Below the pieces are notes generated by a model. It made no database searches and was not told where the DNA came from. It saw only the letters and a list, made by a program, of their open reading frames with translations. A stretch of DNA of 64,000 nucleotides from contig JALDZX010000037.1 of the NCBI GenBank assembly GCA_022813865.1, forward strand, positions 1-64,000, read 5' to 3'. Both the position numbers and the translations under genes were made by a program. Of this stretch, positions 1-64,000 are shown piece by piece. Source of the stretch: Xylographa opegraphella (lineage: Eukaryota). Positions within the stretch are counted from its first letter, which is position 1, and each line of letters begins with the position of its first letter.

Positions 1-983
1 CTCCCCCAACGCAGCACGCAGCTCAGCACTATACGCAACATCGCCGCCCTAGCCCATCAATTCTCCCCACCCCCTACCTCCCAGTCTCCCAATCCCCCAT
101 ACCGCCTCAAAAAGCACCCTTCCCCCCAATCGGTGCAACCAAAGCCCCACAAAGGACCACTTATTGTTTCCGCCGACCCCGCAACCCTCGACTCTAGGGC
201 ATGAAGCGTAGAAAGCCGGAAGCACACAATTCTTTCTTTCCTGGAGCATCACACCGGGATGCGGAGATACCTCCGGTAGAATGTGCCCATTGACAGGTTA
301 CCTAAGATAGATTGTGAAGCGGATGCATAGCACTTTCCCTGATCTTCTTCCCCCCACCTCGGTTGTCCCGTGTAGTTTAGGATAGCAAGGGTCTTGTGTT
401 GGCCTTGGAGAATGTGGGTTCAGATGCCGGTAGTAATGAGATGATGGGATGGTATGGAGCCATGCATTCAAGAGATGCCGAGGTGGTGGTTGAAAGGAAT
501 TCTGTGATTATTCCTTCGTGCCTTCATGCGCATGGGATGGTGGGGGCTGGCTGGCTGTGGCTTGCACGACTCGACGCCGAGCATAGTAGCAGAACAGGAA
601 ACAGAACGACCGGCGATATCGAAATCAACTTTACAGAATGTGACAATGCGTGGTTTGGCACTTGCTTTGGAATCCAATGTTACCAAATGAGTGTCTAAAT
701 CATCTTAAAGGTACACAGGACTCCGGTCGCCCGCTGCTGCACATCCCACATTAAAGCAGTGCAAACAAACAAACTACCGACGCCAAAAGTCTCAGTGCTA
801 CCAGTCCCATCCGATCATAACCTCTAACCTTTAATGAACACAAGCAATTGTCCAAGTGTCGCCATAGCACCGAGGTTTCCACAACAGCATATGATAGTTC
901 GGACGGTCCAAGAACCAGGTATTCCTTCCTACCTTCGCCTCCATTACCAATACCATCTATCATCAATCGAACGGAATGTTGAA

Positions 984-1203
984 GCTCAACATGTAGACAT
1001 AGACCAAGGTCAGTCGATACACGGAGCACTCAACAATCCCGAACTCGATCGACGAAGATAGGACTCTGCTAAATTCAGCACATAGACATACACCGAAGTC
1101 AGTCGATATGTGCTGAATATAGCCAGCCTGCTCCACAGCGAGATAGCGAGACAACTAACCAGATACGTAGACATACACCGAAGTCAGTCAATACGTAAAA
1201 GGT
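984..1203 (-). repeat. Three copies of a ~20-nt core, each closed by its own inverted repeat (stem-loop array)
   Basis: Core gacatacaccgaagtcagtc at 1085-1104 and 1170-1189, with a variant gacatagaccaaggtcagtc at 996-1015. The flanks differ between copies but are self-complementary, e.g. attcagcacata (1073-1084) / tatgtgctgaat (1107-1118). Confidence 0.85.
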
Positions 1204-1427
1204 CAATTGCCGTGCGATCAAGTTATGAAGTGGTGAATGGAGATGGTGGTAGGAATATGTGGTGATAGACCGTCGAACAAGGTATTGGTGTAACGACAGG
1301 AAAAGTGATGGACAGTGCTATGGAGACATGGTTGCAAAAAAAGGAGCGTAATAGTGGTAATCGAGCATAGAATGATGAAAACGTCCGGCGTCTCGGAGAA
1401 GCGGTAGAATCTTTGGTCTCCGATGCT

Positions 1428-2788
1428 TCAAAAGATGGACAGTTCGTCACAGGCTTCGTTTCCATACACCAGACTCTCACCCTCCAAACTTCCGGCCAAA
1501 GTGTTTCCGAGGGGTGTTTGAAATGTATGCTCTGGAGTAGTTTCCTCCTCATCCTTCGCGCTTTCACTTTCCCAAATCTCGATCTCCGCAGAAGATTCTT
1601 CTAGGCTCACAACTGGGCATACCACGGGAGTAGTGACGTCGGCTTTCTGGGTCACATCAATCTTAGCGGGGAAACCCTTCCATCCATCTTGAGAGCTTGG
1701 CATGCTAGCAGGCTCAGAAGAAGCAGCCACAGTGAGACTCTTATCGGTTAGACACTCGTTGGGCTTCTCGGTCTTATCATCAGTTGTCTCTGCGGGAACG
1801 ATAATGTAAGATGACACATCGCATCCATCAGCGTAGAAGTCGGCAGCGTCGAGGTCTCCAAGTGGTGTACGCGGCTCGTCAGTCATCACATCTTGTCGGA
1901 AACCTGATCGTGTTGCGACAACCATTGATGGATAGTCGGTAGGTGGAATATTTTCCTTTCCCCGATCATCATTTGCAGCACGACGACTTTCATCGTCAGA
2001 AATATCAACAGTTTGAAACGAAAATGACATAACGTTTCCAGTTTCCTCTTCCGGAGTATCTTCATGGATATCGAACATCCAGCCATTGGGGATAGATTCC
2101 TCAAGAGTAGGAACAGTGATGGCTGCTACAGGTTCCGCTTTGTACGATGAAACGGTGCCTGATAAGGCAGCATCAATAGAGAAAGGCATGCCATTGGCCA
2201 GACCAAAGGTCGGAGGATCAACCCTTGTGAAGGGTGATGACGATACCCTGCGGCGAGAAAGGATGCCAATACGTTTACTCTTGGGGGAACGACCAGCTGT
2301 GGCTGGGGCCGATGATGGTGTAGCAGCCTTGCGTGTTGAAGGACGGACAGCATCGAGGCGCTTTGGAGTGATGATGGGTCGTGCTAGAGCGGTAGGTGCA
2401 TCATATGTACTTTTCAAGACAAAATGAGAAACCTTGGCTGGCTTGATGGGATTGCCGTAAATATTCTTGGCTTTCTTCGAGGACGATTTGAGGTTCATGG
2501 GATCAATGTTCTCGGAGTCGACATCGTCGAAAGAGGGTGAGTATCGACGCTTGACTGGGGAAGCGAGAACTATAGGTGTAGCTACGAACGCGTTAATTAA
2601 CGTGTTAATCAAGCAAGAGATGGCTGACAGTATTGAAAAGGGAATTGTCGTCGTGAACTGTGCGCGTCAAGGATTTTATACATACCATTTTGACGATTCT
2701 TAACATTCGTGAGGTTGCGAAGTCTCGGTCCATCGAGACATGCGAAAGGCTGTCTTGCAGGAGACTGATACTGTGCGACAATGGCCAT
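1428..2788 (-). CDS. Disordered fungal protein with ABBA, KEN and D-box degrons (Acm1-like candidate)
   Basis: ATG at 2788 (MAIVAQYQSPARQPF). A phase-1 intron 2685-2582 (GTATGT...TAG) joins it in frame to the 394-aa ORF. Motifs FDIHED, GKENIPP and RTPLGDL, and many SP/TP sites. Confidence 0.8.
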
Positions 2789-3611
2789 TGCTAGCTCAAA
2801 AGCCAAAGGGCTTGGATGCTACTGGAGGTGGTGATGGTACGCCGAACTGGTGGTCTTGTTTGGAAGGAAACAAAGATGAAGATAAAAAAAAAAATTTGCA
2901 CACAGTCTGCTAGGTCAAGACTTAGTACTGAATTACACGACTAGCACAGTGAATGTCGGTGTGTTAATGAGAAAAAGGTGTTGAAGCTCTTCATGATGGC
3001 AGAGCCTGAGAAATTAGGACCATAGGTGATAAGTGGGGAACCCAACAGTGTATATCCTCCCTTTCTCCGCCGAGCAGACAAGAATTGGGCACTAGACCTT
3101 ACCTAGACACACTTCGTCGAGGAGCAATCAGAGGGCAAGAAACACGTCGGAGCAGCGCGCTGCTGAATCAACACTAATGCAGTCACGGCACCTTGCTTTG
3201 CAGCGCGACCCAGACGTGTCTGTGGGAGCGAGGCTCTCAGGCGCCGAGGCGCCAGTCGGAGATAGGGATAGCGTAGCAGTACGATGACGGCAAATGTGCT
3301 ACGCCGAAGCAGGAGCAAGGAAGAGTGCTTGAATGCGAAGGACGAGAGAGAGTGAGGATTGGTTGCTTGAGAAGGAAGACTTTCAGACTGTGGCGTTTGT
3401 TGGAGACGTTTTGTTTGGTGGGAAGCGAACGAGTTCGGCTCGGTTGATACGCGCTACGGGAGAAGTCTTGGCAAACACGACCCAGGCGCGAAATAGCAGC
3501 GCTAGACCAAGTTGATGTTAGTCTGGCACACTCACTACGGTGTCAGACCAAATCTGTGTCATTGGCATTCATTACTGTACAACCACTGCTTGTGCACGTT
3601 TCTGCTGCCGC

Positions 3612-3686
3612 TGCCTCAGGTTACCGTTCGTTGAGTATTGTGCCTCAGGTTGCCGTTCATTTGGTGTGCTGCCTCAGGTTACCGTT
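3612..3686. repeat. Tandem repeat, 29-bp period, 3 copies of tgcctcaggtt(a/g)ccgtt
   Basis: Copies start at 3612, 3641 and 3670. Confidence 0.9.
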
Positions 3687-5029
3687 GTTTCCAATAATCT
3701 GCATATCAACCTTACAGCGTGGGAACACTCCCAGTGCTCTCTTTCACAAGCCTCTGCTACGAATAGACGATTGTGCATATGCAGCCCCTCGTCCTCTCAT
3801 ATTATACTCACATGTCGATCACGCGTTCTTGCACGTACATGTGGAAAGCGACTGGCTCATGATAGGAGCCCTGGGGGGGATCGTCCGGACTATTGTGTAT
3901 GATTTCTCTCTTGTTTGAGATCATCTTCGACGTTGTCACCAATGTCCCACTATTCGACTGGTCATTCCACCTGATGTATGTTCCCACAGGCAGACGGACC
4001 GACTTTCGAACAAGTGATAAGCCCTCGACTTCCTCCCTAGACCACGGCTTCCTTATATCCCAACTGCCGGTCAAGTTTATCCCCTGTTTCGAAGCGTTTC
4101 ATTCCTTCGTATCAAGTCCGATTAATGATGCCGGCTACTGAAACCATTGTTCAGTACCATCAGAATCTTACTCTTCGCTGGGTACTTGTGTATGTTTCGA
4201 AGCCATTGGATGCGCTGACAGGCTAACCCAAGCACTGCGTGAAGACTTGAGCTTAGAGATGGAGAATGTTCAGCGGATCAGGCAATTGCTGTTTCATTGA
4301 AAAGATCCCTGCCCAGCATGACTCTCATGGGTTGTGTGGTGGAAGGATGGCTTGGTCCATCATTATTCTCTGCTTGTTAGCCTACGCGCTATTGGCTTGT
4401 TGCCTGGGACGTCAGGACTCGGTGCTGCAGACTTATATTGACTCGACAGGCAGCATATACATTGTGACGGCAAGTATCTTCGGGTCTTCCATGCTGTGAG
4501 CCTGTGGGTGCGTCTGTGGGTGCATCGCCAACGCACGTAGGCGAGGGCACTTCGCGTACGAAGATCTAGTGTAGCTACGTATAAGATTAACGGATTAAAG
4601 ACGAGGCATCGTTCACCCAGTTTCGAGGTGCAAATCCCCAAACAATCAGCTTCCACTTCCGAGCATATTTCCCCGGAGACTGATGGAAGCGTTCCCGGGA
4701 GGATGTGATTGCTCCGGTATGTCACGCACAAGGCGCCGCTGTCGGTATCATCTACGAGGCAAACGGCTTCGGAGACAAAAGTCACAGTAAGACAAAACAT
4801 GATCTATGGGAGCACGTCGGATATGGGAGAAATTTTTGTTTGCAGAACGCGGAGCTATAGCTCACGCTTGGCCTATGTTTCTGTCTCTTGCCCGACACTA
4901 AAACTATCCAGTCTTCGGGACCAGCTATTGGAATTGACAGTGAAACTTTTTTGACGACTCTCGCAGATAACTGAGACACTGGTATATAGATAAAAATATA
5001 TATACAAGAACATCATACGGTCAACCGGT

Positions 5030-6877
5030 CTATATGTATTTATATGGATTCATAATGCCGTTCTGCAAGCAATGTGAGCGTCTCGACCTAACGGGTAACG
5101 TCATACATAATACGACTGGAATGGAACGTACCGGATCGTAAAGATTCTTGATCTGCTTCATCAACCTGATCATGGTCTCGCTCCGGCTGTACCCAATATA
5201 CGGCTTCTTCGCGACCCCCAGACCATGCTCTGCACTGATACTTCCATGACGCTTCTGAATCCACTCGTAGATGAAGGGCTCCAGCGTTTTTTCAACGTTC
5301 TTGTCGAAGCTGCGCGTGACGATATTGAGATGCAGATTCGAATCGCCCATGTGCCCGTATCCTACGACACCCACCACGGGGTGACTGTCAGTATCCCCGA
5401 CCAAGCCCGCTTTCGTCAATCGCTCACGGGTGTCCTCGACCAGCGAATACATTTCGGCAATGGGGATCGAAACATCGTATTTGTAGACCCCGCCGAAGTG
5501 CCCCAGACTCTCAGCAATACCTTCACGCCATCCCCAGAGTGCTTGCATTTGAGTCTCGTCCTGTGCGAGAACACCATCGACGACAATTTCCTCACCCATG
5601 ACGTGCTCCAAGAATGCTTCCAACTTTTGGCTGTCGTGGTCGGAATTGGAGCCACTGGTTTCTATGAGACAGTAGAACGGATATTTGCCTTCCAGCGGAC
5701 GCTTATTCTTCGTCGCAGTATGCACAAGATCCTGGCTCTCGCCATCCATCAGCTCGAAGGCGGAGAGGATCTCAGAGAGCTTGCCCTTGGCTTCCCGAAA
5801 TGCTTGTTGGACCTTCTCGAAGCTCTCAAGACCGAAAAAGGCAACGTTCATAGCTTTGGAACGTTGAGGGCAGTGAATGGAGACACCAGTTATAATGCCT
5901 ATGGTCCCTTCACCTCCGATGAAGAGCTGCTTGATATCATAGCCCGTATTGTTCTTCCTTAGTGTTGTCAAGTCATCGACGATGGTTCCATCCGGTAAAA
6001 CGGCTTCTATTCCAAGCACATTACCGTGCATGCTACCATAACGCAGCAAGCGAAGTCCGCCAGCATTGGTAGCAACATTGCCCCCTATGTGACATGAACC
6101 CTTTGCGCCCAAATCCAAGGGGAATATGTGACTCCGTTCTGCTAGATATTTATCGGCGACCTCGAGTATGACACCGGCATCGACTACCAGAGAGCCAGAA
6201 ACCTCATCAAACGACCGTATCTGGTTGAGTCTGGAGAGGCTGATCACAATCTCGTCGAAAACAGGCACAGATCCTCCGACGAGGCCAGAATTACCACCTT
6301 GTGGCACCACAGCCAGCATGTTATCATTGCAGTATTTCAATACCTTGCTGACCTCTTCTGTCGAACCAGGCTTCACAACGAGTTTTGTATGCCCCTTATA
6401 CTTGCGCATCCAATCAGTATTGAAGGCCTCCAGATCGTCTGTGGCATCATTCGATACGCCATCGATGATAGCTGATCCAGTTCCAACGATTTTCTTCAGA
6501 GAATTTACGTGGTCAATAGTGATCTACACAACATTAGAAGGGGATTCAGTCATGTATTGGCAGCGAATTTCTACCGGCGAAAATCTATCATCCCTCTTGA
6601 TATCAAGATACCTGTGCAGTAGACATCAGCACAGTGAGGGCGTTCACAAGAGCTGTTGAATAGCGCACGATTCGGAAGTGAATTTAATGTGATGGTGAGA
6701 GCTCGCAGAACCTTGAACGCCCCCATCAGCATCTGGTTGGAGGGGCTCCGTAGATGCGGTACTCCAACGAATCTGTGTTGTGCACTTGGAGAATGAAAGA
6801 TACTCCGGACAAATACATGGCTTTGCCAATGGTCTAAGCTGGCGGCAAGCACCTAACAGTCGCGACCGCATCGCCAT
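5030..6877 (-). CDS. DLD2: Mitochondrial FAD-linked D-lactate/D-2-hydroxyglutarate dehydrogenase
   Basis: [46 protein letters not shown] and C-terminal NGIMNPYK. Arg-rich N-terminal presequence. Three introns, the last at 5131-5063. Confidence 0.93.
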
Positions 6878-7337
6878 TTGGTGGGACAGTGGACAGAGAG
6901 AAGAATCCTACATAATTGAACGGCACAAGAGCCCGAGTGCCCTAACCTACAGAATTCGACGTCATCCTCGCTCGGCACGTCTTGCCGAAAGGGTTTCCCG
7001 GGTCCGACTTATATGGATTGACTAAGGTAAGGTACCTTAACATACGAAGCTATTCGTAAGTACAACAAATCAATAGACCTCGACCCTTTATGCTCCTGGT
7101 TTCAAAGTTCCGATAAGTTCATACTCGTAAAGCCTTTCCACGTATTGACATCTTGACCGACCTAAGCTTACAAGAACACGGTATATTCCAAGCCTTCCCG
7201 CAACGAATTGTCTACTTTCACAATGCATGCGGCAAGTTCGAAGAAGACCTGATAGCCGCCCCATTGAAAGTCTACGATCCTGATGACTCCGAGATGGTGG
7301 TCAAACGCCCCGCTGTCTTTGTCAATGCAAATTGTTG

Positions 7338-11363
<4,026 letters not shown>

Positions 11364-12007
11364 ATTCTCTGCAGGCTCTCCAGAAGGTGAAGTCTTGGAA
11401 AATGCTGCGTGATGGGATAAGAAAGTCCTGTATAAAGTTCCAAGGTTATAGTCCACACCCGTAAAAAAGCTTGGAGAAGCTACGAGCCGCCACAGGCGTG
11501 CGGTGGGTCGTGAAAGCAGAGTAATCAGATAAACAGCCGCGCCGATGGCCAGGAGTTATCCATTAGTTGAGTAGGAGGGGATAAAGTGGAGGAAGAAAAC
11601 TACTATTTACACGAGTCAGCTCATTCTCGACGGGAAAGAGTCGAAGTTTGACCATGCATACTCGTCATCGGTACATGGGGCTATTCACTAAATGCTCAAC
11701 ATGGGCGGGACTGGCTTTGAGATAACTTTGAAAGCCACTTATGGGGGGACCAATACTGTTATCACGACGTTGACTGTTGTTTCGTACTCCATTCTCTTCC
11801 AAGAAAGTTTGTCTTCCTGCGGGGCAGTGAGCTATGCTGCTCTGTCGTTTAGTTTGTCTACGCGCAAACTAATAATTTTGTAGATGGGTACGTCTTTCCT
11901 CTCTGGAATCCCTTGACACAGCGTTCATGTGTGATGGTAGATTTTAGAGAGCGAACAGGTTCTGTTTGAGCGCTCTGCGTACCAGCGATCCGCATGGCCC
12001 AGTGGAC

Positions 12008-13440
12008 ATGCTATTCAGCACTCCCAGGCGTGCTCCAACGACCGCCTGGGCCCTGCAGATGACTGCCGCTCGGCATGTAAGCTCTGCTGCTCCTCCATGG
12101 CGACCAGCAGCGATTCTTGATGAATACGTTACACGCGAAGCACGACCTATAAGTCTTCGTCAATTGACTTTTTTTGGAAGAACTCTGACTGAGAGCCGTT
12201 TGATCAGCTCCGCCAATTATGTTCGTACTGAGCTTCCAACCAGGTAGGCTTCACCCCTTAAATATCAACAGCTCTTCAGTGACTGACCAGGTACAGATTG
12301 GCACACCGCCTTCGTGATATGCAGACATTGCCCTATGTGGTGGTAACTAATGCTCACATATCTCAAGTATACGAGCTCTACTACAAAGCATTTGAAACTT
12401 TGAGAAGAGTCAGGGAGATCCGTACGGTGGAGGATAACGAAAAATACTGCTCTACTATAAGCGGCACTCTCAAAGAACATCTCACAGTCATACCTAACCT
12501 TGCAATGGGCGTACTGGAATGTCAAGATCTTATGCCGGCGGAGCAGATGGACAAGTTCATGAATACCTTGCTCAGATCGGTAGGCGTGGTTCCTGACATG
12601 TATGAGTTCCACTGAAGCCTCTAGCGAATATCTCGGCGCGTTATCGCTGAGCAGCATCTTGCCCTCACCGAAACCTTCAGCTCGCCGTGGCATTTGCCAG
12701 AGACAAAAGCTCAACTCGAATCTACCACGGATTTTGTAGGAGAAGTATTCCTGCGTTGCAACGCTCGTGAAGTGATACAGAGCTGTGGGCTCTTATCTCA
12801 GCACCTTGCAAAGCAAGCCTTTGGAGAATCTTGTGCCGTTCCAGAAATCACAATAGAGGGCCATTTGACAGCTACATTTCCCTACATATTAAGCCATCTA
12901 GAGTATATCATTGGGGAATTGCTCCGCAACTCTGTTCAGGCAGTCATAGAACGGTACAAAGTTCTCCCAGGAGCAATGCCGCCTATTGAGGTTCTAATAT
13001 GTGAAGCTCCTCAACATGTGATAATAAGGATTTCGGATCAAGGTGGTGGTATTCCATCCGAGATCTTGCCTTACCTGTGGTCATTCAGCAAGGGACCGCG
13101 GAGCGAGGCCCGATTGAAGAACCTTCTTAGGGTCCCGAAAATGGCTGCAACGATGCAAGAACTTCAGCAATCTGACCAAGTCGCTACATATCCTGGTCAG
13201 AAGACGACGTCTAAAGGATTTCAAGTATATGAAAGCTCTCTGAGCACTTTGACCTCCAGGCCACCTAATCTTAGGCTTGGTATGGGCTTGCCCATGAGCC
13301 GGGTATATGCCGAGTACTGGGCTGGAAGCCTGGAACTTCATAGTCTGGAAGGATATGGGGTTGATGCTTTCCTGCAAATCTCGAAATTGGGCAACAAAAA
13401 CGAGCAGTTGAGTACTAGAGCGAGTATGGATGCTGTTTGA
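12008..13440 (+). CDS. Mitochondrial alpha-ketoacid dehydrogenase kinase (PDK/BCKDK family), 2 introns
   Basis: PISLRQL and ELPTRLAHRLRDMQTLP; GHKL motifs ELLRNS, ISDQGGGIP, GMGLPMSRVYAEYWAG and SLEGYGVD. Confidence 0.92.
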
Positions 13441-13718
13441 CGGTTATGTATATATGGACACCCTACAGATATTACTTTTCCAAGGCTACCGTACAAATTT
13501 TCTGTTTGTTGCGCCTGCCGTACATACAGTTCACTCTGGTTGCGCCTGCGAACAACAGTCACTTACCCTTCGTGTCTTTCCTTCCATCTGTAGCTCGATA
13601 GGAACATCCACTTCATTGCGTCCATATATGTTCACTTGCCTTATCCTTCCAGGTCATTCGTGCATCACAGTGGTATTGTGCATCGTTAGTGAAGTCACCA
13701 GTCTATCATAGTATCAAT

Positions 13719-16700
13719 ATGGCCACAGCGAAGGCTAAGGAGCCAAATGTGTAAGTCATGAACTACAACGCATGTAGACTTCGAGCTAATGCAAATCAGC
13801 ACATCACATGTCCTTTTCAACAATGCTTTCGAGAAAGTATTATCAACCAATAAATGCCATTCTGAGAAGATGCTACCTTGGGGATCTCCCTCGATATCCA
13901 AGGCATGGCAGCCAAGTAGCATACGCAAGGCATCAACAACACATGGAGATCTCTCCAACTTGAGACCGAAGTCGCCACCACTGATGGTCTTTATGACACC
14001 GAATAGCGGTATTCGACATGTCCCACGTTATGGTTACTTCGACAAATCCAGTGACCTCCCAGTGTTCCCCGAAACACCCTCAATTAAGCCTCGACTTCAG
14101 CGCCTTCGAAAGGTATGAAAGACTCCTAGAAGCATCTTGAATTAAGTGCTAATAATCTAGGAACTCATAAAAACCCCTACGTATGACTCTAACGCCAAAC
14201 TCATCTCTTACAGGACCCGAAGTCCAAGAAAAATTGAATCTTCAATTGCTGGAAGCCCACTACAGACGCGATGCATTCTGACTGGACTTGACTGCGCTTA
14301 CGAGTCTCCTGTAGCTCTGTATAAGCCGAGAGTACAGCTCCCCGAACTTCAATTTCCGCTTTATATTGGCGATCCGCAAGGGTTATCCAGCCTACGTAAC
14401 AGTCATACGATCGAACAACTCGATAACTATACCGTCTGGACCCAGTTGTCTTTTGAGACAGCAGAGATACTATATGAGATTGACCGCCTCGTTACCTCTT
14501 GCACTGAGGATCTGCTTGCCGAAAAACTGGCGCACCTCGATATGGCTACTTCGAAGCCGGCCGCCAACGTTTATACGACTGTCGAGGGTATAATTCGAAA
14601 CTTATACCTTCTTAGCTTCAATGTAAGTGAGCTTATGGATATTGTGTTCGAAAGAATGCGGCTTGATTATTATCATCACACGTCAACGTATTCGCCAGAG
14701 CTACTCAGAGAATTATTTCTGCTCTACCTGCTTTCCCGTAACAACATCGACAAGAAAACTGCAGATGGAAAAACATATGGTACCATGACTCTTGGACTGC
14801 AACCGAGTGGAGGAGTTCATGCTCCCCATTCTCGGGCTGAGGTGGTCCAGCGATCGGACATACTTCTGTTCCCTTGCCTCGATATCCTACCCAGGGAAGG
14901 CTCCATGGTTGAAATCAGGCCAAGATACCACCGAGGCGTTTTTGATGAGAGAAACGACGACTATTACTCGGATGTGTCATACAGCATTGTCGATCTACCG
15001 CCGTGGCTACATTGGGACGACAAAATATTGGGATGGACTGGCTGGGTCCCGATGTATTCGGAACTTCGAGGCATGTCAACACCCGGTAGACAAATAATTA
15101 ACGGTGGTCGTGACGGTCCTTACGCAGTATTACATCTGTTGCGCTTAGAGGTCAAGGCAACTCTCATTGTCCGGCATTCATCGTTATCGATCGGCTTGAA
15201 GCGCACCGTGCGAACGCGGTTGACGCTCAAAGTCGTTCCATGGTATGCTGCAAAACGCCCGCAGACTCCGTTGTCATCATGGCAGCATGAGCACTGCACT
15301 CAAAACGATTCTGCAGCCGTTGATTCAAAGTTCCAGGACTACCTTGCCAAGTGTCAGAAAACCTTGGAATCTCCCGCAGGAGAATCTCTAGGAAACCAGA
15401 GTTATGGCTCACGGATTATCGATGAGATCGACTGTAATATTATCTTTAGACCGGATTTACGCAATGCTCGCGACTTGACCACAATATCAGACTGGGGATC
15501 GCTTTGCAACATGGACAGTGGCTGTCGGACAGACGAGCATTTTCTGCATCACCCAGGTCATGTCCATCCACCGAGGGTAGGCGAACATAGCAAACCACAT
15601 CGTGTTCAAGATTTTCACGGGTCGTCTGCTACTGGGAGCGCTTATGAGCTTCAGGAGTATCCGGCAAGCGATTCTGCATTATCTTCTAACTCAGTGCAAT
15701 CACAGCATCGCCAAGGAGATCATCAGCTCCACAAATGTAAATCCGCAACTAGGACCAGCGAAAATTGTTCCAGGAACAACGACTACCATACCAGAGATTG
15801 GCAAGGGAGAAATTCAACTAGTGACGGAAGTAATTCCAAATATGAGCTAACTGAGTCTGAGCCCGACATATTCAACTTACATAAACGTGATATGCGGGAC
15901 GACACCCTCCAGTATGCTTCGCCGGAGCTTTATCAAATGGCCCAGGTTCTCCATCAACCGGAGTTACAGGTTCATGGAGCTCAGCGATCAGCCGTCACAC
16001 AGGGTGAGCACTATGCACCCTCTGAGATTTCAGGCTATAGCATTAGCTCAAATACAGCTACTGCGGACTCGGAAAATCAGCAGGACGGCAAAGGGGGCGT
16101 GCGCTTAAGCGGAACGGAAGAAGAGACGGAGGATACAAAATCCCAATCGTTGTCGCCAAGTTTGACGCCTTACATTACTTGTCTCATCAATCGATTCGCT
16201 CCGCTCCGGGAATTGAGAACGAACAGTTCTAATTCTGGAGTGACGTCAAGCTCGCTGTCATCGGACCGCGAAGCTTTAGAGACCAGGTTTGCAGTACCTT
16301 ACGCAGCGTGTAGAGACCAAGAGGCTTCAGATGAAGAAGCGGAAGCGGTGAGAACGGAAGACTATCACAGGTTCGATTCAGGGTGCTATCTGGCGGATCA
16401 TCAGGCCGGAAATGACAACATTGATGTCACCGATTCCATATCGCAGCGCGGACTAGGTACAAAAGCCGAAGACACGGAGCCATCACGCATCAGGGTCTTG
16501 GCGGAGCTCAAGAGCAAAAGTACTAGGAGCAACAGTGACAGGAGTATGAGCAGCGATGCTTCCATACAACAGACCGTGTCGCCGCAAGAGACACCGAAGC
16601 TCGGACCCATGGTACGACAATTCTCACCTACAGAGCTCTTGCCGTGCCCAGCTATGGCCGGTGAACGATCGCCGCCAGCTTATACGCAAAGCCAGAAAAG

Positions 16701-17046
16701 TACGGGACCATGGCAGATGGAGAGCTTCGATGAGATAGCTGCGAATCCCTTCATTCGTCAGGAACAGGCGCTTCTCTGGCGTGTTCTTACAAACAAAGAA
16801 AACATTGATGCTGCGCAAAAGAAAGACCCTAAGCTTGAAGCGGAGGTGCTGAAAGGGCTGTGGGAGGTGCTCAGGTATGAGGCCAAGCAACAGCAGAGGA
16901 ATGGAGTCAGCGAGGAGACGCTTGGAGTGGATAGTGGGCAGGAATGGTCTATGAGCGAGAGTGGAGAAGAGAAGGAGTCTGCCAGCTCTTCGGGCTCCGA
17001 AGGTAGGGACGGCGAGGCGGAAGATACTTGGAACTTTGCCCGTTGA
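13719..17046 (+). CDS. Large hypothetical protein (~1075 aa) with a possible Ig/cadherin-like segment
   Basis: ATG at 13719. Introns 13751-13799 (GTAAGT..CAG) and 14113-14160 (GTATGA..TAG) join in frame to the 866-aa ORF. Segment YSIVDLPPWLHWDDKILGWTGWVP. Confidence 0.75.
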
Positions 17047-18547
17047 GAGGTCAGGAGTATAAACGACTCCGCAGGTGTTCGTAAATGAGTTTTCGGTTTT
17101 GTTAGGGGGATACACCGATGAAGACACCGAAGACGGCAGCACACTAGCTCCAAGGCAAAGTGATCTATTTACAGTACAATACTGATGAATTGGGATCAAG
17201 AGCTGTTACTGTAAATTATGTGCCGCTCAGATTCCATCATCCGGGCTTCACAACGGGCCACGGCCTCCACCTCTAGATGCTGATTGTGCATCGTTGTGAG
17301 GTTTTCGAGCCAAGCGAATCATTTGGAGTCCGATCTCTGTTCCAAGCCTTTGCAGTAGTAGCATTCCAGTGATTCATGCTGGCGATTATGCATAACTCCT
17401 GCAAGAATAGTCTTGGAGCTGTCGAGCGTCGAAAGCATGAGAACATTCCGGCTCACCTGCTCACTCTCTTCTGAAAGGGCATTGTCTCAGTGCATGCGTC
17501 TTTCTCGTGATGCCACGCAGATTGATATTCATAGCTACGGGAAAGGTGGCAGCCTTAACGACACTTCGTCCCAGTCTCTCTATGGCAACAGGCCCGAACA
17601 AACAAGATTGGCTGGGTATTCCTAGCAGGGTGTCTGCCGACAAGCAGACTCAAGGGGACCACAAGTGGCAACTGACATCAAGTCCAAGAATGCCACGCAT
17701 AGCAAAGTATAGCCACTGTCGTATGTGATACGGAAGTTCTATCAAAGCTTGTATTGCATGCAAGTCTTGAGTCGTGCATCTCTCAATGGAGTTGAGAGAG
17801 AGCCGCTCCACGAAGAAGTCATTCCCATCGCTCTGCGAGACACATTTGTCATTTATTTCTGCTAGGTGGCGACGCTGCAACCCGCTCCAGAATGAACTTT
17901 TATGTACCTCCTCTACAGTCGAGATCCACACTGAAGGCATTGATTTTGCTTCACATTTGGGTTGGAATCACCTTGTCTTCAATGAAGGGTGAATTCCTGC
18001 GTGCAGATATACATGAGATAGTGCAAAGTGCGGCACATACCCGCTGGTCTCTCTTGCATACTTGCATACTTGCTGTTTGCTCTTGCAATTTAGCCGTTAC
18101 TGTCTATCATAGAGGCTTCTGCCATGAACGTCCTTCTCTAATCTTGATCATCAAAAACTACTCTACAGCCGCATGCCTCTCGCTTCGTGTAACCACTAAG
18201 CCGTATTCGGCTGCTCTAGACCGTATAGGTTAGGTCCTCGGTAAGGTATCTATTACGTGACGATTATATTTGACCATCGCGGAAAGCTTCGCCAAGAACT
18301 GGAACTCAACAATGCGGGCCACAGGCGCGTCTTTCCCAGCACCACATCATACAGCTGGACAACTCCGGCCTTTTGGCCTTGAGCGATGTTTGCGGTTCGC
18401 ATATCGCTTGCGAAGAGTCCTGGGTGCGTACAGTGGGGTATATACTTTGGGTTTGGCTTGCCTTTGTTGAAATAATGATTCGTTTCTTTCATGTCCCATC
18501 TATGCCTTCAATCATCCTCGTATCACGGTGTTCCGCTCTCGTACACG

Positions 18548-21500
18548 ATGCCGCTCCTCTTTTCCCGGCTGTGTAATTTACTGTCCGAGCTTGAAAACCT
18601 ACGTACCCGCCAGCGGCCTCTACCTCCGAATGTTCTCGAAGAGAAGTCCAAACGAAGCATCATCAAATGGTTCAATGATCATCGAACTCTGATTGATGCC
18701 GATGATACTGATGGCGTGGCCCTTCTCTCCGCTCTTCTTCCCGCAAGGAGATCTGACAGAGTTTACGGCCTACAGGCCGCTTCACTGACTAAGGTTCTCG
18801 GACGATGCCTCGGTCTGGTCGGAACGGAGAGACTGCGGGAGCTCGAGAGGTGGAAAGACCCGAACAAAAGCGACCTAGGTGCTGGTGTAGAGAAAGTCCT
18901 AACAGACACCCCAAATCCCGTTCAAGATCCGGTCACAATCGAGCAAATCGATCATGCCCTTGATAGAGTTGCAGCACGGAACCGTTTCTCCGGGCCAGAA
19001 ATATGGGCGAAGAAAGAGGATCGTAATGGAGCTAAAGTTGATGATATACTTAGATATACATATTTTAGGTTGAGGCCAAATGAAGCCAAGTGGTTCACCC
19101 GGATGCTGCTCAAAGATTACGGCGCTGCTGTTCTTCCGGAGGGTCTGGTCTTTGGGTGCTTTCATCGTCTTCTGCCGGCTATATTGAAGGTTCATGACAA
19201 CTTTCAGTCTGCAGTGGCTCTTCTAAGGAGCCCGCCCCTGAGCAATTCGATGATGACACGGAAGACTTTGTCTTCAGCGGGGGCAAGAAACCAACACGAT
19301 ATTGTCGCAAACGTTCTATCACCAAGGTGCGGTGTCAAAGTGGGACGGCCGTTGTTTCTCAAGGCGTGGAGCATCAAGTACGCTCTCCAGCTTGCCCAGG
19401 GTAGGAGAATGAGCTTGGAACGGAAGTACGATGGTGAGTACTGCCAGATCCACGTTGACCTAGCAAAACCTGGAAATGAGATCCAAATCTTCTCCAAAAG
19501 CCGCAAGGATTCCACCTGGGACAGACGTGATCTACATGCGACCATTCGTGAGAGTCTACGTATAGGTGAGGATGACTGCAAGGTGAAGCAGAAATGCATC
19601 CTAGAGGGAGAGTTCCTCGTATGGAGTACAAAGGAGTCTAAGATCCTTCCATTCCACAAGATTAGGAAACATGTTGCTAGATCGGGCACTTACCTAGGTA
19701 CAGCCAAAGACTCACAGTAAGTCCGTCGATAGTCATGCAAACTATTCTTTACCCTATATGAAATGACATACATCAGGCCTCACTACTGGGAGCAATTGAT
19801 GATTGTCTTCTTTGACGTACTATTGATAGATGAGGACCCCGTGCTCCACCAGCCACTTCGGCGCCGACGAGAGAAACTTGCGAACATCGTCACTGAAAAG
19901 CAAGGAAGTGCGGTCCTAGCCCAGTACGAAGAGATAAATTTCTCCAGCTACAACGCGGCCGAACGTTTGACGGAATCTCTCGCGAGTGCTTTCGCAAGAC
20001 GGTGGGAAGGCTGTGTTTTGAAGCCCGTCGACGAGCCTTATGTGAACTTTCTACCTGAGTCAAGGGGTGACTACCGGTGCTGCTGGATTAAACTCAAGAA
20101 GGACTACATTCCCGGGCTCGGTGATACGGCTGAATTTGCTGTTGTTGGCGCAGGCTACGATGCGAGTGAAGCAGCCAAGCTTGGCCTCACACATCTGCCG
20201 TGGACATTCTTTCACATCGGGGCTTTGATCAATAAGACCGAAGTACTGCAATCAGGCGCGAAGCCAAAATTCGCGGTGTTGGATAGCTTCAATACGTCAA
20301 TCCCGAAGAAGGATATGGAGCGTCTATGCCGTCTTGGAAAATTCTATGCTGAACCTGTAAAGCCTCCGGTCAAACATGAGTTGCTCGCCGATGTCTACCG
20401 GCATCCGAACCTACACAAAATGGATGTTGTGTTTACTCGCGCTTTCGTGTTTGAGGTCAAAGGTGGCGGGTTTGATAAGCCCCCAGACTGCGATCACTTC
20501 TTGCTTCGCTTTCCGCGGCTGGTCAAAATCCACTGGGACCGACACTTCGAGGATACCGTCAGTTTCGATGAGCTGCAAGATCTGGCGAGGAAAGCCATGC
20601 GGGAGCCAAACGACGACCTTTGGACTGAAATCGCCGCTTGGGAGAAAAGGGTGAGGGATACTGACAGAGGTCATCGGAGACGAGCATCTAGAGACGAAGA
20701 TGATGGAGAACTCGAAAGTGGGTTCCAGGCGGAATGCATGCCCTCTTCACAAACCTTAGTTGACTCGCCTATAAATATGAAGACAGCAAAAGAGGCCACG
20801 TTCGTCCGGATGGACACGGGCGAGATGTCGCCTTCAGAGCAACGTCTTGATACTGGCGAGGTGATCTCACGGCCTCCTTCCCGGAGTCCTACTTCGAGCA
20901 CTGAAAGTGGCAGCTCACTTGCAGTGCATAATTTTCCTTCACTGCCGCAGCTGCCTGCATCAAACAAAATCTCACCGCCCCAAGGAAGAAAAAGATCAAG
21001 GCCTCAGAATGAAGAGCTCGACCTGAGTCCCCCACCGCTAAAGGCTATCCGCAAAGGTAATCATGTTATTTCCATCGAGTCTTCACCCCCCCCAATAACC
21101 CCAAGTCCTGTTGTTCGACGTCCTTTTTTGAAAGATGTCGACAACCACGCTTTCCCGTCGCCCAAGTCTCGCGGTGATCCTCGCAAAGCATTGTCAAAAT
21201 TACATGAACCCTCCTCCTCCACCCTTGTGCGAAAGGCTCCGCCACGCCTACTCGTCAAGTCGAGCCCGAAGCCCGTTCTGGAGTCCAGCTCCGCCGTCTA
21301 CAATACAACAGAATCAGAACACACGTCCTCGGAAGATTCATCACCAATCTCAAGACCGTCTCCTATCCTTCCTGTGCGTCCCAAGTTCGCCCAACCTCTC
21401 ACAGTCCTTTCGCCGTGCATTGCCCAGATGCCATACCTAACCGAGGACCTCCTCCCAGTCCACAACGCGACCGTGGTGCCAATTTCCGATCTATCACCCC

Positions 21501-21772
21501 GCGCGAAAACCGGCGATGCCACCGCCAAAATAGATGCAGTGGCTCTGGTCGAGTCATACCGGAGCGACGCCACGGCACTCTTCCTCAAGGACCTTCTGCG
21601 TGTTATGGGTCAGAATCTGCAGGAGGCCGAGATTTGGGACTGGAGGATCGTGGAGCAGACGGAAGAGGTGGAAGGAAGACCAGGAAGGTGGTTCGTGGGG
21701 TGGATCCGGAGGGATGCGTTGGGAGAATGGGTGCTCGTGTGGAAGAATGGAGATGTGTCTAAATCGCGCTGA
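18548..21772 (+). CDS. ATP-dependent DNA ligase (Lig4-like paralogue, no obvious tandem BRCT)
   Basis: Motif I ERKYDGEY, III EGEFLV, IIIa FFDVLL, IV EGCVLK, V WIKLKKDY, VI LRFPR. N-terminal DNA-binding domain. Intron 19717-19776. Confidence 0.9.
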
Positions 21773-22075
21773 AGGACAGCTGGTATCGATCCTGCGAATG
21801 GGCGCTTTGGTTTGCTGAATACAGGACGATGAACGACGTGTAATGAGATCCTAGGCCAATGTTTATATTCGGAATGACAGGTTCGAATAGGGCTATTCGG
21901 TCACTGCAGGACTGTCGAACGTTGGCAAGAGCTGCGGGTTTTCCCTTCTTGGTGTCGGGGCGTGTGGTTGACTACCGAGCCAGCTGCTTGACTGGAGAGT
22001 CGATGGATCCAATGCCCCCGTACGAATCCGCCGCTGACATCCATTCGACGTTTCCGTGTCCTCCGGCTTCCTGAT

Positions 22076-22894
22076 TCAGTATCCCGGCAGCGGATCGAAC
22101 GGCGGCGGCGGCGTCACCTTATGAGCAATGCGCTCTATATACTCCCTAACCTCCGACGGGCACATCAGGACCGGGTTATGCGGAAGCACGATGATGAATG
22201 TGCGCAGGAGATCCCGGGCCCGGTTCCGGTACGTCATGAAGGGCATCTCGCAGTAGAAGCGCACGTTGTTGGCGCGGTACCAGTCGCGGGAGCCCCTGAC
22301 AAACTCGATGACGCGGGTGAGGTTGGACTGGATGCCTTCGCGGTCGAGGTTGAGGTGGTTGACCAGGTAGAGGACGACGTTGTTGGCGTCCTGCACGTCA
22401 TTGATGGCCGGGTGCAGCTTCAGCACGTCGAAGACGACGCCGGCGCCCGTCCAGTCGTCCATGATCTCGCTGTTCCGCAGCGCCGTGCGCCCGAGGGGGT
22501 AGATCTCGATGCCCGGCCCGTGCGTGACGAAGGGCGCCGTCTGCTCCTCGCGCGGCCAGAGGAAGGGGAAGCTCGCCTGCTCGACGTACGGCGTCGGCAG
22601 CACCACGCCGTTGTTGTACTCCAGCACGCGGATGTCGAACCGCAGCGACGGGTTGGCGGCGCCGTTGGCTTCGATGTAGACGGCGAGCACGGCGGGCCCG
22701 GTCGGCGTCCCGCTGTAATCCGGGATGATGGCGTGGGACAGCTGCAGGTCCAGTTCGAGGTAAACACGCCGGTTAAGGGATCGGTGGCTCAGCTGGGTGG
22801 GGGGATGGGGGTCGGGGTTTTTGGACGGGGGACATGTTGAAGTCGCGGCGGCGATGGCGGCGAAGGACAGGAGAGAGCTTAGTAGCTGAAGCAT
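22076..22894 (-). CDS. Intronless GC-rich secreted protein, ~272 aa
   Basis: Signal-peptide-like start MLQLLSSLLSFAAIAAA at 22894; strong G/C bias at third codon positions. Confidence 0.75.
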   Translation of the reverse strand: MLQLLSSLLSFAAIAAATSTCPPSKNPDPHPPTQLSHRSLNRRVYLELDLQLSHAIIPDYSGTPTGPAVLAVYIEANGAANPSLRFDIRVLEYNNGVVLPTPYVEQASFPFLWPREEQTAPFVTHGPGIEIYPLGRTALRNSEIMDDWTGAGVVFDVLKLHPAINDVQDANNVVLYLVNHLNLDREGIQSNLTRVIEFVRGSRDWYRANNVRFYCEMPFMTYRNRARDLLRTFIIVLPHNPVLMCPSEVREYIERIAHKVTPPPPFDPLPGY

Positions 22895-24572
22895 GACTGA
22901 CTGGACTGACCGGACGAGCGAATTTTCGAGTAAGTGATGCAGACCACTCCGGGCCCCAATATCCTCGAGTCGAGGACACCATCGTGCTGATATATTGTTC
23001 CCCACGACCCACACGACTCCTCTGTCGTGACAGTTCCTCCGTTTCGGAAGTTACAAGCGGCCCAAGTTTGTGGGGGTTGGGTTATATTGGCGCAAGCGTC
23101 GGCTTCGCACCCGGGCGGCTTCCTCATGGTGTGACTGAGCCACGCAGCCGATACATTTTGCTGATACAGAGAGCTTATGTAGCCTGTTCGTTTTACAATC
23201 CTCCCAGCATGTTCCGGAGTAGTTGTCCTGCTTTTTTTTTTCGGCGAGAGGTGTCTACGGCCATCAGCCACGTCTGGGCCCGGGGCTTCTCAAATGTTCG
23301 TTCGAGGAGTCGAGGACTGCGTGCGGTCACTATGATCGATTGCCATCGGTACTGTGGACGGTGGGCCTGGGTTTACCCTTTGCTGAATCGTAGATGCCAC
23401 TGCTCCACCAGGAGCTATTCTCTTCCTTCATCGTACTCCACATGTGAAGATCATGCTCAAAAACACAATACTCACGGTTCCCTCCGCGCTCCTCACCTCC
23501 CTGCCTTGAGGACCCTAATTCCCCGGGTTCCAAGTAACGAGACTGTAGTCGCCCCGTCCTGGTGCCTGCGGTGAGAACTGTTCATGACGACCGAGAGCCG
23601 ATTCGGAGCCAACAAGTCTGATAAAGAAAAGCGATCGATAGTCCCGCGAACAAGACAATCTAGATATGCACAGTAGTATCTTACGATCGGCCTACAAGAA
23701 AAATAAATTCTCCAATGCTAAGGCCAGTGGAAGGGAAAGCATGGTCCATGGCCGAAAGGCATCTGCACCCAAATAAAACATCTCAGGCGTACAACGTAAG
23801 TGACAGAATAACGAAAAGCGCAAAAGAGATATGCCGTCGAGGAAAGAACATTGGTAAGGATACTCTCCAGCCGTAAGCGGTTACAGATGACAAGATTGAT
23901 CGAGGGCCTTCATAGTAGTAGTCTAGTCTAGTCTAGCACAAGGGTAAGATGAATGGAAAGACTCCCATGTATCTGCAGTGTAAGCCTACAACTGGTGGCC
24001 ATCTCCTTGGCTCAACTGAACGATAGTCGAGGTCCCAATCGGTGCTATCCAGATCATTGTATGGGATGTGGCCGAGAGGGCGTTCACTGTCAGGCCTATC
24101 CAACCCTTGATTCACAAAGCACGACGACAGAAAACCCCATTGTCTTCCAAACCATACTGGTTAAAACACAAACCCTACAAATTCACACCGCAGCCTACAA
24201 TATACACCGCCCAGCTCAGACCTCCCCTGCACTACGGCCATTACACTCCAAAGAGTCGCTTCACCATGACATCTGCTTTGTGGACTCTAACCTTCTATTC
24301 ACCCACACCTTCACAGATCAGAACTCCCCCCCATGGATGGGCTCTTTTCACCAAAAAACAATAGTTTCGCTACGGCTGGGAGAAACGCCTCCTAAACATT
24401 CAGGTATCATGCACACCAAGCCTCGAACGATCCATCACAACTCGCCCACTTCCAAAGCAACTGAGATCACCGTATCGTCGCCAACCCACACAAACCGTTC
24501 TGGTACGAGACTGTCGGTCGGAAGGGCGACACTCTCTTTACTTAATTCCTTGCTGAATGCTTAAGCTCCCTT

Positions 24573-27126
24573 TCACTGAACTTGGCTAACGATTTCGCTT
24601 GCTCGGGATAAGGATTCCACCATTTGTTGGCACTCTTTCCGTCGTCGGATCGTGAAATCGCTCTCTTTCAGAAGGTCTTCGAACTCGTTGGATCGGTACA
24701 TATTCTCGAGCAATTCACGCTGCATTTCGTCTTTTGTGAACCTGAACGTATGTATGTTAACAATCACACGTATCCTCCACGCACGTGTACGACTGATGAG
24801 GCGGCTTACTGTACGAGAGTCAACATTATGGCTTTTGGTACCATGTCGATCATTGTTCGCCGAGTGATGTTGAAGTATGAGTTGATGAGAAGTTCTGCAT
24901 GCTTATCAGTAAAGATTTCAGGCCAAGATCGCCAGGCACTCACTGATAACTTCCACTTCTTGGCCCTCCTTTTCTGACAGAGTTCCCGAGGCTTTGAGTT
25001 GTGGCGGAGGCGACTCCATCGCAGCCATTTTCTTCTTGTTCTTCGGTGCAAAAAAGCTGCCAAAGAAGCCGGAGCTGCTATCGTTCCCGAAGTCGAGGCT
25101 AGGACTGGCAGCCCGTGGCGGTACGGACGGAGGAAGAGCCTTGCCGGTCTTCGGATCCACCTGTACAGGCTTACTTGCATTATGACGATCGTTGACGATC
25201 GCCATTGCCTATCGATTACATATGTTACAAGAAGAACGAAATTAAATGACTTGACTGCACGTAGCGGGTCTGAAAGGAGGATGTTTTTGCAATGGGTAGG
25301 ATCAAGGAGACTTCACTCACCCTATGACCGTTGAGGAAATCCGGATGCCCTGTGTTAATGTAACAGGACTCCATAGCAACAAGATCCTTGACCAGCTTAT
25401 TCGTCGGATCCATCGCTTTCTTGAAGAAGCTAACGACAACACCGTGGAACTTCTCCTTGAGCGACGGATATCTCCGGAACATTGCTTTCGTAAGGAGTTG
25501 AGAAAGAATACGAACAAGCTCGTCGTACACCAATGACACACACTTCAAACTAGGTTCCTCCAAACGCTTGATCTGTTGCTTCACAATCAGCTCAAAGGCA
25601 GTAGTACCAACGAAAAGTGCGGGTGAAGATCCTGAAGAATTGTATAGGATCGTCCGGATGTCAATATCCTTGACCTGGTCAAATGGGTCCACGGCTTTGA
25701 CACCGTTGGAATAAAGCTCGTGGAATACGAAGCTGATTCTTGCACCTCCAGACAGTTCAATACTGGAAAGTTCTTGGTTGCTACCTTCAAGCACTGTTCG
25801 ATACTCGTTGCAGAACTCGGTGATGATGTTGAGGATAATGTTGCCGCTATTACCAAGCATGGAGTCGCCCAAAGAATTGAGCTCTTGCTGATACTTCTGG
25901 AGGGAAGATGTTATGCGACCCTTTATATCTGGTAATGTTTGCTTTATGTGCATCATCAGAATCTGTAGTACAGTCAGCGAAGCGCATCTAGAGGAAACCC
26001 CAGGCAAATCATACGAGGTTGAGTTTCCGTGCCAAGTATGGTGTACCGCAGTAAGAGCTTTTGTTTCGGTATGCCTTGTGATTCTCAAAGAAGTTCTTCT
26101 CATGTTCGAGCGCGAATGAGATGGCCCGCTTATTCTCAATGTCCCGCTGGCCCCGATTGACGACCGGCACGTAACCCAGCCGTAATGGAATAATTCTTCC
26201 GGCGAGAATATCGACAACGTCTGTTCCTTCATCCATCAAGTCTACTTTCGTTAATACCCCTATAGTACGCTGGCCTTCTGGATCCACCTCTCTTGCAAGC
26301 TTGAGGCCGTCTGAGTTGGCCAGATCCGTGTTCGCGGCCGTGACTGCCAGAATAATCGCGTTGGATTTTTGAATCTGCTTTAGCACCATGTCCTTTATCT
26401 GCTTCTCTATATCCCTTGGCTGATCCCCAACCGGGACCTTTGTCAATCCCGGTAAGTCCACGAGAGTAAGAGTGAGGACATTGGGCGAATATATTCGGAG
26501 ATTTATGGGAGATGGTGATATTCCAGCATTCCGGCCTGTTTTAGACTCCGTTTCTTTTATAATCTCTTCTCTGATCTTATTGAAATCATAGAACTTCTGC
26601 CCCGGAATGTGTAGAAATTCTCCCCACTCCTCTGCATTCGCCTCCTTGTCGGAGGATTTGATGTCTCCATTCACACCATTTGGTAATGTCTTGTTCGGAG
26701 ATGATCTATTGATGAGCTGAAGGATAAGGGGCCGTCTCGTCACGATTCCAGTACCTCGAGGCAAGCTTGACGCAAGCTGTTAGCAACAATTCGTGATTTC
26801 GGACAGTGCCCATCTCATGGCGTTTGCATACAAGTCTCTGCCGACTATATTCTCCAAAACAGAACTCTTGCCGCTGGATTGCGAACCAACGACAGCTATC
26901 TGCGGCAGGTCTATGGGGTTTTGGACCTGAGCAGGTAGACGTCAGCGACAACCCTTGAAATAGTAATACCAGCCGATGTCCATACTCCTACAGTAGTGAA
27001 GACGTCCTGAAGTTTGTTGACAAGCGTGATCAGGCCGGGGTCGTTCACGTTTATCCTGCGCGAGATCAGTAGGATCCGCATCGGCCATATCGCATTTACT
27101 CACGAGTAGCCTGCCTGGGCGGCCAT
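24573..27126 (-). CDS. VPS1: Dynamin-like GTPase Vps1, multi-exon
   Basis: G1 [37 protein letters not shown]. Vps1-type insert GFFGSFF. GED ending [10 protein letters not shown]. Confidence 0.95.
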
Positions 27127-27675
27127 GGCTGACGGCGGGCGTTCCGTGTTTAATGAAGCCTGGGTGGTAGATTGAGAGGTGATAGTAGTGTCGAGTAGGC
27201 CTTCGTGATCATATACAGGAGGTTGCGCTGGAGCCTGGAAGTTTGTGGAGACTAAAGGAGCTGCGTGCGTGGTCTTTTGAGTTGTTGTCCCAAAAAGTTC
27301 ATCGTAGTGAATTGTCCGCGCAGGCATCGTCACCCATCACATGAGTGGCGCAAACGACCATGACCCGTCCGCAAATATCAGCGATAATCCGCATCATTAA
27401 GTACCTTAGATTATACTGTAGCACGTGTTTCATGCTCTAGGAATTCCGGGGCAGCTGCAACATGTCGGATGCGCAGCATCGAATACCCAAATCGGCTCTA
27501 CGTTCACGACATTCATCAATTCACTTTTGACGACAATCCTCGTTTCTCTATCATTTGTTTTCGCTCTGCTTGGAAAATGCAGATAGATACATTGGGTAGA
27601 TATACATGAGCACTCTATGCATACGAGTCCTCCGCCGTATCAATCCAGCTCGCTGTACATGCAATTATCCGCTTT

Positions 27676-29894
27676 CTATTCGTCTATCACTGATGCGAAT
27701 CTCTCGGTCATTTTTTGGATAAGCTCATCATACTTGGAACCAGTTAGCTGCGAAATATGGGTGGAGCTGACGGTGTACTTGCCTTCTTGGAGATCTTCTC
27801 CTCTCCTTCACTTGGAACTTCGAACTTCATGCTCCTAAGCTCGCTCTGGAGATCACTGGTAGCTTCGCGCACCTTGTTCCAACTTTGGCCTTGGGAGATG
27901 GCCTTCTGACTCTCGTCATGGAATCCCATAAAGGCTTTCATCATGTACTCAGTTTTCCAAAGGGGGCAGAACTGATCGTAGTCACTGTATCCATTCTGTT
28001 GTAGGAAATCGTCTTTCAAGAGTGCGGCCACATCAAGGGTGATTTTATCAGGATCGCCCAAAGCAGATTTACCGACAAGTTGAACAACCTGGTCCAGATC
28101 CTCGCTGTTCGACAGAAGTTCCTTGATACGGTCCCGCAGACGAGGAAATTCGGGGTGGTCTTTTTCGTAGAACTTGTCAAGGATATTGGTGTATTTACTA
28201 TACGACATCGAGGTATTGATCGACGGGAAATGTTTTCGTTGTGCGAGCTTTTTGTCCAATCCCCAAAAGACTTGTACGATGCCGAGAGTACTACTGGTGA
28301 CGGGATCGGAGAAGTCACCACCGGGCGGACTGACGGCTCCCACGATGCTGACACTACCCTCGCGCTCTGGACTACCGAGAGCTGTGACTTTGCCAGCACG
28401 TTCATAGAAGGAGGCCAATTTGGCTCCAAGGTAGGCAGGAAAACCTTGGTCCGCAGGCATCTCTCCCAAACGTCCAGAGATCTCTCGAAGAGCTTCTGCC
28501 CATCTCGAGGTTGAATCTGCCATCATGGCGACATTCTTTCCTTGGTCACGGAAGTACTCAGCCACCGTGATACCGGTATAGATCGACGCCTCTCGAGCAG
28601 CGACAGGCATGTTAGATGTGTTCGCGATAAGAGAAGTACGCTTCATGATTGGCTCTTTCCTTCCTTTGATTTCGATCGATAGCTAGAATATTGAATTAGC
28701 ATACAGCAAAACGTTAGGAATTCAAAGGATGGCATACCTCAGGGAAATCCATCAGTACTTCAGCCATCTCGTTGCCTCTCTCACCACATCCAACGTAAAT
28801 GATAATGTCACTATTCGAGAATTTCGACACAGATTGACTAATCACGGTTTTGCCACACCCGAAAGCACCTGGGATACAGACGGTACCGCCCTGCACACTG
28901 GGGAACAGGGCATCGAGCACGCGCTGTCCGACGATGAAGGGAGCGGTCGAGGGCAATTTCTCCGTAACCGGGCGTGGCACACGTACTGGCCAAGTGTGCA
29001 TCATCGAGTATTCTGTTTTCTTCCCATCAAACTCCACTTCTAAGACCTTCTCGTCCACGGTATAGCTTCCCTGCTCGGCTATGTGCGTAATAGTACCTCG
29101 GGCTCGTGGTGGTAGAAGGATCTTATGGTCATCGAGAAGCGTATTTTCAAAAACAGTACCAAAGATATCGCCTCCCGTGATGTGGTCCCCCACCTTCAAA
29201 TCTCCAGGCTTGAAGTCCCATTTTATCTCACGGTTCAAGGACGGGACAGCAATCCCGCGGGGGATGTAGATACTGTTTGACACTTCCGAGATTGACCGCA
29301 GTGGTCGCTGAATACCGTCGTATATTGTCTCCATCAAACCAGGACCGAGTTCGACCGACAACGGCTTGCCCGTGCGTGTGACAGGATCACCAACAGTAAC
29401 ACCAGCTTATGAAGTTGTTAGCCATAAGCGCCATTGTTACGTGCTTGGTTGCGGGCATCCGTACCTGTCTCTTCGTAGACCTGAATCGTAGCTTTGTCTG
29501 CCTCGATCCTGATAACCTCTCCAACCAGATTATCATGACCAACTCGCACCTTCAAGCAAGGTCAGCATCGACTTGGTGAACCTCAATACCATAGATCCTC
29601 ACCAGTTCGTACATAGCACATCCTATCATATTTTCCGCCACGACGACAGGACTTCATGATATCAGTCAGACAACGCAAACAGAGAGCAGGCCGAACGTAC
29701 CCGGAGACAGAGAAGATGGAGCCTGGTCAGCATTGTTAGCCATCATTGTGGTTCAGCTACAGCGGTACAGCCTATAACTCACCATATTGCTCTTCTCCGG
29801 CCTCTTGGCGAGATCTCTGTGACTTTGACTACCGGAATTAGCAGCTGAGCGTGAGTGACAACTCATCCTCAATTGGATCTCTTACTGGAGCCAT
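27676..29894 (-). CDS. VMA1: V-type ATPase catalytic subunit A, no intein, several small 5' exons
   Basis: P-loop [31 protein letters not shown]. Start ATG GCT CCA|GTAAGA at 29894; ends FASVIDE*. Confidence 0.96.
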
Positions 29895-31540
29895 CGCGAG
29901 CTTCGGTGTAGCCTCGGGTGGAGGTCTATGTGGAGCGGATAGGTGGGTTGGGGTGGGAAGTGGAGAGGTGGGCAGCGGTGGCAGGTCGTCGATTCCTTCC
30001 TCGACCAAAAGCTCCGGCGGGGGCTCTTTCTTGGACGCTTGCTGGCGATTATGCTGTCCGATCAAATCGAAGAAACTGCTTCTCGTTCGCAATCGAGGTC
30101 GAAGACCAATCATAAAACAGGCATGCGGGTTTGAAGATGGGCGTTAGAGTTGGCGAGCTAGCATATAGCTCAACTTGTGGCTTCTTTTCTGTCTTGTTCG
30201 CTCTCATCATCATCGCCGTGCTGCGGCTAGTGTTTTCGACTAGGATCAGCACGAGCACGAGAAGCTTTCACTCATCCCTTCCTACAGATTACCCCCGCCG
30301 TCTCAAGTAAATACATCTTAGTCTATGCGGCTGTTGCTCTCTATCTACATCTCGGTGGCCGACCTTGAAATACCTTGTACGGTGTGTGAGTAGCTGGTCA
30401 GCCTATCAGGTGGCCCCCTGAGCGGCGGCTTAATGGAGACGGAAACACCACTTGGCCAGAGTCAAGGGCGCGCGGTGTTTCTGGATAGTGCTACTGCTGT
30501 GACTCTTGCCCATACGTGAACGTAGGACTCCCCAGTCACAGACAGCATTATGATCGAGCGACTATCGTGTTCGACATGGCCGGTGCTGACGGACAGGCTT
30601 GGGACGTTGGTCTGGAGGGGTCTGAACGGGTGATAGGCCCGCCATTTCCCCCGAAGTTCATGTATCTAGCTCTATTACGAACCTGGATAGAGACTTAGAT
30701 ACCCTCATCCATCCCAACTGAAGCCATTCTACAGCTGCGTCTTTCTTGTGACCGTTGGTGTCCGTCCGTAGTTTCCAGATCCGTCGTACAACTACTTCAC
30801 GATCAGGACCTCTCCCTTTACACATCTCAGTCGGTTCCTCATTCCGGTACCTCGAGCTGAATCAGAGGCTTCGAGCTAGGCAGCTCACAGCTGCGAGCTC
30901 TGGACTTTGCTCCAGTTCTGGTGTCCGATCACATCTCAAACTCAGCTTCGACTCCAAGCGTGGCCGCCGTGGACCGGACGGTGCAAGCAGAAACCGAAAA
31001 GCGTGGTATCCGTTACTGGTGGACTGACCACCGTTCCAGACGGGTGTCTCCTGAAGCCTCAAGGACCTCCACGGCTTGTTGCTGAGTACTCTCAGCACTG
31101 GCTCTGAAGTATTTCCAGCGGTGAAACCGCAGCTGTTCGTCCTGGCAGACGAAGCCCCCCCACCTCTATATACCCCAATCACTTCCGACGACCCAGCCAC
31201 TACGAATAATCCAACAAGCTCTACATCCACCTTCACCTCAGCCCAAACTTTACCTTCTATAGATTCGATAAACGGTCCGGTACCATCATCGAGCATCCAG
31301 GACCAGCACTTGAATCTGACACCAACACAAGCCCGACGACCTGTACCAACGACCAACCGCCTTCAAGCTCGTCGAAGGCGTCGGAGATCTTCCTCAGAGC
31401 CTACCGAAGGCGAAAACCTTGTCGACGCGCATCGAGTTTCGGTCATAACGCAGCCAAGTAGTGCTGCAAGCGCCAACGCCCAGGAGCCTGGTGCTGGTTC
31501 TCGGAGAGAGACACCGTCTTCGCCAAAGCGGCCCCGCCTT

Positions 31541-33674
31541 ATGAGTAAAGATATGCGCAACGATTCCGAAAATTCTTCCAGTTCTAATGGCATACGTTAC
31601 CATACGAACGGCTCTTTCCTGCCCACGCTCCAGAAGGCTGCAACATCCACTACATCCAACGGCTTTGCGGCGCCAACCAACGGCGATGCGACTTCCTATA
31701 CCAATGGCTCGACACCGGTGACCGCAAGAGCAAGATCGTTGACCTATTTTGGACACGATCGGGAAGAGGTTGCTCGGCTACTCATACAAGGGTTGAACGA
31801 TCTGGGGTATAGCGAGACCGCGTACAAACTCGTTCAAGAAAGTGGATACGAGTTGGAGAGTCCCTCGGTGGCGGCATTCCGTCACGCCATTCTGAACGGA
31901 GAGTGGTCGGAGGCGGAGGCATTACTATTCGGCTCACATCGGTCGAATGATGGGGGTGGCGTCAGCATCAGCAATGTCAATGGCAGCAGACACGAAGGCC
32001 TGGTCTTGGTAGAACGAGCAGATAAGGACGTTTTGAGATTTCGTTTACGCAGACAAAAGTACCTCGAGCTACTAGAAGACCGGGATCACGGCGGTGCACT
32101 AATGGTCCTTCGCCAAGAATTGACCCCGTTACACCAAGACGTTGGACAGCTGCACATATTATCGGGGTGGGTGGCAGTCGATCACACTTCCTGGTATACG
32201 CTTGCTGATTGATCGTAGTCTTATGGTCTGCCAATCGGCCGACGAGCTGAGATCACAAGCCTCGTGGGATGGTGCTCATGGATCGTCGAGGAATTTGCTT
32301 CTGTCGGATTTATCCAGTATGGGACCACCAATGCAACTTCTTTCGTAGCCAATGCTTACATAATTTGACAGAATCAATCTCTTCGTCCGTAATGTTACCA
32401 GATCATCGTTTGGCGGTCTTGCTCGATCAAGTGAAACAAACTCAAGTCTCAAATTGTCTGTATCACAATCCAACCACATCGCCATCCCTGTTTTCGGACC
32501 ATGTCTGTGATCGAAGTCAGTTTCCTCTGCAAACACACGTCGTTCTTGTTCAACAGCATGAAATCTGGTTTGTGCAATTTTCTCATGATGGCCGGAGGTT
32601 GGCTACTGGTGGGGAGGCGACGACTGTGACGATTTATGATACTATAGACTTCCAGATACGTCACACTCTGGTCGAACATACGAAAGCGGTCGCCTACGCC
32701 GCGTGGAGCCCTGATGATACGAAGATCGTCACTTGTTCTCACGACCTCACCGCCAAAGTTTGGGACACTTCGGTCAGTGCGATGAACGGTCTTGGTATTA
32801 TTTGCTGACGAGTCGTACAGTCTGGCCGATGTATTTCCTCTATTGTGCACGGAGATGAGCCTGTCACGTCTGCCGCTTGGGCGCCAAATGGTCAGACTTT
32901 TGTTACGGGATCACTGGATAAACAATCATCCTTGCACATCTGGAATCTCAATGGCGAGATCATCCATACTTGGTCGGATAGCACACGGGTCCAAGATCTA
33001 GCTTTATCTCCCGATGGGAAGCGCCTTGTCATCATTTCTCCCGAAAGAGAGATAACGGTGTATGATTTTACCACCTGGAACGAGGAATACAGCCTGCGGC
33101 ACAAATCCAAATTGACTTGTGTCAGAATCAGTAGGGATTCAAAGTATATGTTGATCAACATGGTGGATAACGAGCTGCAACTGATCGACATTGCCTCTGC
33201 TGAAAGAGTGCGAAGGTTCCAAGGTCAGCAGCAAGGAGAATATATTATCCGGGGCTCGTTTGGGGGTGCCGATGAGAATCTGATCATAAGTGGCAGTGAA
33301 GGTAATGGAAGATCGCCTATCATGGGTTATTGTCTGAACTGACACTTTGCTGAAGATGGTCGAATCTACATATGGCATCGAGAGAACGGCACCCTGATTG
33401 AGACACTCGAAGGCCATCCAGGTGGTTGCGCGAATGCAGTAGCATGGAACCCGGCCGACTCATGCATGTTTGCATCCGGTGGAGACGACAAGAAGGTCAA
33501 AATGTGTGTTTTGACTTCTCATCACCGTTGCACCCAAAAAAGTTATGTAACTGACCTTCCGCTAGATGGTCGAAGGAGGCCACGAACGAGACCCGGATGC
33601 GACATAGTTCGACTGGGTCCTATCGCACGCATGCGGGCCGGACCTTTGACGGGTCATCCGGCATTCTCGTATGA
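31541..33674 (+). CDS. GID7: LisH/CTLH + WD40 protein, GID/CTLH E3 ligase subunit Gid7/WDR26 (true start may be further upstream)
   Basis: LisH REEVARLLIQGLNDLGY, CTLH FRHAILNGEW, RRQKYLELLE, MLPDHRLAVLL; WD repeats FSHDG, WSPDD and FASGGDD. Confidence 0.9.
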
Positions 33675-34526
33675 TTTACCGCGTTGCCTAACGCTCCAAC
33701 AAGCATCACTCGCATTGCATTGTACCAAGAAAGCGAACCCGGACGGTCTCCAAGCGGAACGACAGCGTCAGATTGCAATTCACTTGGTTAGGAAGGCGTT
33801 TGGTGGTGCTGGATGACTTCTTTGGCGTCAACATGGATGCATCAATTCCCCCTTCCGGCACATTGCATCGACCACGAGGCGGACACGACTGCTACGAGTA
33901 TGGAACTCGGCGTTGACCTACGGTGCTGCCGTTGTGCTGTTGTGTGGCATTCTCTATCTGGCAATTCATTTATATATCTTGCTCCCATCTTGCATCTGGA
34001 CAACGCAGTCGTTTGACGAGTCGCCAAGGCGCATGGTCCGTCTCCATGCTACATACCGTCAGTTGTGTCTTGCCTTTTACCTTTCTAGCCCTCTCCCATG
34101 GCATGGCACGCTCGACCCCACACGCATGACACTCGATATTACTCCCCAACCTCCCCTTCCCCTCCATCCTCCCCCTCTCTAACCACACCATGTCCGCCCC
34201 AATCCCAGCATAAGCCCTACAGCCACTCGCCACTCACCACCCGCCATACGATCTCCCCAAAGGGAGACATCCCCGTGAACAACCAATCAACCAACCAGCC
34301 AGCCGGCTCACCACCATCCCCGCGGACCATATCCGAGACCCGGAACACAAGCCTACATCCTCCCTCCCCATAACAGACTCGGATAAGGATAAAGAACCCT
34401 AGAGGCGCGAGAGTGGGAGACGTAGTGCTGAGCTGAGCGTTTTTTACGGGGGGAAGGGGGGGGAAGCGATGAGGGGATGTGAGTTGGGATTATGCTCGAG
34501 ATTTGGTCCCGTATGTGGTGGATTCC

Positions 34527-34609
34527 GTTGCGGAAGGGATTTGGATAAGGGGTGGTAGGGTAGGGAAGGGTTGCGGAGGGGATGTGATAAGGGGTGGTAG
34601 GGCAGGGAA
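34527..34609 (+). repeat. ~42-bp tandem duplication of a G-rich unit with G-quadruplex potential
   Basis: gttgcgga(a/g)gggat..gataaggggtggtaggg(t/c)agggaa occurs twice; GGGG-tggta-GGG-ta-GGG-aa-GGG at 34549-34570. Confidence 0.8.
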
Positions 34610-34896
34610 AGACGTTCGATGGCTTTGTGACGGCTCTTCGAGACTTCGTTCGCATGCTCGCTTCTACACCCTACTCTTTCCTATAGTGTGGGATACGGTT
34701 ACGGTAAGGTAGCCTTCTTGTCTGCATACCTTATACATATACATACACGACTCCGCAGGCGCTTGACCACACAGCCGTGCTGGCTGCCCGCCCAATGCAC
34801 ACCGCACACCACACGCTATACCTCACAGATCCCCGCGCCCGTGTCCACAGTAACGCCGACCCCGGGATGTAAATACGACGCACGCCGCCCAACGCG

Positions 34897-36824
34897 CTAG
34901 ACCTCCTCGTCGCTGATCTCCATCATGCTCTTCTCGCCCACATCCTCCACCGCACGCACAACCCTCTCCCCCCCCCTCCCCACCGCCCTCCTCCTCTCCA
35001 CCGCCCGTAGGACCCCCTCCTTGCGCCTCTCAACCACGCCCTCCACCGCCTCATCCCCGGCGCCAAAGCTCTCTCCGAGGCTCAAGCCACCCATGCCGTC
35101 GCCGCGACTATTCTCCTCCAGCGCCCTGCCAAGCAGATCCGTGGCGACCGGATCCTGCGCACTGATGCCCAGCGCCTCGTGCAGCGCCACCACAGCCTCC
35201 CACGCGCGGCCCATCTCCAGCAGCACGAGGCCCTTGGCCGTGAAGACGCCGGCGTCCTTGCCGCCCTGGCGGAGCACCTCCTCGAACTCCGCGAGCGCGG
35301 CGCCCCACTGGCTCTGCCGGCGGTACGCGTGCCCGAGGTTGGCGCGCGTGGCGATCCAGGCCTTGGGGTCGCTGTCGATGTCGCGGGCGATGGTGAGCGC
35401 GCGAGTGAACATGGTGATGGCGGGGCCGAGGTGGTCGAGGTGGTAGAAGACGACGCCGAGCTCGTTGAGGAGGAGGGGGTCCGTCTGGCACAGTTGCTGG
35501 GCGGCGTTGAGGTACTCCTGCGCGAGCGTCATGTTGTTGAGCTGAAGGTTCTGCATGCCGAGGAAGAGCTGCGGGAGGTGGGTGCCTTGGAAGAGGCGGG
35601 CGGCCGTGCTGTAAGCGGATATAGCCTGGTCGTGCTCACCTTCGGCGGCAAAGGTATGGGCAAAGCCGATCCAGGCGGGGCCAAAGTGCGGATCCATCAT
35701 TGAGGCTTTGGAGAAGAAGCGCCGTGCTTCTGCGATCTTGGAGATGCTGAGGTAGTAAACGCCAACGGCAAGCCAGGTGGCCGGCTCTTCGGGATGATGG
35801 TCGGCAAGGCGATGCGAGAGGAGAAAGAGAGTGTTGGTTTGAGAGAGCTCGTGCAGGCAAGCGAGGTGGAGAGGGTATATGGCAAAGTTGTACTCGTCCG
35901 TATCGAGAATGGAGGTGGTGATAGCGAGGGCTTCCTTGAAGCGGCACTGCGTAAACAGGAGGTCGGCTTTCGCAAGGAGGAGGTCTGGATTCTGAGCGAG
36001 GCGGTAATGAGTCGAGAGGGTTTCGGTAGCGTTGGTGAACTCGGCTGGGTTCTTGTACTTGGAAAGACGAGTGGTGTAGAGCATCTTGACAAATTGTGCG
36101 GCTTCTTGTGATGTCGAGAGATCCTCGGCGGAGATGGAGTCGAAGTCGAGCGACTCGAGAAACGCCCACTCCTCGTCCGGTGACATGAGAGAATTCTTCA
36201 TCAGCTGGTCGAACGCTTCGAAGCACTGCACGTCTATCCGGACAGCATCTTTGTAGCATTCCTTTGCACGATCGAAAGCGTTTTGCTTCGCGAAGCATAT
36301 GCCACGCAAATAGCACATGGCAGCCTCGAACTTGACGTCCGAGACATCTTCTCTGTCCCTCTCCTCGCTCACTTCTATCCTGTCCGGCCTCGCTGCAAGC
36401 TTAATCGTTTTGCCAGCACCATTGCGCAGATTCCCATTCGAGTGCTGCAACTTTCGTCGCGCCTTACTTGACGAAGAGATCAAATGAGTCGGATCCTTGT
36501 CTCCCAAAATACCCAGGGCCTCGTCGTATTTGTATTGCTTGATGTTGCAATGAGCAGCAAGATAGCGGCACGAAGGACTGTGATCAACAAGATTGTGTTT
36601 GGTGAGAAAGCTCTGGGCGCGAGTGTAGTTGCCGGTGGAGAAATGGACTTGTGCAAGCCAAAAGGCGTCTTTCGGGTCATCTGGTAACTATTAATGTCCT
36701 GTATTCACCAGGTGAGCAGCTCCTCACTTGTAAGAGCGAGCAGCTTGTCACCGATATAGATTGCTGACTCGTACTGATGTTTGTTTATGGCATCCTGCCG
36801 CCAGTCCTTCAATAGCTTTTCCAT
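34897..36824 (-). CDS. CDC16: Anaphase-promoting complex TPR subunit Apc6/Cdc16/Cut9
   Basis: MEKLLKDWRQDAINKHQY, ARRFFSKA, FGPAWIGFAHTFAAEGEHDQAISAYSTAARLF, DPLLLNELGV. One intron near 36727-36683. Confidence 0.93.
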
Positions 36825-37910
36825 TGACAGGAAATGTCTGGTCGTACAATAGTAATGATTATGAGTGTTTCAAAGTCTCGAGGCTCTGTCCTGTCATCTT
36901 GGCTTCTGCAAGGGCTTTAACGATTGTGTGATGAATGGTTCTGAGCCTCACAGCAGGACGCGGCGCGTTGTCCTCGAAGTGTTTCTTAACTCCGTTCTAA
37001 ATCCGTATTCATATATCTTGGCGTTCAAGACGGTCATTTATCTAAGGTACCATAGATATCCAGGGTACCAGGAAAGGCAGACACGGTGATTAATACCTTT
37101 CAACCGCCCAATGAGCAGATTTTATAGCATGATCAAATAGTTTTATAATCACAATCGACTGCGCACAATTGACACTTCCGGGAACTGTGCTAGAAAATAG
37201 TTTATGCTAACAGATCAGGCACAACGGCAGAGCTATCAAGTACAGAAGCCCAACGGTTCCCTCTCACCAAGATACATTCGGAAGCAACATCCAGCGCGAA
37301 CACGCAGCAGACCGGACAAATTGTCGAAGCCTAGTCCGTCCAAGTGCCATCCAGTCTAGCTATCCCCCAAAAGATTGCCCGCGATACGATGAGCTCCTGA
37401 CATCCTCCGCCACAGTTGCACATATGTTCGCTATTAGCCCCATCTAGTTTTCCTTGCTTTTACTTTCCACAAAGACCAATACAGATGGATGGATGGTGAA
37501 CAGCAATACTACTGACAGAAGAATCGAACAAGAAAGCAAAAGATGGAAAAAGCTGCTCAACCGAAACGAAACACACCATATTAACAAACAAGACCGCCCA
37601 CTCTCCTCTAAGTTCCACCCCACATACTTTTTCAAGGTAACTCAACCCGTGCCCCCGTCCAACACCACCCTGGCTGACCCTCCCGCTATGCAGTCGAACT
37701 GGAGATCTATGACCCATCCATATCCTGAACACATCAATTCTCGCGTCCACATTAAGATATCGCTTCCATGGGAAAGGCCGAAGAAACTCCGTCGCTTCTG
37801 TTGATACTTCCATTTTCCAGCCATGCCGCGGTCGCTCGATCGTTTTGCAATCTAGACAATACGTACAAATCCCCATACCCCCCAACCATATGAAAAGACC
37901 GTGTTAGCAT

Positions 37911-40057
37911 TCATGCTGGAGACTTGTTGGAATTAGTGCCATTCCGACGGGCGTCGTCGCTCATCGAGAGACTGCCAAGGCCAGAAGAGAGGAATGCAAA
38001 AGGATCAGACGCTCCGTCCATTGCTCCATATGCATTGCCGTAAGAGCCGTTCGAGGCACCAGTAGATGGAATACCGTTTCCAGCTGAGGTGAAGGCCGCC
38101 TCCGCAGCGCGACTATCAAATGGACCTCCAGAATGTCCCATGCTAGAACCCATACTGGACTGTCCATATCCACCGCTCATGGACTGGTAAGCCCCAGTGG
38201 GAGCACCGAGTCCAGCAGGAAGAGCGTACGTGCTTGGCGGGCCTCCGTAGTGCTGGCCCCCAAATGCTCCAGAGCCGTAGCCGCCAGCGGCAGCGGCAAA
38301 CGGCCCAGGACCGGGAGTACCAGCCATGGAAGGTGGACCCATACTATAGCCCGAAGGGGCATCGAGTGGTGAGGAGAATGAAGAGTCAGCCACAACAGCA
38401 GCTCCAGCTCGACTGGCTCCGCAACGGAGACAGCTGATATTTTTGGCAAAATTGTGGTAACCGCAGCCTTCGGATCCACACTTCCAATCCCCAGCTCTGA
38501 ATGGGACCATACCGCCTCCTCCACCCATACCGCGTGAGTGGCCGATTCCATGACCCCCATGGTGTCCCATGTGGTGATGATGATGCATCATGTGAGGCGC
38601 ACCATAGCTATAGCTGGAGTAGCCCATTGGATCACCACCTGGAGCAGCAGAAACAGCGGGGTACGAACAACGGAAGCATGCTGTACGACGCTGGAAGTTA
38701 GAGAAACCACATGATGGGCAGGTCCAATCGCCAGGACGTGGGCGATTTTTGCTTGGAGGAAACGGAGTCAAAATCTCTGCGGCACGATCGAGAACGCGAC
38801 TCGATGACGGAGAGACTTCAATGGCCTTTTCATTAAGTGCACGACCATTCATGCATAAGCTTTCAGCCGCCTGTACAGGAACAGTTAGAATCGAGACTCA
38901 GACACATCGGATGAAAACAACTTGATGCATAGAAAGAAAGAAATAGATAGTAGATGATAGAATAGAAGTGAAAGATGTCTGTTCCGCACTTGCAAAAAAA
39001 CACTAACCTCTTCGTGTGATGAGAACACAGCAAACCCAGAGCCTGTAGGCTTATGTTGATCAGGCGTACGTAGTGTCCAGAACGCAATTGGGCGACCTCC
39101 AAACTGTGTGAACCAGCTTTCCAACTCGGATTGGGTCGTATCGTGCGGAAGACCACTCATGTGCAAGACTTTGCTTCGCTCCGACAAGAAAGCTCGGACA
39201 TCTGCTCTGGCATCCATAGGCCGAGTCAAGACATCAGCATGTTCATGAGGCGGCTGAGACTTTCGAATGAGACCTCGAAGGACTCTAGCCAATGTAACAG
39301 CCTCTTCCATTGCGCGGCGTGGAGAAGCGGGTGCCAAAGCCTGAAGGTGGAATGGCAAATTATGCTTGATAGGAGCTGATGCTTGGACCGGCTCGACTTC
39401 GAGAGCAGCACAGATATTCGCTAGAGAGCTCGGGCCAAACGGTAGCGACTCCGGATGATATTGTTGCCAACGCTGGTATTCCGTGCGTAGATCAAAGGTG
39501 CGGGAGTGCTGAAGGTATGGTGGGAGTACCACCGCTTTGTCGCGGGCCTCACGCGGAAGCTGTACTCGAAGATCCCATGAATCAAGAGTGACAAAGGAGA
39601 ACTCAAGGTTGTCTGGCACCAGATGCTCTTGTGCAAACGTGTCGAAGCGGTTGATGGCATCGCGGAAAGTACCAGCGGTACGGACATGCTCCCAAGTCAA
39701 GGTTGTGAGGCTGGCTATAAGACGGTATATTAGCGGAAGCCCCGAAAGCCTGAATATCCACGTAGAACTACTCACTACAAAGGGGAGTAATAGGGGTATT
39801 GATCGGTTTGACCAGTACGCTCTCACGATGCAACTAGTTGGACACATTAGCATAGGTTCTCATGACGGCAGCACTTGGCTGGATTTTAAATCAATGGTTA
39901 CCTCTTCGCAACTATTCGCATCCAGTAAGATCCATCCAAGCTCAATGACCTCAGCTGAGTCTTTGGTCACATAGACGCCGTGCTCATCACAGGTGGTAGC
40001 AACATGGATGACGACGTAGCGGTCAAGATTGGGCTTAGGACCTTGAGCGTTAGCCAT
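37911..40057 (-). CDS. NRP1: RNA-binding protein Nrp1/ARP (exonuclease-like domain, RRM, two RanBP2 zinc fingers)
   Basis: GLPHDTTQSELESWFTQFGGRP; RPGDWTCPSCGFSNFQRRTACFRC; RAGDWKC..CGYHNFAKNISCLRC. Two introns. Confidence 0.9.
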
Positions 40058-42051
40058 TGCAGGTAATGATATATCTAGCTCCCAAACAAGCCAGTTCCTC
40101 TCCCACTGTGTTCAAGCCTTCAATGATCCGGCTTAAATGGTATTGTGGGGAAAGAGTGGACGTGCTGGCCAAGGAGTCGAAATTGTTCGAGTATTATTAG
40201 AGTGTGCGGACGACGAGCGAAATCGAAGCAGTTGCTGACTGTGCTCGACGCTAGACGAAAGGAACAGTATTGGCGTCTTCTACGCGGACTCAGTCGTGAC
40301 TTAAAGGAGTGGCAGAAGATTGAGTGCGAATAGCATAGAGGGGGACGTCGAAGATGAGAATATAGAACGTTAGGCCGAAATTTGATGGCGCCAAACTCGC
40401 CAAAACAGAGGACCGCGCAAGCCACTGGGATTTCACGCTACGGCCCATACACACGAGCACTGTTTATACTGCATCAACACACTCTCGTCCGTATGACACC
40501 TCGCCTGGATAACATAATTTCCCCATACACATCGCTGCCTGTATTCACGCTGCAGCCAATGACCCGAAGCGAACCCTATGGAACGTAAAATGGCTCAAAA
40601 GAGAGATGTATCAGATTTATTCGCGACGGCCCGGTGAGCGGTCAGGGATCAAGCACGCCTACATCATCCGGCATGCCACCTCAGATCACCAATGCATGCA
40701 TCCCGCACGCGGCACTACATGGTCTGAGGAATATCGTGTTCCTCCAGCGTGTGTGGTGATTGTTGCTGGACGAACTCCACCCCTTGCAGCATGACAGGTC
40801 ACGCGTACTGACCCCTATTACTCGAGCCAATCGAGTGGAGCATGGGCGAGGTGCAGCTTGCAGCGCTCTCGTGGCTGTGCATGTTCTGTCACCATGGGCA
40901 AATGATCTTGTTGTGGGAATTGGCAGCCTCAATTTATATGTCGGTTTCATTTGATGGAGACCCAAATTGCCTAGACGCCTAGCTTGTGGACCACAGTCCT
41001 GAAGCTTCTCGTGTCCACTTCCTCCAGCAAAGTAGTTGCCTGTCAAATCCAAGGTCGCAGTACGGTTTAAGCATTTCCTCCTCATACATCTGCAGTACCC
41101 GGGGCACAGCAAAACCCTTCAACACCCTGTCCACTGAATAGTGGCAGCTCTCGGTCTACCAGTCCAACTGATATTAGGCCGTCCAGTATAGGGTCATTCG
41201 TGCCGTCGCCTCGAGCCAGATACAATATTAGCACAAGTACAGAAACGAACATGAACATACATGCATTCAATTATTGGGTGGATTACAATGCCCAACCTTG
41301 TATACCTTCCCTGTACCAGAGTCCTGTAAGGAATCCATTGCCTGACCATCACCACCTTACACCTCATTTCGCAGCCCGCCATCTACCAGCCCAGCGTTTC
41401 GCGGCTAATGATATAAGTGAGAGTTGATGCGAGAACATCCAATTCACATCACGCGCCGTAAACACCCAACAAAGCACCGGACTAGCTGAACACGGCAATA
41501 AGACACCACAACACAAAAGCAACCTCACCGGCTGAAGATCAAGCAGACTCATTGGCCGCATCACCAGACACCACAAAATAGCCATGAATGATACTAGAAT
41601 CTCAATCGACCGAAATCTGAAAGCTGGGAACTAGCACGATGCCATATGTAACGAACTCAGAACCTCAAGGGCGAGCATCAAACGGAGGCTGTTGAAAAAA
41701 GCAAATCTAAAGAATACTCCACCATTCACTGAGCGGTCAGATGCAATGCTGTGCCTTAGTGCGCTCCGAGAAGCTGGTAACTATTGTGCCACATTGATAA
41801 CACATGTGCAGGGCAACGCGTACCAGTCGAACAGCCTACAATGAATGGCAAGTTAGGACGAACGGGCACGATGCAGCGAGAAATCCGGTACTTTATCACA
41901 CCGACAGCTTGGTCACGCGACAAGCGAGAAGCCACTGCATATTGAACTCCAAACACGTAAATGCCTGCTGTATATACAGCACGATCCTACGATCCATGCA
42001 AATCGTAGACACATACGCTCCGGAGTGAGCCATCACATACCGGCCACTGAA

Positions 42052-43175
42052 TCAATGCCTGGTCGCACGCAGCTCTCTCCTCCTACCCCAGCATTAGCAA
42101 CCCTCAACCCCCCTGATGCAGCCAGGAAGGAAGAACTCACCACCACCCTTTGAAGTCCTGCGTCCACACCGGCACGCCCAGCTCCTTCAGTGCTTTGGTC
42201 GACAAGTGCGTATCATACGGTCTCTGCACCCCCGTTCCTGCCTCCTTCACGCCCACCATGCCCTCCAACGGCAAATCCAAGATCTCGGCCAACAGTCGGC
42301 AGATCTCGAACTTCGTGTAGCGGTCCTCGGACGAGAACTGCAGTATCTTGGGCAGCTGCGCTCTTTCTGTTTTGCCGGCACCCAGATACTTGGTGGCAAT
42401 GTCCTGGCAGACGCGACCAACGTCTTCGGTATTGGTGGGATAGCGCTGAGCCCAATCGTCCATTGAAATCTTGGCCTCCTTTTCCTGGGATTGCAAGACC
42501 TTGTTTAGGAGGACGTTGACGGCGCTTTCGCTGTGGTCGTTGGTGCTACCGTAGAGGACTTGCACGCGGAGCACGACGCCAAGGTTCGTTTCCACTGTTT
42601 GCTCCAAAGTAGCCTTCTCGCCATCTAATTTGGTCTGACCATAAAGGTTGGTGGGATGGGTGGGGGCATCGTTCTCGTAGGGTGCTTCGCCGGGCTTGCC
42701 GGGAAAGACGTAGTCGGTCGATATGTAGACGAGAAGGATGCCTCGGGACGAAGTTGCCTGTGCAAGAGTTCGTGTAGCCTCGACGTTGAGTGCTCGTGCT
42801 CCTTTAGGATCGGCATCACATTTGTCGGGAGATCTATTCGCGGCGCCTGAATGGTGAAGTGTCAGCCATGCAACGCGAGAGGTAATTGACAGGCTTACAG
42901 TGCACGACTACCTGCGGCCTTCAACCGCACCATCGAATCAGCCGTTGATCACACCATGAACGTGTGACTTTTTAACTTGAACTGGCAGGCTCATACTTCT
43001 CCTCGTCCAAGAGAGCTGTGACTGCAGATGAGTCAACGATGTCAAGCTTGCGTGTGGTTTTGGTTGAACGGGTAAACCCGGTCTCAATAACTTCCCAGGC
43101 AGCGCTCTTGAACTCCGAAACCACTTGACGGCCAAGTAGACCTGTAGCACCGGTAACGAGAGCTTTACGAGGCAT
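42052..43175 (-). CDS. NAD(P)-dependent RmlD/MAT2B-like reductase, multi-exon
   Basis: VTGATGLLG, YISTDYVFPG, PTNLYGQTK (YxxxK), RPYDTHLS; last exon RRELRATRH*. Confidence 0.9.
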
Positions 43176-43471
43176 TGTAGGATTCTCACGAGAGCTCGGT
43201 GGACGTCAGGTCATTAATGTCATACCTTGTATAAACAACTGTGACAACTACATCACGTAACGCGTCCCATCAGTGAAAACTTTTCTAACCATTAAAAGTC
43301 TTTCATCACAGCTGTCTATAACCACTCAGCTACAATCCTACCAACAAAGTAATATCACCCCAGCCCGTCTCACATCCCATCCTCCGTCAAACCACTCCTC
43401 TCCGCACCCACCCACAAGGGGCACGAACGATGAAAAGCCTTCCCGTCCACAAGGAACGATATTGCACAATA

Positions 43472-43604
43472 GCAGTTTTCCAAAAATTCCCATCCGAAAC
43501 CCGAAGGCTCCAGATGAAGCGGTCAATAGTTGTAGTTTTCAACTAGCAAAAACGCGATCTCGGACGAATCCTCACTGATACGCGTAAAGCCCTTGCACTT
43601 AGAT
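43472..43604 (-). ncRNA. U4 spliceosomal snRNA
   Basis: The minus strand reads AUCUAAGUGCAAGGGC...ACGCGUAUCAGUGAGGAUUCGUCCGAGAUCGCGUUUUUGCUAGUUGAAAA...GGGAAUUUUUGG. This gives the U6-pairing 5' end, the k-turn 5' stem-loop close to yeast U4, stem I UGCUAGUU and an Sm site. End positions are approximate. Confidence 0.92.
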
Positions 43605-44025
43605 GGTGGGAGAAGAGAAGGGGGCGGGATGGTGTGAGATTATGTACCCGCTGGGCTTGGAGCTAGCGGCGCCGGGTAAGTGGGTGTGGTTACCGCTTTG
43701 GGCGGATTTCCTGGTGGGAGCCTCAACAGCCGGGTGGGAGCCGCCTGACGTTGCAATGGCAGTGGGAGACAACGAAGCGGCAATGTTTGGGCAAGGGCAA
43801 GGTACCTTAGCAAGCAATAGTATACCCTACGTGTACGCGTCCGATGGTTCTAAACTGTTTTTAACGAGGACAATGGGCTGTGAATACGGTCGTTGTTGTG
43901 TTGCAGAGCTGCGTCCTAACGTCAAATAGGGGTATCATTTTTAGAAAGCTTGGATAACAAGAGGACTACTTCACACCTGAAATCCACGCCGAACTTCATC
44001 CATAGTCGGTCAACCTGTTGTCTCG

Positions 44026-47000
44026 CTATCCCACCCATCTCCGCGCACTCTGGAAGATCCTGCCCCACGGCCCAACATCTCCCCATTCTTTAACCTTCCC
44101 TTCCGGAATATAACTCCCAATCCCACTCATCACAGTACGTTCTGGATGCGGCATAAGAGCGAGTACCCGTCCATTCGGGGTGCGTACACCTGTGATACCA
44201 CCTGGGCTCCCGTTCGGATTCGCTGGATACTTTTCTGTGGGCTGTAGATAATTGTCGATGTATCTGGCAGAGACTAAGTCCTGCTCCAATAGCATCGTTG
44301 GTGGGGAAGATTTGGGGAATGTTGCTTTTCCTTCGCCGTGGGCTGTGACGATCGGGAGTTTCGAGCCGGCCATTCCGTGGAGGAAGACCGATGGGGTAGA
44401 ATGCGTATCGAGGATTTCAACCATGCACACTCGAGCTTCGTATTGCTCACTAATATTCCGCTCGAATGTCGGCCATCCTTCCGCGCCCGGTATGAGCTCC
44501 TTCAAGCGGCTCAGGAATTGACATCCATTACACACGCCGAGAGTGAAGGTGTTCTTCCTGGCAAAGAACTGCTTGAACTCCTCTCTAGTGTTTGCATGCA
44601 GGAGAACAGACTTCGCCCAACCTTGGCCCGCACCAAGCACATCACCATACGAGAAGCCTCCACACGCGGCAAGTCCAACGAAAGATCTGAGGGATACTCG
44701 GCCAGAAATCAAATCTGTCATGTGAACGTCTATTGCCGAAAAGCCAGCACTCATGAAAGCGAAAGCCATTTCCGATTGGCCATTGACCCCTTGTTCCCGA
44801 AGGATGGCGACACGAGGCTTTGATGACAATGATAAAGAGGATAGAATAGTACTAGCGAAAGGTAGTATGTGCGCAGAGGTATCGTAGGTGAGGTTATACG
44901 AGAGTCCTGGATCCGATGAATCAAGAATTGAATCGTATTCAGTGCCCGCACAGATCGGGTTATCTCGAAGCTTCTGCATGTGGTAAGACGTTGATGACCA
45001 TCGTTGTTGTAGCGAAGCACGTGAAGCCTGGTAGACCACATTCGTACCCATACGGATAGTCAGATCCTGCTTACTGGCAGGCGTAACACATCCAATCTTG
45101 GTAATGAGTCCATGAGGTGGTCCGCAAGTAGCAAAAGCACGGTGAAATTCTATTTCGTCCCTCTTGCGTACTTGGAACACTGCTCCAAGCTCTTCATTGA
45201 ACAGTGTGTCTATGAGATCCCTGTTTTGACTTGATCGGCAAAGATTATCGAGCATAATCTCCAAGCCACATCTTCCTGCAAACATCATCTCCGCGAGGGT
45301 GGTGAATAGACCGCCATCAGAGCGATCATGGTATGCAAGGACTATGCCAGACTCCTGAAGCTGCTCTCTAGCATCAAAGAAGTCTTTAAGCAATTGAACG
45401 CTGTGAAGATCGGGCGCTACATCGCCTATTTGACCAAATACTTGTGCTAGCGCAGAGCCTCCCAGCGCTTTTCGGCCCTCAGCAAGGTCTACGAACAATA
45501 GTATAGTCTCCCCTATGTCTTCTAGCCGACGTAATGTGGGTGTCCATGTTCGGTTGTAGTCTGCGACAGGAGCGAAAGCTGATATGACCAACGAAAGCGG
45601 CGCGGTAACTTCTTTCGTTTCTTTCAATTCTGGCTCCGTCCATTTCATTTTCATAGACATGGAATCTTTTCCCACCGGTATACTGATACCAAGTTTTGGG
45701 CACAAGTCCATACCGATTGCCTCGACAGCCTCAAATAAAGCAGCGCCCTCGCCTGGATGATTACTTGCGGCCATCCAATTTGCTGATAACGTGATTCTCT
45801 CAAGTCCATCACGAAGGTCTGCGGCAGAAATATTCATCAGTGCCTCTGCCACAGCCATACGAGATGACGCGGCCGGCGATATCAGTGCAAGTGTCGGCTT
45901 CTCGCCCATAGACATCGCCTCGCCCGTCTTCAGGCCAGAAGTAAGAGACGTGGCCGTGACAGAGACGTCTGCGACAGGCACCTGCCACGGCCCCACCATC
46001 TGGTCCCTCGCCGTCAGTCCACCAACCGTTCGATCGCCAATAGTGATGAGGAAGGATTTGGATCCTACAGCTGGCAAAGCGAGCACACGCTGGACTGCTT
46101 CCTCGAAAAGGCCACCAATTGGTGCTTCAGGGAGATACAACGTAAGGCTGCTATCGAATGGTGGCAAGTCTGGCTCTCGAGACTCCACTATCCTTGTCGT
46201 TTTCGGAGGCTTGCCAAATAGCACCGACATGGGAAGGTCTATTGGTGTTGGATGCTCCTTGGAATCTCGATCCATCACCACAAGTCGTTTCTCGCCTTCT
46301 TCTTCATCTTTAGTTCTCCCGACAATGGAATAGCCACAGCGCTCTCGATCGGCTATCTGTTTGAAGACATTAAGACTCTCTTGCCCTACTGCTAAAACAT
46401 ACCTCTCCTGCGCCTCACAGCACCAGATTTGTAAGGGACTCATGCTCTTATCAGCATTGTCAATTTCTCGCAATTCGAATGTAGCTCCCAGTCCAGCATC
46501 ATGGACCAGCTCTGGCAAGGCATTTGAGAGGCCACCTGCTCCCACATCATGGATGAATTTGATAGGGTTCTCTTGACCCATAGCCACACATGCGTTAATG
46601 ACTTCCTGCGCCCGCCGCTGTACTTCAGCGTTGCCTCTTTGCACACTAGCGAAGTCTAAATCCACCGAGCCTTCTCCAGATGTGACACTCGAGGCCGCCC
46701 CCCCTCCAAGGCCGATCAACATGGCCGGCCCGCCAAGCACAATAACATATGCGCCTGGCCCAACTATATCAGGATCTTTGAGCGCAAACTGAGGCCGTAC
46801 AGTTCCAAGACCACCTGCGATCATGATGGGTTTGTGATATCCGCGAAGCTCTGATCGGCCTCCCCCAAGTGGAACTTTGCTAAGAAAGGTTCGGAAGTAT
46901 CCCGTAGTACATGGCCGTCCAAATTCATTATTGAAAGCTGCACTGCCTATTGGTGCTTCAAGCATTATATCCAGGCTGCTGGCAATGTGATTGGGCTTTC

Positions 47001-48099
47001 CCACATCGAGTTCCCATGGCTGGCGGAACCCTGGTATCAATAGGTCGGAGACACTAAAGCCACAGAGTCCCGATTTTGGTCTAGATCCTCTACCGACAGC
47101 CCCCTCGTCTCTGATTTCACCTCCGGACCCAGTGGCAGCTCCAGGGAACGGCGACACTGCTGTCGGATGATTGTGCGTCTCGACCTTTGTAAGGTACTGT
47201 ACCTGTTCTGTAGTCTGCGTCCACTCACCAGTGGATCTATTCGGAGCCAGGAAGCTGCCTCTTTGACCATGAAGAACGGCCGCATTGTCACTGTAAGCGC
47301 TCACAACGAACCTTGGATTCTTCTCCTGCGTATTACGGATCATATTGAAAAGGCTCCTTGCCTTCTTTTGTCCATCAATAGTCCAACTTGCATTAAACTG
47401 CTTATGTCTGCAGTGCTCCGAATTGACCTGAGCAAACATGAAAAGCTCTACGTCAAAGGGTGCTCTTGCAAGAAGTCCTTTGGAATCGTAGGCCTGTAGA
47501 AGATATTCGATCTCCGATGCATCCAGTGCCAGTCCGAGGGTCTTGTTGGCTTTCTCAAGGACAACCCGAGGATCACTGCCTTCCTTGTGTATCTCAATCT
47601 GCCGAGCAGGCAGAGGTTGATGCTCTCCAAACATAGCCTCGAGGTCCGGCGGCTGCGAAGCGAGTATCTCGGTCATTCGATCGTGAAGGTCATTCGCAAA
47701 GGGAATGTCTGTGACATCACATGACTTGTCCGTAACTATTCTGAAGATAACGCCACGCTCGATTCGCTTCACGATCTTGCTGAAACCACAGACATCGGCT
47801 ATACTTGTAGCCTTTGAACTCCATGGTGATATTGTCCCGATCCTTGGCGAGACGTGATACTCATACACCTTGTGGCTGGAGTCGGCCTCCCTTGTAGTAC
47901 GAGCGCCATTATGAGGATCATCATTTTTCAATAATTGTTCCAATGCAGCCGTATCAGTCTCCGTAGGGGACCGCGTAAAAGCGACATAATGAACGTAGCG
48001 TGCACTAACATCCAATACACCAATCTTCACCCCGAGTAATTGTTTGCGAAAGTCGGAGAGTGCAGAAGCTCCTTCATAAGTAACAAATTGGAGAGCCAT
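44026..48099 (-). CDS. ADE6: Phosphoribosylformylglycinamidine synthase (large PurL), intronless
   Basis: FAQVNSEHCRH, KVETHNHPT, GAATGSGGEIRDE, HDVGAGG, GVCNGCQ, MPHPER. Likely start MALQF at 48099; an in-frame ATG also exists at 48216. Confidence 0.97.
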   Translation of the reverse strand: MALQFVTYEGASALSDFRKQLLGVKIGVLDVSARYVHYVAFTRSPTETDTAALEQLLKNDDPHNGARTTREADSSHKVYEYHVSPRIGTISPWSSKATSIADVCGFSKIVKRIERGVIFRIVTDKSCDVTDIPFANDLHDRMTEILASQPPDLEAMFGEHQPLPARQIEIHKEGSDPRVVLEKANKTLGLALDASEIEYLLQAYDSKGLLARAPFDVELFMFAQVNSEHCRHKQFNASWTIDGQKKARSLFNMIRNTQEKNPRFVVSAYSDNAAVLHGQRGSFLAPNRSTGEWTQTTEQVQYLTKVETHNHPTAVSPFPGAATGSGGEIRDEGAVGRGSRPKSGLCGFSVSDLLIPGFRQPWELDVGKPNHIASSLDIMLEAPIGSAAFNNEFGRPCTTGYFRTFLSKVPLGGGRSELRGYHKPIMIAGGLGTVRPQFALKDPDIVGPGAYVIVLGGPAMLIGLGGGAASSVTSGEGSVDLDFASVQRGNAEVQRRAQEVINACVAMGQENPIKFIHDVGAGGLSNALPELVHDAGLGATFELREIDNADKSMSPLQIWCCEAQERYVLAVGQESLNVFKQIADRERCGYSIVGRTKDEEEGEKRLVVMDRDSKEHPTPIDLPMSVLFGKPPKTTRIVESREPDLPPFDSSLTLYLPEAPIGGLFEEAVQRVLALPAVGSKSFLITIGDRTVGGLTARDQMVGPWQVPVADVSVTATSLTSGLKTGEAMSMGEKPTLALISPAASSRMAVAEALMNISAADLRDGLERITLSANWMAASNHPGEGAALFEAVEAIGMDLCPKLGISIPVGKDSMSMKMKWTEPELKETKEVTAPLSLVISAFAPVADYNRTWTPTLRRLEDIGETILLFVDLAEGRKALGGSALAQVFGQIGDVAPDLHSVQLLKDFFDAREQLQESGIVLAYHDRSDGGLFTTLAEMMFAGRCGLEIMLDNLCRSSQNRDLIDTLFNEELGAVFQVRKRDEIEFHRAFATCGPPHGLITKIGCVTPASKQDLTIRMGTNVVYQASRASLQQRWSSTSYHMQKLRDNPICAGTEYDSILDSSDPGLSYNLTYDTSAHILPFASTILSSLSLSSKPRVAILREQGVNGQSEMAFAFMSAGFSAIDVHMTDLISGRVSLRSFVGLAACGGFSYGDVLGAGQGWAKSVLLHANTREEFKQFFARKNTFTLGVCNGCQFLSRLKELIPGAEGWPTFERNISEQYEARVCMVEILDTHSTPSVFLHGMAGSKLPIVTAHGEGKATFPKSSPPTMLLEQDLVSARYIDNYLQPTEKYPANPNGSPGGITGVRTPNGRVLALMPHPERTVMSGIGSYIPEGKVKEWGDVGPWGRIFQSARRWVG

Positions 48100-51000
48100 G
48101 ATTATATATTGAGAGAGAGTGGTTCGCACGAAGATTTCGCGAAGAAAAGAGTAACCATGAGAGATGTCAAGGCAATTGATTGGCTTCTGGTTATGACCAA
48201 GAGAGGCATTAGACAATTCTATGAGATAGTAAAGATCATATTGTCCAACTAAGCTACAGCTTCGACATCTTATATTTGAATTCTCACTCCTTTTTCTGGA
48301 AGGTTGTCACCAGTGAAAGGTCCGTTGAAAATAGTCTAACCCGATTCGGGAAATAATCTCAGTCCTTCCCTAAAACAGCCTGCTCTGTGCAAAGTTTATC
48401 TGCATTCTAAGGTATGCAAAGACATCAAACAACATCCGCAATTCATCTCAGCAGCTCCCGTATGATCTCTCAAAGATATGCCGCACAATCTCCATAGTTG
48501 TGGGGCCTTTTGTGTATACTACTTAGACAGACGACAAAACTATAAGAACCTCGAGTTCCCGGAGCTTAGGCACGGGGCAGCGAATTCGATCCGCTCTTTA
48601 CGCTCTGTGAGCAGCCTCAGTATTAAGTTATGTACATGCGGGCTCTTTGCTTCTCGTCCATGGTCTGGGTGCTGGCTATGTCTGTCCCGAATCCTCCTTG
48701 CCGATTCATACGTCAAACCGATGGCCATGTGACACAGCCGATGTGCTGTAGTCAGGAACCATTCGGCAGCGAATGTCCTTCGATTCCGTATTTGTCCTTA
48801 CCTAGCACTTTCCAACGGCTGACGGGCTAGCTGGTGCTAGCTTTACATACCCACTCCACTGAGCAAGCGCAGCCAGCTCTATGCTCCGCGCCGCCTGTAT
48901 CAACATCGTGAGCAACACACGGCCCGGTTTAGACATATGTGATAGCTTGACTCTTTTGACCAGATTGATGGACACGTAGTCTTCGATTCGTGTGTCCAGC
49001 GTCCAGACCCTTGAAGGGTAGATGTGAAACCATTTCAACGTACCTGGCATCCCGTGTCCTGTCTCGCATGGATGCATAGTAGCGTGTGAAAGGCGTGGGA
49101 CACGGGGTAGAATATCTCGTGCGCTTGCGCATATAGGCAACCGGCTCTGGGATACTCCCGTGAAATCTTTCCTTCCCGTGCGGGGGATGAGCTTAACATC
49201 CGGCAAGAACAAATTTCGTTTCTTCCGGTTATTGCTTGGGAGCTCCATCATAGTGATCGTCCGATGTTCCTACTTCCTTCTACCGACTTTTCTGTGCTCA
49301 TGTTTGCAGCACATTCATTGTGCGGCAAGTATGACTGGAATCAGGTATGCCCCTGGAGTTTTGTCACTCTGGATGTTGGATACATTGTGTTCCACAATTT
49401 CTAGAATATGACAATCCACGCCTGGTGTTGATAGCAATAGCCTAGATAAGGTAGATACGTATCCTTGACGCGATGTTACAGTGTTCATATAGTTCGCGAA
49501 GGGGCTAATAACAAGAAACTTGGTAAGAAAAGACAATGTAAAGCGTGTTTGGCAGACTGTCAAACGCAATACGTCTGATTCGGATCATGGTTCAGTCATG
49601 GATCATTGTGCACCACGGGCTTCCACCGAAACCAGTAACCGGGATGGTAAAAAAGCCACGCGGGGCTGGAAGTAATCCAAGCTTTGGCTGACTCTTGGGC
49701 ATGGAGGTCTATCACACAGTGTACATTGCTTGAATACGCGCTCGACCGGGAGCATCAGGTCCGGGTGACGCTCGACATGAGAACCATTTGGTAGAAAGTG
49801 GATTGGCGCGAAGTGATTTGTATGAAAGGCCAATCAAGCAGAAGCAGCTGAGAATGACGTAAAATCAGTCACCAAAATCCACAGGTGAAACGCAATGGTC
49901 ATGACAAGCGCGAAGAACAGCAGAAGAAAGTAGCGGCTGAGCTTGACTTGGCTCCAGAACAGTGCTTAAAATGTTCTGTGCCGTTGAAACAGTTCGGAAC
50001 TCGTGGCATAACCTAAAGATCTCTACTACCTGCTCTGCGGCAGACGTTTGTGGCTTGCTCCATGGTCGCATGAGGCAAGGTAGTGTTGCGGCTAGATGTA
50101 CGCGGCACATAGGACAATCACTATGATGCAGCTTTACAAGAGCCTTACCTGTGGTCAGACGTCGCCAAGTCTTCTTCCGCGAAGCGCCTCTGGACCATGG
50201 CCTTTTGAAGGTCACATGGTGGTGGCTGTACGATACGTCGGAGATCGTACCTGAGACGACAAGACAAGATCATCTGACGTGAGACGAGTAGCTGCCACCG
50301 TTAGAAGTTAGATTCTGGTGCATAGTCCATCCCTGCGACTCTTGTAGCTGTTATATGCCAAAAGTCATAGTGAAATGGACTTGGTAAATATACTAGTCAT
50401 GTGAACCTGACCAGCAAAACGACATAGGCCAAATGTTGAGAGAAAAATTTCTGCCGTGGTGATGGGGTTTGAGTGCTGCGTGGGATAGGCTATATTGCTG
50501 AAACGAAACCAAACAGATATTGTCATCTCAAACGAGTACGTCCAACAGTTAAGGCAACACATTTGGCTCACTCGATGCCCTAGCCCTACCGTAGATCCGA
50601 GTACCTTACCTAGGGATGATGTGCAAAACGGCTTCTTTAGGGCCGACGTCGATCAGTGCGTGTCGCGTATACCTTCTTGCCATGGATGACAAGCTCTCTG
50701 GTAACCAAAAGTCCAGTCACAATCCTCATTGTCGGATGATCCGCGGCCTTGCAGTGAGGAACGTAAAAAGTCTAAAGCTCGGGTGGTGGGAATAATTCCC
50801 CTCAATTCAGCGATAGAGTGGTGGTATGTACGCTGGAGGGCTTATCGGTCGCATGATGCTCTGCTGCAGCGTTCGGCGGCGCCAAAATGACGGCACGACT
50901 GAGAGCTTGTAGAGAAGCTGCAGGTATGAGATGTGCTAGTGGCCGCTTTCTCGAATGGAGGCATCTCGTGCATCGCATCAGGTAGGAAATAGTGTCGGAG

Positions 51001-51934
51001 TAAGGATAAACCTCTGCGATACCGGCCGGGCATTTTTCGTCCGGAGTCAATTCGTTGCAGGCGCACTCGGCGGATCGGATACAATGTTTAGATACCTGAC
51101 CTTTGCGCTTTCGAAGCACGGCAGTTAGTCTAGCACGAGAGCGTTTTGAACCTTTTTTTTTGAATCGCAAGAGGACTGTGCATGGTATGTGTGCGACGCA
51201 TTCTTCCGCACCGTCCGGTTTCATCGGTTTGTCGAGTCTAAGTGGTGGAGCTGTCATTGCGACTCGAAGTCTGCATTGTTCTTGTCCAGCATGAAGCGAG
51301 CAAGAGGTGAGAGTCCTGATGATGTTAACGTTCGTAATATGAGATTGGGGGCCAGGACTGCGCGCTGGAAGAGCATGAAGAGCATGAATGGAATCCTTCG
51401 ATAACGAAAACACACAAATCGGAAGATGGCCGATCTCCGGCCTCAAAGAGGCATAGCTGAGACGTCCACAGTGCTTGGGCCACTCGAGCCACTTAACAGT
51501 GCACGATGGCTGTTCTTGGCTGTTCTGCTGTATGCGACTATGCAGCGTGCCGGGCGTGATGCCAATCATGGCGATGCCATTGGACGGATAATGCGATGGC
51601 AGACGGCAGACGGCAGAACGGGGGGAGGGGTCGATTCTCAACCTTCTCCTCGTCGCTCATGTCTCTGCTACCGCGTGTGGGGTGAAGGGCGCGGGGCGGA
51701 GGTGGTACGGTAGTGCATGGATGCTAAGGCAAGGTGAGGTAGGTACAAGTGGTCGCAGGCATGAAATCAGTGGAGCGAATGCATAAACGCAGTGACGAGG
51801 TGACGAGGTGACGATGCACGGAAGTTAGTCGATGGAAGCTTTGTGGGTGCATGGAAAACGCCAAGCGCAGCAAAAGGCAAGGTACGGAGCGTCCACGCAC
51901 GAAAGCACGAAGTAATTAAGAGTGGGAAAAGTGG

Positions 51935-51993
51935 CCAATGAGCTATGAGCCATGAGCCAATAAGTCAATAGACCAATAAGAGAGTCAGCCAAT
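51935..51993 (+). promoter_or_regulatory. Cluster of four CCAAT boxes
   Basis: CCAAT at 51935, 51957, 51973 and 51989, about 770 bp upstream of the gene at 52759. Confidence 0.5.
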
Positions 51994-52758
51994 CATGAGC
52001 TCGAATGCTGCCCACTTGAAACTCGTCCCACCAAAAACGGCTTCTCCCTCCCTCTCTTGCACTCTGGAATCTCTGTCGCGCCCACCCCCAATTCTGAACC
52101 ATCTTATCCGATCCGCTTGAACCTCCGTCCGCGTCTAGGTAGCTATTGTCGATTGCAGCATGGCCCGCTGGACGAGAACGGGTCGATCGCCTGATGCCGG
52201 ATTAGACCCAGCGAACAGAAGCATCCTGCTCCGATCCTCGTTGCCCCGCAGTCGAGGTTATATATCCTACAGAACGATGGACTTCGCCTCTTCCCGGTCA
52301 TGTTGGTCTGCCCTCTCCCTCCCAATTGCACACCATCCTCCGACGACCACCGCATGACAAGGTGCCGACGTTGGCACCGAAGCATCCCTCGCACCTGATT
52401 GCCTGGACGTCAGACTGGTTGTGTGTTGTGTTGTGTACTCCCGCATTGCTACAACTCGAGTTCCAGGATCCGGACTAAGCAGGGTCACGTCGAAAAATCA
52501 ACCTCATGCACCGCCCTCATCTATGCGAAGCGCAATCCACCATCCTCCGGCCAGAACATTGACCCGGTGAACGTTTTGCGGAGCTGTTGCTATTACTATA
52601 CGCCTCCTCCCGCCTCTACCTACACTGTTATTTTCCCATACAATTTTCACAACTATAACCGTCACAGATAATCACCCTCCCGCTCACCCCTCTCTTAGCA
52701 GAGCGACGATTGCCTCGGGCTCCGCTGCCCATAGCTGCCGCCTCGACAGTTGCTCGTC

Positions 52759-53898
52759 ATGCCCGTTCTCTCACGCCGCCAGCCGTTGCTGGACCTACGT
52801 AGCAAGTCTACCGGCTCCATCACTCCGCCCGACGACGAGGGCCTCAAGGCACCTCTCTGGCTCCTGGCTGGAGAAACCTTCGAGGCTCCTCAGAAGGAAA
52901 GAGACTTCACGGCTTCCATCCCAAGCCGCCGATTGAAGCCCAAACAGAAGTCCCGCTCCAACCTCCGTCTCTCGACTCAGACGTCTCTGCACGAACGATA
53001 TGAGTCCAGCGAGGAGGAAGCTTCCCCAAGTCCAGAAGGCTACGCCTCTTCGGCCGACGAATCGTCCCTTTCTCAACCCGAGGAGACCACAAAGATATCG
53101 TCTGACCCGATCGACCTCGGCATAGAGGTCCCCTCTGACACAGAAGACGAGTCAGATGCTCTCCCGACAACTCTCAGCGAGCCGGCAACGGCTATTACGA
53201 TGGCAATCTTCAACGCCGGACGCCCGAAGCTCATCTCCATTGCTGCCCTTGCACCAATGCAGAAGCGAAAGCGCACGGCCCTCAGTCCAGTATCCATTCC
53301 GACCACGCGGCTGAATAGCAGTGTCAGCGCTGCCATCCCTACCTCGCCGGCTTCCCCTTCTCCACCTCGCAAGCGCAGTGCTTCCGTCCGGGTCAACACT
53401 GCTGCACCCACAACATGGCTGCCGGAGGTACAAAACGAGCTGGAGGAAAGCATGTCCTTTTCGGAAGAAGAGGAGGCGGACGACCTTCTCCATGCTGGAG
53501 AGTCGGACAACGTGTACACCGGTCAGACCAAGCCCAACTCTTTGTCTACGGACCAAGAAGAAGAGTTGTACTTCCCAGCCGAGCCATTACCCACGTCGCC
53601 CACTCCCACGACATACGCTGAATACGATCCATACTCCCTAGACCCACCCAGGCTGTCAGGCAGCCACGATTACGGTACGAGAAAATCAAGCCTGACCACC
53701 CACCGTCCCTACAGCTCCAAAGCAGAAGGCACGTCGATCCGCTCGGTCCGCAGAAAGCAAAGCTGGATGGGATTCGGAAAGAGTCTCGGCCTCGGCCGGA
53801 GGGAGAGGACCTCGGGCACCAAACCAGGCGCGAAAGGAACGGAAAAGACTGGCAAACGCGTCGGGCCCATGATCCCCGCCTTTGAGTTCGAAGAGTAG
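52759..53898 (+). CDS. Ser/Pro/Glu-rich hypothetical protein, intronless
   Basis: ~379-codon ORF from ATG 52759 with coding-like codon use; short motif AGRPKLISIA. Confidence 0.7.
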   Translation: MPVLSRRQPLLDLRSKSTGSITPPDDEGLKAPLWLLAGETFEAPQKERDFTASIPSRRLKPKQKSRSNLRLSTQTSLHERYESSEEEASPSPEGYASSADESSLSQPEETTKISSDPIDLGIEVPSDTEDESDALPTTLSEPATAITMAIFNAGRPKLISIAALAPMQKRKRTALSPVSIPTTRLNSSVSAAIPTSPASPSPPRKRSASVRVNTAAPTTWLPEVQNELEESMSFSEEEEADDLLHAGESDNVYTGQTKPNSLSTDQEEELYFPAEPLPTSPTPTTYAEYDPYSLDPPRLSGSHDYGTRKSSLTTHRPYSSKAEGTSIRSVRRKQSWMGFGKSLGLGRRERTSGTKPGAKGTEKTGKRVGPMIPAFEFEE

Positions 53899-54614
53899 CG
53901 CCGCTCGGATGCCGATTACGCTTGACGGGTTTTTGACACTGGGAAACGGGATCGGTGGGGGGGGCGTTGGGACTGGCGAACGATACCAACGAGGCAAAAT
54001 TCCCCGCCACAATTGCAGCGCGGCTGCACGTCGCACGCCGAGACGAATTCCATAGTTTTTTTTTTCTTTTCTTAATTTCCTAATTCCAATTCAAAGCTTG
54101 GGCTGAGCTGTTCCACTTACGAAGTAACCTACGGTGTACTGTAAATCCCAATTATCTGATCCTCCAATCTGCAGTCCCGGAACCAGGAAAACAAGCACTT
54201 GTGTGAACGGTGACCCGGCCCAATCGCGCTCGTCCCCGGCAGAGCTTCTGCGCCAAAGATGTTGCTTCGTCGCCCACACCACTTCATAGCAGGTTGCAGT
54301 GGTGGAATCGGAACTTTGCTGCCCTTTCTTCTGCCTCGTCGTCCTACCAGCCTTCATTGGGGTACCTGGGCATGACATCTAGCTTGGGTATCTTACCTGA
54401 GATACAGAACTCCCCTCCCCCCTTGCATCTCCCCCACCCTGCCCTATCCTCAGCCCTGTAGCGATTCTACCTACCTACCTTACCTCAGGTACCTACTACC
54501 TACTCAGCAAGCCCAAGCGATCGCCACCTATGGACTCCCCCCCCACCACTCACTGCCCACCCCCCCTAATCTTCACCCTTACGAAACAGTCGGCACGAAC
54601 CCATCCATCCATCC

Positions 54615-54880
54615 CTTAGCTGATGGTCTCACGACCCAGCGGACGTCCCCTCCCCTCCATATTACCCTATAGCTGTCGCTCTGCGACAGCATCTGCACAC
54701 CAACATCTCGCGACAGAACCGGCAAGGCATAAAGGCCCCCCCTTTCCCCCTCCGCTTCGGCGGAGCAGAAGGGGCGCTTTTATTTACCTCGCTGTAAGAA
54801 CGCCCTGACGGATGGTTTTTGGGAGGGAATTGACGTCCCCGGGTGCCGAAGACGAAGCTGCTGGTTTCGCGGCGCGGGAT
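54615..54880 (+). ncRNA. Candidate structured non-coding RNA (family unidentified, possibly a snoRNA)
   Basis: Nested helices, a C(UUCG)G hairpin at 54750-54765 and an 8-bp hairpin at 54672-54690. Flanks are C-rich and G-rich like those of U4. Confidence 0.45.
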
Positions 54881-57157
54881 GGGTAGTTGGGGGGTGGGAT
54901 TGATGTTCCGGAGGGTGGGCGATGGCGCTACTGCCTGTGGGAGGGAGCGTGAGGGGGGGGGTGGAGGGGGGTGCTGTGGTTGATGCCTTACCTTAGGGTT
55001 TCAATAACTAAGGTACGTCTGCACTGGGTAAGGTAGGTAGTTTAGGGCTAGTTGAGGGAGATGAGACTCGGGTACCAAGGTTTTATGGAGCCGTGGTGTT
55101 TAGGCATTGAGTTTCGCTACGGCAGGTAAGATACCTAGCTACGAAAGAGATGCTAATGGTAAGGTTACTCGGCGGTGCGGGCAAGGCACAAACAAAAGCG
55201 AATGAATTGATTCAAAGACCAACGCGACGGTCAGTCCGAAGTTGGAGGAAAGACCTCAAAAAGCGTGTGATGTCTGACCAAGGCGTTACCGCATACGACA
55301 GTCCGAGGCTCATAGTCGAAAGTCGGAGGATTTGCTCCAATTGTCGGATGACCAACCAAGCGACGATTTCAGTTCCACCATCCATGATCCAGACTCTTCT
55401 GGCAGACGTCCAACGTGCTTGGATCGGCCCAAAAGGTTCGCGAGGATTATTGCATGGTGGAAAGGCCTGCTGTGGGGTGGAACGGGTGCGCATGCGGCGT
55501 GGGTGGGGGGCCACCAACGTTTCAGCAACAACACAAACTTCGAGGATGGCATGCCTGATTCCTGACCCGAGGCTTATATGGGCACTCTGTGGGCGAGAGG
55601 CCGTGCTGTCGAGCTGCACCGCCGTATACCTTAGATTGCGTGCGTGTCTTGTTTAGAGTTCTCCGGCCGGAGGGTTTGCAATCTATGCTTAGCCGCGCAC
55701 GAGGGCTTCGCCTTGAAGACCCACGTCGGGATTTGTTGTAAAGTCACTCTCATGCCCTGGGAGGCATAGGGACATATCTCTAGTCGAGTGAAACATCGAT
55801 CGCGTGGCCGAGAGAATTGTCATCCGGCGAATCAGACCAACCAATCGTCTGTCCCGCTCGTACGGCCTAGTACAGTATCCACGGTTCTGGGAGAGCGGGC
55901 TGTGCTTCTGCTTTGTAGGCTTTATCGACTAACAAGCCATGCATCATTCAAATCGCGAAGAACTGCACCGGCGACCTAGGAGTCGTAATTGCCGGGCGGC
56001 TTGTTGGTCACTGGTCGGAAGACCGTGATGATCATGAAAGGAGCTTCCAGTACCTCGACTCCGAGTTCCCGATATTAGCACACTAGAAACACCCAATCTA
56101 GTATTCATGGAGATCACTGTAAGGAAAGCATCAGTGGTGATCCATGCCACCTATAGGTAATTGTAGCCAGCTTGCAGTCGCCGTTCCAGCAGCTTTCGAT
56201 GGAGCATTGGATCCTCTCGGACGGATTCGTCCTTCGAAGTCGACTTGTCTCGAAACTCATAAGCCCCCGAGCTGAGTGTCAGTGGTATACAAGTTTTCGG
56301 CTCCACTCCTCTTGGTTCCTCAATCTCCAACGGATGGAGGAATTTCGACAACTAGAAGCATAAAACCAAGCGCAAAGCGCAGCGTAGTAAACAATGTCGA
56401 GGTGTAGGAAAGACAAGAATTCCTCAAAAAGAGCACCTGGCAGCAGTGAAGGCTTCGAGTAGGCATGTATTATATCATCTGAGACGAAGTTTCATGATAA
56501 GAATGTGGAGAGCACTCGATGACTCAACTTGTGCTCGGCCCTCCGATTCTGCGCTAGCATAGAACAATTACCCAGCTCAAGCTTCAAAGGTATAAGTACT
56601 CCTCTAATAATGGGAACGAAATACATGCTACTCCGTACGATATGGAGCAAATGCTTGGATTGTTATTGATTGTCGAGGATTTAAAGCGGCCCCTTGCTGC
56701 TAGGTCCTCCGTCCTAAGATATAGCGGGAGATTTGCGGGTCTCTCGCCTAATCCAGGGCCTGTTTGTCACAGTAACAGCTGGAAAACATCTTCGCCATGC
56801 ACTTAACTCATCCATTTCACCATGCCCTTGACACTTACCTTTTACGCTGTACGCACGAGATCGGGTGTATGTGATGGCAAAGACCGCTCCACAGAGTACA
56901 GTTCGGGCAGACATTCCCCCGATTGATCCGGTGCTCAATGGCAGTGTGCCTAACCTCCTAACCTGTTGGGATCTCGGGTCCGAGACCGTCCGCTACGTGC
57001 GTTAATGCTCGCAAGTGGGCGTATGTCAACCCTAACTATGGAACACGGGCGTTCGAACGTCCAAGTGACACCTCGTATCTCGTCAGCGTCGCCCTTTTTG
57101 CGTTGTGCTTATATAGACCGTCTCCTTTGGTTCAGCTAACCTCCCTCTCTCTCCACG

Positions 57158-58179
57158 ATGCCAATTCTACCGTTGTCTTTATCCGTCATGTCTTCCGTCA
57201 AATGGGCCATCATGAAAGATGAAGCCGAGTTGAGCACCTTACTACTTATCGGAGCTGGTCTACAATCATTGCTCGTACTCCTCCTCCCTGCCTATGTTGC
57301 CATCCTGCCCGCTTGCCTTCTTCTTCTGTCTCGCGCTGCCTCCACTTATCTAAGCACCCTCGGCCTCATCTCTAATCCACGCCTCGAAGGTGTCAGTAAA
57401 GGGAAGATATGGGCCGCGTATCCAGATCCAAAGGGCGACTCGACCGAGAGAGCCCCTAAGAATAATGTCGTTGTTTTTGTTCTAGGAGCTCGGTCGAACC
57501 AGTTTGTAGCCAAGGTTACCCACGCGTAATGGAATACATTATTGACCTGCTATTAGTCCTCTGGGCCGCTTCTCCCCGGAATTCCGGGAGATGGGCAAGT
57601 ACTTTCAGTCCATGTGGAAAGAAGCCGAGGAGAATCGAGAGTTATATGGCTGTAAGAATCACTCCGTCCAAACTCCTTATCTATCTACCAACATGGCAGT
57701 TATATCGGTTCATAAGTATGTATACTAACAGTGACAGATCTCGGCAAAACCTTCCCCTTGACGTCCGCCGAGCAAGGCTCCGGCAACGTCCTGCTCACGC
57801 TCTCCTACTGGAAAAGTATCGAGCATCTCCATGCTTTTGCTCGTGGACCGACTCATCGAGCGGGCTGGGACTGGATGAACAAGCAGCTTAAAAACAGCCA
57901 TAGTCTTGGTATCATGCACGAGACGTACATGGCGCCATACGGGCATTGGGAGAATGTCTACGCGAACTTCAGACCTTTCGGCTTTGGTAAGCTGACCGTG
58001 CTTTACTGGTCGTCGTGTTGTTAACCATTCAAGCAGCACAAACCAAGCACTTGGTGCACAATACGAAGACCGAGTCAGGCGAGTCGCGGAAGCTCGTAGG
58101 CGCCCAAATTGAAACTCGAGGAACCCGACTTGGAGGTATGTATACACGAATGGGAAGGAAGGAGGAGGCAAAGCAGTAG
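57158..58179 (+). CDS. DUF4188 / af470-like putative monooxygenase, 3 introns
   Basis: Hydrophobic N-terminus; VVFVLGARSN, SYWKSIEHLHAFA, HRAGWDW, GIMHETY, WENVY. Spliced end ...RMGRKEEAKQ*. Confidence 0.8.
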
Positions 58180-59596
58180 AAGTGGTCGAGGCCTAAGGTA
58201 AAGCACGAAACCTACGAGACCTACAGGCAGCGCTTTCAGGATACTGCCAGGCCTCTAACCAACATTATCCCTGATCAAATTCCGAACCAAACCGCCATGT
58301 TCCGCGTGAGCATCAACCACGTACCATGCTCGGATCAAGAAGTACCATTATATATTACCATTAAATTATCCTTGGCTTATGGCAATGGCGGAATACCAGA
58401 TCTTCGCCACACCGCCATGTACAGCGCTAATTGTTCCCTATATCCCGAATGTCACCTGATGACTATATGCATGTAACGTCTCTATCAACCGGAGGCACAA
58501 GCTGGTTGCTGGGATGCTTGGTACTTGGCGCTTAATCATGCATGTACGTAAAGTATACTTAGAGTTAACTTCAGGGTCAAATGTTAAACCTCAAGGTACC
58601 TGCCTAAACGTACCACGAATACAACAATATGTTTGACCCTGACACCGATTGTAGCGTCTAGTCAACCGTGCCGTGCCTCGTCCGTGCCTCGTCCGTGCCG
58701 CAAACCGTCCCAACGTACCTAAGAAATGACCTGTCCTAGAACCATGTATCGCAAGCCACACGCCTCCCTATCCCCAAAAGCGCTCTCCTCCTCATATCGA
58801 CCGCAAAGATAAAAAAAACTCCGATCATTCAAACGCATCCGCCAGTCCCCCACAGGCCAAACCCGGGGGGGTGCCCAGAAAAGCATTCGCGTATGGGCTG
58901 GGGCATTTACAGGGGGTAATGACATGTGTCACGTTTCGGGCTTATTTTCTCCGAGCGAAAAATGTCCTACAAGCGAGGAGCGCTGCACGGCCGCAGGCTT
59001 TTGCTCGATGTACTTAGATACAGGTACCTGGTCACCCGAAGCAATGAATTAATCCCGCCCATCGACGAAGGTCGGTCAGCGCTTTTTGGACGTATTGAGA
59101 TCGTGACGAAGCCGGAAAAGGAGACGGATGTCCGTTCGACCGGAACTCTCCCTCGTCCCGATAGCACATGCGCGCTGGCTCGTTTCCAACCAGAGCGCTA
59201 TACCACGAGCCAGACAGCGGGAGTTGCGGGGAACTGGCCCTTGGTGCTGGGCGGACGGGACGCATAGGGATGGACAAGCTCGCCAAGTGCACAACCCACT
59301 CGTGTGGCAATGGGGGGGGGCTTCACGGACTTTACTCGAGGCGTTGCGATACAGCCGCTTACGAAACACAGAGAGAGGCCATGGGTGTCGCACGATCAGG
59401 TGCGAGGAGAGCTTGGCTGTGGGAGAATGTGGTTGCGGGAAACATTATTATCTTCGTATATTTGTTCTTTCGTGGCGGGGCCGCACGGGAGCAATTCGTG
59501 CTTGTTGACTTTATCATCGCCAAAGTCGCCGGTTCTTCTTCACCGATGAACAATCTTATGTGCCTCTCTCTTCTCAATCCGGTTTGACTTCTTCCC

Positions 59597-60418
59597 ATGC
59601 TTGCCATCCACCTTCTGCTCGCTTTGCTGTTCGTGCGCGCCGGCCTCGCTGCCCTCGACCAGATCGTTTGTCACGACGACCTTCGTCAAACGATAGCCGT
59701 CAATGCCGGCGTGGGTACCACGCTCAACGAGCGTATTGTCAGCCTTGCCGAGAGGGCCTTCCAGCCAGGAGTGAGCCCGGGAACCCGCGCCCGATTGGCG
59801 AGCTTCCTTTCCCATAATGAGAATTATCCTCCCACCCTCGCTCGGCTCTATGCCACTCCCCAGCCTCTCGAGCACCCGATGACGGCCGCCGAGTGTCTCG
59901 AAGTGTTATCACTGATTCCTGATTCTTCGTCTTACGTCGACCCCCACAACCCTGGCACCCATACCCGTCTCAATCTTGCCTACCCCGACACTCAGCGCCA
60001 ACGCATTCTCCAGTATCGGCTCGACACTATTCTCGTGGCCGGAAACTGCGCTGTTCAGATCCTCCGACGACCTGGGCAGGACCCAGCCACAGATGGACTC
60101 CGACATGCCGACACTTCCGCAATGGCGCTCACCGTGTATCCACACGCGCGCGACAAGGCACTCGATGTGATTCGGCAGTGCTTATCTGGGGAAGGAGGAC
60201 AGCAGCAGCATCGATTCGGCTACGTGGGGACGAGAAGCGTGCTCAACGGGCTTGCGATGGATTACGTCGTTGCTGTGACGCTGTGGCTCGGCGACCCGTC
60301 GCTCACGAATCCGGGCGCGCATTTCTATAACCAGTACGGGGAAATGCAGGCACCGAATCACGGTGCTCCCGGCTATGCGGGGCCCGTTTCTTTCCCCTTC
60401 GGTCACGCCTTCAACTGA
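59597..60418 (+). CDS. Intronless secreted protein, 273 aa, effector-like
   Basis: Signal peptide MLAIHLLLALLFVRAGLAA; Cys pattern ECLEVL..IP / GNCAVQI / VIRQCL. Confidence 0.75.
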   Translation: MLAIHLLLALLFVRAGLAALDQIVCHDDLRQTIAVNAGVGTTLNERIVSLAERAFQPGVSPGTRARLASFLSHNENYPPTLARLYATPQPLEHPMTAAECLEVLSLIPDSSSYVDPHNPGTHTRLNLAYPDTQRQRILQYRLDTILVAGNCAVQILRRPGQDPATDGLRHADTSAMALTVYPHARDKALDVIRQCLSGEGGQQQHRFGYVGTRSVLNGLAMDYVVAVTLWLGDPSLTNPGAHFYNQYGEMQAPNHGAPGYAGPVSFPFGHAFN

Positions 60419-60929
60419 ACTGTCGGCTTGCGAGCGCCTGAGAAGACTTTTCTCGGGCCATTTCTCGGGCCTTCTAGTGTAGGCGGGGTGGATCAGGCTC
60501 AAGGACTGTGCTTTGATCAGCTCTGGGTAGTTTCAATACAAAAGACATTATTTGATCCCCAGGGACCTACGTGCGTGGTTCGAGTCACAACGTACCTCTT
60601 TATTGTGAAGGGTAAGCGTAAGCGGATGAATTCCTCCAAGAGGTTGCTATGGTGCTACATTAACCGGTGCCCTTTGAAATAAAATGCGGGAGGAGTTGTC
60701 GGGCTCTTCAGTCGTCATGGAACCAAAGAAATAATCTCAATGGTCCAATGTCAACCCCGATCGGATATTGGCTGAGTGTGGATCTATTGTCCCTTGGATA
60801 TCTATTGCCTATGCTGCCGAATTCCCGAGTCTTCCAAGCCGGTCTAGTGGCGCTACAACTCAAGTAAGCTGCATTCGCGAACCTATATTTCCATAAGTAC
60901 AAATTCGCGAAACGATAACAACCATTGCT

Positions 60930-61595
60930 TTAGCTCACCAAAAACGCGATCGGTTTCCGTCCATCAGGCATACCGGCAGGCCATAATGCACGCTCGTCGA
61001 GAATTGACTCAAGAAACAGACTCCATCCTGATATCATGTCCTTGGCGCGGTCGTGGTTGATTAGAATCTGTACGACCCGCAATTTCATGCAAAACCGGCA
61101 CACAACTTGAAGGAAATTTTTCAAGTATTTTGCACGCAGTGGTAATTTCTCTGTCACCCAGAGCTGATTCCACCGGCCGTTCACTCTGATCCCTAAATCC
61201 TGGAGATTTTCAAGCGAGTGCAGACCCTCCACCAACCAGAACTTGTCCCAGCGCCAATTTTTGAGGTTTCCAGTGCGCAAGATCACGCGCTGTATGTGGA
61301 TTTTGCGGTGGTGCTGGAAAAAACTTGCCCAATCGTCGTTCATGAGCTCAAACACGTTGTTCTCGTAGAAGAGCTTGTATAAGTATTCTCGATTGAAAGC
61401 ACGGCAGGTGCGTAATATACCAGCAGCGTACCCGCCTGGCCTGCTCAGACTCCCCGGTGGACATCCGATGGCCACGGGTGTAGTCGAGTATACGCTCTCC
61501 TTCGCTATCAGCAGTTGGATTTCAGGCAATAGCTTGTCAAAGGGGAATGTCGAAGCTGTTTGATCCTTCAACCTGCTTGACCGAGGGTCTTCCAT
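60930..61595 (-). CDS. Hypothetical protein with an F-box-like N-terminal motif
   Basis: FPFDKLLPEIQLLI ... ILRTCRAFNRE ... FYENNVF, a pattern common in expanded fungal F-box-like families. Confidence 0.65.
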   Translation of the reverse strand: MEDPRSSRLKDQTASTFPFDKLLPEIQLLIAKESVYSTTPVAIGCPPGSLSRPGGYAAGILRTCRAFNREYLYKLFYENNVFELMNDDWASFFQHHRKIHIQRVILRTGNLKNWRWDKFWLVEGLHSLENLQDLGIRVNGRWNQLWVTEKLPLRAKYLKNFLQVVCRFCMKLRVVQILINHDRAKDMISGWSLFLESILDERALWPAGMPDGRKPIAFLVS

Positions 61596-61949
61596 GATGG
61601 GTCATGGAGAATGCGCTAGTATCTGTTGAATGAAGCTCATAAGTACTAATTCCCCTCCCAACTGCATGATCAAAGCCTGTAGAGCTTCAGTTTCAAATGT
61701 AAGAGTTGTACTATCCACTCGCCCAAGGCGCGCTTAAAATTCCTTTCGGGCGCTACAAAGTAGTTGGTGGAGACTAACTCAATATAGCTTAGACACTGTC
61801 CAGTCCGAGCTAGAGCCACACATTGGCGCCTGAGTCCGGGGTAACAGCTCGACGCCTTCTGCAGCCAAGACATCCCACTCCTGCCAACTCTATTTGGCCG
61901 ATATCATCGCCCAGACCTTTGACATCGGGAGACTATAGGACCAGCCATT

Positions 61950-63141
61950 ATGTGCCGGTACCATAAAGATTCTATCCAACCTGGACCACGCTGACCCTTA
62001 TGCTAGCTGGTTTGCATATGTGTCAGCGAATGAGGAGTGTTTGCTGGAAGACGTCCTAATCACCCCCGTAACTCCTAGACTTGTACCACCCCACATAGAG
62101 GACAGCTGTTGACTGTCCCTACAGGCACACTCACTTGCCAAACAAGTTCACGAGCACTATCTGCCAAAACTTCTCTCTCATGATCCCAATGAAATCACCA
62201 CGGAGCACGAGATTACCGCTCGCAATCGCCTCTTCAACGTCGATGGCTTTGGAGTAGCCTGGTATTCCCCAGCCAAAGAAGATTTTGGACAATGTGCTGG
62301 TCTACGACCAGCCTTGTACAAGTGTGCTCAACCGCCTCTTCATGACACCAATTTCCGAAGCCTCTGTGCCAATACAGCGACAAAGGCTTGCTTTGCGCAT
62401 ATTCGAGCAGCTACAGCCACTCCCATTGTTTCGGTCAACAACCATCCTTTCGTTTTTGTACGTATAAGTGCGGTTGACATGTTGAGTCGTCTGGGTTGCT
62501 AAACTGATAAGGGTCGACATGCGTTCATGCATAATGGTGTAGTTGAGAGCTTTGTTGAGATATCGCGAGACATGTGCCAGCTGATGGACGATGATTCCTA
62601 TGCCAACATCAGTGGATCGACCGACTCAGAACATTTCGCCGCGCTATATATCACCTTCCTGACAGAGGGAAAGGGCAAAAGCTCGTGGGAACAACAGTAT
62701 TCGGTCACAAAGATGAGAGACGCAATGAAGAAAACAGTCAAGACGGTAGTCGAGCTACAGAAATCGAAACTCGGAGACAAATGTGAGGCAAATAGCTTGA
62801 ACATTGCGACTACTGATGGATGTGTCTTGTTCGCAATGAGATTTCGAAATCATGCTCATGAACAGCCTCCTTCACTTTACTGGTCTTCCAAGGCGGGCGT
62901 AACAATGAACTCAAAGTACCCCGATCATCCGGACGGCAAGGAAAATCCACGGGCATACATGAAACCAGAGGAGCACGGCAGCCATGTCATTGTCGCGAGT
63001 GAGCCTTCGACCTACAAGGCCAAGGAATGGAACTTGATCGAGAAGAATTATTGCATCATGGTGGAGGCTGATGGAAGCCTGAAAGTGGAGGAAATAGCAT
63101 ATCCTGCGGAGCTGAACTCCAGTGCCATAGGTGCCCTGTAA
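61950..63141 (+). CDS. Class II glutamine amidotransferase (Ntn hydrolase, Dug3/EgtC-like), 3 introns
   Basis: Spliced start M-C-R-W-F-A-Y (Cys2 nucleophile), NVDGFGVAWY, FAHIRAA, NNHPF, FMHNG, GSTDSEH, VASEP. Confidence 0.9.
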
Positions 63142-63417
63142 AAATTGAAAAAAGTTATGATGGTGATCTATTCAGACTCACTTTGCGGCAGGACAGTCTA
63201 TATAAGAGTCTTCTCGTAGATTTGGCAAGAGGGTGGTTCAATGTAAACAAACCCATAACCCTTTAAGGCTCAATAAGCGAAGCGGGCCAGCTCTTCTTCA
63301 TGACGTCTTCTCCACATGTCACACTCTGACAGCTACCCAGCTTGATATCATGGCGTCCACCTCACCACCCGTGGAACCTGGCTCTCCACTGCAATCCCAC
63401 TCATATCGTCCCATGAA

Positions 63418-64000
63418 ATGCCGGCCCAAGATCCCTCGCACGCGCAGGCGCTCCAAGACCAGTACGAAATACGCCCCGACCCTGTCGCCCTGACGCACAA
63501 CAACGATGAGCCATCGCAGAACGCCGCTTCGGGCGTCGACTATGAACCGCACCCGGAGAAGTCCATCCCCCTCTCCGCCGAGCACGAGAAGATCCTGAAG
63601 GCCATCACCAGCCTCTACAGCGGCAGCGCGAGCAAGGAGGACATGGAAGTCTACGCCCACGACGCCATCTACGACGATCCTTGGAGCTACTGCGACACGC
63701 GCTACAAGATTGCCGGGCAGTGGTATGGTGAGAAGCCCTCCGTCGATCGCGATCCGACACTCGGCACCATTGGCTCACAAAGTCCTCGTGGCGACATAGG
63801 GATCCCGAAAATCATGGCTTCGTCCCAGACGCTGGCGACGGAGGTCGTGTCCGATAAGCCGACGGAGATCATATATAAGCAGAAGCAGGAGTATAAGCCG
63901 CGGCCGCTGTATGTCAGCAAGGCGGTCAATAGCTTGGTGACGCTGACCCTGGACGGGGAGGGGAAGGTCCGGTATCATAAGGATCAGTGGAACGAGAAGG
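63418..64000 (+). CDS. Conserved fungal protein, SnoaL/NTF2-like, truncated by the window end
   Basis: MPAQDPSH...AIYDDPWSYCDTRYKIAGQWYG|IPK...KVRYHKDQWNEK. Intron 63728-63799. Absent from the ORF track because there is no stop before the window end. Confidence 0.75.
   Translation, partial: MPAQDPSHAQALQDQYEIRPDPVALTHNNDEPSQNAASGVDYEPHPEKSIPLSAEHEKILKAITSLYSGSASKEDMEVYAHDAIYDDPWSYCDTRYKIAGQWYGEKPSVDRDPTLGTIGSQSPRGDIGIPKIMASSQTLATEVVSDKPTEIIYKQKQEYKPRPLYVSKAVNSLVTLTLDGEGKVRYHKDQWNEK

Follow-up and report, generated by a model that had tools for sequence, protein, structure and literature searches.

We know of few cis-acting structured RNA signals in filamentous fungi, and none described for lichen-forming fungi was found in the literature searched. 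The histone stem-loop is a single hairpin of 6 bp with a 4-nt loop that forms the 3' end of the mRNA. The CDE of vertebrate 3'UTRs, bound by Roquin, is a pyrimidine-purine-pyrimidine tri-loop on a short stem of 5-8 bp, and no ROQ-domain binder is known to us in fungi. The Smaug/Vts1 element is a CNGG(N) loop on a short stem, the Puf5 motif is UGUA-N4-UA, and yeast Rnt1p cuts about 13-16 bp below the loop of its hairpins. Cooperation within one message has been reported for the six stem-loops of the Nfkbid 3'UTR (PMC6145892, accessible part of the paper). According to the available text of another report, messages bound by yeast Puf5p are enriched for spindle-pole-body components, which provides a precedent for a fungal spindle-pole-body mRNA regulon (PMC368173), and the accessible portions of two further papers have yeast Rnt1 acting on protein-coding and cell-cycle messages (PMC13183374, PMC6572803). 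Covariation-supported RNA motifs have also been catalogued in the non-coding portions of Pezizomycotina genes, including four or five 3'UTR structures; the available parts of these catalogues describe the motifs as predominantly single copy per genome and tie none of them to a Cep57/Ppc89 gene or to the gene family of the locus considered here (Li and Breaker 2017, PMC5640933; Gao, Jones and Rivas 2021, PMC8216456).

The locus lies in a 64-kb stretch of Xylographa opegraphella DNA, referred to hereafter as the window. Its features are as follows.

1428..2498, minus strand: last exon of the host gene, an open reading frame with its stop codon at 1428-1430
1232..1345, minus strand: 5' flank of an optional enclosing stem, pairing with 850-966 around the array
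1254..1271, minus strand: decayed fourth half-copy (3' half of the apex plus stem), repeat family D2, 78% identity
1148..1211, minus strand: hairpin A, nearest the gene, with apex 1170-1189, loop UUCG and 2-nt bulge UU
about 1131-1230, minus strand: local extent of hairpin A in the minimum-free-energy fold
1063..1126, minus strand: hairpin B, with apex 1085-1104, loop UUCG and bulge UC
about 1060-1129, minus strand: local extent of hairpin B in the minimum-free-energy fold
974..1037, minus strand: hairpin C, with apex 996-1015 and loop CUUG
about 960-1055, minus strand: local extent of hairpin C in the minimum-free-energy fold
850..966, minus strand: 3' flank of the optional enclosing stem, with inverted repeats I1, I3, I4, I6, I7 and I9

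The three hairpins (974-1037, 1063-1126 and 1148-1211) share a 20-nt apex. An earlier note on this DNA had described them as a triple stem-loop array with a conserved apex and interchangeable stems, and the structural details that it gave are all present in the sequence. A repeat search of the window recovered the spacing of 89 and 85 nt, start to start, with the three members of a direct-repeat family at 991-1022, 1080-1111 and 1165-1196. On the minus strand the 2-nt bulges of the first, second and third copies read UC, UC and UU and the loops CUUG, UUCG and UUCG. The first copy (974-1037) does require one G.U pair, and the 17-bp stem with one mismatch ascribed to the second copy corresponds to the arms of hairpin B (inverted repeat I2, 1068-1084 / 1107-1123), which are 17 nt long and 94% complementary. 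The array, taken as 984-1203, lies 225-444 nt past the end of the reading frame (stop codon included, at 1428), and 239 nt separate the stop codon from the first apex. The preference for the minus strand was likewise borne out, since the fold of 960-1230 reaches -110.9 kcal/mol (z -8.85) on that strand compared to -78.6 kcal/mol (z -5.44) on the plus strand. By minimum-free-energy folding the hairpins are longer than the cores first described, about 70-100 nt each.

The apex pattern GACTGACYTYGGTSTATGTC has exactly three matches in the window, all on the minus strand (996-1015, 1085-1104 and 1170-1189), while dinucleotide shuffles gave a mean of 0.03 matches and none of 100 shuffles reached three. 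With the covariance model R1, hairpin A scored 61.3 bits (E 5e-16) with an exact apex match, hairpin B 59.1 bits and hairpin C 63.5 bits. Hairpin C carries a G36 to C change by which a G/G mismatch becomes a G-C pair, and it has the lower box GCUC / UU-GAGC common to the element family. The decayed half-copy at 1254-1271, 92 nt upstream of hairpin A, was not found by the covariance model at E up to 10.

Alignment of 26 distinct copies from the window and its relatives defined a consensus unit of about 44 nt with 15 pairs, two bulges at fixed places and a conserved apex of 20 nt that contains an internal loop and a tetraloop. The 5' strand reads GCUC - 3 covarying bp - GUA - UY bulge - GAC U GAC and leads to a UNCG-type loop; the 3' strand then reads GUG UAU GUC - UAC - 3 bp - UU bulge - GAGC. 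GACUGAC and AUGUCU are present in all 26 copies. The loop is UUCG in 21 copies, and UGCG, UCCG, CUUG, UUUG and one enlarged loop occur once each. Of the paired cells, 91.5% hold a pair, compared to 27-45% with the 3' partners slid 1-3 columns along. The covariation score was 0.353 against 0.181 ± 0.017 in shuffles, none of 500 reaching the observed value; this shuffle control overstates independence because many of the aligned copies are orthologues, and the slid-partner control is the fairer one. Pairs 16/55, 17/54 and 18/53 are never broken despite being made by 5, 6 and 3 pair types, respectively, and RNAalifold alone predicts 11 of the 15 pairs. The claim that the stems keep pairing while their sequence changes holds across relatives, where the stem covaries. 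The sense strand has 37 G.U pairs against 9 A.C cells, which would be G.U on the opposite strand, and the sense fold was at least 15 kcal/mol below the antisense fold in 7 of 11 regions among those listed. The element therefore appears, from its pattern of substitution, to work as RNA on the strand of the host gene.

None of the described families compared here accounts for this hairpin. The earlier note did not recognise it, and a cmscan of window positions 1-4000 against Rfam 15, both strands and E up to 10, agrees with this, giving only five weak matches; the sole match on the array, bxd_5 on the plus strand, scored 15.3 bits where the gathering score is 50, and is attributed to chance. Full-text literature searches for 14-nt apex strings returned unrelated papers only, and searches of the literature on lichen RNA structure and on spindle-pole-body mRNA localisation brought up no description of the element. 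The CNGG loop of the Smaug/Vts1 element is found in no copy. A box C/D snoRNA was rejected, as CUGA lies in the apex and not at an end, no C box (RUGAUGA) is in register and no snoRNA of Rfam matched. Readings of the consensus internal loop by eye as a K-turn, a sarcin-ricin or a C/D-box motif were also rejected: the GA/AG or AGUA/GAA words are out of register and the would-be bulged G varies. The architecture is like that of the Roquin CDE, with several small hairpins that have a common loop and upper stem and free lower stems, and that would act together and be common to functionally related messages. The lichen hairpins differ in having loops of at least four letters, an internal loop and two bulges, and there is no sequence relation. 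As proposed here, the element would also resemble the histone mRNA stem-loop and SLBP, a conserved 3' hairpin linking a gene set to the division cycle via a dedicated binder, but it consists of one to five copies of a 15-bp bulged hairpin.

Relatives were collected by scanning metagenomes for exact matches to the apex pattern. This gave 29 loci, whose first apex is invariant partly by construction because the loci were recruited by that match, and the scan cannot retrieve orthologues without the element. The whole hairpin of about 44 nt is present in 24 loci. The other five were judged chance matches: L014, L020 and L023 match the covariance model over the 20-nt apex only, and L019 scored 35.6 bits at a G+C of 0.58-0.60, L021 being the same sequence. 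The earlier note had looked to orthologues of the host gene, and 15 of the 24 hairpin loci do have an orthologue of the window protein upstream on the same strand (47-56% protein identity), ending about 205-337 nt before the first apex. Six more lie 70-270 nt behind a gene of the Cep57/Ppc89 spindle-pole-body type and three have other or unresolved contexts.

In L002, L003 and L013 the hairpins follow a Cep57_MT_bd/PPC89 gene (E 5e-21 to 6e-30) by 70-270 nt on the same strand and sit between it and a convergent MAT1 gene, a position that can only be a 3' region. The Cep57 proteins of these three loci are mutually only 39-44% identical. The downstream neighbour varies with lineage: L006 and L007 have a DNA ligase on the same strand, whereas that of L004 is a convergent CN-hydrolase. 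The number of copies per locus ranges from one (L013 and L018) to five, and in most loci adjacent copies follow at intervals of 78-106 nt. The upstream gene of L001 matched no Pfam family and had no usable Atlas match. That of L018/L027 resembles Nup53 (score 0.98 in the Atlas, and a sub-threshold Pfam match to RRM_Nup35 at E 0.0017) and was rejected as host, its reading frame ending about 1 kb before the hairpin.

The lineage of each locus was judged from the identity of its host protein to named proteins, the nearest of which belong to Pleopsidium/Acarospora (84% and 78%) and Cladonia (58-63%). By this measure the element appears widespread in Lecanoromycetes, with three lineages including the Xylographa of the window. 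When diverged orthologues are compared, the 3' sequence cannot be aligned except at the hairpins, which stand out as conserved islands; among L007, L006 and L011, bins that hold hairpins have a three-way identity of 0.70, compared to 0.00-0.30 elsewhere in the 3' sequence. This degree of conservation indicates that the hairpin is under purifying selection. The copies are not those of a dispersed transposon remnant, the outcome that the earlier note had set against its own reading. The covariance model found only the three array copies in 64 kb, and a search at 80% likeness of a 31-Mb DNA contig set (X1), possibly from the same source, added only two short unitigs, which point to one further two-copy locus. 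A second contig set (X2) gave a single 41-nt piece, in the coding region, and a third (X3) no match to the window region. Tandem Repeats Finder reported no array at the hairpins.

The host protein in the window has 418 amino acids and is 100% identical to 'hypothetical protein [Xylographa opegraphella]'. A protein search returned 1019 homologous proteins; no Pfam family matched and, at E up to 10, no PDB relative was found. The alignment has invariant K-E-N-x-P-P, R-x-x-L and W-x-F-x-I-[HY]-E-D motifs, which by eye may be read as KEN, D-box and ABBA-type degrons. The label 'Acm1-like' given to the gene earlier therefore finds no homology in Pfam or the PDB and keeps only these short degron-like motifs; a protein of cell-cycle type is a reading of the motifs rather than a result of homology.

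On balance, and with slightly more confidence than doubt, we take the array to be a new cis-acting structured 3'UTR RNA element that docks a putative RNA-binding factor on a few cell-division messages. Its placement in the 3'UTR is inferred from position and strand, poly(A) sites ahead of the array being conceivable, and both the binding of a protein and the resulting effect are likewise deduced. The element would be carried in the sense orientation in the 3'UTR of a few messages of lichen-forming Lecanoromycetes. An RNA-binding factor specific for both sequence and shape would dock at the invariant apex (GACUGAC opposite G-U-N-AUGUCU), whose form a stable tetraloop and bulges in fixed positions would maintain; the stems would need only to pair. 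With one to five copies per message, binding could be multivalent and cooperative and would govern how stable the message is, how it is translated or where it is located. The earlier note had offered a multimeric 3'UTR element or a small-RNA precursor. The former gains from the orthologues, the covariation and the lack of dispersal, while the latter is weakened because it is the apex, not an arm, that is conserved and because long stems are not family-wide. Since the two host families identified are a degron-rich protein of cell-cycle type and the Cep57/Ppc89 spindle-pole-body protein, the distribution suggests that some nuclear-division genes make up a small post-transcriptional regulon, an idea founded on those two families.

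A bolder version, which we advance tentatively and regard as doubtful, makes the hairpin the address label of a class-wide nuclear-division regulon. A dedicated RNA-binding protein would read the label and either time the decay of the messages to the division cycle or bring them to the spindle pole body or the nuclear envelope, where they would be translated locally. Members might include the degron-rich APC/C-linked protein, Ppc89/Cep57 and perhaps others.

It is unlikely, in our estimate, that the hairpins are instead processed by a nuclease specific for double strands (Dicer or an orthologue of Rnt1/RNase III), which is positioned by the apex and cleaves the lower stem, destroying the message, terminating transcription or freeing small RNAs. 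The hairpins of the window do continue as imperfect duplexes of 70-100 nt. Compared to shuffled flanks, their lower stems had z scores of -3.2 (A), -1.0 (B) and -4.2 (C), and those of some relatives are well beyond chance (L015a, z -8.1; L004a, z -4.7). As in the AGNN hairpins of Rnt1p, there is an apex that would be recognised, stem sequence is free, and the position is in or behind coding genes including cell-cycle genes; the conserved GCUC / UU-GAGC box also lies about 13-16 bp below the loop. A substrate of Rnt1p would have a duplex of some 14-16 bp or more under its loop; the conserved core has 15 pairs with bulges, and its extension is significant in some copies only. However, in 16 of the 22 hairpins tested the lower stem did not surpass shuffled flanks (z above -2), and with only six at z -2 or lower, long lower stems were rejected as a family feature. 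The loops are UUCG, CUUG, UUUG, UCCG or UGCG, never AGNN. Locus L001 has five apex-like units in 255 nt without long stems (mean 0.34 per shuffled locus), and this multiplication of the apex without stems fits a binding site better than a double-stranded substrate. For small RNAs in particular, a microRNA-like precursor should have a conserved arm and a free loop, and the opposite pattern is seen.

The hairpins might belong to a separate non-coding RNA gene downstream of the host genes, in the window a domain of about 480 nt closed by the flank stem, but we think this quite improbable. The 641-nt region around the array folds with z -9.2, and in the window the two flanks pair at -39.9 kcal/mol compared to -23.0 ± 5.5 kcal/mol in shuffles (z -3.05), better than 148 of 150 shuffles, the other two being as good. 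On the antisense strand the flanks pair no less strongly (-52.4 kcal/mol), and the pairing is therefore attributed to an inverted repeat at the level of DNA. Among seven other loci only L003 has an enclosing stem (z -4.3) and five lack it; a long-range stem, present in the window and L003 only, was thus rejected as a feature of the family. The 3' region outside the hairpins is not conserved. Moreover, behind each of two unrelated genes the hairpins keep the same strand and the same short distance to the stop codon irrespective of the downstream neighbour, which is the behaviour expected of parts of a message.

A linear PUF site of the Puf5/Mpt5 type (UGUA-N4-UA) on the 3' side of the apex, with the hairpin merely masking or presenting it, would be a surprising outcome. 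UGUA(N4-6)UA occurs in 18 of the 26 distinct copies, and a fungal 3'UTR signal common to spindle-pole-body messages is what the accessible text on Puf5p describes (PMC368173). The motif is missing in the other eight copies, including hairpin C of the window, and where present it is mostly base-paired in the consensus structure, but PUF proteins bind single strands and their sites are linear and unstructured. The site would also give no account of the bulges, the covarying stem or the invariance of the 5' strand, and the invariant letters lie partly outside the PUF-like word.

We give very little credence to a mimic of splice signals, in which ACUGAC is a branch site and GUAUGU a 5' splice site, serving 3'UTR introns or as a decoy for the spliceosome or U1. 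CUGAC is found in 26 of 26 copies and GUAUGU in 20, and the usual spacing of 78-106 nt is an intron-like distance for fungi. Within the hairpin, however, the branch site precedes the donor, the reverse of the order in a spliceosomal intron, and the two words pair with each other. GUAUGU is missing in six of the 26 copies, the word conserved after the branch-like site is UUGAGC rather than a YAG, and two loci, L013 and L018, have a single copy. Neutral or selfish repeated DNA with no RNA function, be it a MITE-like palindrome or a tandem duplication, is scarcely credible and already largely refuted: tandem copies, palindromic arms and flanks that pair at least as well antisense as sense (-52.4 against -39.9 kcal/mol) would suit it, but here the centre is invariant and the arms vary, the opposite of a MITE, G.U pairs favour one strand by 37 to 9, the orthologous positions behind two gene families are kept in three lineages (47-56% host-protein identity) as islands amid diverged sequence, and there are only three copies in 64 kb with no array called by Tandem Repeats Finder.

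Read as a docking site in the 3'UTR, the hairpin is a small, sharply defined and covariation-supported element that has been kept in three Lecanoromycete lineages whose host proteins are about half identical, and its two unrelated host genes both point to nuclear division. It offers handles in the form of a 44-nt bait for pull-down and a covariance model with which every labelled message can be listed. If the binder is a new type of hairpin reader, it would add a fungal example to the few such readers known, SLBP, Roquin and Smaug/Vts1 among them, and should the element occur outside Lecanoromycetes, genetically tractable moulds could serve to test it. The address-label reading, if true, would provide a fungal counterpart of the histone stem-loop and SLBP or of the targeting of centrosomal mRNAs in animals. 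For the lichen fungi themselves, which grow slowly, the element may open a route to the post-transcriptional control of division-related messages.

The minus strand of the window contains the 20-nt word GACUGAC-YUYG-GUSUAUGUC three times, and in all three units the word is the top (the apex) of a hairpin. The features concerned are:

1428-2498, minus strand: last exon of the host gene, which lies upstream of the array (stop codon 1428-1430)
1254-1271: decayed half-copy, found by repeat comparison in the window
1148-1211, minus strand: hairpin A (apex 1170-1189)
1063-1126, minus strand: hairpin B (apex 1085-1104)
974-1037, minus strand: hairpin C (apex 996-1015)

Three occurrences of the exact apex pattern in 64 kb compare with 0.03 expected, and at least three were reached in 0 of 100 shuffles. 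Start-to-start spacing is 89 and 85 nt, as the earlier note had stated, and the bulges, loops and stems that it described match the minus-strand sequence. Tandem Repeats Finder reported no array at the hairpin region because the likeness among the units is limited to their tops. From 1230 to 960 (271 nt), the minus strand folds into three successive hairpins at -110.9 kcal/mol (z -8.85) compared to -78.6 kcal/mol (z -5.44) for the plus strand. The placement of the array downstream of a minus-strand gene also held, with 239 nt between the stop codon and the start of the first apex. The observation in the earlier note is confirmed and its interpretation is supported to the extent that it could be tested.

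Relatives were sought by a metagenome scan that required the exact apex pattern, and the counts of loci cover carriers of that pattern. The scan yielded 29 loci (L001-L029). Three of these (L014, L020 and L023) were set aside as probable chance matches, the match to the covariance model R1 being confined to the 20-nt apex. L019 (35.6 bits, G+C 0.58-0.60) and L021, which has the same sequence, were also judged to be probable chance. L019 was the only non-fungal-looking match that also pairs; its match (2978-3042) has the exact apex word within a short GGCG/CGCC stem and most likely arose by chance within a bacterial gene. The remaining 24 loci, which are redundant (many are one sequence recovered from more than one assembly, leaving about 11 different versions), have a G+C near 0.5 and a likeness that extends well beyond the scan pattern. 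Their consensus reads GCUC, three free letters, GUAU, Y, the apex, UAC, three letters pairing with the first three, UU and GAGC.

Twenty-three distinct hairpins were aligned (A1), a 15-pair structure was written and its pairs were counted. R1, built from A1, gave 29 matches at E below 1e-10 in 16 sources and recovered second copies that fall outside the exact pattern (L015:3144-3209, L004:3132-3197 and L002:2859-2926). A further alignment of 26 distinct rows (A3) was fitted to the covariance model. Paired cells made up 90.1% of A1 and 91.5% of A3, compared to 27-43% and 27-45%, respectively, when the partners were slid. The covariation scores of 0.368 (A1) and 0.353 (A3), relative to 0.195 and 0.181 in shuffles, were reached by 0 of 500 shuffles in each case, a control that overstates independence because many rows are orthologues; the slid-partner control is free of this weakness. 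The three pairs directly below the conserved GUA/UAC were unbroken in A3, with three to six pair types each, and the structure predicted by RNAalifold itself recovered 11 of the 15 pairs. On the strand shown, A1 contains 37 G.U pairs, compared to nine A.C cells (G.U on the opposite strand), and among the 11 regions listed, seven had a sense fold at least 15 kcal/mol below the antisense. The structure is thus one of RNA and belongs to the upstream gene's strand.

All 26 distinct copies contained GACUGAC and AUGUCU. The loop was UUCG in 21 of these and UGCG, UCCG, CUUG, UUUG or enlarged in the others, variation that a structural tetraloop would permit. In two copies C replaced G36, which lies opposite G27, and formed a pair there; one copy had A at this position. 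The internal loop carried a 2-nt insertion on its 3' side in two copies. The lower stems of the window are long, with hairpins reaching 70-100 nt. Relative to shuffled flanks, lower stems were significant for hairpin A (z -3.2), hairpin C (z -4.2) and some relatives, with z -8.1 for L015a and -4.7 for L004a (hairpins within L015 and L004), and 16 of the 22 hairpins tested had z above -2. A stem enclosing the array in the window (-39.9 vs -23.0 +/- 5.5 kcal/mol; z -3.05, equalled by 2 of 150 shuffles) was at least equally strong on the antisense strand, and among seven other loci only L003 had one (z -4.3). The long lower stems and the enclosing stem are local embellishments, not family-wide features.

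The ORF upstream of the array forms the final exon of a gene for a 418-aa protein whose sequence shows 100% identity to that of a 'hypothetical protein' named for Xylographa opegraphella, which places the window in a lichen-forming ascomycete. The next recognisable gene upstream encodes a D-lactate-dehydrogenase-type oxidase (5030-6409, minus strand; 459-aa ORF with FAD_binding_4, E 2e-38, and FAD-oxidase_C, E 1.5e-57). A weak Hammerhead_HH9 match at 3878-3928 on the minus strand (16.2 bits vs a gathering score of 52, E 3) was taken as chance. The host protein family, with 1019 matches at E up to 0.001, belongs to no Pfam family and lacks a PDB relative, and the 'thymidylate kinase' label on some members is unsupported by sequence. 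Invariant in the family are K-E-N-x-P-P, R-x-x-L and W-x-F-x-I-[HY]-E-D, which we take to be putative KEN, D-box and ABBA-type degrons of the APC/C. The invariant motif string in the family alignment (A2) is GRSPKSKRIGILSRRR, PFSIDAAL, WxFxI[HY]ED, LDISDDE, GKENIPP, MMTDEPRxPLGDL, IEIWESES. When the window's protein and 120 family members were used as tblastn queries, a same-strand orthologue (47-56% identity to the window's protein) was found upstream of the hairpins in 15 of the 24 loci (L004, L006-L011, L015, L017, L022, L024-L026, L028 and L029). In alignments complete to the end of the query, the first apex follows 205-337 nt later. The gene past the hairpins is a same-strand DNA ligase in L006 and L007 and a convergent carbon-nitrogen hydrolase in L004; since the downstream gene varies by lineage, the hairpins travel with the upstream gene.

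A second host was found in L002, L003 and L013, where the upstream same-strand gene contains Cep57_MT_bd (E 5e-21 to 6e-30) and a PPC89 centrosome-localisation domain; we take it to be the Ppc89 type of spindle-pole-body protein. L005, L012 and L016 share this context by identical flanks. In L002, L003 and L013, 70-270 nt separate the end of the ORF from the first apex and a MAT1 gene converges from the far side; lying between convergent genes, the hairpins can only occupy a 3' region. The three proteins are 39-44% identical to each other, and the convergent pair formed with MAT1 (CDK-activating kinase assembly factor), hairpins between, is conserved in these diverged loci. In L001 the hairpins stand behind a coiled-coil gene (ORF end 2703), with WD40 gene ORFs from 3276. 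L018 and L027 each contain a single well-formed hairpin (2979-3042 in both; 67.5 and 63.8 bits) about 1 kb behind a Nup53-like nucleoporin ORF (675-1958), a gene left uncounted as a host because of this distance. No recognisable gene lies in between, and the hairpin belongs either to a very long 3'UTR or to another, unrecognised host.

Conservation was concentrated on the hairpins. In 40-nt bins, three-way identity among the diverged loci L007, L006 and L011 was 0.70 over the hairpins and 0.00-0.30 in the rest of the post-stop region, with the best coding bins at 0.62-0.72. For L004 compared to L015, the first hairpin gave 0.88 and 0.78 and its surroundings 0.25-0.53. The nearest named proteins to the L015 and L004 hosts are from Pleopsidium and Acarospora (84% and 78%), and those to the L006, L007/L010 and L011 hosts are from Cladonia (58-63%); together with Xylographa, these lineages represent three subclasses of Lecanoromycetes. 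Two copies 78-165 nt apart are the rule among the loci, with one in L013 and L018. L001 contains five apex-like units with short stems in 255 nt (2766-3020, plus strand; mean 0.34 per shuffled locus), at 1, 1, 2, 2 and 5 substitutions from the consensus. Some of these alternate with small C(UUCG)G hairpins, and the array is denser and differently built than those of other loci. The contig set of DNA run X1 (31 million letters, compared at 80% likeness) is a possible source of the window and so not independent of it. Beyond the window's own contig, it contained two unitigs, one of 33 nt at double depth and one of 127 nt with both ends matching window 1166-1195. These point to one further locus in the same genome with two apexes about 99 nt apart. 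The earlier note had considered dispersed transposon remnants; R1 found three copies only in the 64-kb window and one further two-apex locus is indicated. The family is low-copy, not a dispersed repeat.

Rfam 15 gave nothing relevant for window 1-4000 at E up to 10, and a full-text literature search with 14-nt apex strings returned unrelated matches only. Two catalogues of fungal structured RNAs include 3'UTR structures for thioredoxin, a RING-finger protein, a thioesterase, GLY1 and MET13, mostly single copy per genome (PMC5640933, PMC8216456). The element represents a genuine family of structured RNA in Lecanoromycete fungi, for which these searches gave no earlier description.

An invariant bulged apex, stems conserved in pairing only, a fixed strand, a short fixed distance from the stop codon, variable copy number and two unrelated genes form the signature of a cis-acting 3'UTR binding site for a trans-acting factor, and we lean towards this role for the hairpins. 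Processing by a nuclease would suit the long duplexes of the window and the box conserved at about 13-16 bp from the loop, further down the stem, but it is unlikely given that many copies are short-stemmed and that L001 fits poorly. That the array is a separate non-coding RNA gene is rather more doubtful, as this does not explain why the hairpins stand in a fixed relation to the stop codon in both host genes. Less plausible yet as the functional unit is the PUF-type word UGUA(N4-6)UA, which is found in 18 of 26 copies but is missing from eight and does not explain the 5' strand. Mimicry of splice signals is very improbable: the apex does hold a branch-site-like and a donor-like word, but their order is wrong, GUAUGU is missing from 6 of 26 copies and no acceptor follows. 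Neutral repeat DNA is scarcely credible in view of the covariation, strand bias, orthologous positions and conservation footprint.

If the hairpins are a cis-acting binding site, the bulged apex would be bound by the factor and the stems would need only to pair. We infer both the binder and its effect on the message, which might be on decay, translation or localisation. In this proposed working the element resembles the multi-hairpin 3'UTR signals of animals, without being related to any of these. For yeast Puf5p, a known 3'UTR-based regulon takes in spindle-pole-body messages (PMC368173). The host genes described here, a Ppc89/Cep57 spindle-pole-body protein and a family with putative degron motifs, suggest a common theme.

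Follow-up and report, generated by a model that had tools for sequence, protein, structure and literature searches.

An ABBA-KEN-D-box cassette in a disordered protein family of Pezizomycotina, a candidate APC/C regulator or priority target

A two-exon gene for a disordered protein

The window analyzed here, a stretch of 64,000 nucleotides from the lichen fungus Xylographa opegraphella, contains on its minus strand (2788..1428) a gene of two exons. Exon 1 (2788..2686) is separated from exon 2 (2581..1431) by a phase 1 intron of 104 nt (2685..2582, GTATGT...TAG), and the stop codon occupies 1430..1428. The spliced product of 418 amino acids is identical (100%) to the X. opegraphella hypothetical protein MMC26_005216 at NCBI, and the intron falls at the same place, after the codons for KNRQN, in all eight orthologous loci compared (8/8).

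The protein has a basic N-terminal and an acidic C-terminal half and matches no Pfam family, with the securin family PF04856 going unmatched even at E values up to 10. The same search assigned no family to 20 members, nor to four more that included forms of 577 and 662 amino acids; its strays amounted to four families, each hit in a single member (best E value, 0.034). Many relatives are mislabeled “thymidylate kinase” in UniRef; we discarded this annotation, as Pfam found no such domain in any protein tried. The AlphaFold2 model (mean pLDDT of 49, pTM of 0.20) indicates disorder except for short helices. The absence of a globular domain noted in an earlier sequence-only reading is borne out, and we take the gene product to be an intrinsically disordered, nuclear-type protein that occurs Pezizomycotina-wide.

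For the family-level analysis, we collected 384 proteins from across Pezizomycotina, fragments included, and used the 317 near-full-length members for per-residue counts. The family forms 616 clusters at 50% identity and spans Lecanoro-, Eurotio-, Dothideo-, Sordario-, and Leotiomycetes. Orthologues include NCU07771 of Neurospora crassa, CTHT_0050460 of Chaetomium thermophilum, and CHGG_10777 of Chaetomium globosum. In the protein atlas, the family's own clusters match at 0.95 to 0.96; the atlas itself rates PF04856 for this family as probably wrong.

Conserved motifs and promoter words

The middle of the protein holds three motif classes in series. The first lies in WMFDIHEDTPEEE (residues 202 to 214), which opens with W202-x-FDIHED (2058..2081, minus strand), followed by T210-P211. 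Its core, F204 to D209 (2075..2058, minus strand), is of the ABBA/A-motif type, for which the consensus is Fx[ILV][FY]x[DE] (PMC5717348). Among the 317 near-full-length members, F204 is found in 316, I206 in 312, W202 in 306, and E208 in 297, while position 207 is His in 264 and Tyr in 49 and position 209 is Asp in 299 and Glu in 17. A linker follows (1989..2054, minus strand), made up of a helix that AlphaFold2 predicts directly after the ABBA motif (residues 211 to 222; block pLDDT, about 83) and of the acidic block VDISDDE (226 to 232), conserved at D227 (312 of 317), S229 (316), D230 (310), and E232 (307). The second motif is a KEN box with downstream prolines, GKENIPP (residues 242 to 248; 1941..1961, minus strand), whose K243, E244, N245, and P248 are invariant in all 317 sequences. 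The third is a D-box, RTPLGDL (residues 272 to 278; 1871..1851, minus strand), which fits RxxLx[D/E][hydrophobic] (consensus from PMC5717348) and is prolonged by the conserved extension DFYADGCD (282 to 289), the two together covering 1818..1871 on the minus strand. Here, R272 is present in 317 and L275 in 312 of the 317 members, position 278 is Leu in 192 and Met in 118, G287 is retained in 302, and residues 271 to 300 reach a block pLDDT of 71 to 82 in the AlphaFold2 model.

The distance from K243 to R272 is 29 residues, as the sequence-only reading had estimated, and the conservation among Pezizomycotina on which that reading hinged holds up. A KEN box is present in 384/384 family proteins, F.[ILV][FHY].[DE] lies 20 to 70 amino acids upstream of it in 379/384, R..L..[ILMV] lies 10 to 80 amino acids downstream in 376/384, and all three occur together in the same order in 371/384. 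Within these 371 proteins, the ABBA motif reads FDIHED in 208 and FEIHED in 58. The spacing from ABBA to KEN is 35 to 48 amino acids, with modes at 39 and 44, and that from KEN to D-box is 14 to 75, mostly 31 to 36. Because they are conserved across the family, the protein motifs lie far beyond chance, and with its fixed ABBA-to-KEN spacing the family illustrates neatly how ABBA, KEN, and D-box combine in nature into a tripartite cassette. The median number of lysines near the cassette is three across the family.

Several other blocks are conserved outside this region. Close to the N terminus lies RQPFACL (residues 12 to 18; 2735..2755, minus strand), an RxPFxxL motif that resembles a D-box with Phe at P4; R12, P14, and F15 are invariant in 20/20 cross-class sequences, and R.P[FML]..[LIVM] is found in 172/317 members, the others mostly lacking exon 1. 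KNRQN (30 to 34; 2687..2701, minus strand), at the end of exon 1 and within a predicted helix (20 to 30), has K30, N31, Q33, and N34 invariant in the same 20 sequences, with KN.QN likewise in 172/317. Downstream, DSENIDP (56 to 62; 2499..2519, minus strand) carries an xEN..P motif that is present in 304/317 members, E58, N59, and P62 being retained in 305 of 306 sequences without a gap at these positions; it may be another box of the KEN type, like the NEN found in Acm1. The basic block AGRSPKSKRIGILSRRRVSSSPFTRVDPP (130 to 158; 2211..2297, minus strand) comprises an S133-P134 site, a K/R cluster that is probably a nuclear localization signal, and R154-x-DPP, and is conserved at R132 (312 of 317), P134 (311), R154 (312), P157 (311), and P158 (311). 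RVSSSP is present in the Xylographa protein, and a 14-3-3-like R..[ST].P site occurs in only 91/287 members. PFSIDAALSGT (167 to 177; 2154..2186, minus strand), a conserved short helix (170 to 175 in the AlphaFold2 model), retains S169 in 316, A173 in 315, and L174 in 310 of 317. Finally, the C-terminal acidic motif AEIEIWESESAK (366 to 377; 1554..1589, minus strand) shows a partial match to the separase site (S/D/E)xExxR, in which the Arg position is taken by Glu; W371 is found in 291, E372 in 301, S373 in 278, and E369 in only 223 of 317, and the 286 members with this motif include 101 with SFELWES and 29 with EIEIWES. CDK-type sites are SPVK (42 to 45), TPKR (106 to 109), and SPK (133 to 135), and every peptide quoted in the sequence-only reading is present where it was placed.

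Since the N-terminal motif, AGRSP..RRR..DPP, PFSIDAAL, and WES are equally conserved, they point to other partners and perhaps to the real effector function. For these blocks, we considered PP1 (SILK/RVxF), PP2A-B56 (LxxIxE), and PIP-box motifs, which we rejected because the conserved residues misfit these patterns. A Nrm1/Whi5-type repressor was dropped for lack of a Pfam match. A separase site in DDESRR (230 to 235) fits ExxR in Xylographa but was rejected because it is unconserved in two family alignments.

The upstream region (2789..3830, minus strand) contains ACGCG at 3449, ACGCGT at 3821, CGCGAAA at 3487, and a tandem repeat of 3 × 29 nt at 3612-3698. The MCB/SCB-like words first invoked for cell-cycle transcription, ACGCGT at 2588 and 3821 and CGCGAAA at 3487, are indeed present, but they occur at chance level in the window (ACGCGT, 10 observed versus 11.9 expected; CGCGAAA, 7 versus 7.9), with the ACGCGT at 2588 falling within the intron. 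The Xylographa gene's own promoter is also at chance level, as its 1.1 kb include just two copies of ACGCG, and the words within the window alone were dropped as evidence. We then counted MCB words in the promoters of orthologues, 31 after de-duplication. No word was more enriched there than the MCB core ACGCG (165 observed versus 56 expected), ACGCGT reached 26 against 6.4 expected and was found in 23 of the 31, and among 2080 6-mers the three ranked highest each contained ACGCG. A downstream control gave 28 occurrences of ACGCG versus 27 expected. Far-upstream sequence, too, was about 2-fold enriched for ACGCG. As judged from these words, MCB-type cell-cycle transcription is supported by the orthologous promoters and not by the window alone.

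Candidate docking on an APC/C co-activator and its rivals

Taken together, we regard the protein as a candidate APC/C regulator or priority target. Tentatively, we favor the reading that it is transcribed at G1/S, docks on an APC/C co-activator, and modulates Cdh1 as a pseudosubstrate in the way Acm1 does, without belonging to the Acm1 family. The cassette of W-x-FDIHED, helix, acidic block, GKENIPP, and RTPLGDL would dock on one co-activator WD40 propeller, whose blade 2/3 groove would receive the ABBA motif, its top face the KEN box, and its D-box channel the D-box, like Acm1 on Cdh1. An MCB-rich promoter (MBF-type, G1/S) would drive transcription, so that the protein would accumulate from G1/S; it would itself be destroyed later, perhaps by way of RxPF..L and xEN near its N terminus. 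What we infer here is that the protein binds Cdh1 or Cdc20, that it inhibits and is not merely degraded, and when it acts. As had been proposed, the order of ABBA, KEN, and D-box matches the central inhibitory region of Acm1 at similar spacing, as far as that region is described in the available part of PMC3690534. Membership in the Acm1 family itself found no backing: a 20-member profile searched against all PDB chains revealed no homology to Acm1 or securin, the best hits being unrelated proteins (E value, 0.76) and neither Acm1 nor securin chains. Also counting against the favored reading are the equally conserved blocks elsewhere in the protein, the lysines available near the cassette, the 14-3-3-type site seen in only 91/287 members, the Phe at P4 of the N-terminal motif, the chance-level ACGCG count in the Xylographa promoter, and the ACGCG enrichment of far-upstream sequence.

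It is tempting to speculate further, although we consider it less likely than not, that the family is the missing APC/C-Cdh1 pseudosubstrate inhibitor of filamentous ascomycetes, functionally equivalent to Acm1 and Emi1, produced at G1/S under MBF control, and equipped with two co-activator-binding modules. The central ABBA-helix-KEN-D-box module would then lock Cdh1, and the N-terminal module of RxPF..L and xEN would let Cdc20 remove the protein. To our knowledge, no APC/C-Cdh1 inhibitor has been described for filamentous fungi; literature searches combining KEN box, Cdh1, and Aspergillus nidulans showed none on such a protein among the papers listed, and a search on NCU07771 returned no papers. 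If this were true, an Acm1-type switch would be ancestral to Ascomycota and no peculiarity of budding yeast. The family, which occurs in apparently every Pezizomycotina class sampled and in model species, could provide a handle on how Cdh1 is switched off at G1/S in these multinucleate fungi.

Alternatively, and only a little less probably than on the favored reading, the protein could be an ordinary high-priority APC/C substrate whose ABBA motif, KEN box, and D-box are true degrons timing its destruction, with its function, e.g., in chromosome or replication biology, residing in the other blocks. Such substrates are usually transcribed at G1/S and then destroyed by the APC/C, and the MCB-enriched promoters are consistent with this; the cassette and its surroundings contain lysines, and at least six further blocks are conserved as well as the degrons. 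Moreover, ABBA motifs help cyclin A and Clb5 to be degraded early, and since these true substrates also combine an ABBA motif with KEN/D-box motifs (PMC5717348), the cassette alone does not show inhibition. What speaks against a plain substrate is that the inhibitory region of Acm1, as presented in the accessible text of PMC3690534, is mirrored both in the helix adjoining the ABBA motif and in the tightly constrained spacing, that an extension as strongly conserved as DFYAEGCD after the D-box is unusual for a plain degron, and that no partner has been identified for the other conserved blocks. Even as a substrate only, this would be an unannotated, strongly conserved cell-cycle protein.

The securin-like alternative raised in the sequence-only reading fared poorly. 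It would make the family the securin of filamentous ascomycetes, with KEN and D-box driving anaphase destruction and [S/D/E]-hydrophobic-E-x-W-E-S serving as separase pseudosubstrate. The C-terminal motif does partly match (S/D/E)xExxR and resembles human EIEKFFP (available parts of PMC6858450 and PMC10317155), and P6 is S/D/E together with Glu at P4 in 161/286 members. In E-I-E-I-W-E, P6, P5, and P4 fit the pseudosubstrate rule, (S/D/E)xExx[large hydrophobic] in the accessible portion of PMC10317155, whereas P1 is Glu instead of a large hydrophobic residue, and E369 is found in only 223/317. Securins are also disordered, with KEN, D-box, and a conserved patch around an invariant Glu, in what is available of PMC6690013. 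However, the known ones bind separase via a long segment C-terminal to the pseudosubstrate (PMC6858450 and PMC10317155, as far as available). A securin is unlikely here because only 8 to 62 residues (median, 31), and unconserved ones, follow the separase-like motif in the family; [LV]P[ED] occurs downstream of it in only 11/286. The nearest and only named neighbor among protein-atlas clusters, which carries PF04856 Securin on 55% of its members (score, 0.77), is a lead only; this match is a separate 307-aa Ascomycota cluster, so that another securin-like family exists, and PF04856 was unmatched in our protein (above). In C. globosum, where the published securin is XP_001225358.1 (Cromer 2019) and the family member is CHGG_10777, the two would be different genes if RefSeq numbers follow locus-tag order. 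Literature searches for securin with CTHT and with Neurospora gave nothing relevant, and neither securin nor sororin sequences from fungi were found in the supplements of PMC6690013, PMC6858450, and PMC11148194.

It is improbable that the three motifs serve non-APC/C partners and look like degrons by coincidence: short linear motifs are indeed degenerate, and APC/C docking is predicted here from sequence, but the family combines three independent classes of motif, ordered and spaced as in Acm1, with defining residues that are invariant or nearly so in 317 members, and the promoter is of the cell-cycle type. Least probable is a sororin-like cohesion protector or other cohesin regulator degraded by APC/C-Cdh1 via its KEN box; sororin is basic and CDK-phosphorylated, likewise has a KEN box, and ends in a short motif that is conserved, and an uncharacterized Pezizomycotina family has been proposed as a candidate (XP_001941430.1 of P. 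tritici-repentis), yet the Sororin domain is described as preceded by a K/R cluster (all from the available text of PMC11148194), while the 40 residues upstream of the C-terminal motif here have a median net charge of −6, the Sor1 pattern F-x-x-V-D-x-Y given there is absent from the family, and Pfam Sororin is unmatched.

Comparison with known co-activator ligands

Acm1 provides the closest parallel. According to the accessible part of PMC3690534 (He et al. 2013; Acm1-Cdh1 complex, PDB 4BH6), it bears an A motif at 61 to 70 with an adjacent helix (~70 to 80), a NEN at 90 to 92 that occupies the KEN site of Cdh1, a KEN box to which P103 is assigned next to the CDK site S102, and DB3 at R119; its N-terminal DB1 is specific for Cdc20, and the protein appears at G1/S. 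Like Acm1, the family protein is disordered and arranges ABBA, helix, KEN, and D-box in this order (F61, K98, and R119 corresponding to 204, 243, and 272), and it shares an extra xEN, an N-terminal D-box-like motif, CDK-type sites, and presumably G1/S expression, as predicted from promoter words. The Glu at ABBA P5 in 297/317 members is equivalent to Acm1 E65, which makes a Cdh1-specific salt bridge (same source). The differences are also clear. In the family, the xEN is N-terminal, whereas the NEN of Acm1 sits between ABBA and KEN, and the KEN-to-D-box distance is mostly 31 to 36 against 21, with 15 residues between P103 and R119 in Acm1 (PMC3690534, as available). The N-terminal D-box-like RQPFACL has Phe at P4 and not Leu, the 14-3-3-type site is not family-wide, and PFSIDAAL, DFYAEGCD, and the C-terminal WES come as extra blocks. 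At 418 amino acids, the Xylographa protein is also twice the length of Acm1, which has 209.

With the securins Pds1, Cut2, PTTG1, and that of Chaetomium, as far as the available sources describe them, the family shares disorder, KEN and D-box, and an acidic patch resembling a separase site; it differs in lacking the long separase-interacting segment and the LPE motif, in the Glu at P1, and in having a large conserved N-terminal half and an ABBA motif. Mes1 of S. pombe and OSD1/UVI4 of plants are pseudosubstrate APC/C inhibitors acting on co-activators and are likewise disordered, with KEN or GxEN and D-box about 20 residues apart; in contrast to the family, they are much shorter, belong to other lineages, and have no ABBA motif reported in the accessible text of PMC3690534. 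BubR1/Mad3, cyclin A, and Clb5, finally, engage Cdc20/Cdh1 through Fx[ILV][FY]x[DE] together with KEN and/or D-box (PMC5717348), a combination that they carry alongside TPR or cyclin domains, whereas the family presents it in a protein without any domain.

Gene model and protein family

The gene lies on the minus strand at 1428..2788, where exon 1 runs from the ATG at 2788 to 2686 (34 codons), intron 1 (2685..2582, GTATGT...TAG) covers 104 nt in phase 1, and exon 2 extends from 2581 to the stop codon at 1430..1428. The spliced product of 418 aa is identical to a protein of the public collection, P0003 (MMC26_005216, annotated as hypothetical, from the lichen-forming lecanoromycete Xylographa opegraphella). 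The phase-1 intron directly follows the KNRQN codons, a position common to all eight orthologous environmental loci printed. In the spliced translation, the peptides quoted by the sequence-only reading are all found where they had been placed, with 29 residues between K243 of the KEN box and R272 of the D-box.

With the exon-2 product as query, 875 proteins were recovered at E ≤ 1e-3, and a profile of 25 members retrieved 616 clusters at the 50% identity level, of which 327 had E-values below 1e-30. Besides named Lecanoromycetes, the family includes what we take to be Eurotiomycetes (Uncinocarpus, Fonsecaea, Polytolypa), Dothideomycetes (Cryomyces, Elasticomyces), Leotiomycetes (Mollisia, Bisporella) and Sordariomycetes (Neurospora crassa NCU07771, Thermochaetoides/Chaetomium thermophilum CTHT_0050460, Chaetomium globosum CHGG_10777, Fusarium, Colletotrichum, Verticillium). 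Among the best 120-150 matches of each search, no named member fell outside Pezizomycotina. Every member is “hypothetical” at NCBI, and many carry the UniRef name “Thymidylate kinase” (P0146, P0153, P0262 and many others). This name is unsupported because the 25 proteins scanned (the window protein, 20 members and 4 further members) match no Pfam family; it is probably a propagated annotation error, and the description of the protein as domain-less holds. In the public model of CHGG_10777 (P0402), exon 1 and the ABBA segment, both present in all relatives, are missing, and the model is probably mis-predicted. A search of accessible article texts returned no mention of NCU07771.

Downstream of the stop codon, at 991-1196, a 32-nt word (ACATAGACATACACCGAAGTCAGTCGATATGT-like) occurs three times with a spacing of 85-89 nt. 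An APC/C subunit 3 gene of the Cdc27/BimA type, encoding an ANAPC3 domain and TPR repeats (34900-36687, minus strand), is located about 32 kb away, a linkage that we take to be coincidental. The neighboring genes for an FAD-linked oxidase of the D-lactate dehydrogenase type (5030-6523, minus), a USP7-type ubiquitin hydrolase (7640-10305, minus), an ATP-dependent DNA ligase (18479-21772, plus), a WDR26/GID-type LisH-WD40 protein (31055-33816, plus) and FGAM synthase (44026-48306, minus) have no functional link to the APC/C-motif gene.

Conservation of the ABBA, KEN and D-box motifs

Motifs were counted in 384 fetched family proteins, fragments included and two window pieces left out. All 384 contain KEN, 379 have F.[ILV][FHY].[DE] 20-70 residues upstream of it and 376 have R..L..[ILMV] 10-80 residues downstream; the three motifs occur together in 371, so that the conservation in Pezizomycotina orthologues on which the sequence-only reading depended was borne out. 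The 13 proteins without the full set include one 199-aa fragment and P0187, a member whose aligned ABBA stretch is aberrant. ABBA and KEN are separated by 35-48 residues (modes 39 and 44), KEN and D-box by 14-75 (mostly 31-36).

Residue counts were made on 317 members of 340-480 aa with a Met start, a filter that removes 67 of the 384. K243, E244, N245 and P248 of the KEN box (GKENIPP, 242-248) and R272 of the D-box (RTPLGDL, 272-278) are each present in 317/317, and L275 in 312. In the ABBA motif (WxFDIHED, core 204-209), F204 is found in 316, I206 in 312, W202 in 306, E208 in 297, D209 in 299 (plus 17 with Glu) and H207 in 264 (plus 49 with Tyr). As described in PMC5717348, the D-box agrees with the RxxLx[D/E][hydrophobic] consensus, and the usual prolines follow the KEN box. 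Family proteins have a median of eight [ST]P sites, and those of the window protein include T210-P211 (2058-2050, minus), which adjoins the ABBA motif and has Thr in 294/317, and T273-P274 (1868-1863, minus) within the D-box, where [ST]P occupies P2-P3 in 131/317. Each may act as a CDK switch for the binding of a co-activator.

Further conserved blocks are RQPFxxL and KNRQN of exon 1, invariant in 20/20 cross-class sequences, and DxENxDP (56-62; 304/317). The counts on 317 members also mark AGRSP with a K/R cluster and RxDPP (130-158), PFSIDAALxGT (167-177), LDISxDE (226-232), DFYAEGCD directly C-terminal to the D-box and [S/E][F/I]E[L/I]WESxSAK near the C terminus. Median net charge is +16 for the half N-terminal to the ABBA motif and −32 for the remainder. 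An AlphaFold2 model built with a 20-sequence cross-class alignment (mean pLDDT 49, pTM 0.20) contains only four short helices (20-30, 170-175, 211-222 and 280-283) and scores highest at 211-220 (about 83) and 271-300 (71-82); as modeled, the protein is disordered almost throughout, and where order is predicted it coincides with the conserved blocks. Summed over the readings that make use of docking, the family likely docks on an APC/C co-activator.

Promoter words in the window and in orthologous loci

The sequence-only reading listed MCB/SCB-like words alongside the cell-cycle transcription of Acm1. These words are present where stated, but one lies inside the intron and their frequency in the 64-kb window is that of chance (ACGCGT, 10 observed versus 11.9 expected; CGCGAAA, 7 versus 7.9; ACGCG, 84 versus 102). 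Upstream of the start codon by about 820-910 nt, three copies of a 29-nt tandem repeat (TGCCTCAGGTT[A/G]CCGTT...; 3612-3698) may be a repeated transcription-factor site.

Since the window promoter carried no signal, we took 80 orthologous loci from metagenome contigs. An N-terminal match lay on the plus strand in 72, and in 53 of these the upstream sequence reached 800 nt or more; once promoters sharing 85% identity or more over 300 nt or more had been merged, 31 distinct ones remained. Over positions −800..−1, with a first-order Markov expectation, ACGCGT was observed 26 times versus 6.3-6.4 expected (23/31 promoters; reached in 0/300 simulations) and ACGCG 165 times versus 56-57. An unbiased ranking of 2080 6-mers placed AACGCG (64 versus 14 expected, z 13.4), GACGCG and TCGCGT on top and ACGCGT sixth. 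The control region +1500..+2300 showed no ACGCG enrichment (28 versus 27.0). Enrichment was also seen at −1600..−801 (76 versus 37), which may reflect long promoters or a contribution from a neighboring gene, and at +1..+800 (71 versus 48), part intron 1 and part T-R-V-D codons: ACGCGT often falls within intron 1, some 100-200 nt downstream of the ATG (environmental loci L019, L017, L030, L023 and L026; window 2588), and a second cluster around +500-560 derives from codons for T-R-V/I-D. The MluI cell-cycle box, to which MBF binds in yeasts, has ACGCG as its core, and from the enrichment of this word we infer that the family would be transcribed at G1/S; such transcription finds support in the orthologous promoters and none in the window's own.

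Possible readings: substrate, securin or Acm1-like inhibitor

As to how the family would use its motifs, an Acm1-like inhibitor is our tentative preference, short of an even chance, and a plain APC/C substrate is not much less probable. That the proteins are securins seems improbable. Securins are described in PMC6690013 as disordered proteins that bear KEN and D-box motifs as well as a conserved patch containing Glu, and the C-terminal family motif (366-377) resembles the separase motif (S/D/E)xExxR and human EIEKFFP (PMC6858450, PMC10317155). However, whereas in securins a long stretch C-terminal to the pseudosubstrate binds separase (PMC6858450, PMC10317155), only 8-62 unconserved residues (median 31) follow the family motif, with an LPE-type motif downstream in only 11/286; moreover, P1 would be Glu instead of a large hydrophobic residue, and P4 is Glu in only 223/317. 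PF04856 is unmatched in the Pfam scan of the window protein and 20 members, and the nearest named atlas cluster, which is securin-bearing (score 0.77, a lead only), is a separate one (307 aa, Ascomycota) in which 55% of members carry PF04856. XP_001225358.1 is the published securin of Chaetomium globosum, where CHGG_10777 represents the family; the numbering makes it unlikely that the two are the same only on the premise, presumably right, that RefSeq accessions run in the order of locus tags. Lin et al. 2016 is said to define the C. thermophilum securin. A sororin-like reading fails, as no K/R cluster precedes the C-terminal motif and the Sor1 pattern is absent.

For the Acm1-like inhibitor, the comparison can be made element by element. 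As described by He et al. (2013, PMC3690534), Acm1 has a Cdc20-specific N-terminal D-box, an A motif (61-70) lying between Cdh1 blades 2 and 3 and adjoined by an alpha helix, an NEN (90-92) that can fill the KEN site, a KEN box to which P103 is assigned, with a CDK site at S102, the D-box DB3 at R119 and a 14-3-3 site at pT161; E65 forms a pair with K333 of Cdh1 and gives specificity for this co-activator, and the protein appears at G1/S. The family shares the order ABBA, (predicted) helix, KEN and D-box, a similar ABBA-to-KEN distance (39-44 versus 37 in Acm1) and Glu at ABBA position 5, the counterpart of E65; an xEN motif and an N-terminal D-box-like motif are present as well. In contrast to Acm1, its xEN motif is at another place, its KEN-to-D-box linker is longer, its N-terminal motif has Phe at P4, a 14-3-3-type site occurs in 91/287 members and is thus not family-wide, and additional blocks are conserved. 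The family profile detected no Acm1 homology among PDB chain sequences. The observation behind the sequence-only reading is confirmed and its interpretation partly supported. Taken together, these likenesses and differences place the family outside the Acm1 family, although on paper it would work like Acm1.
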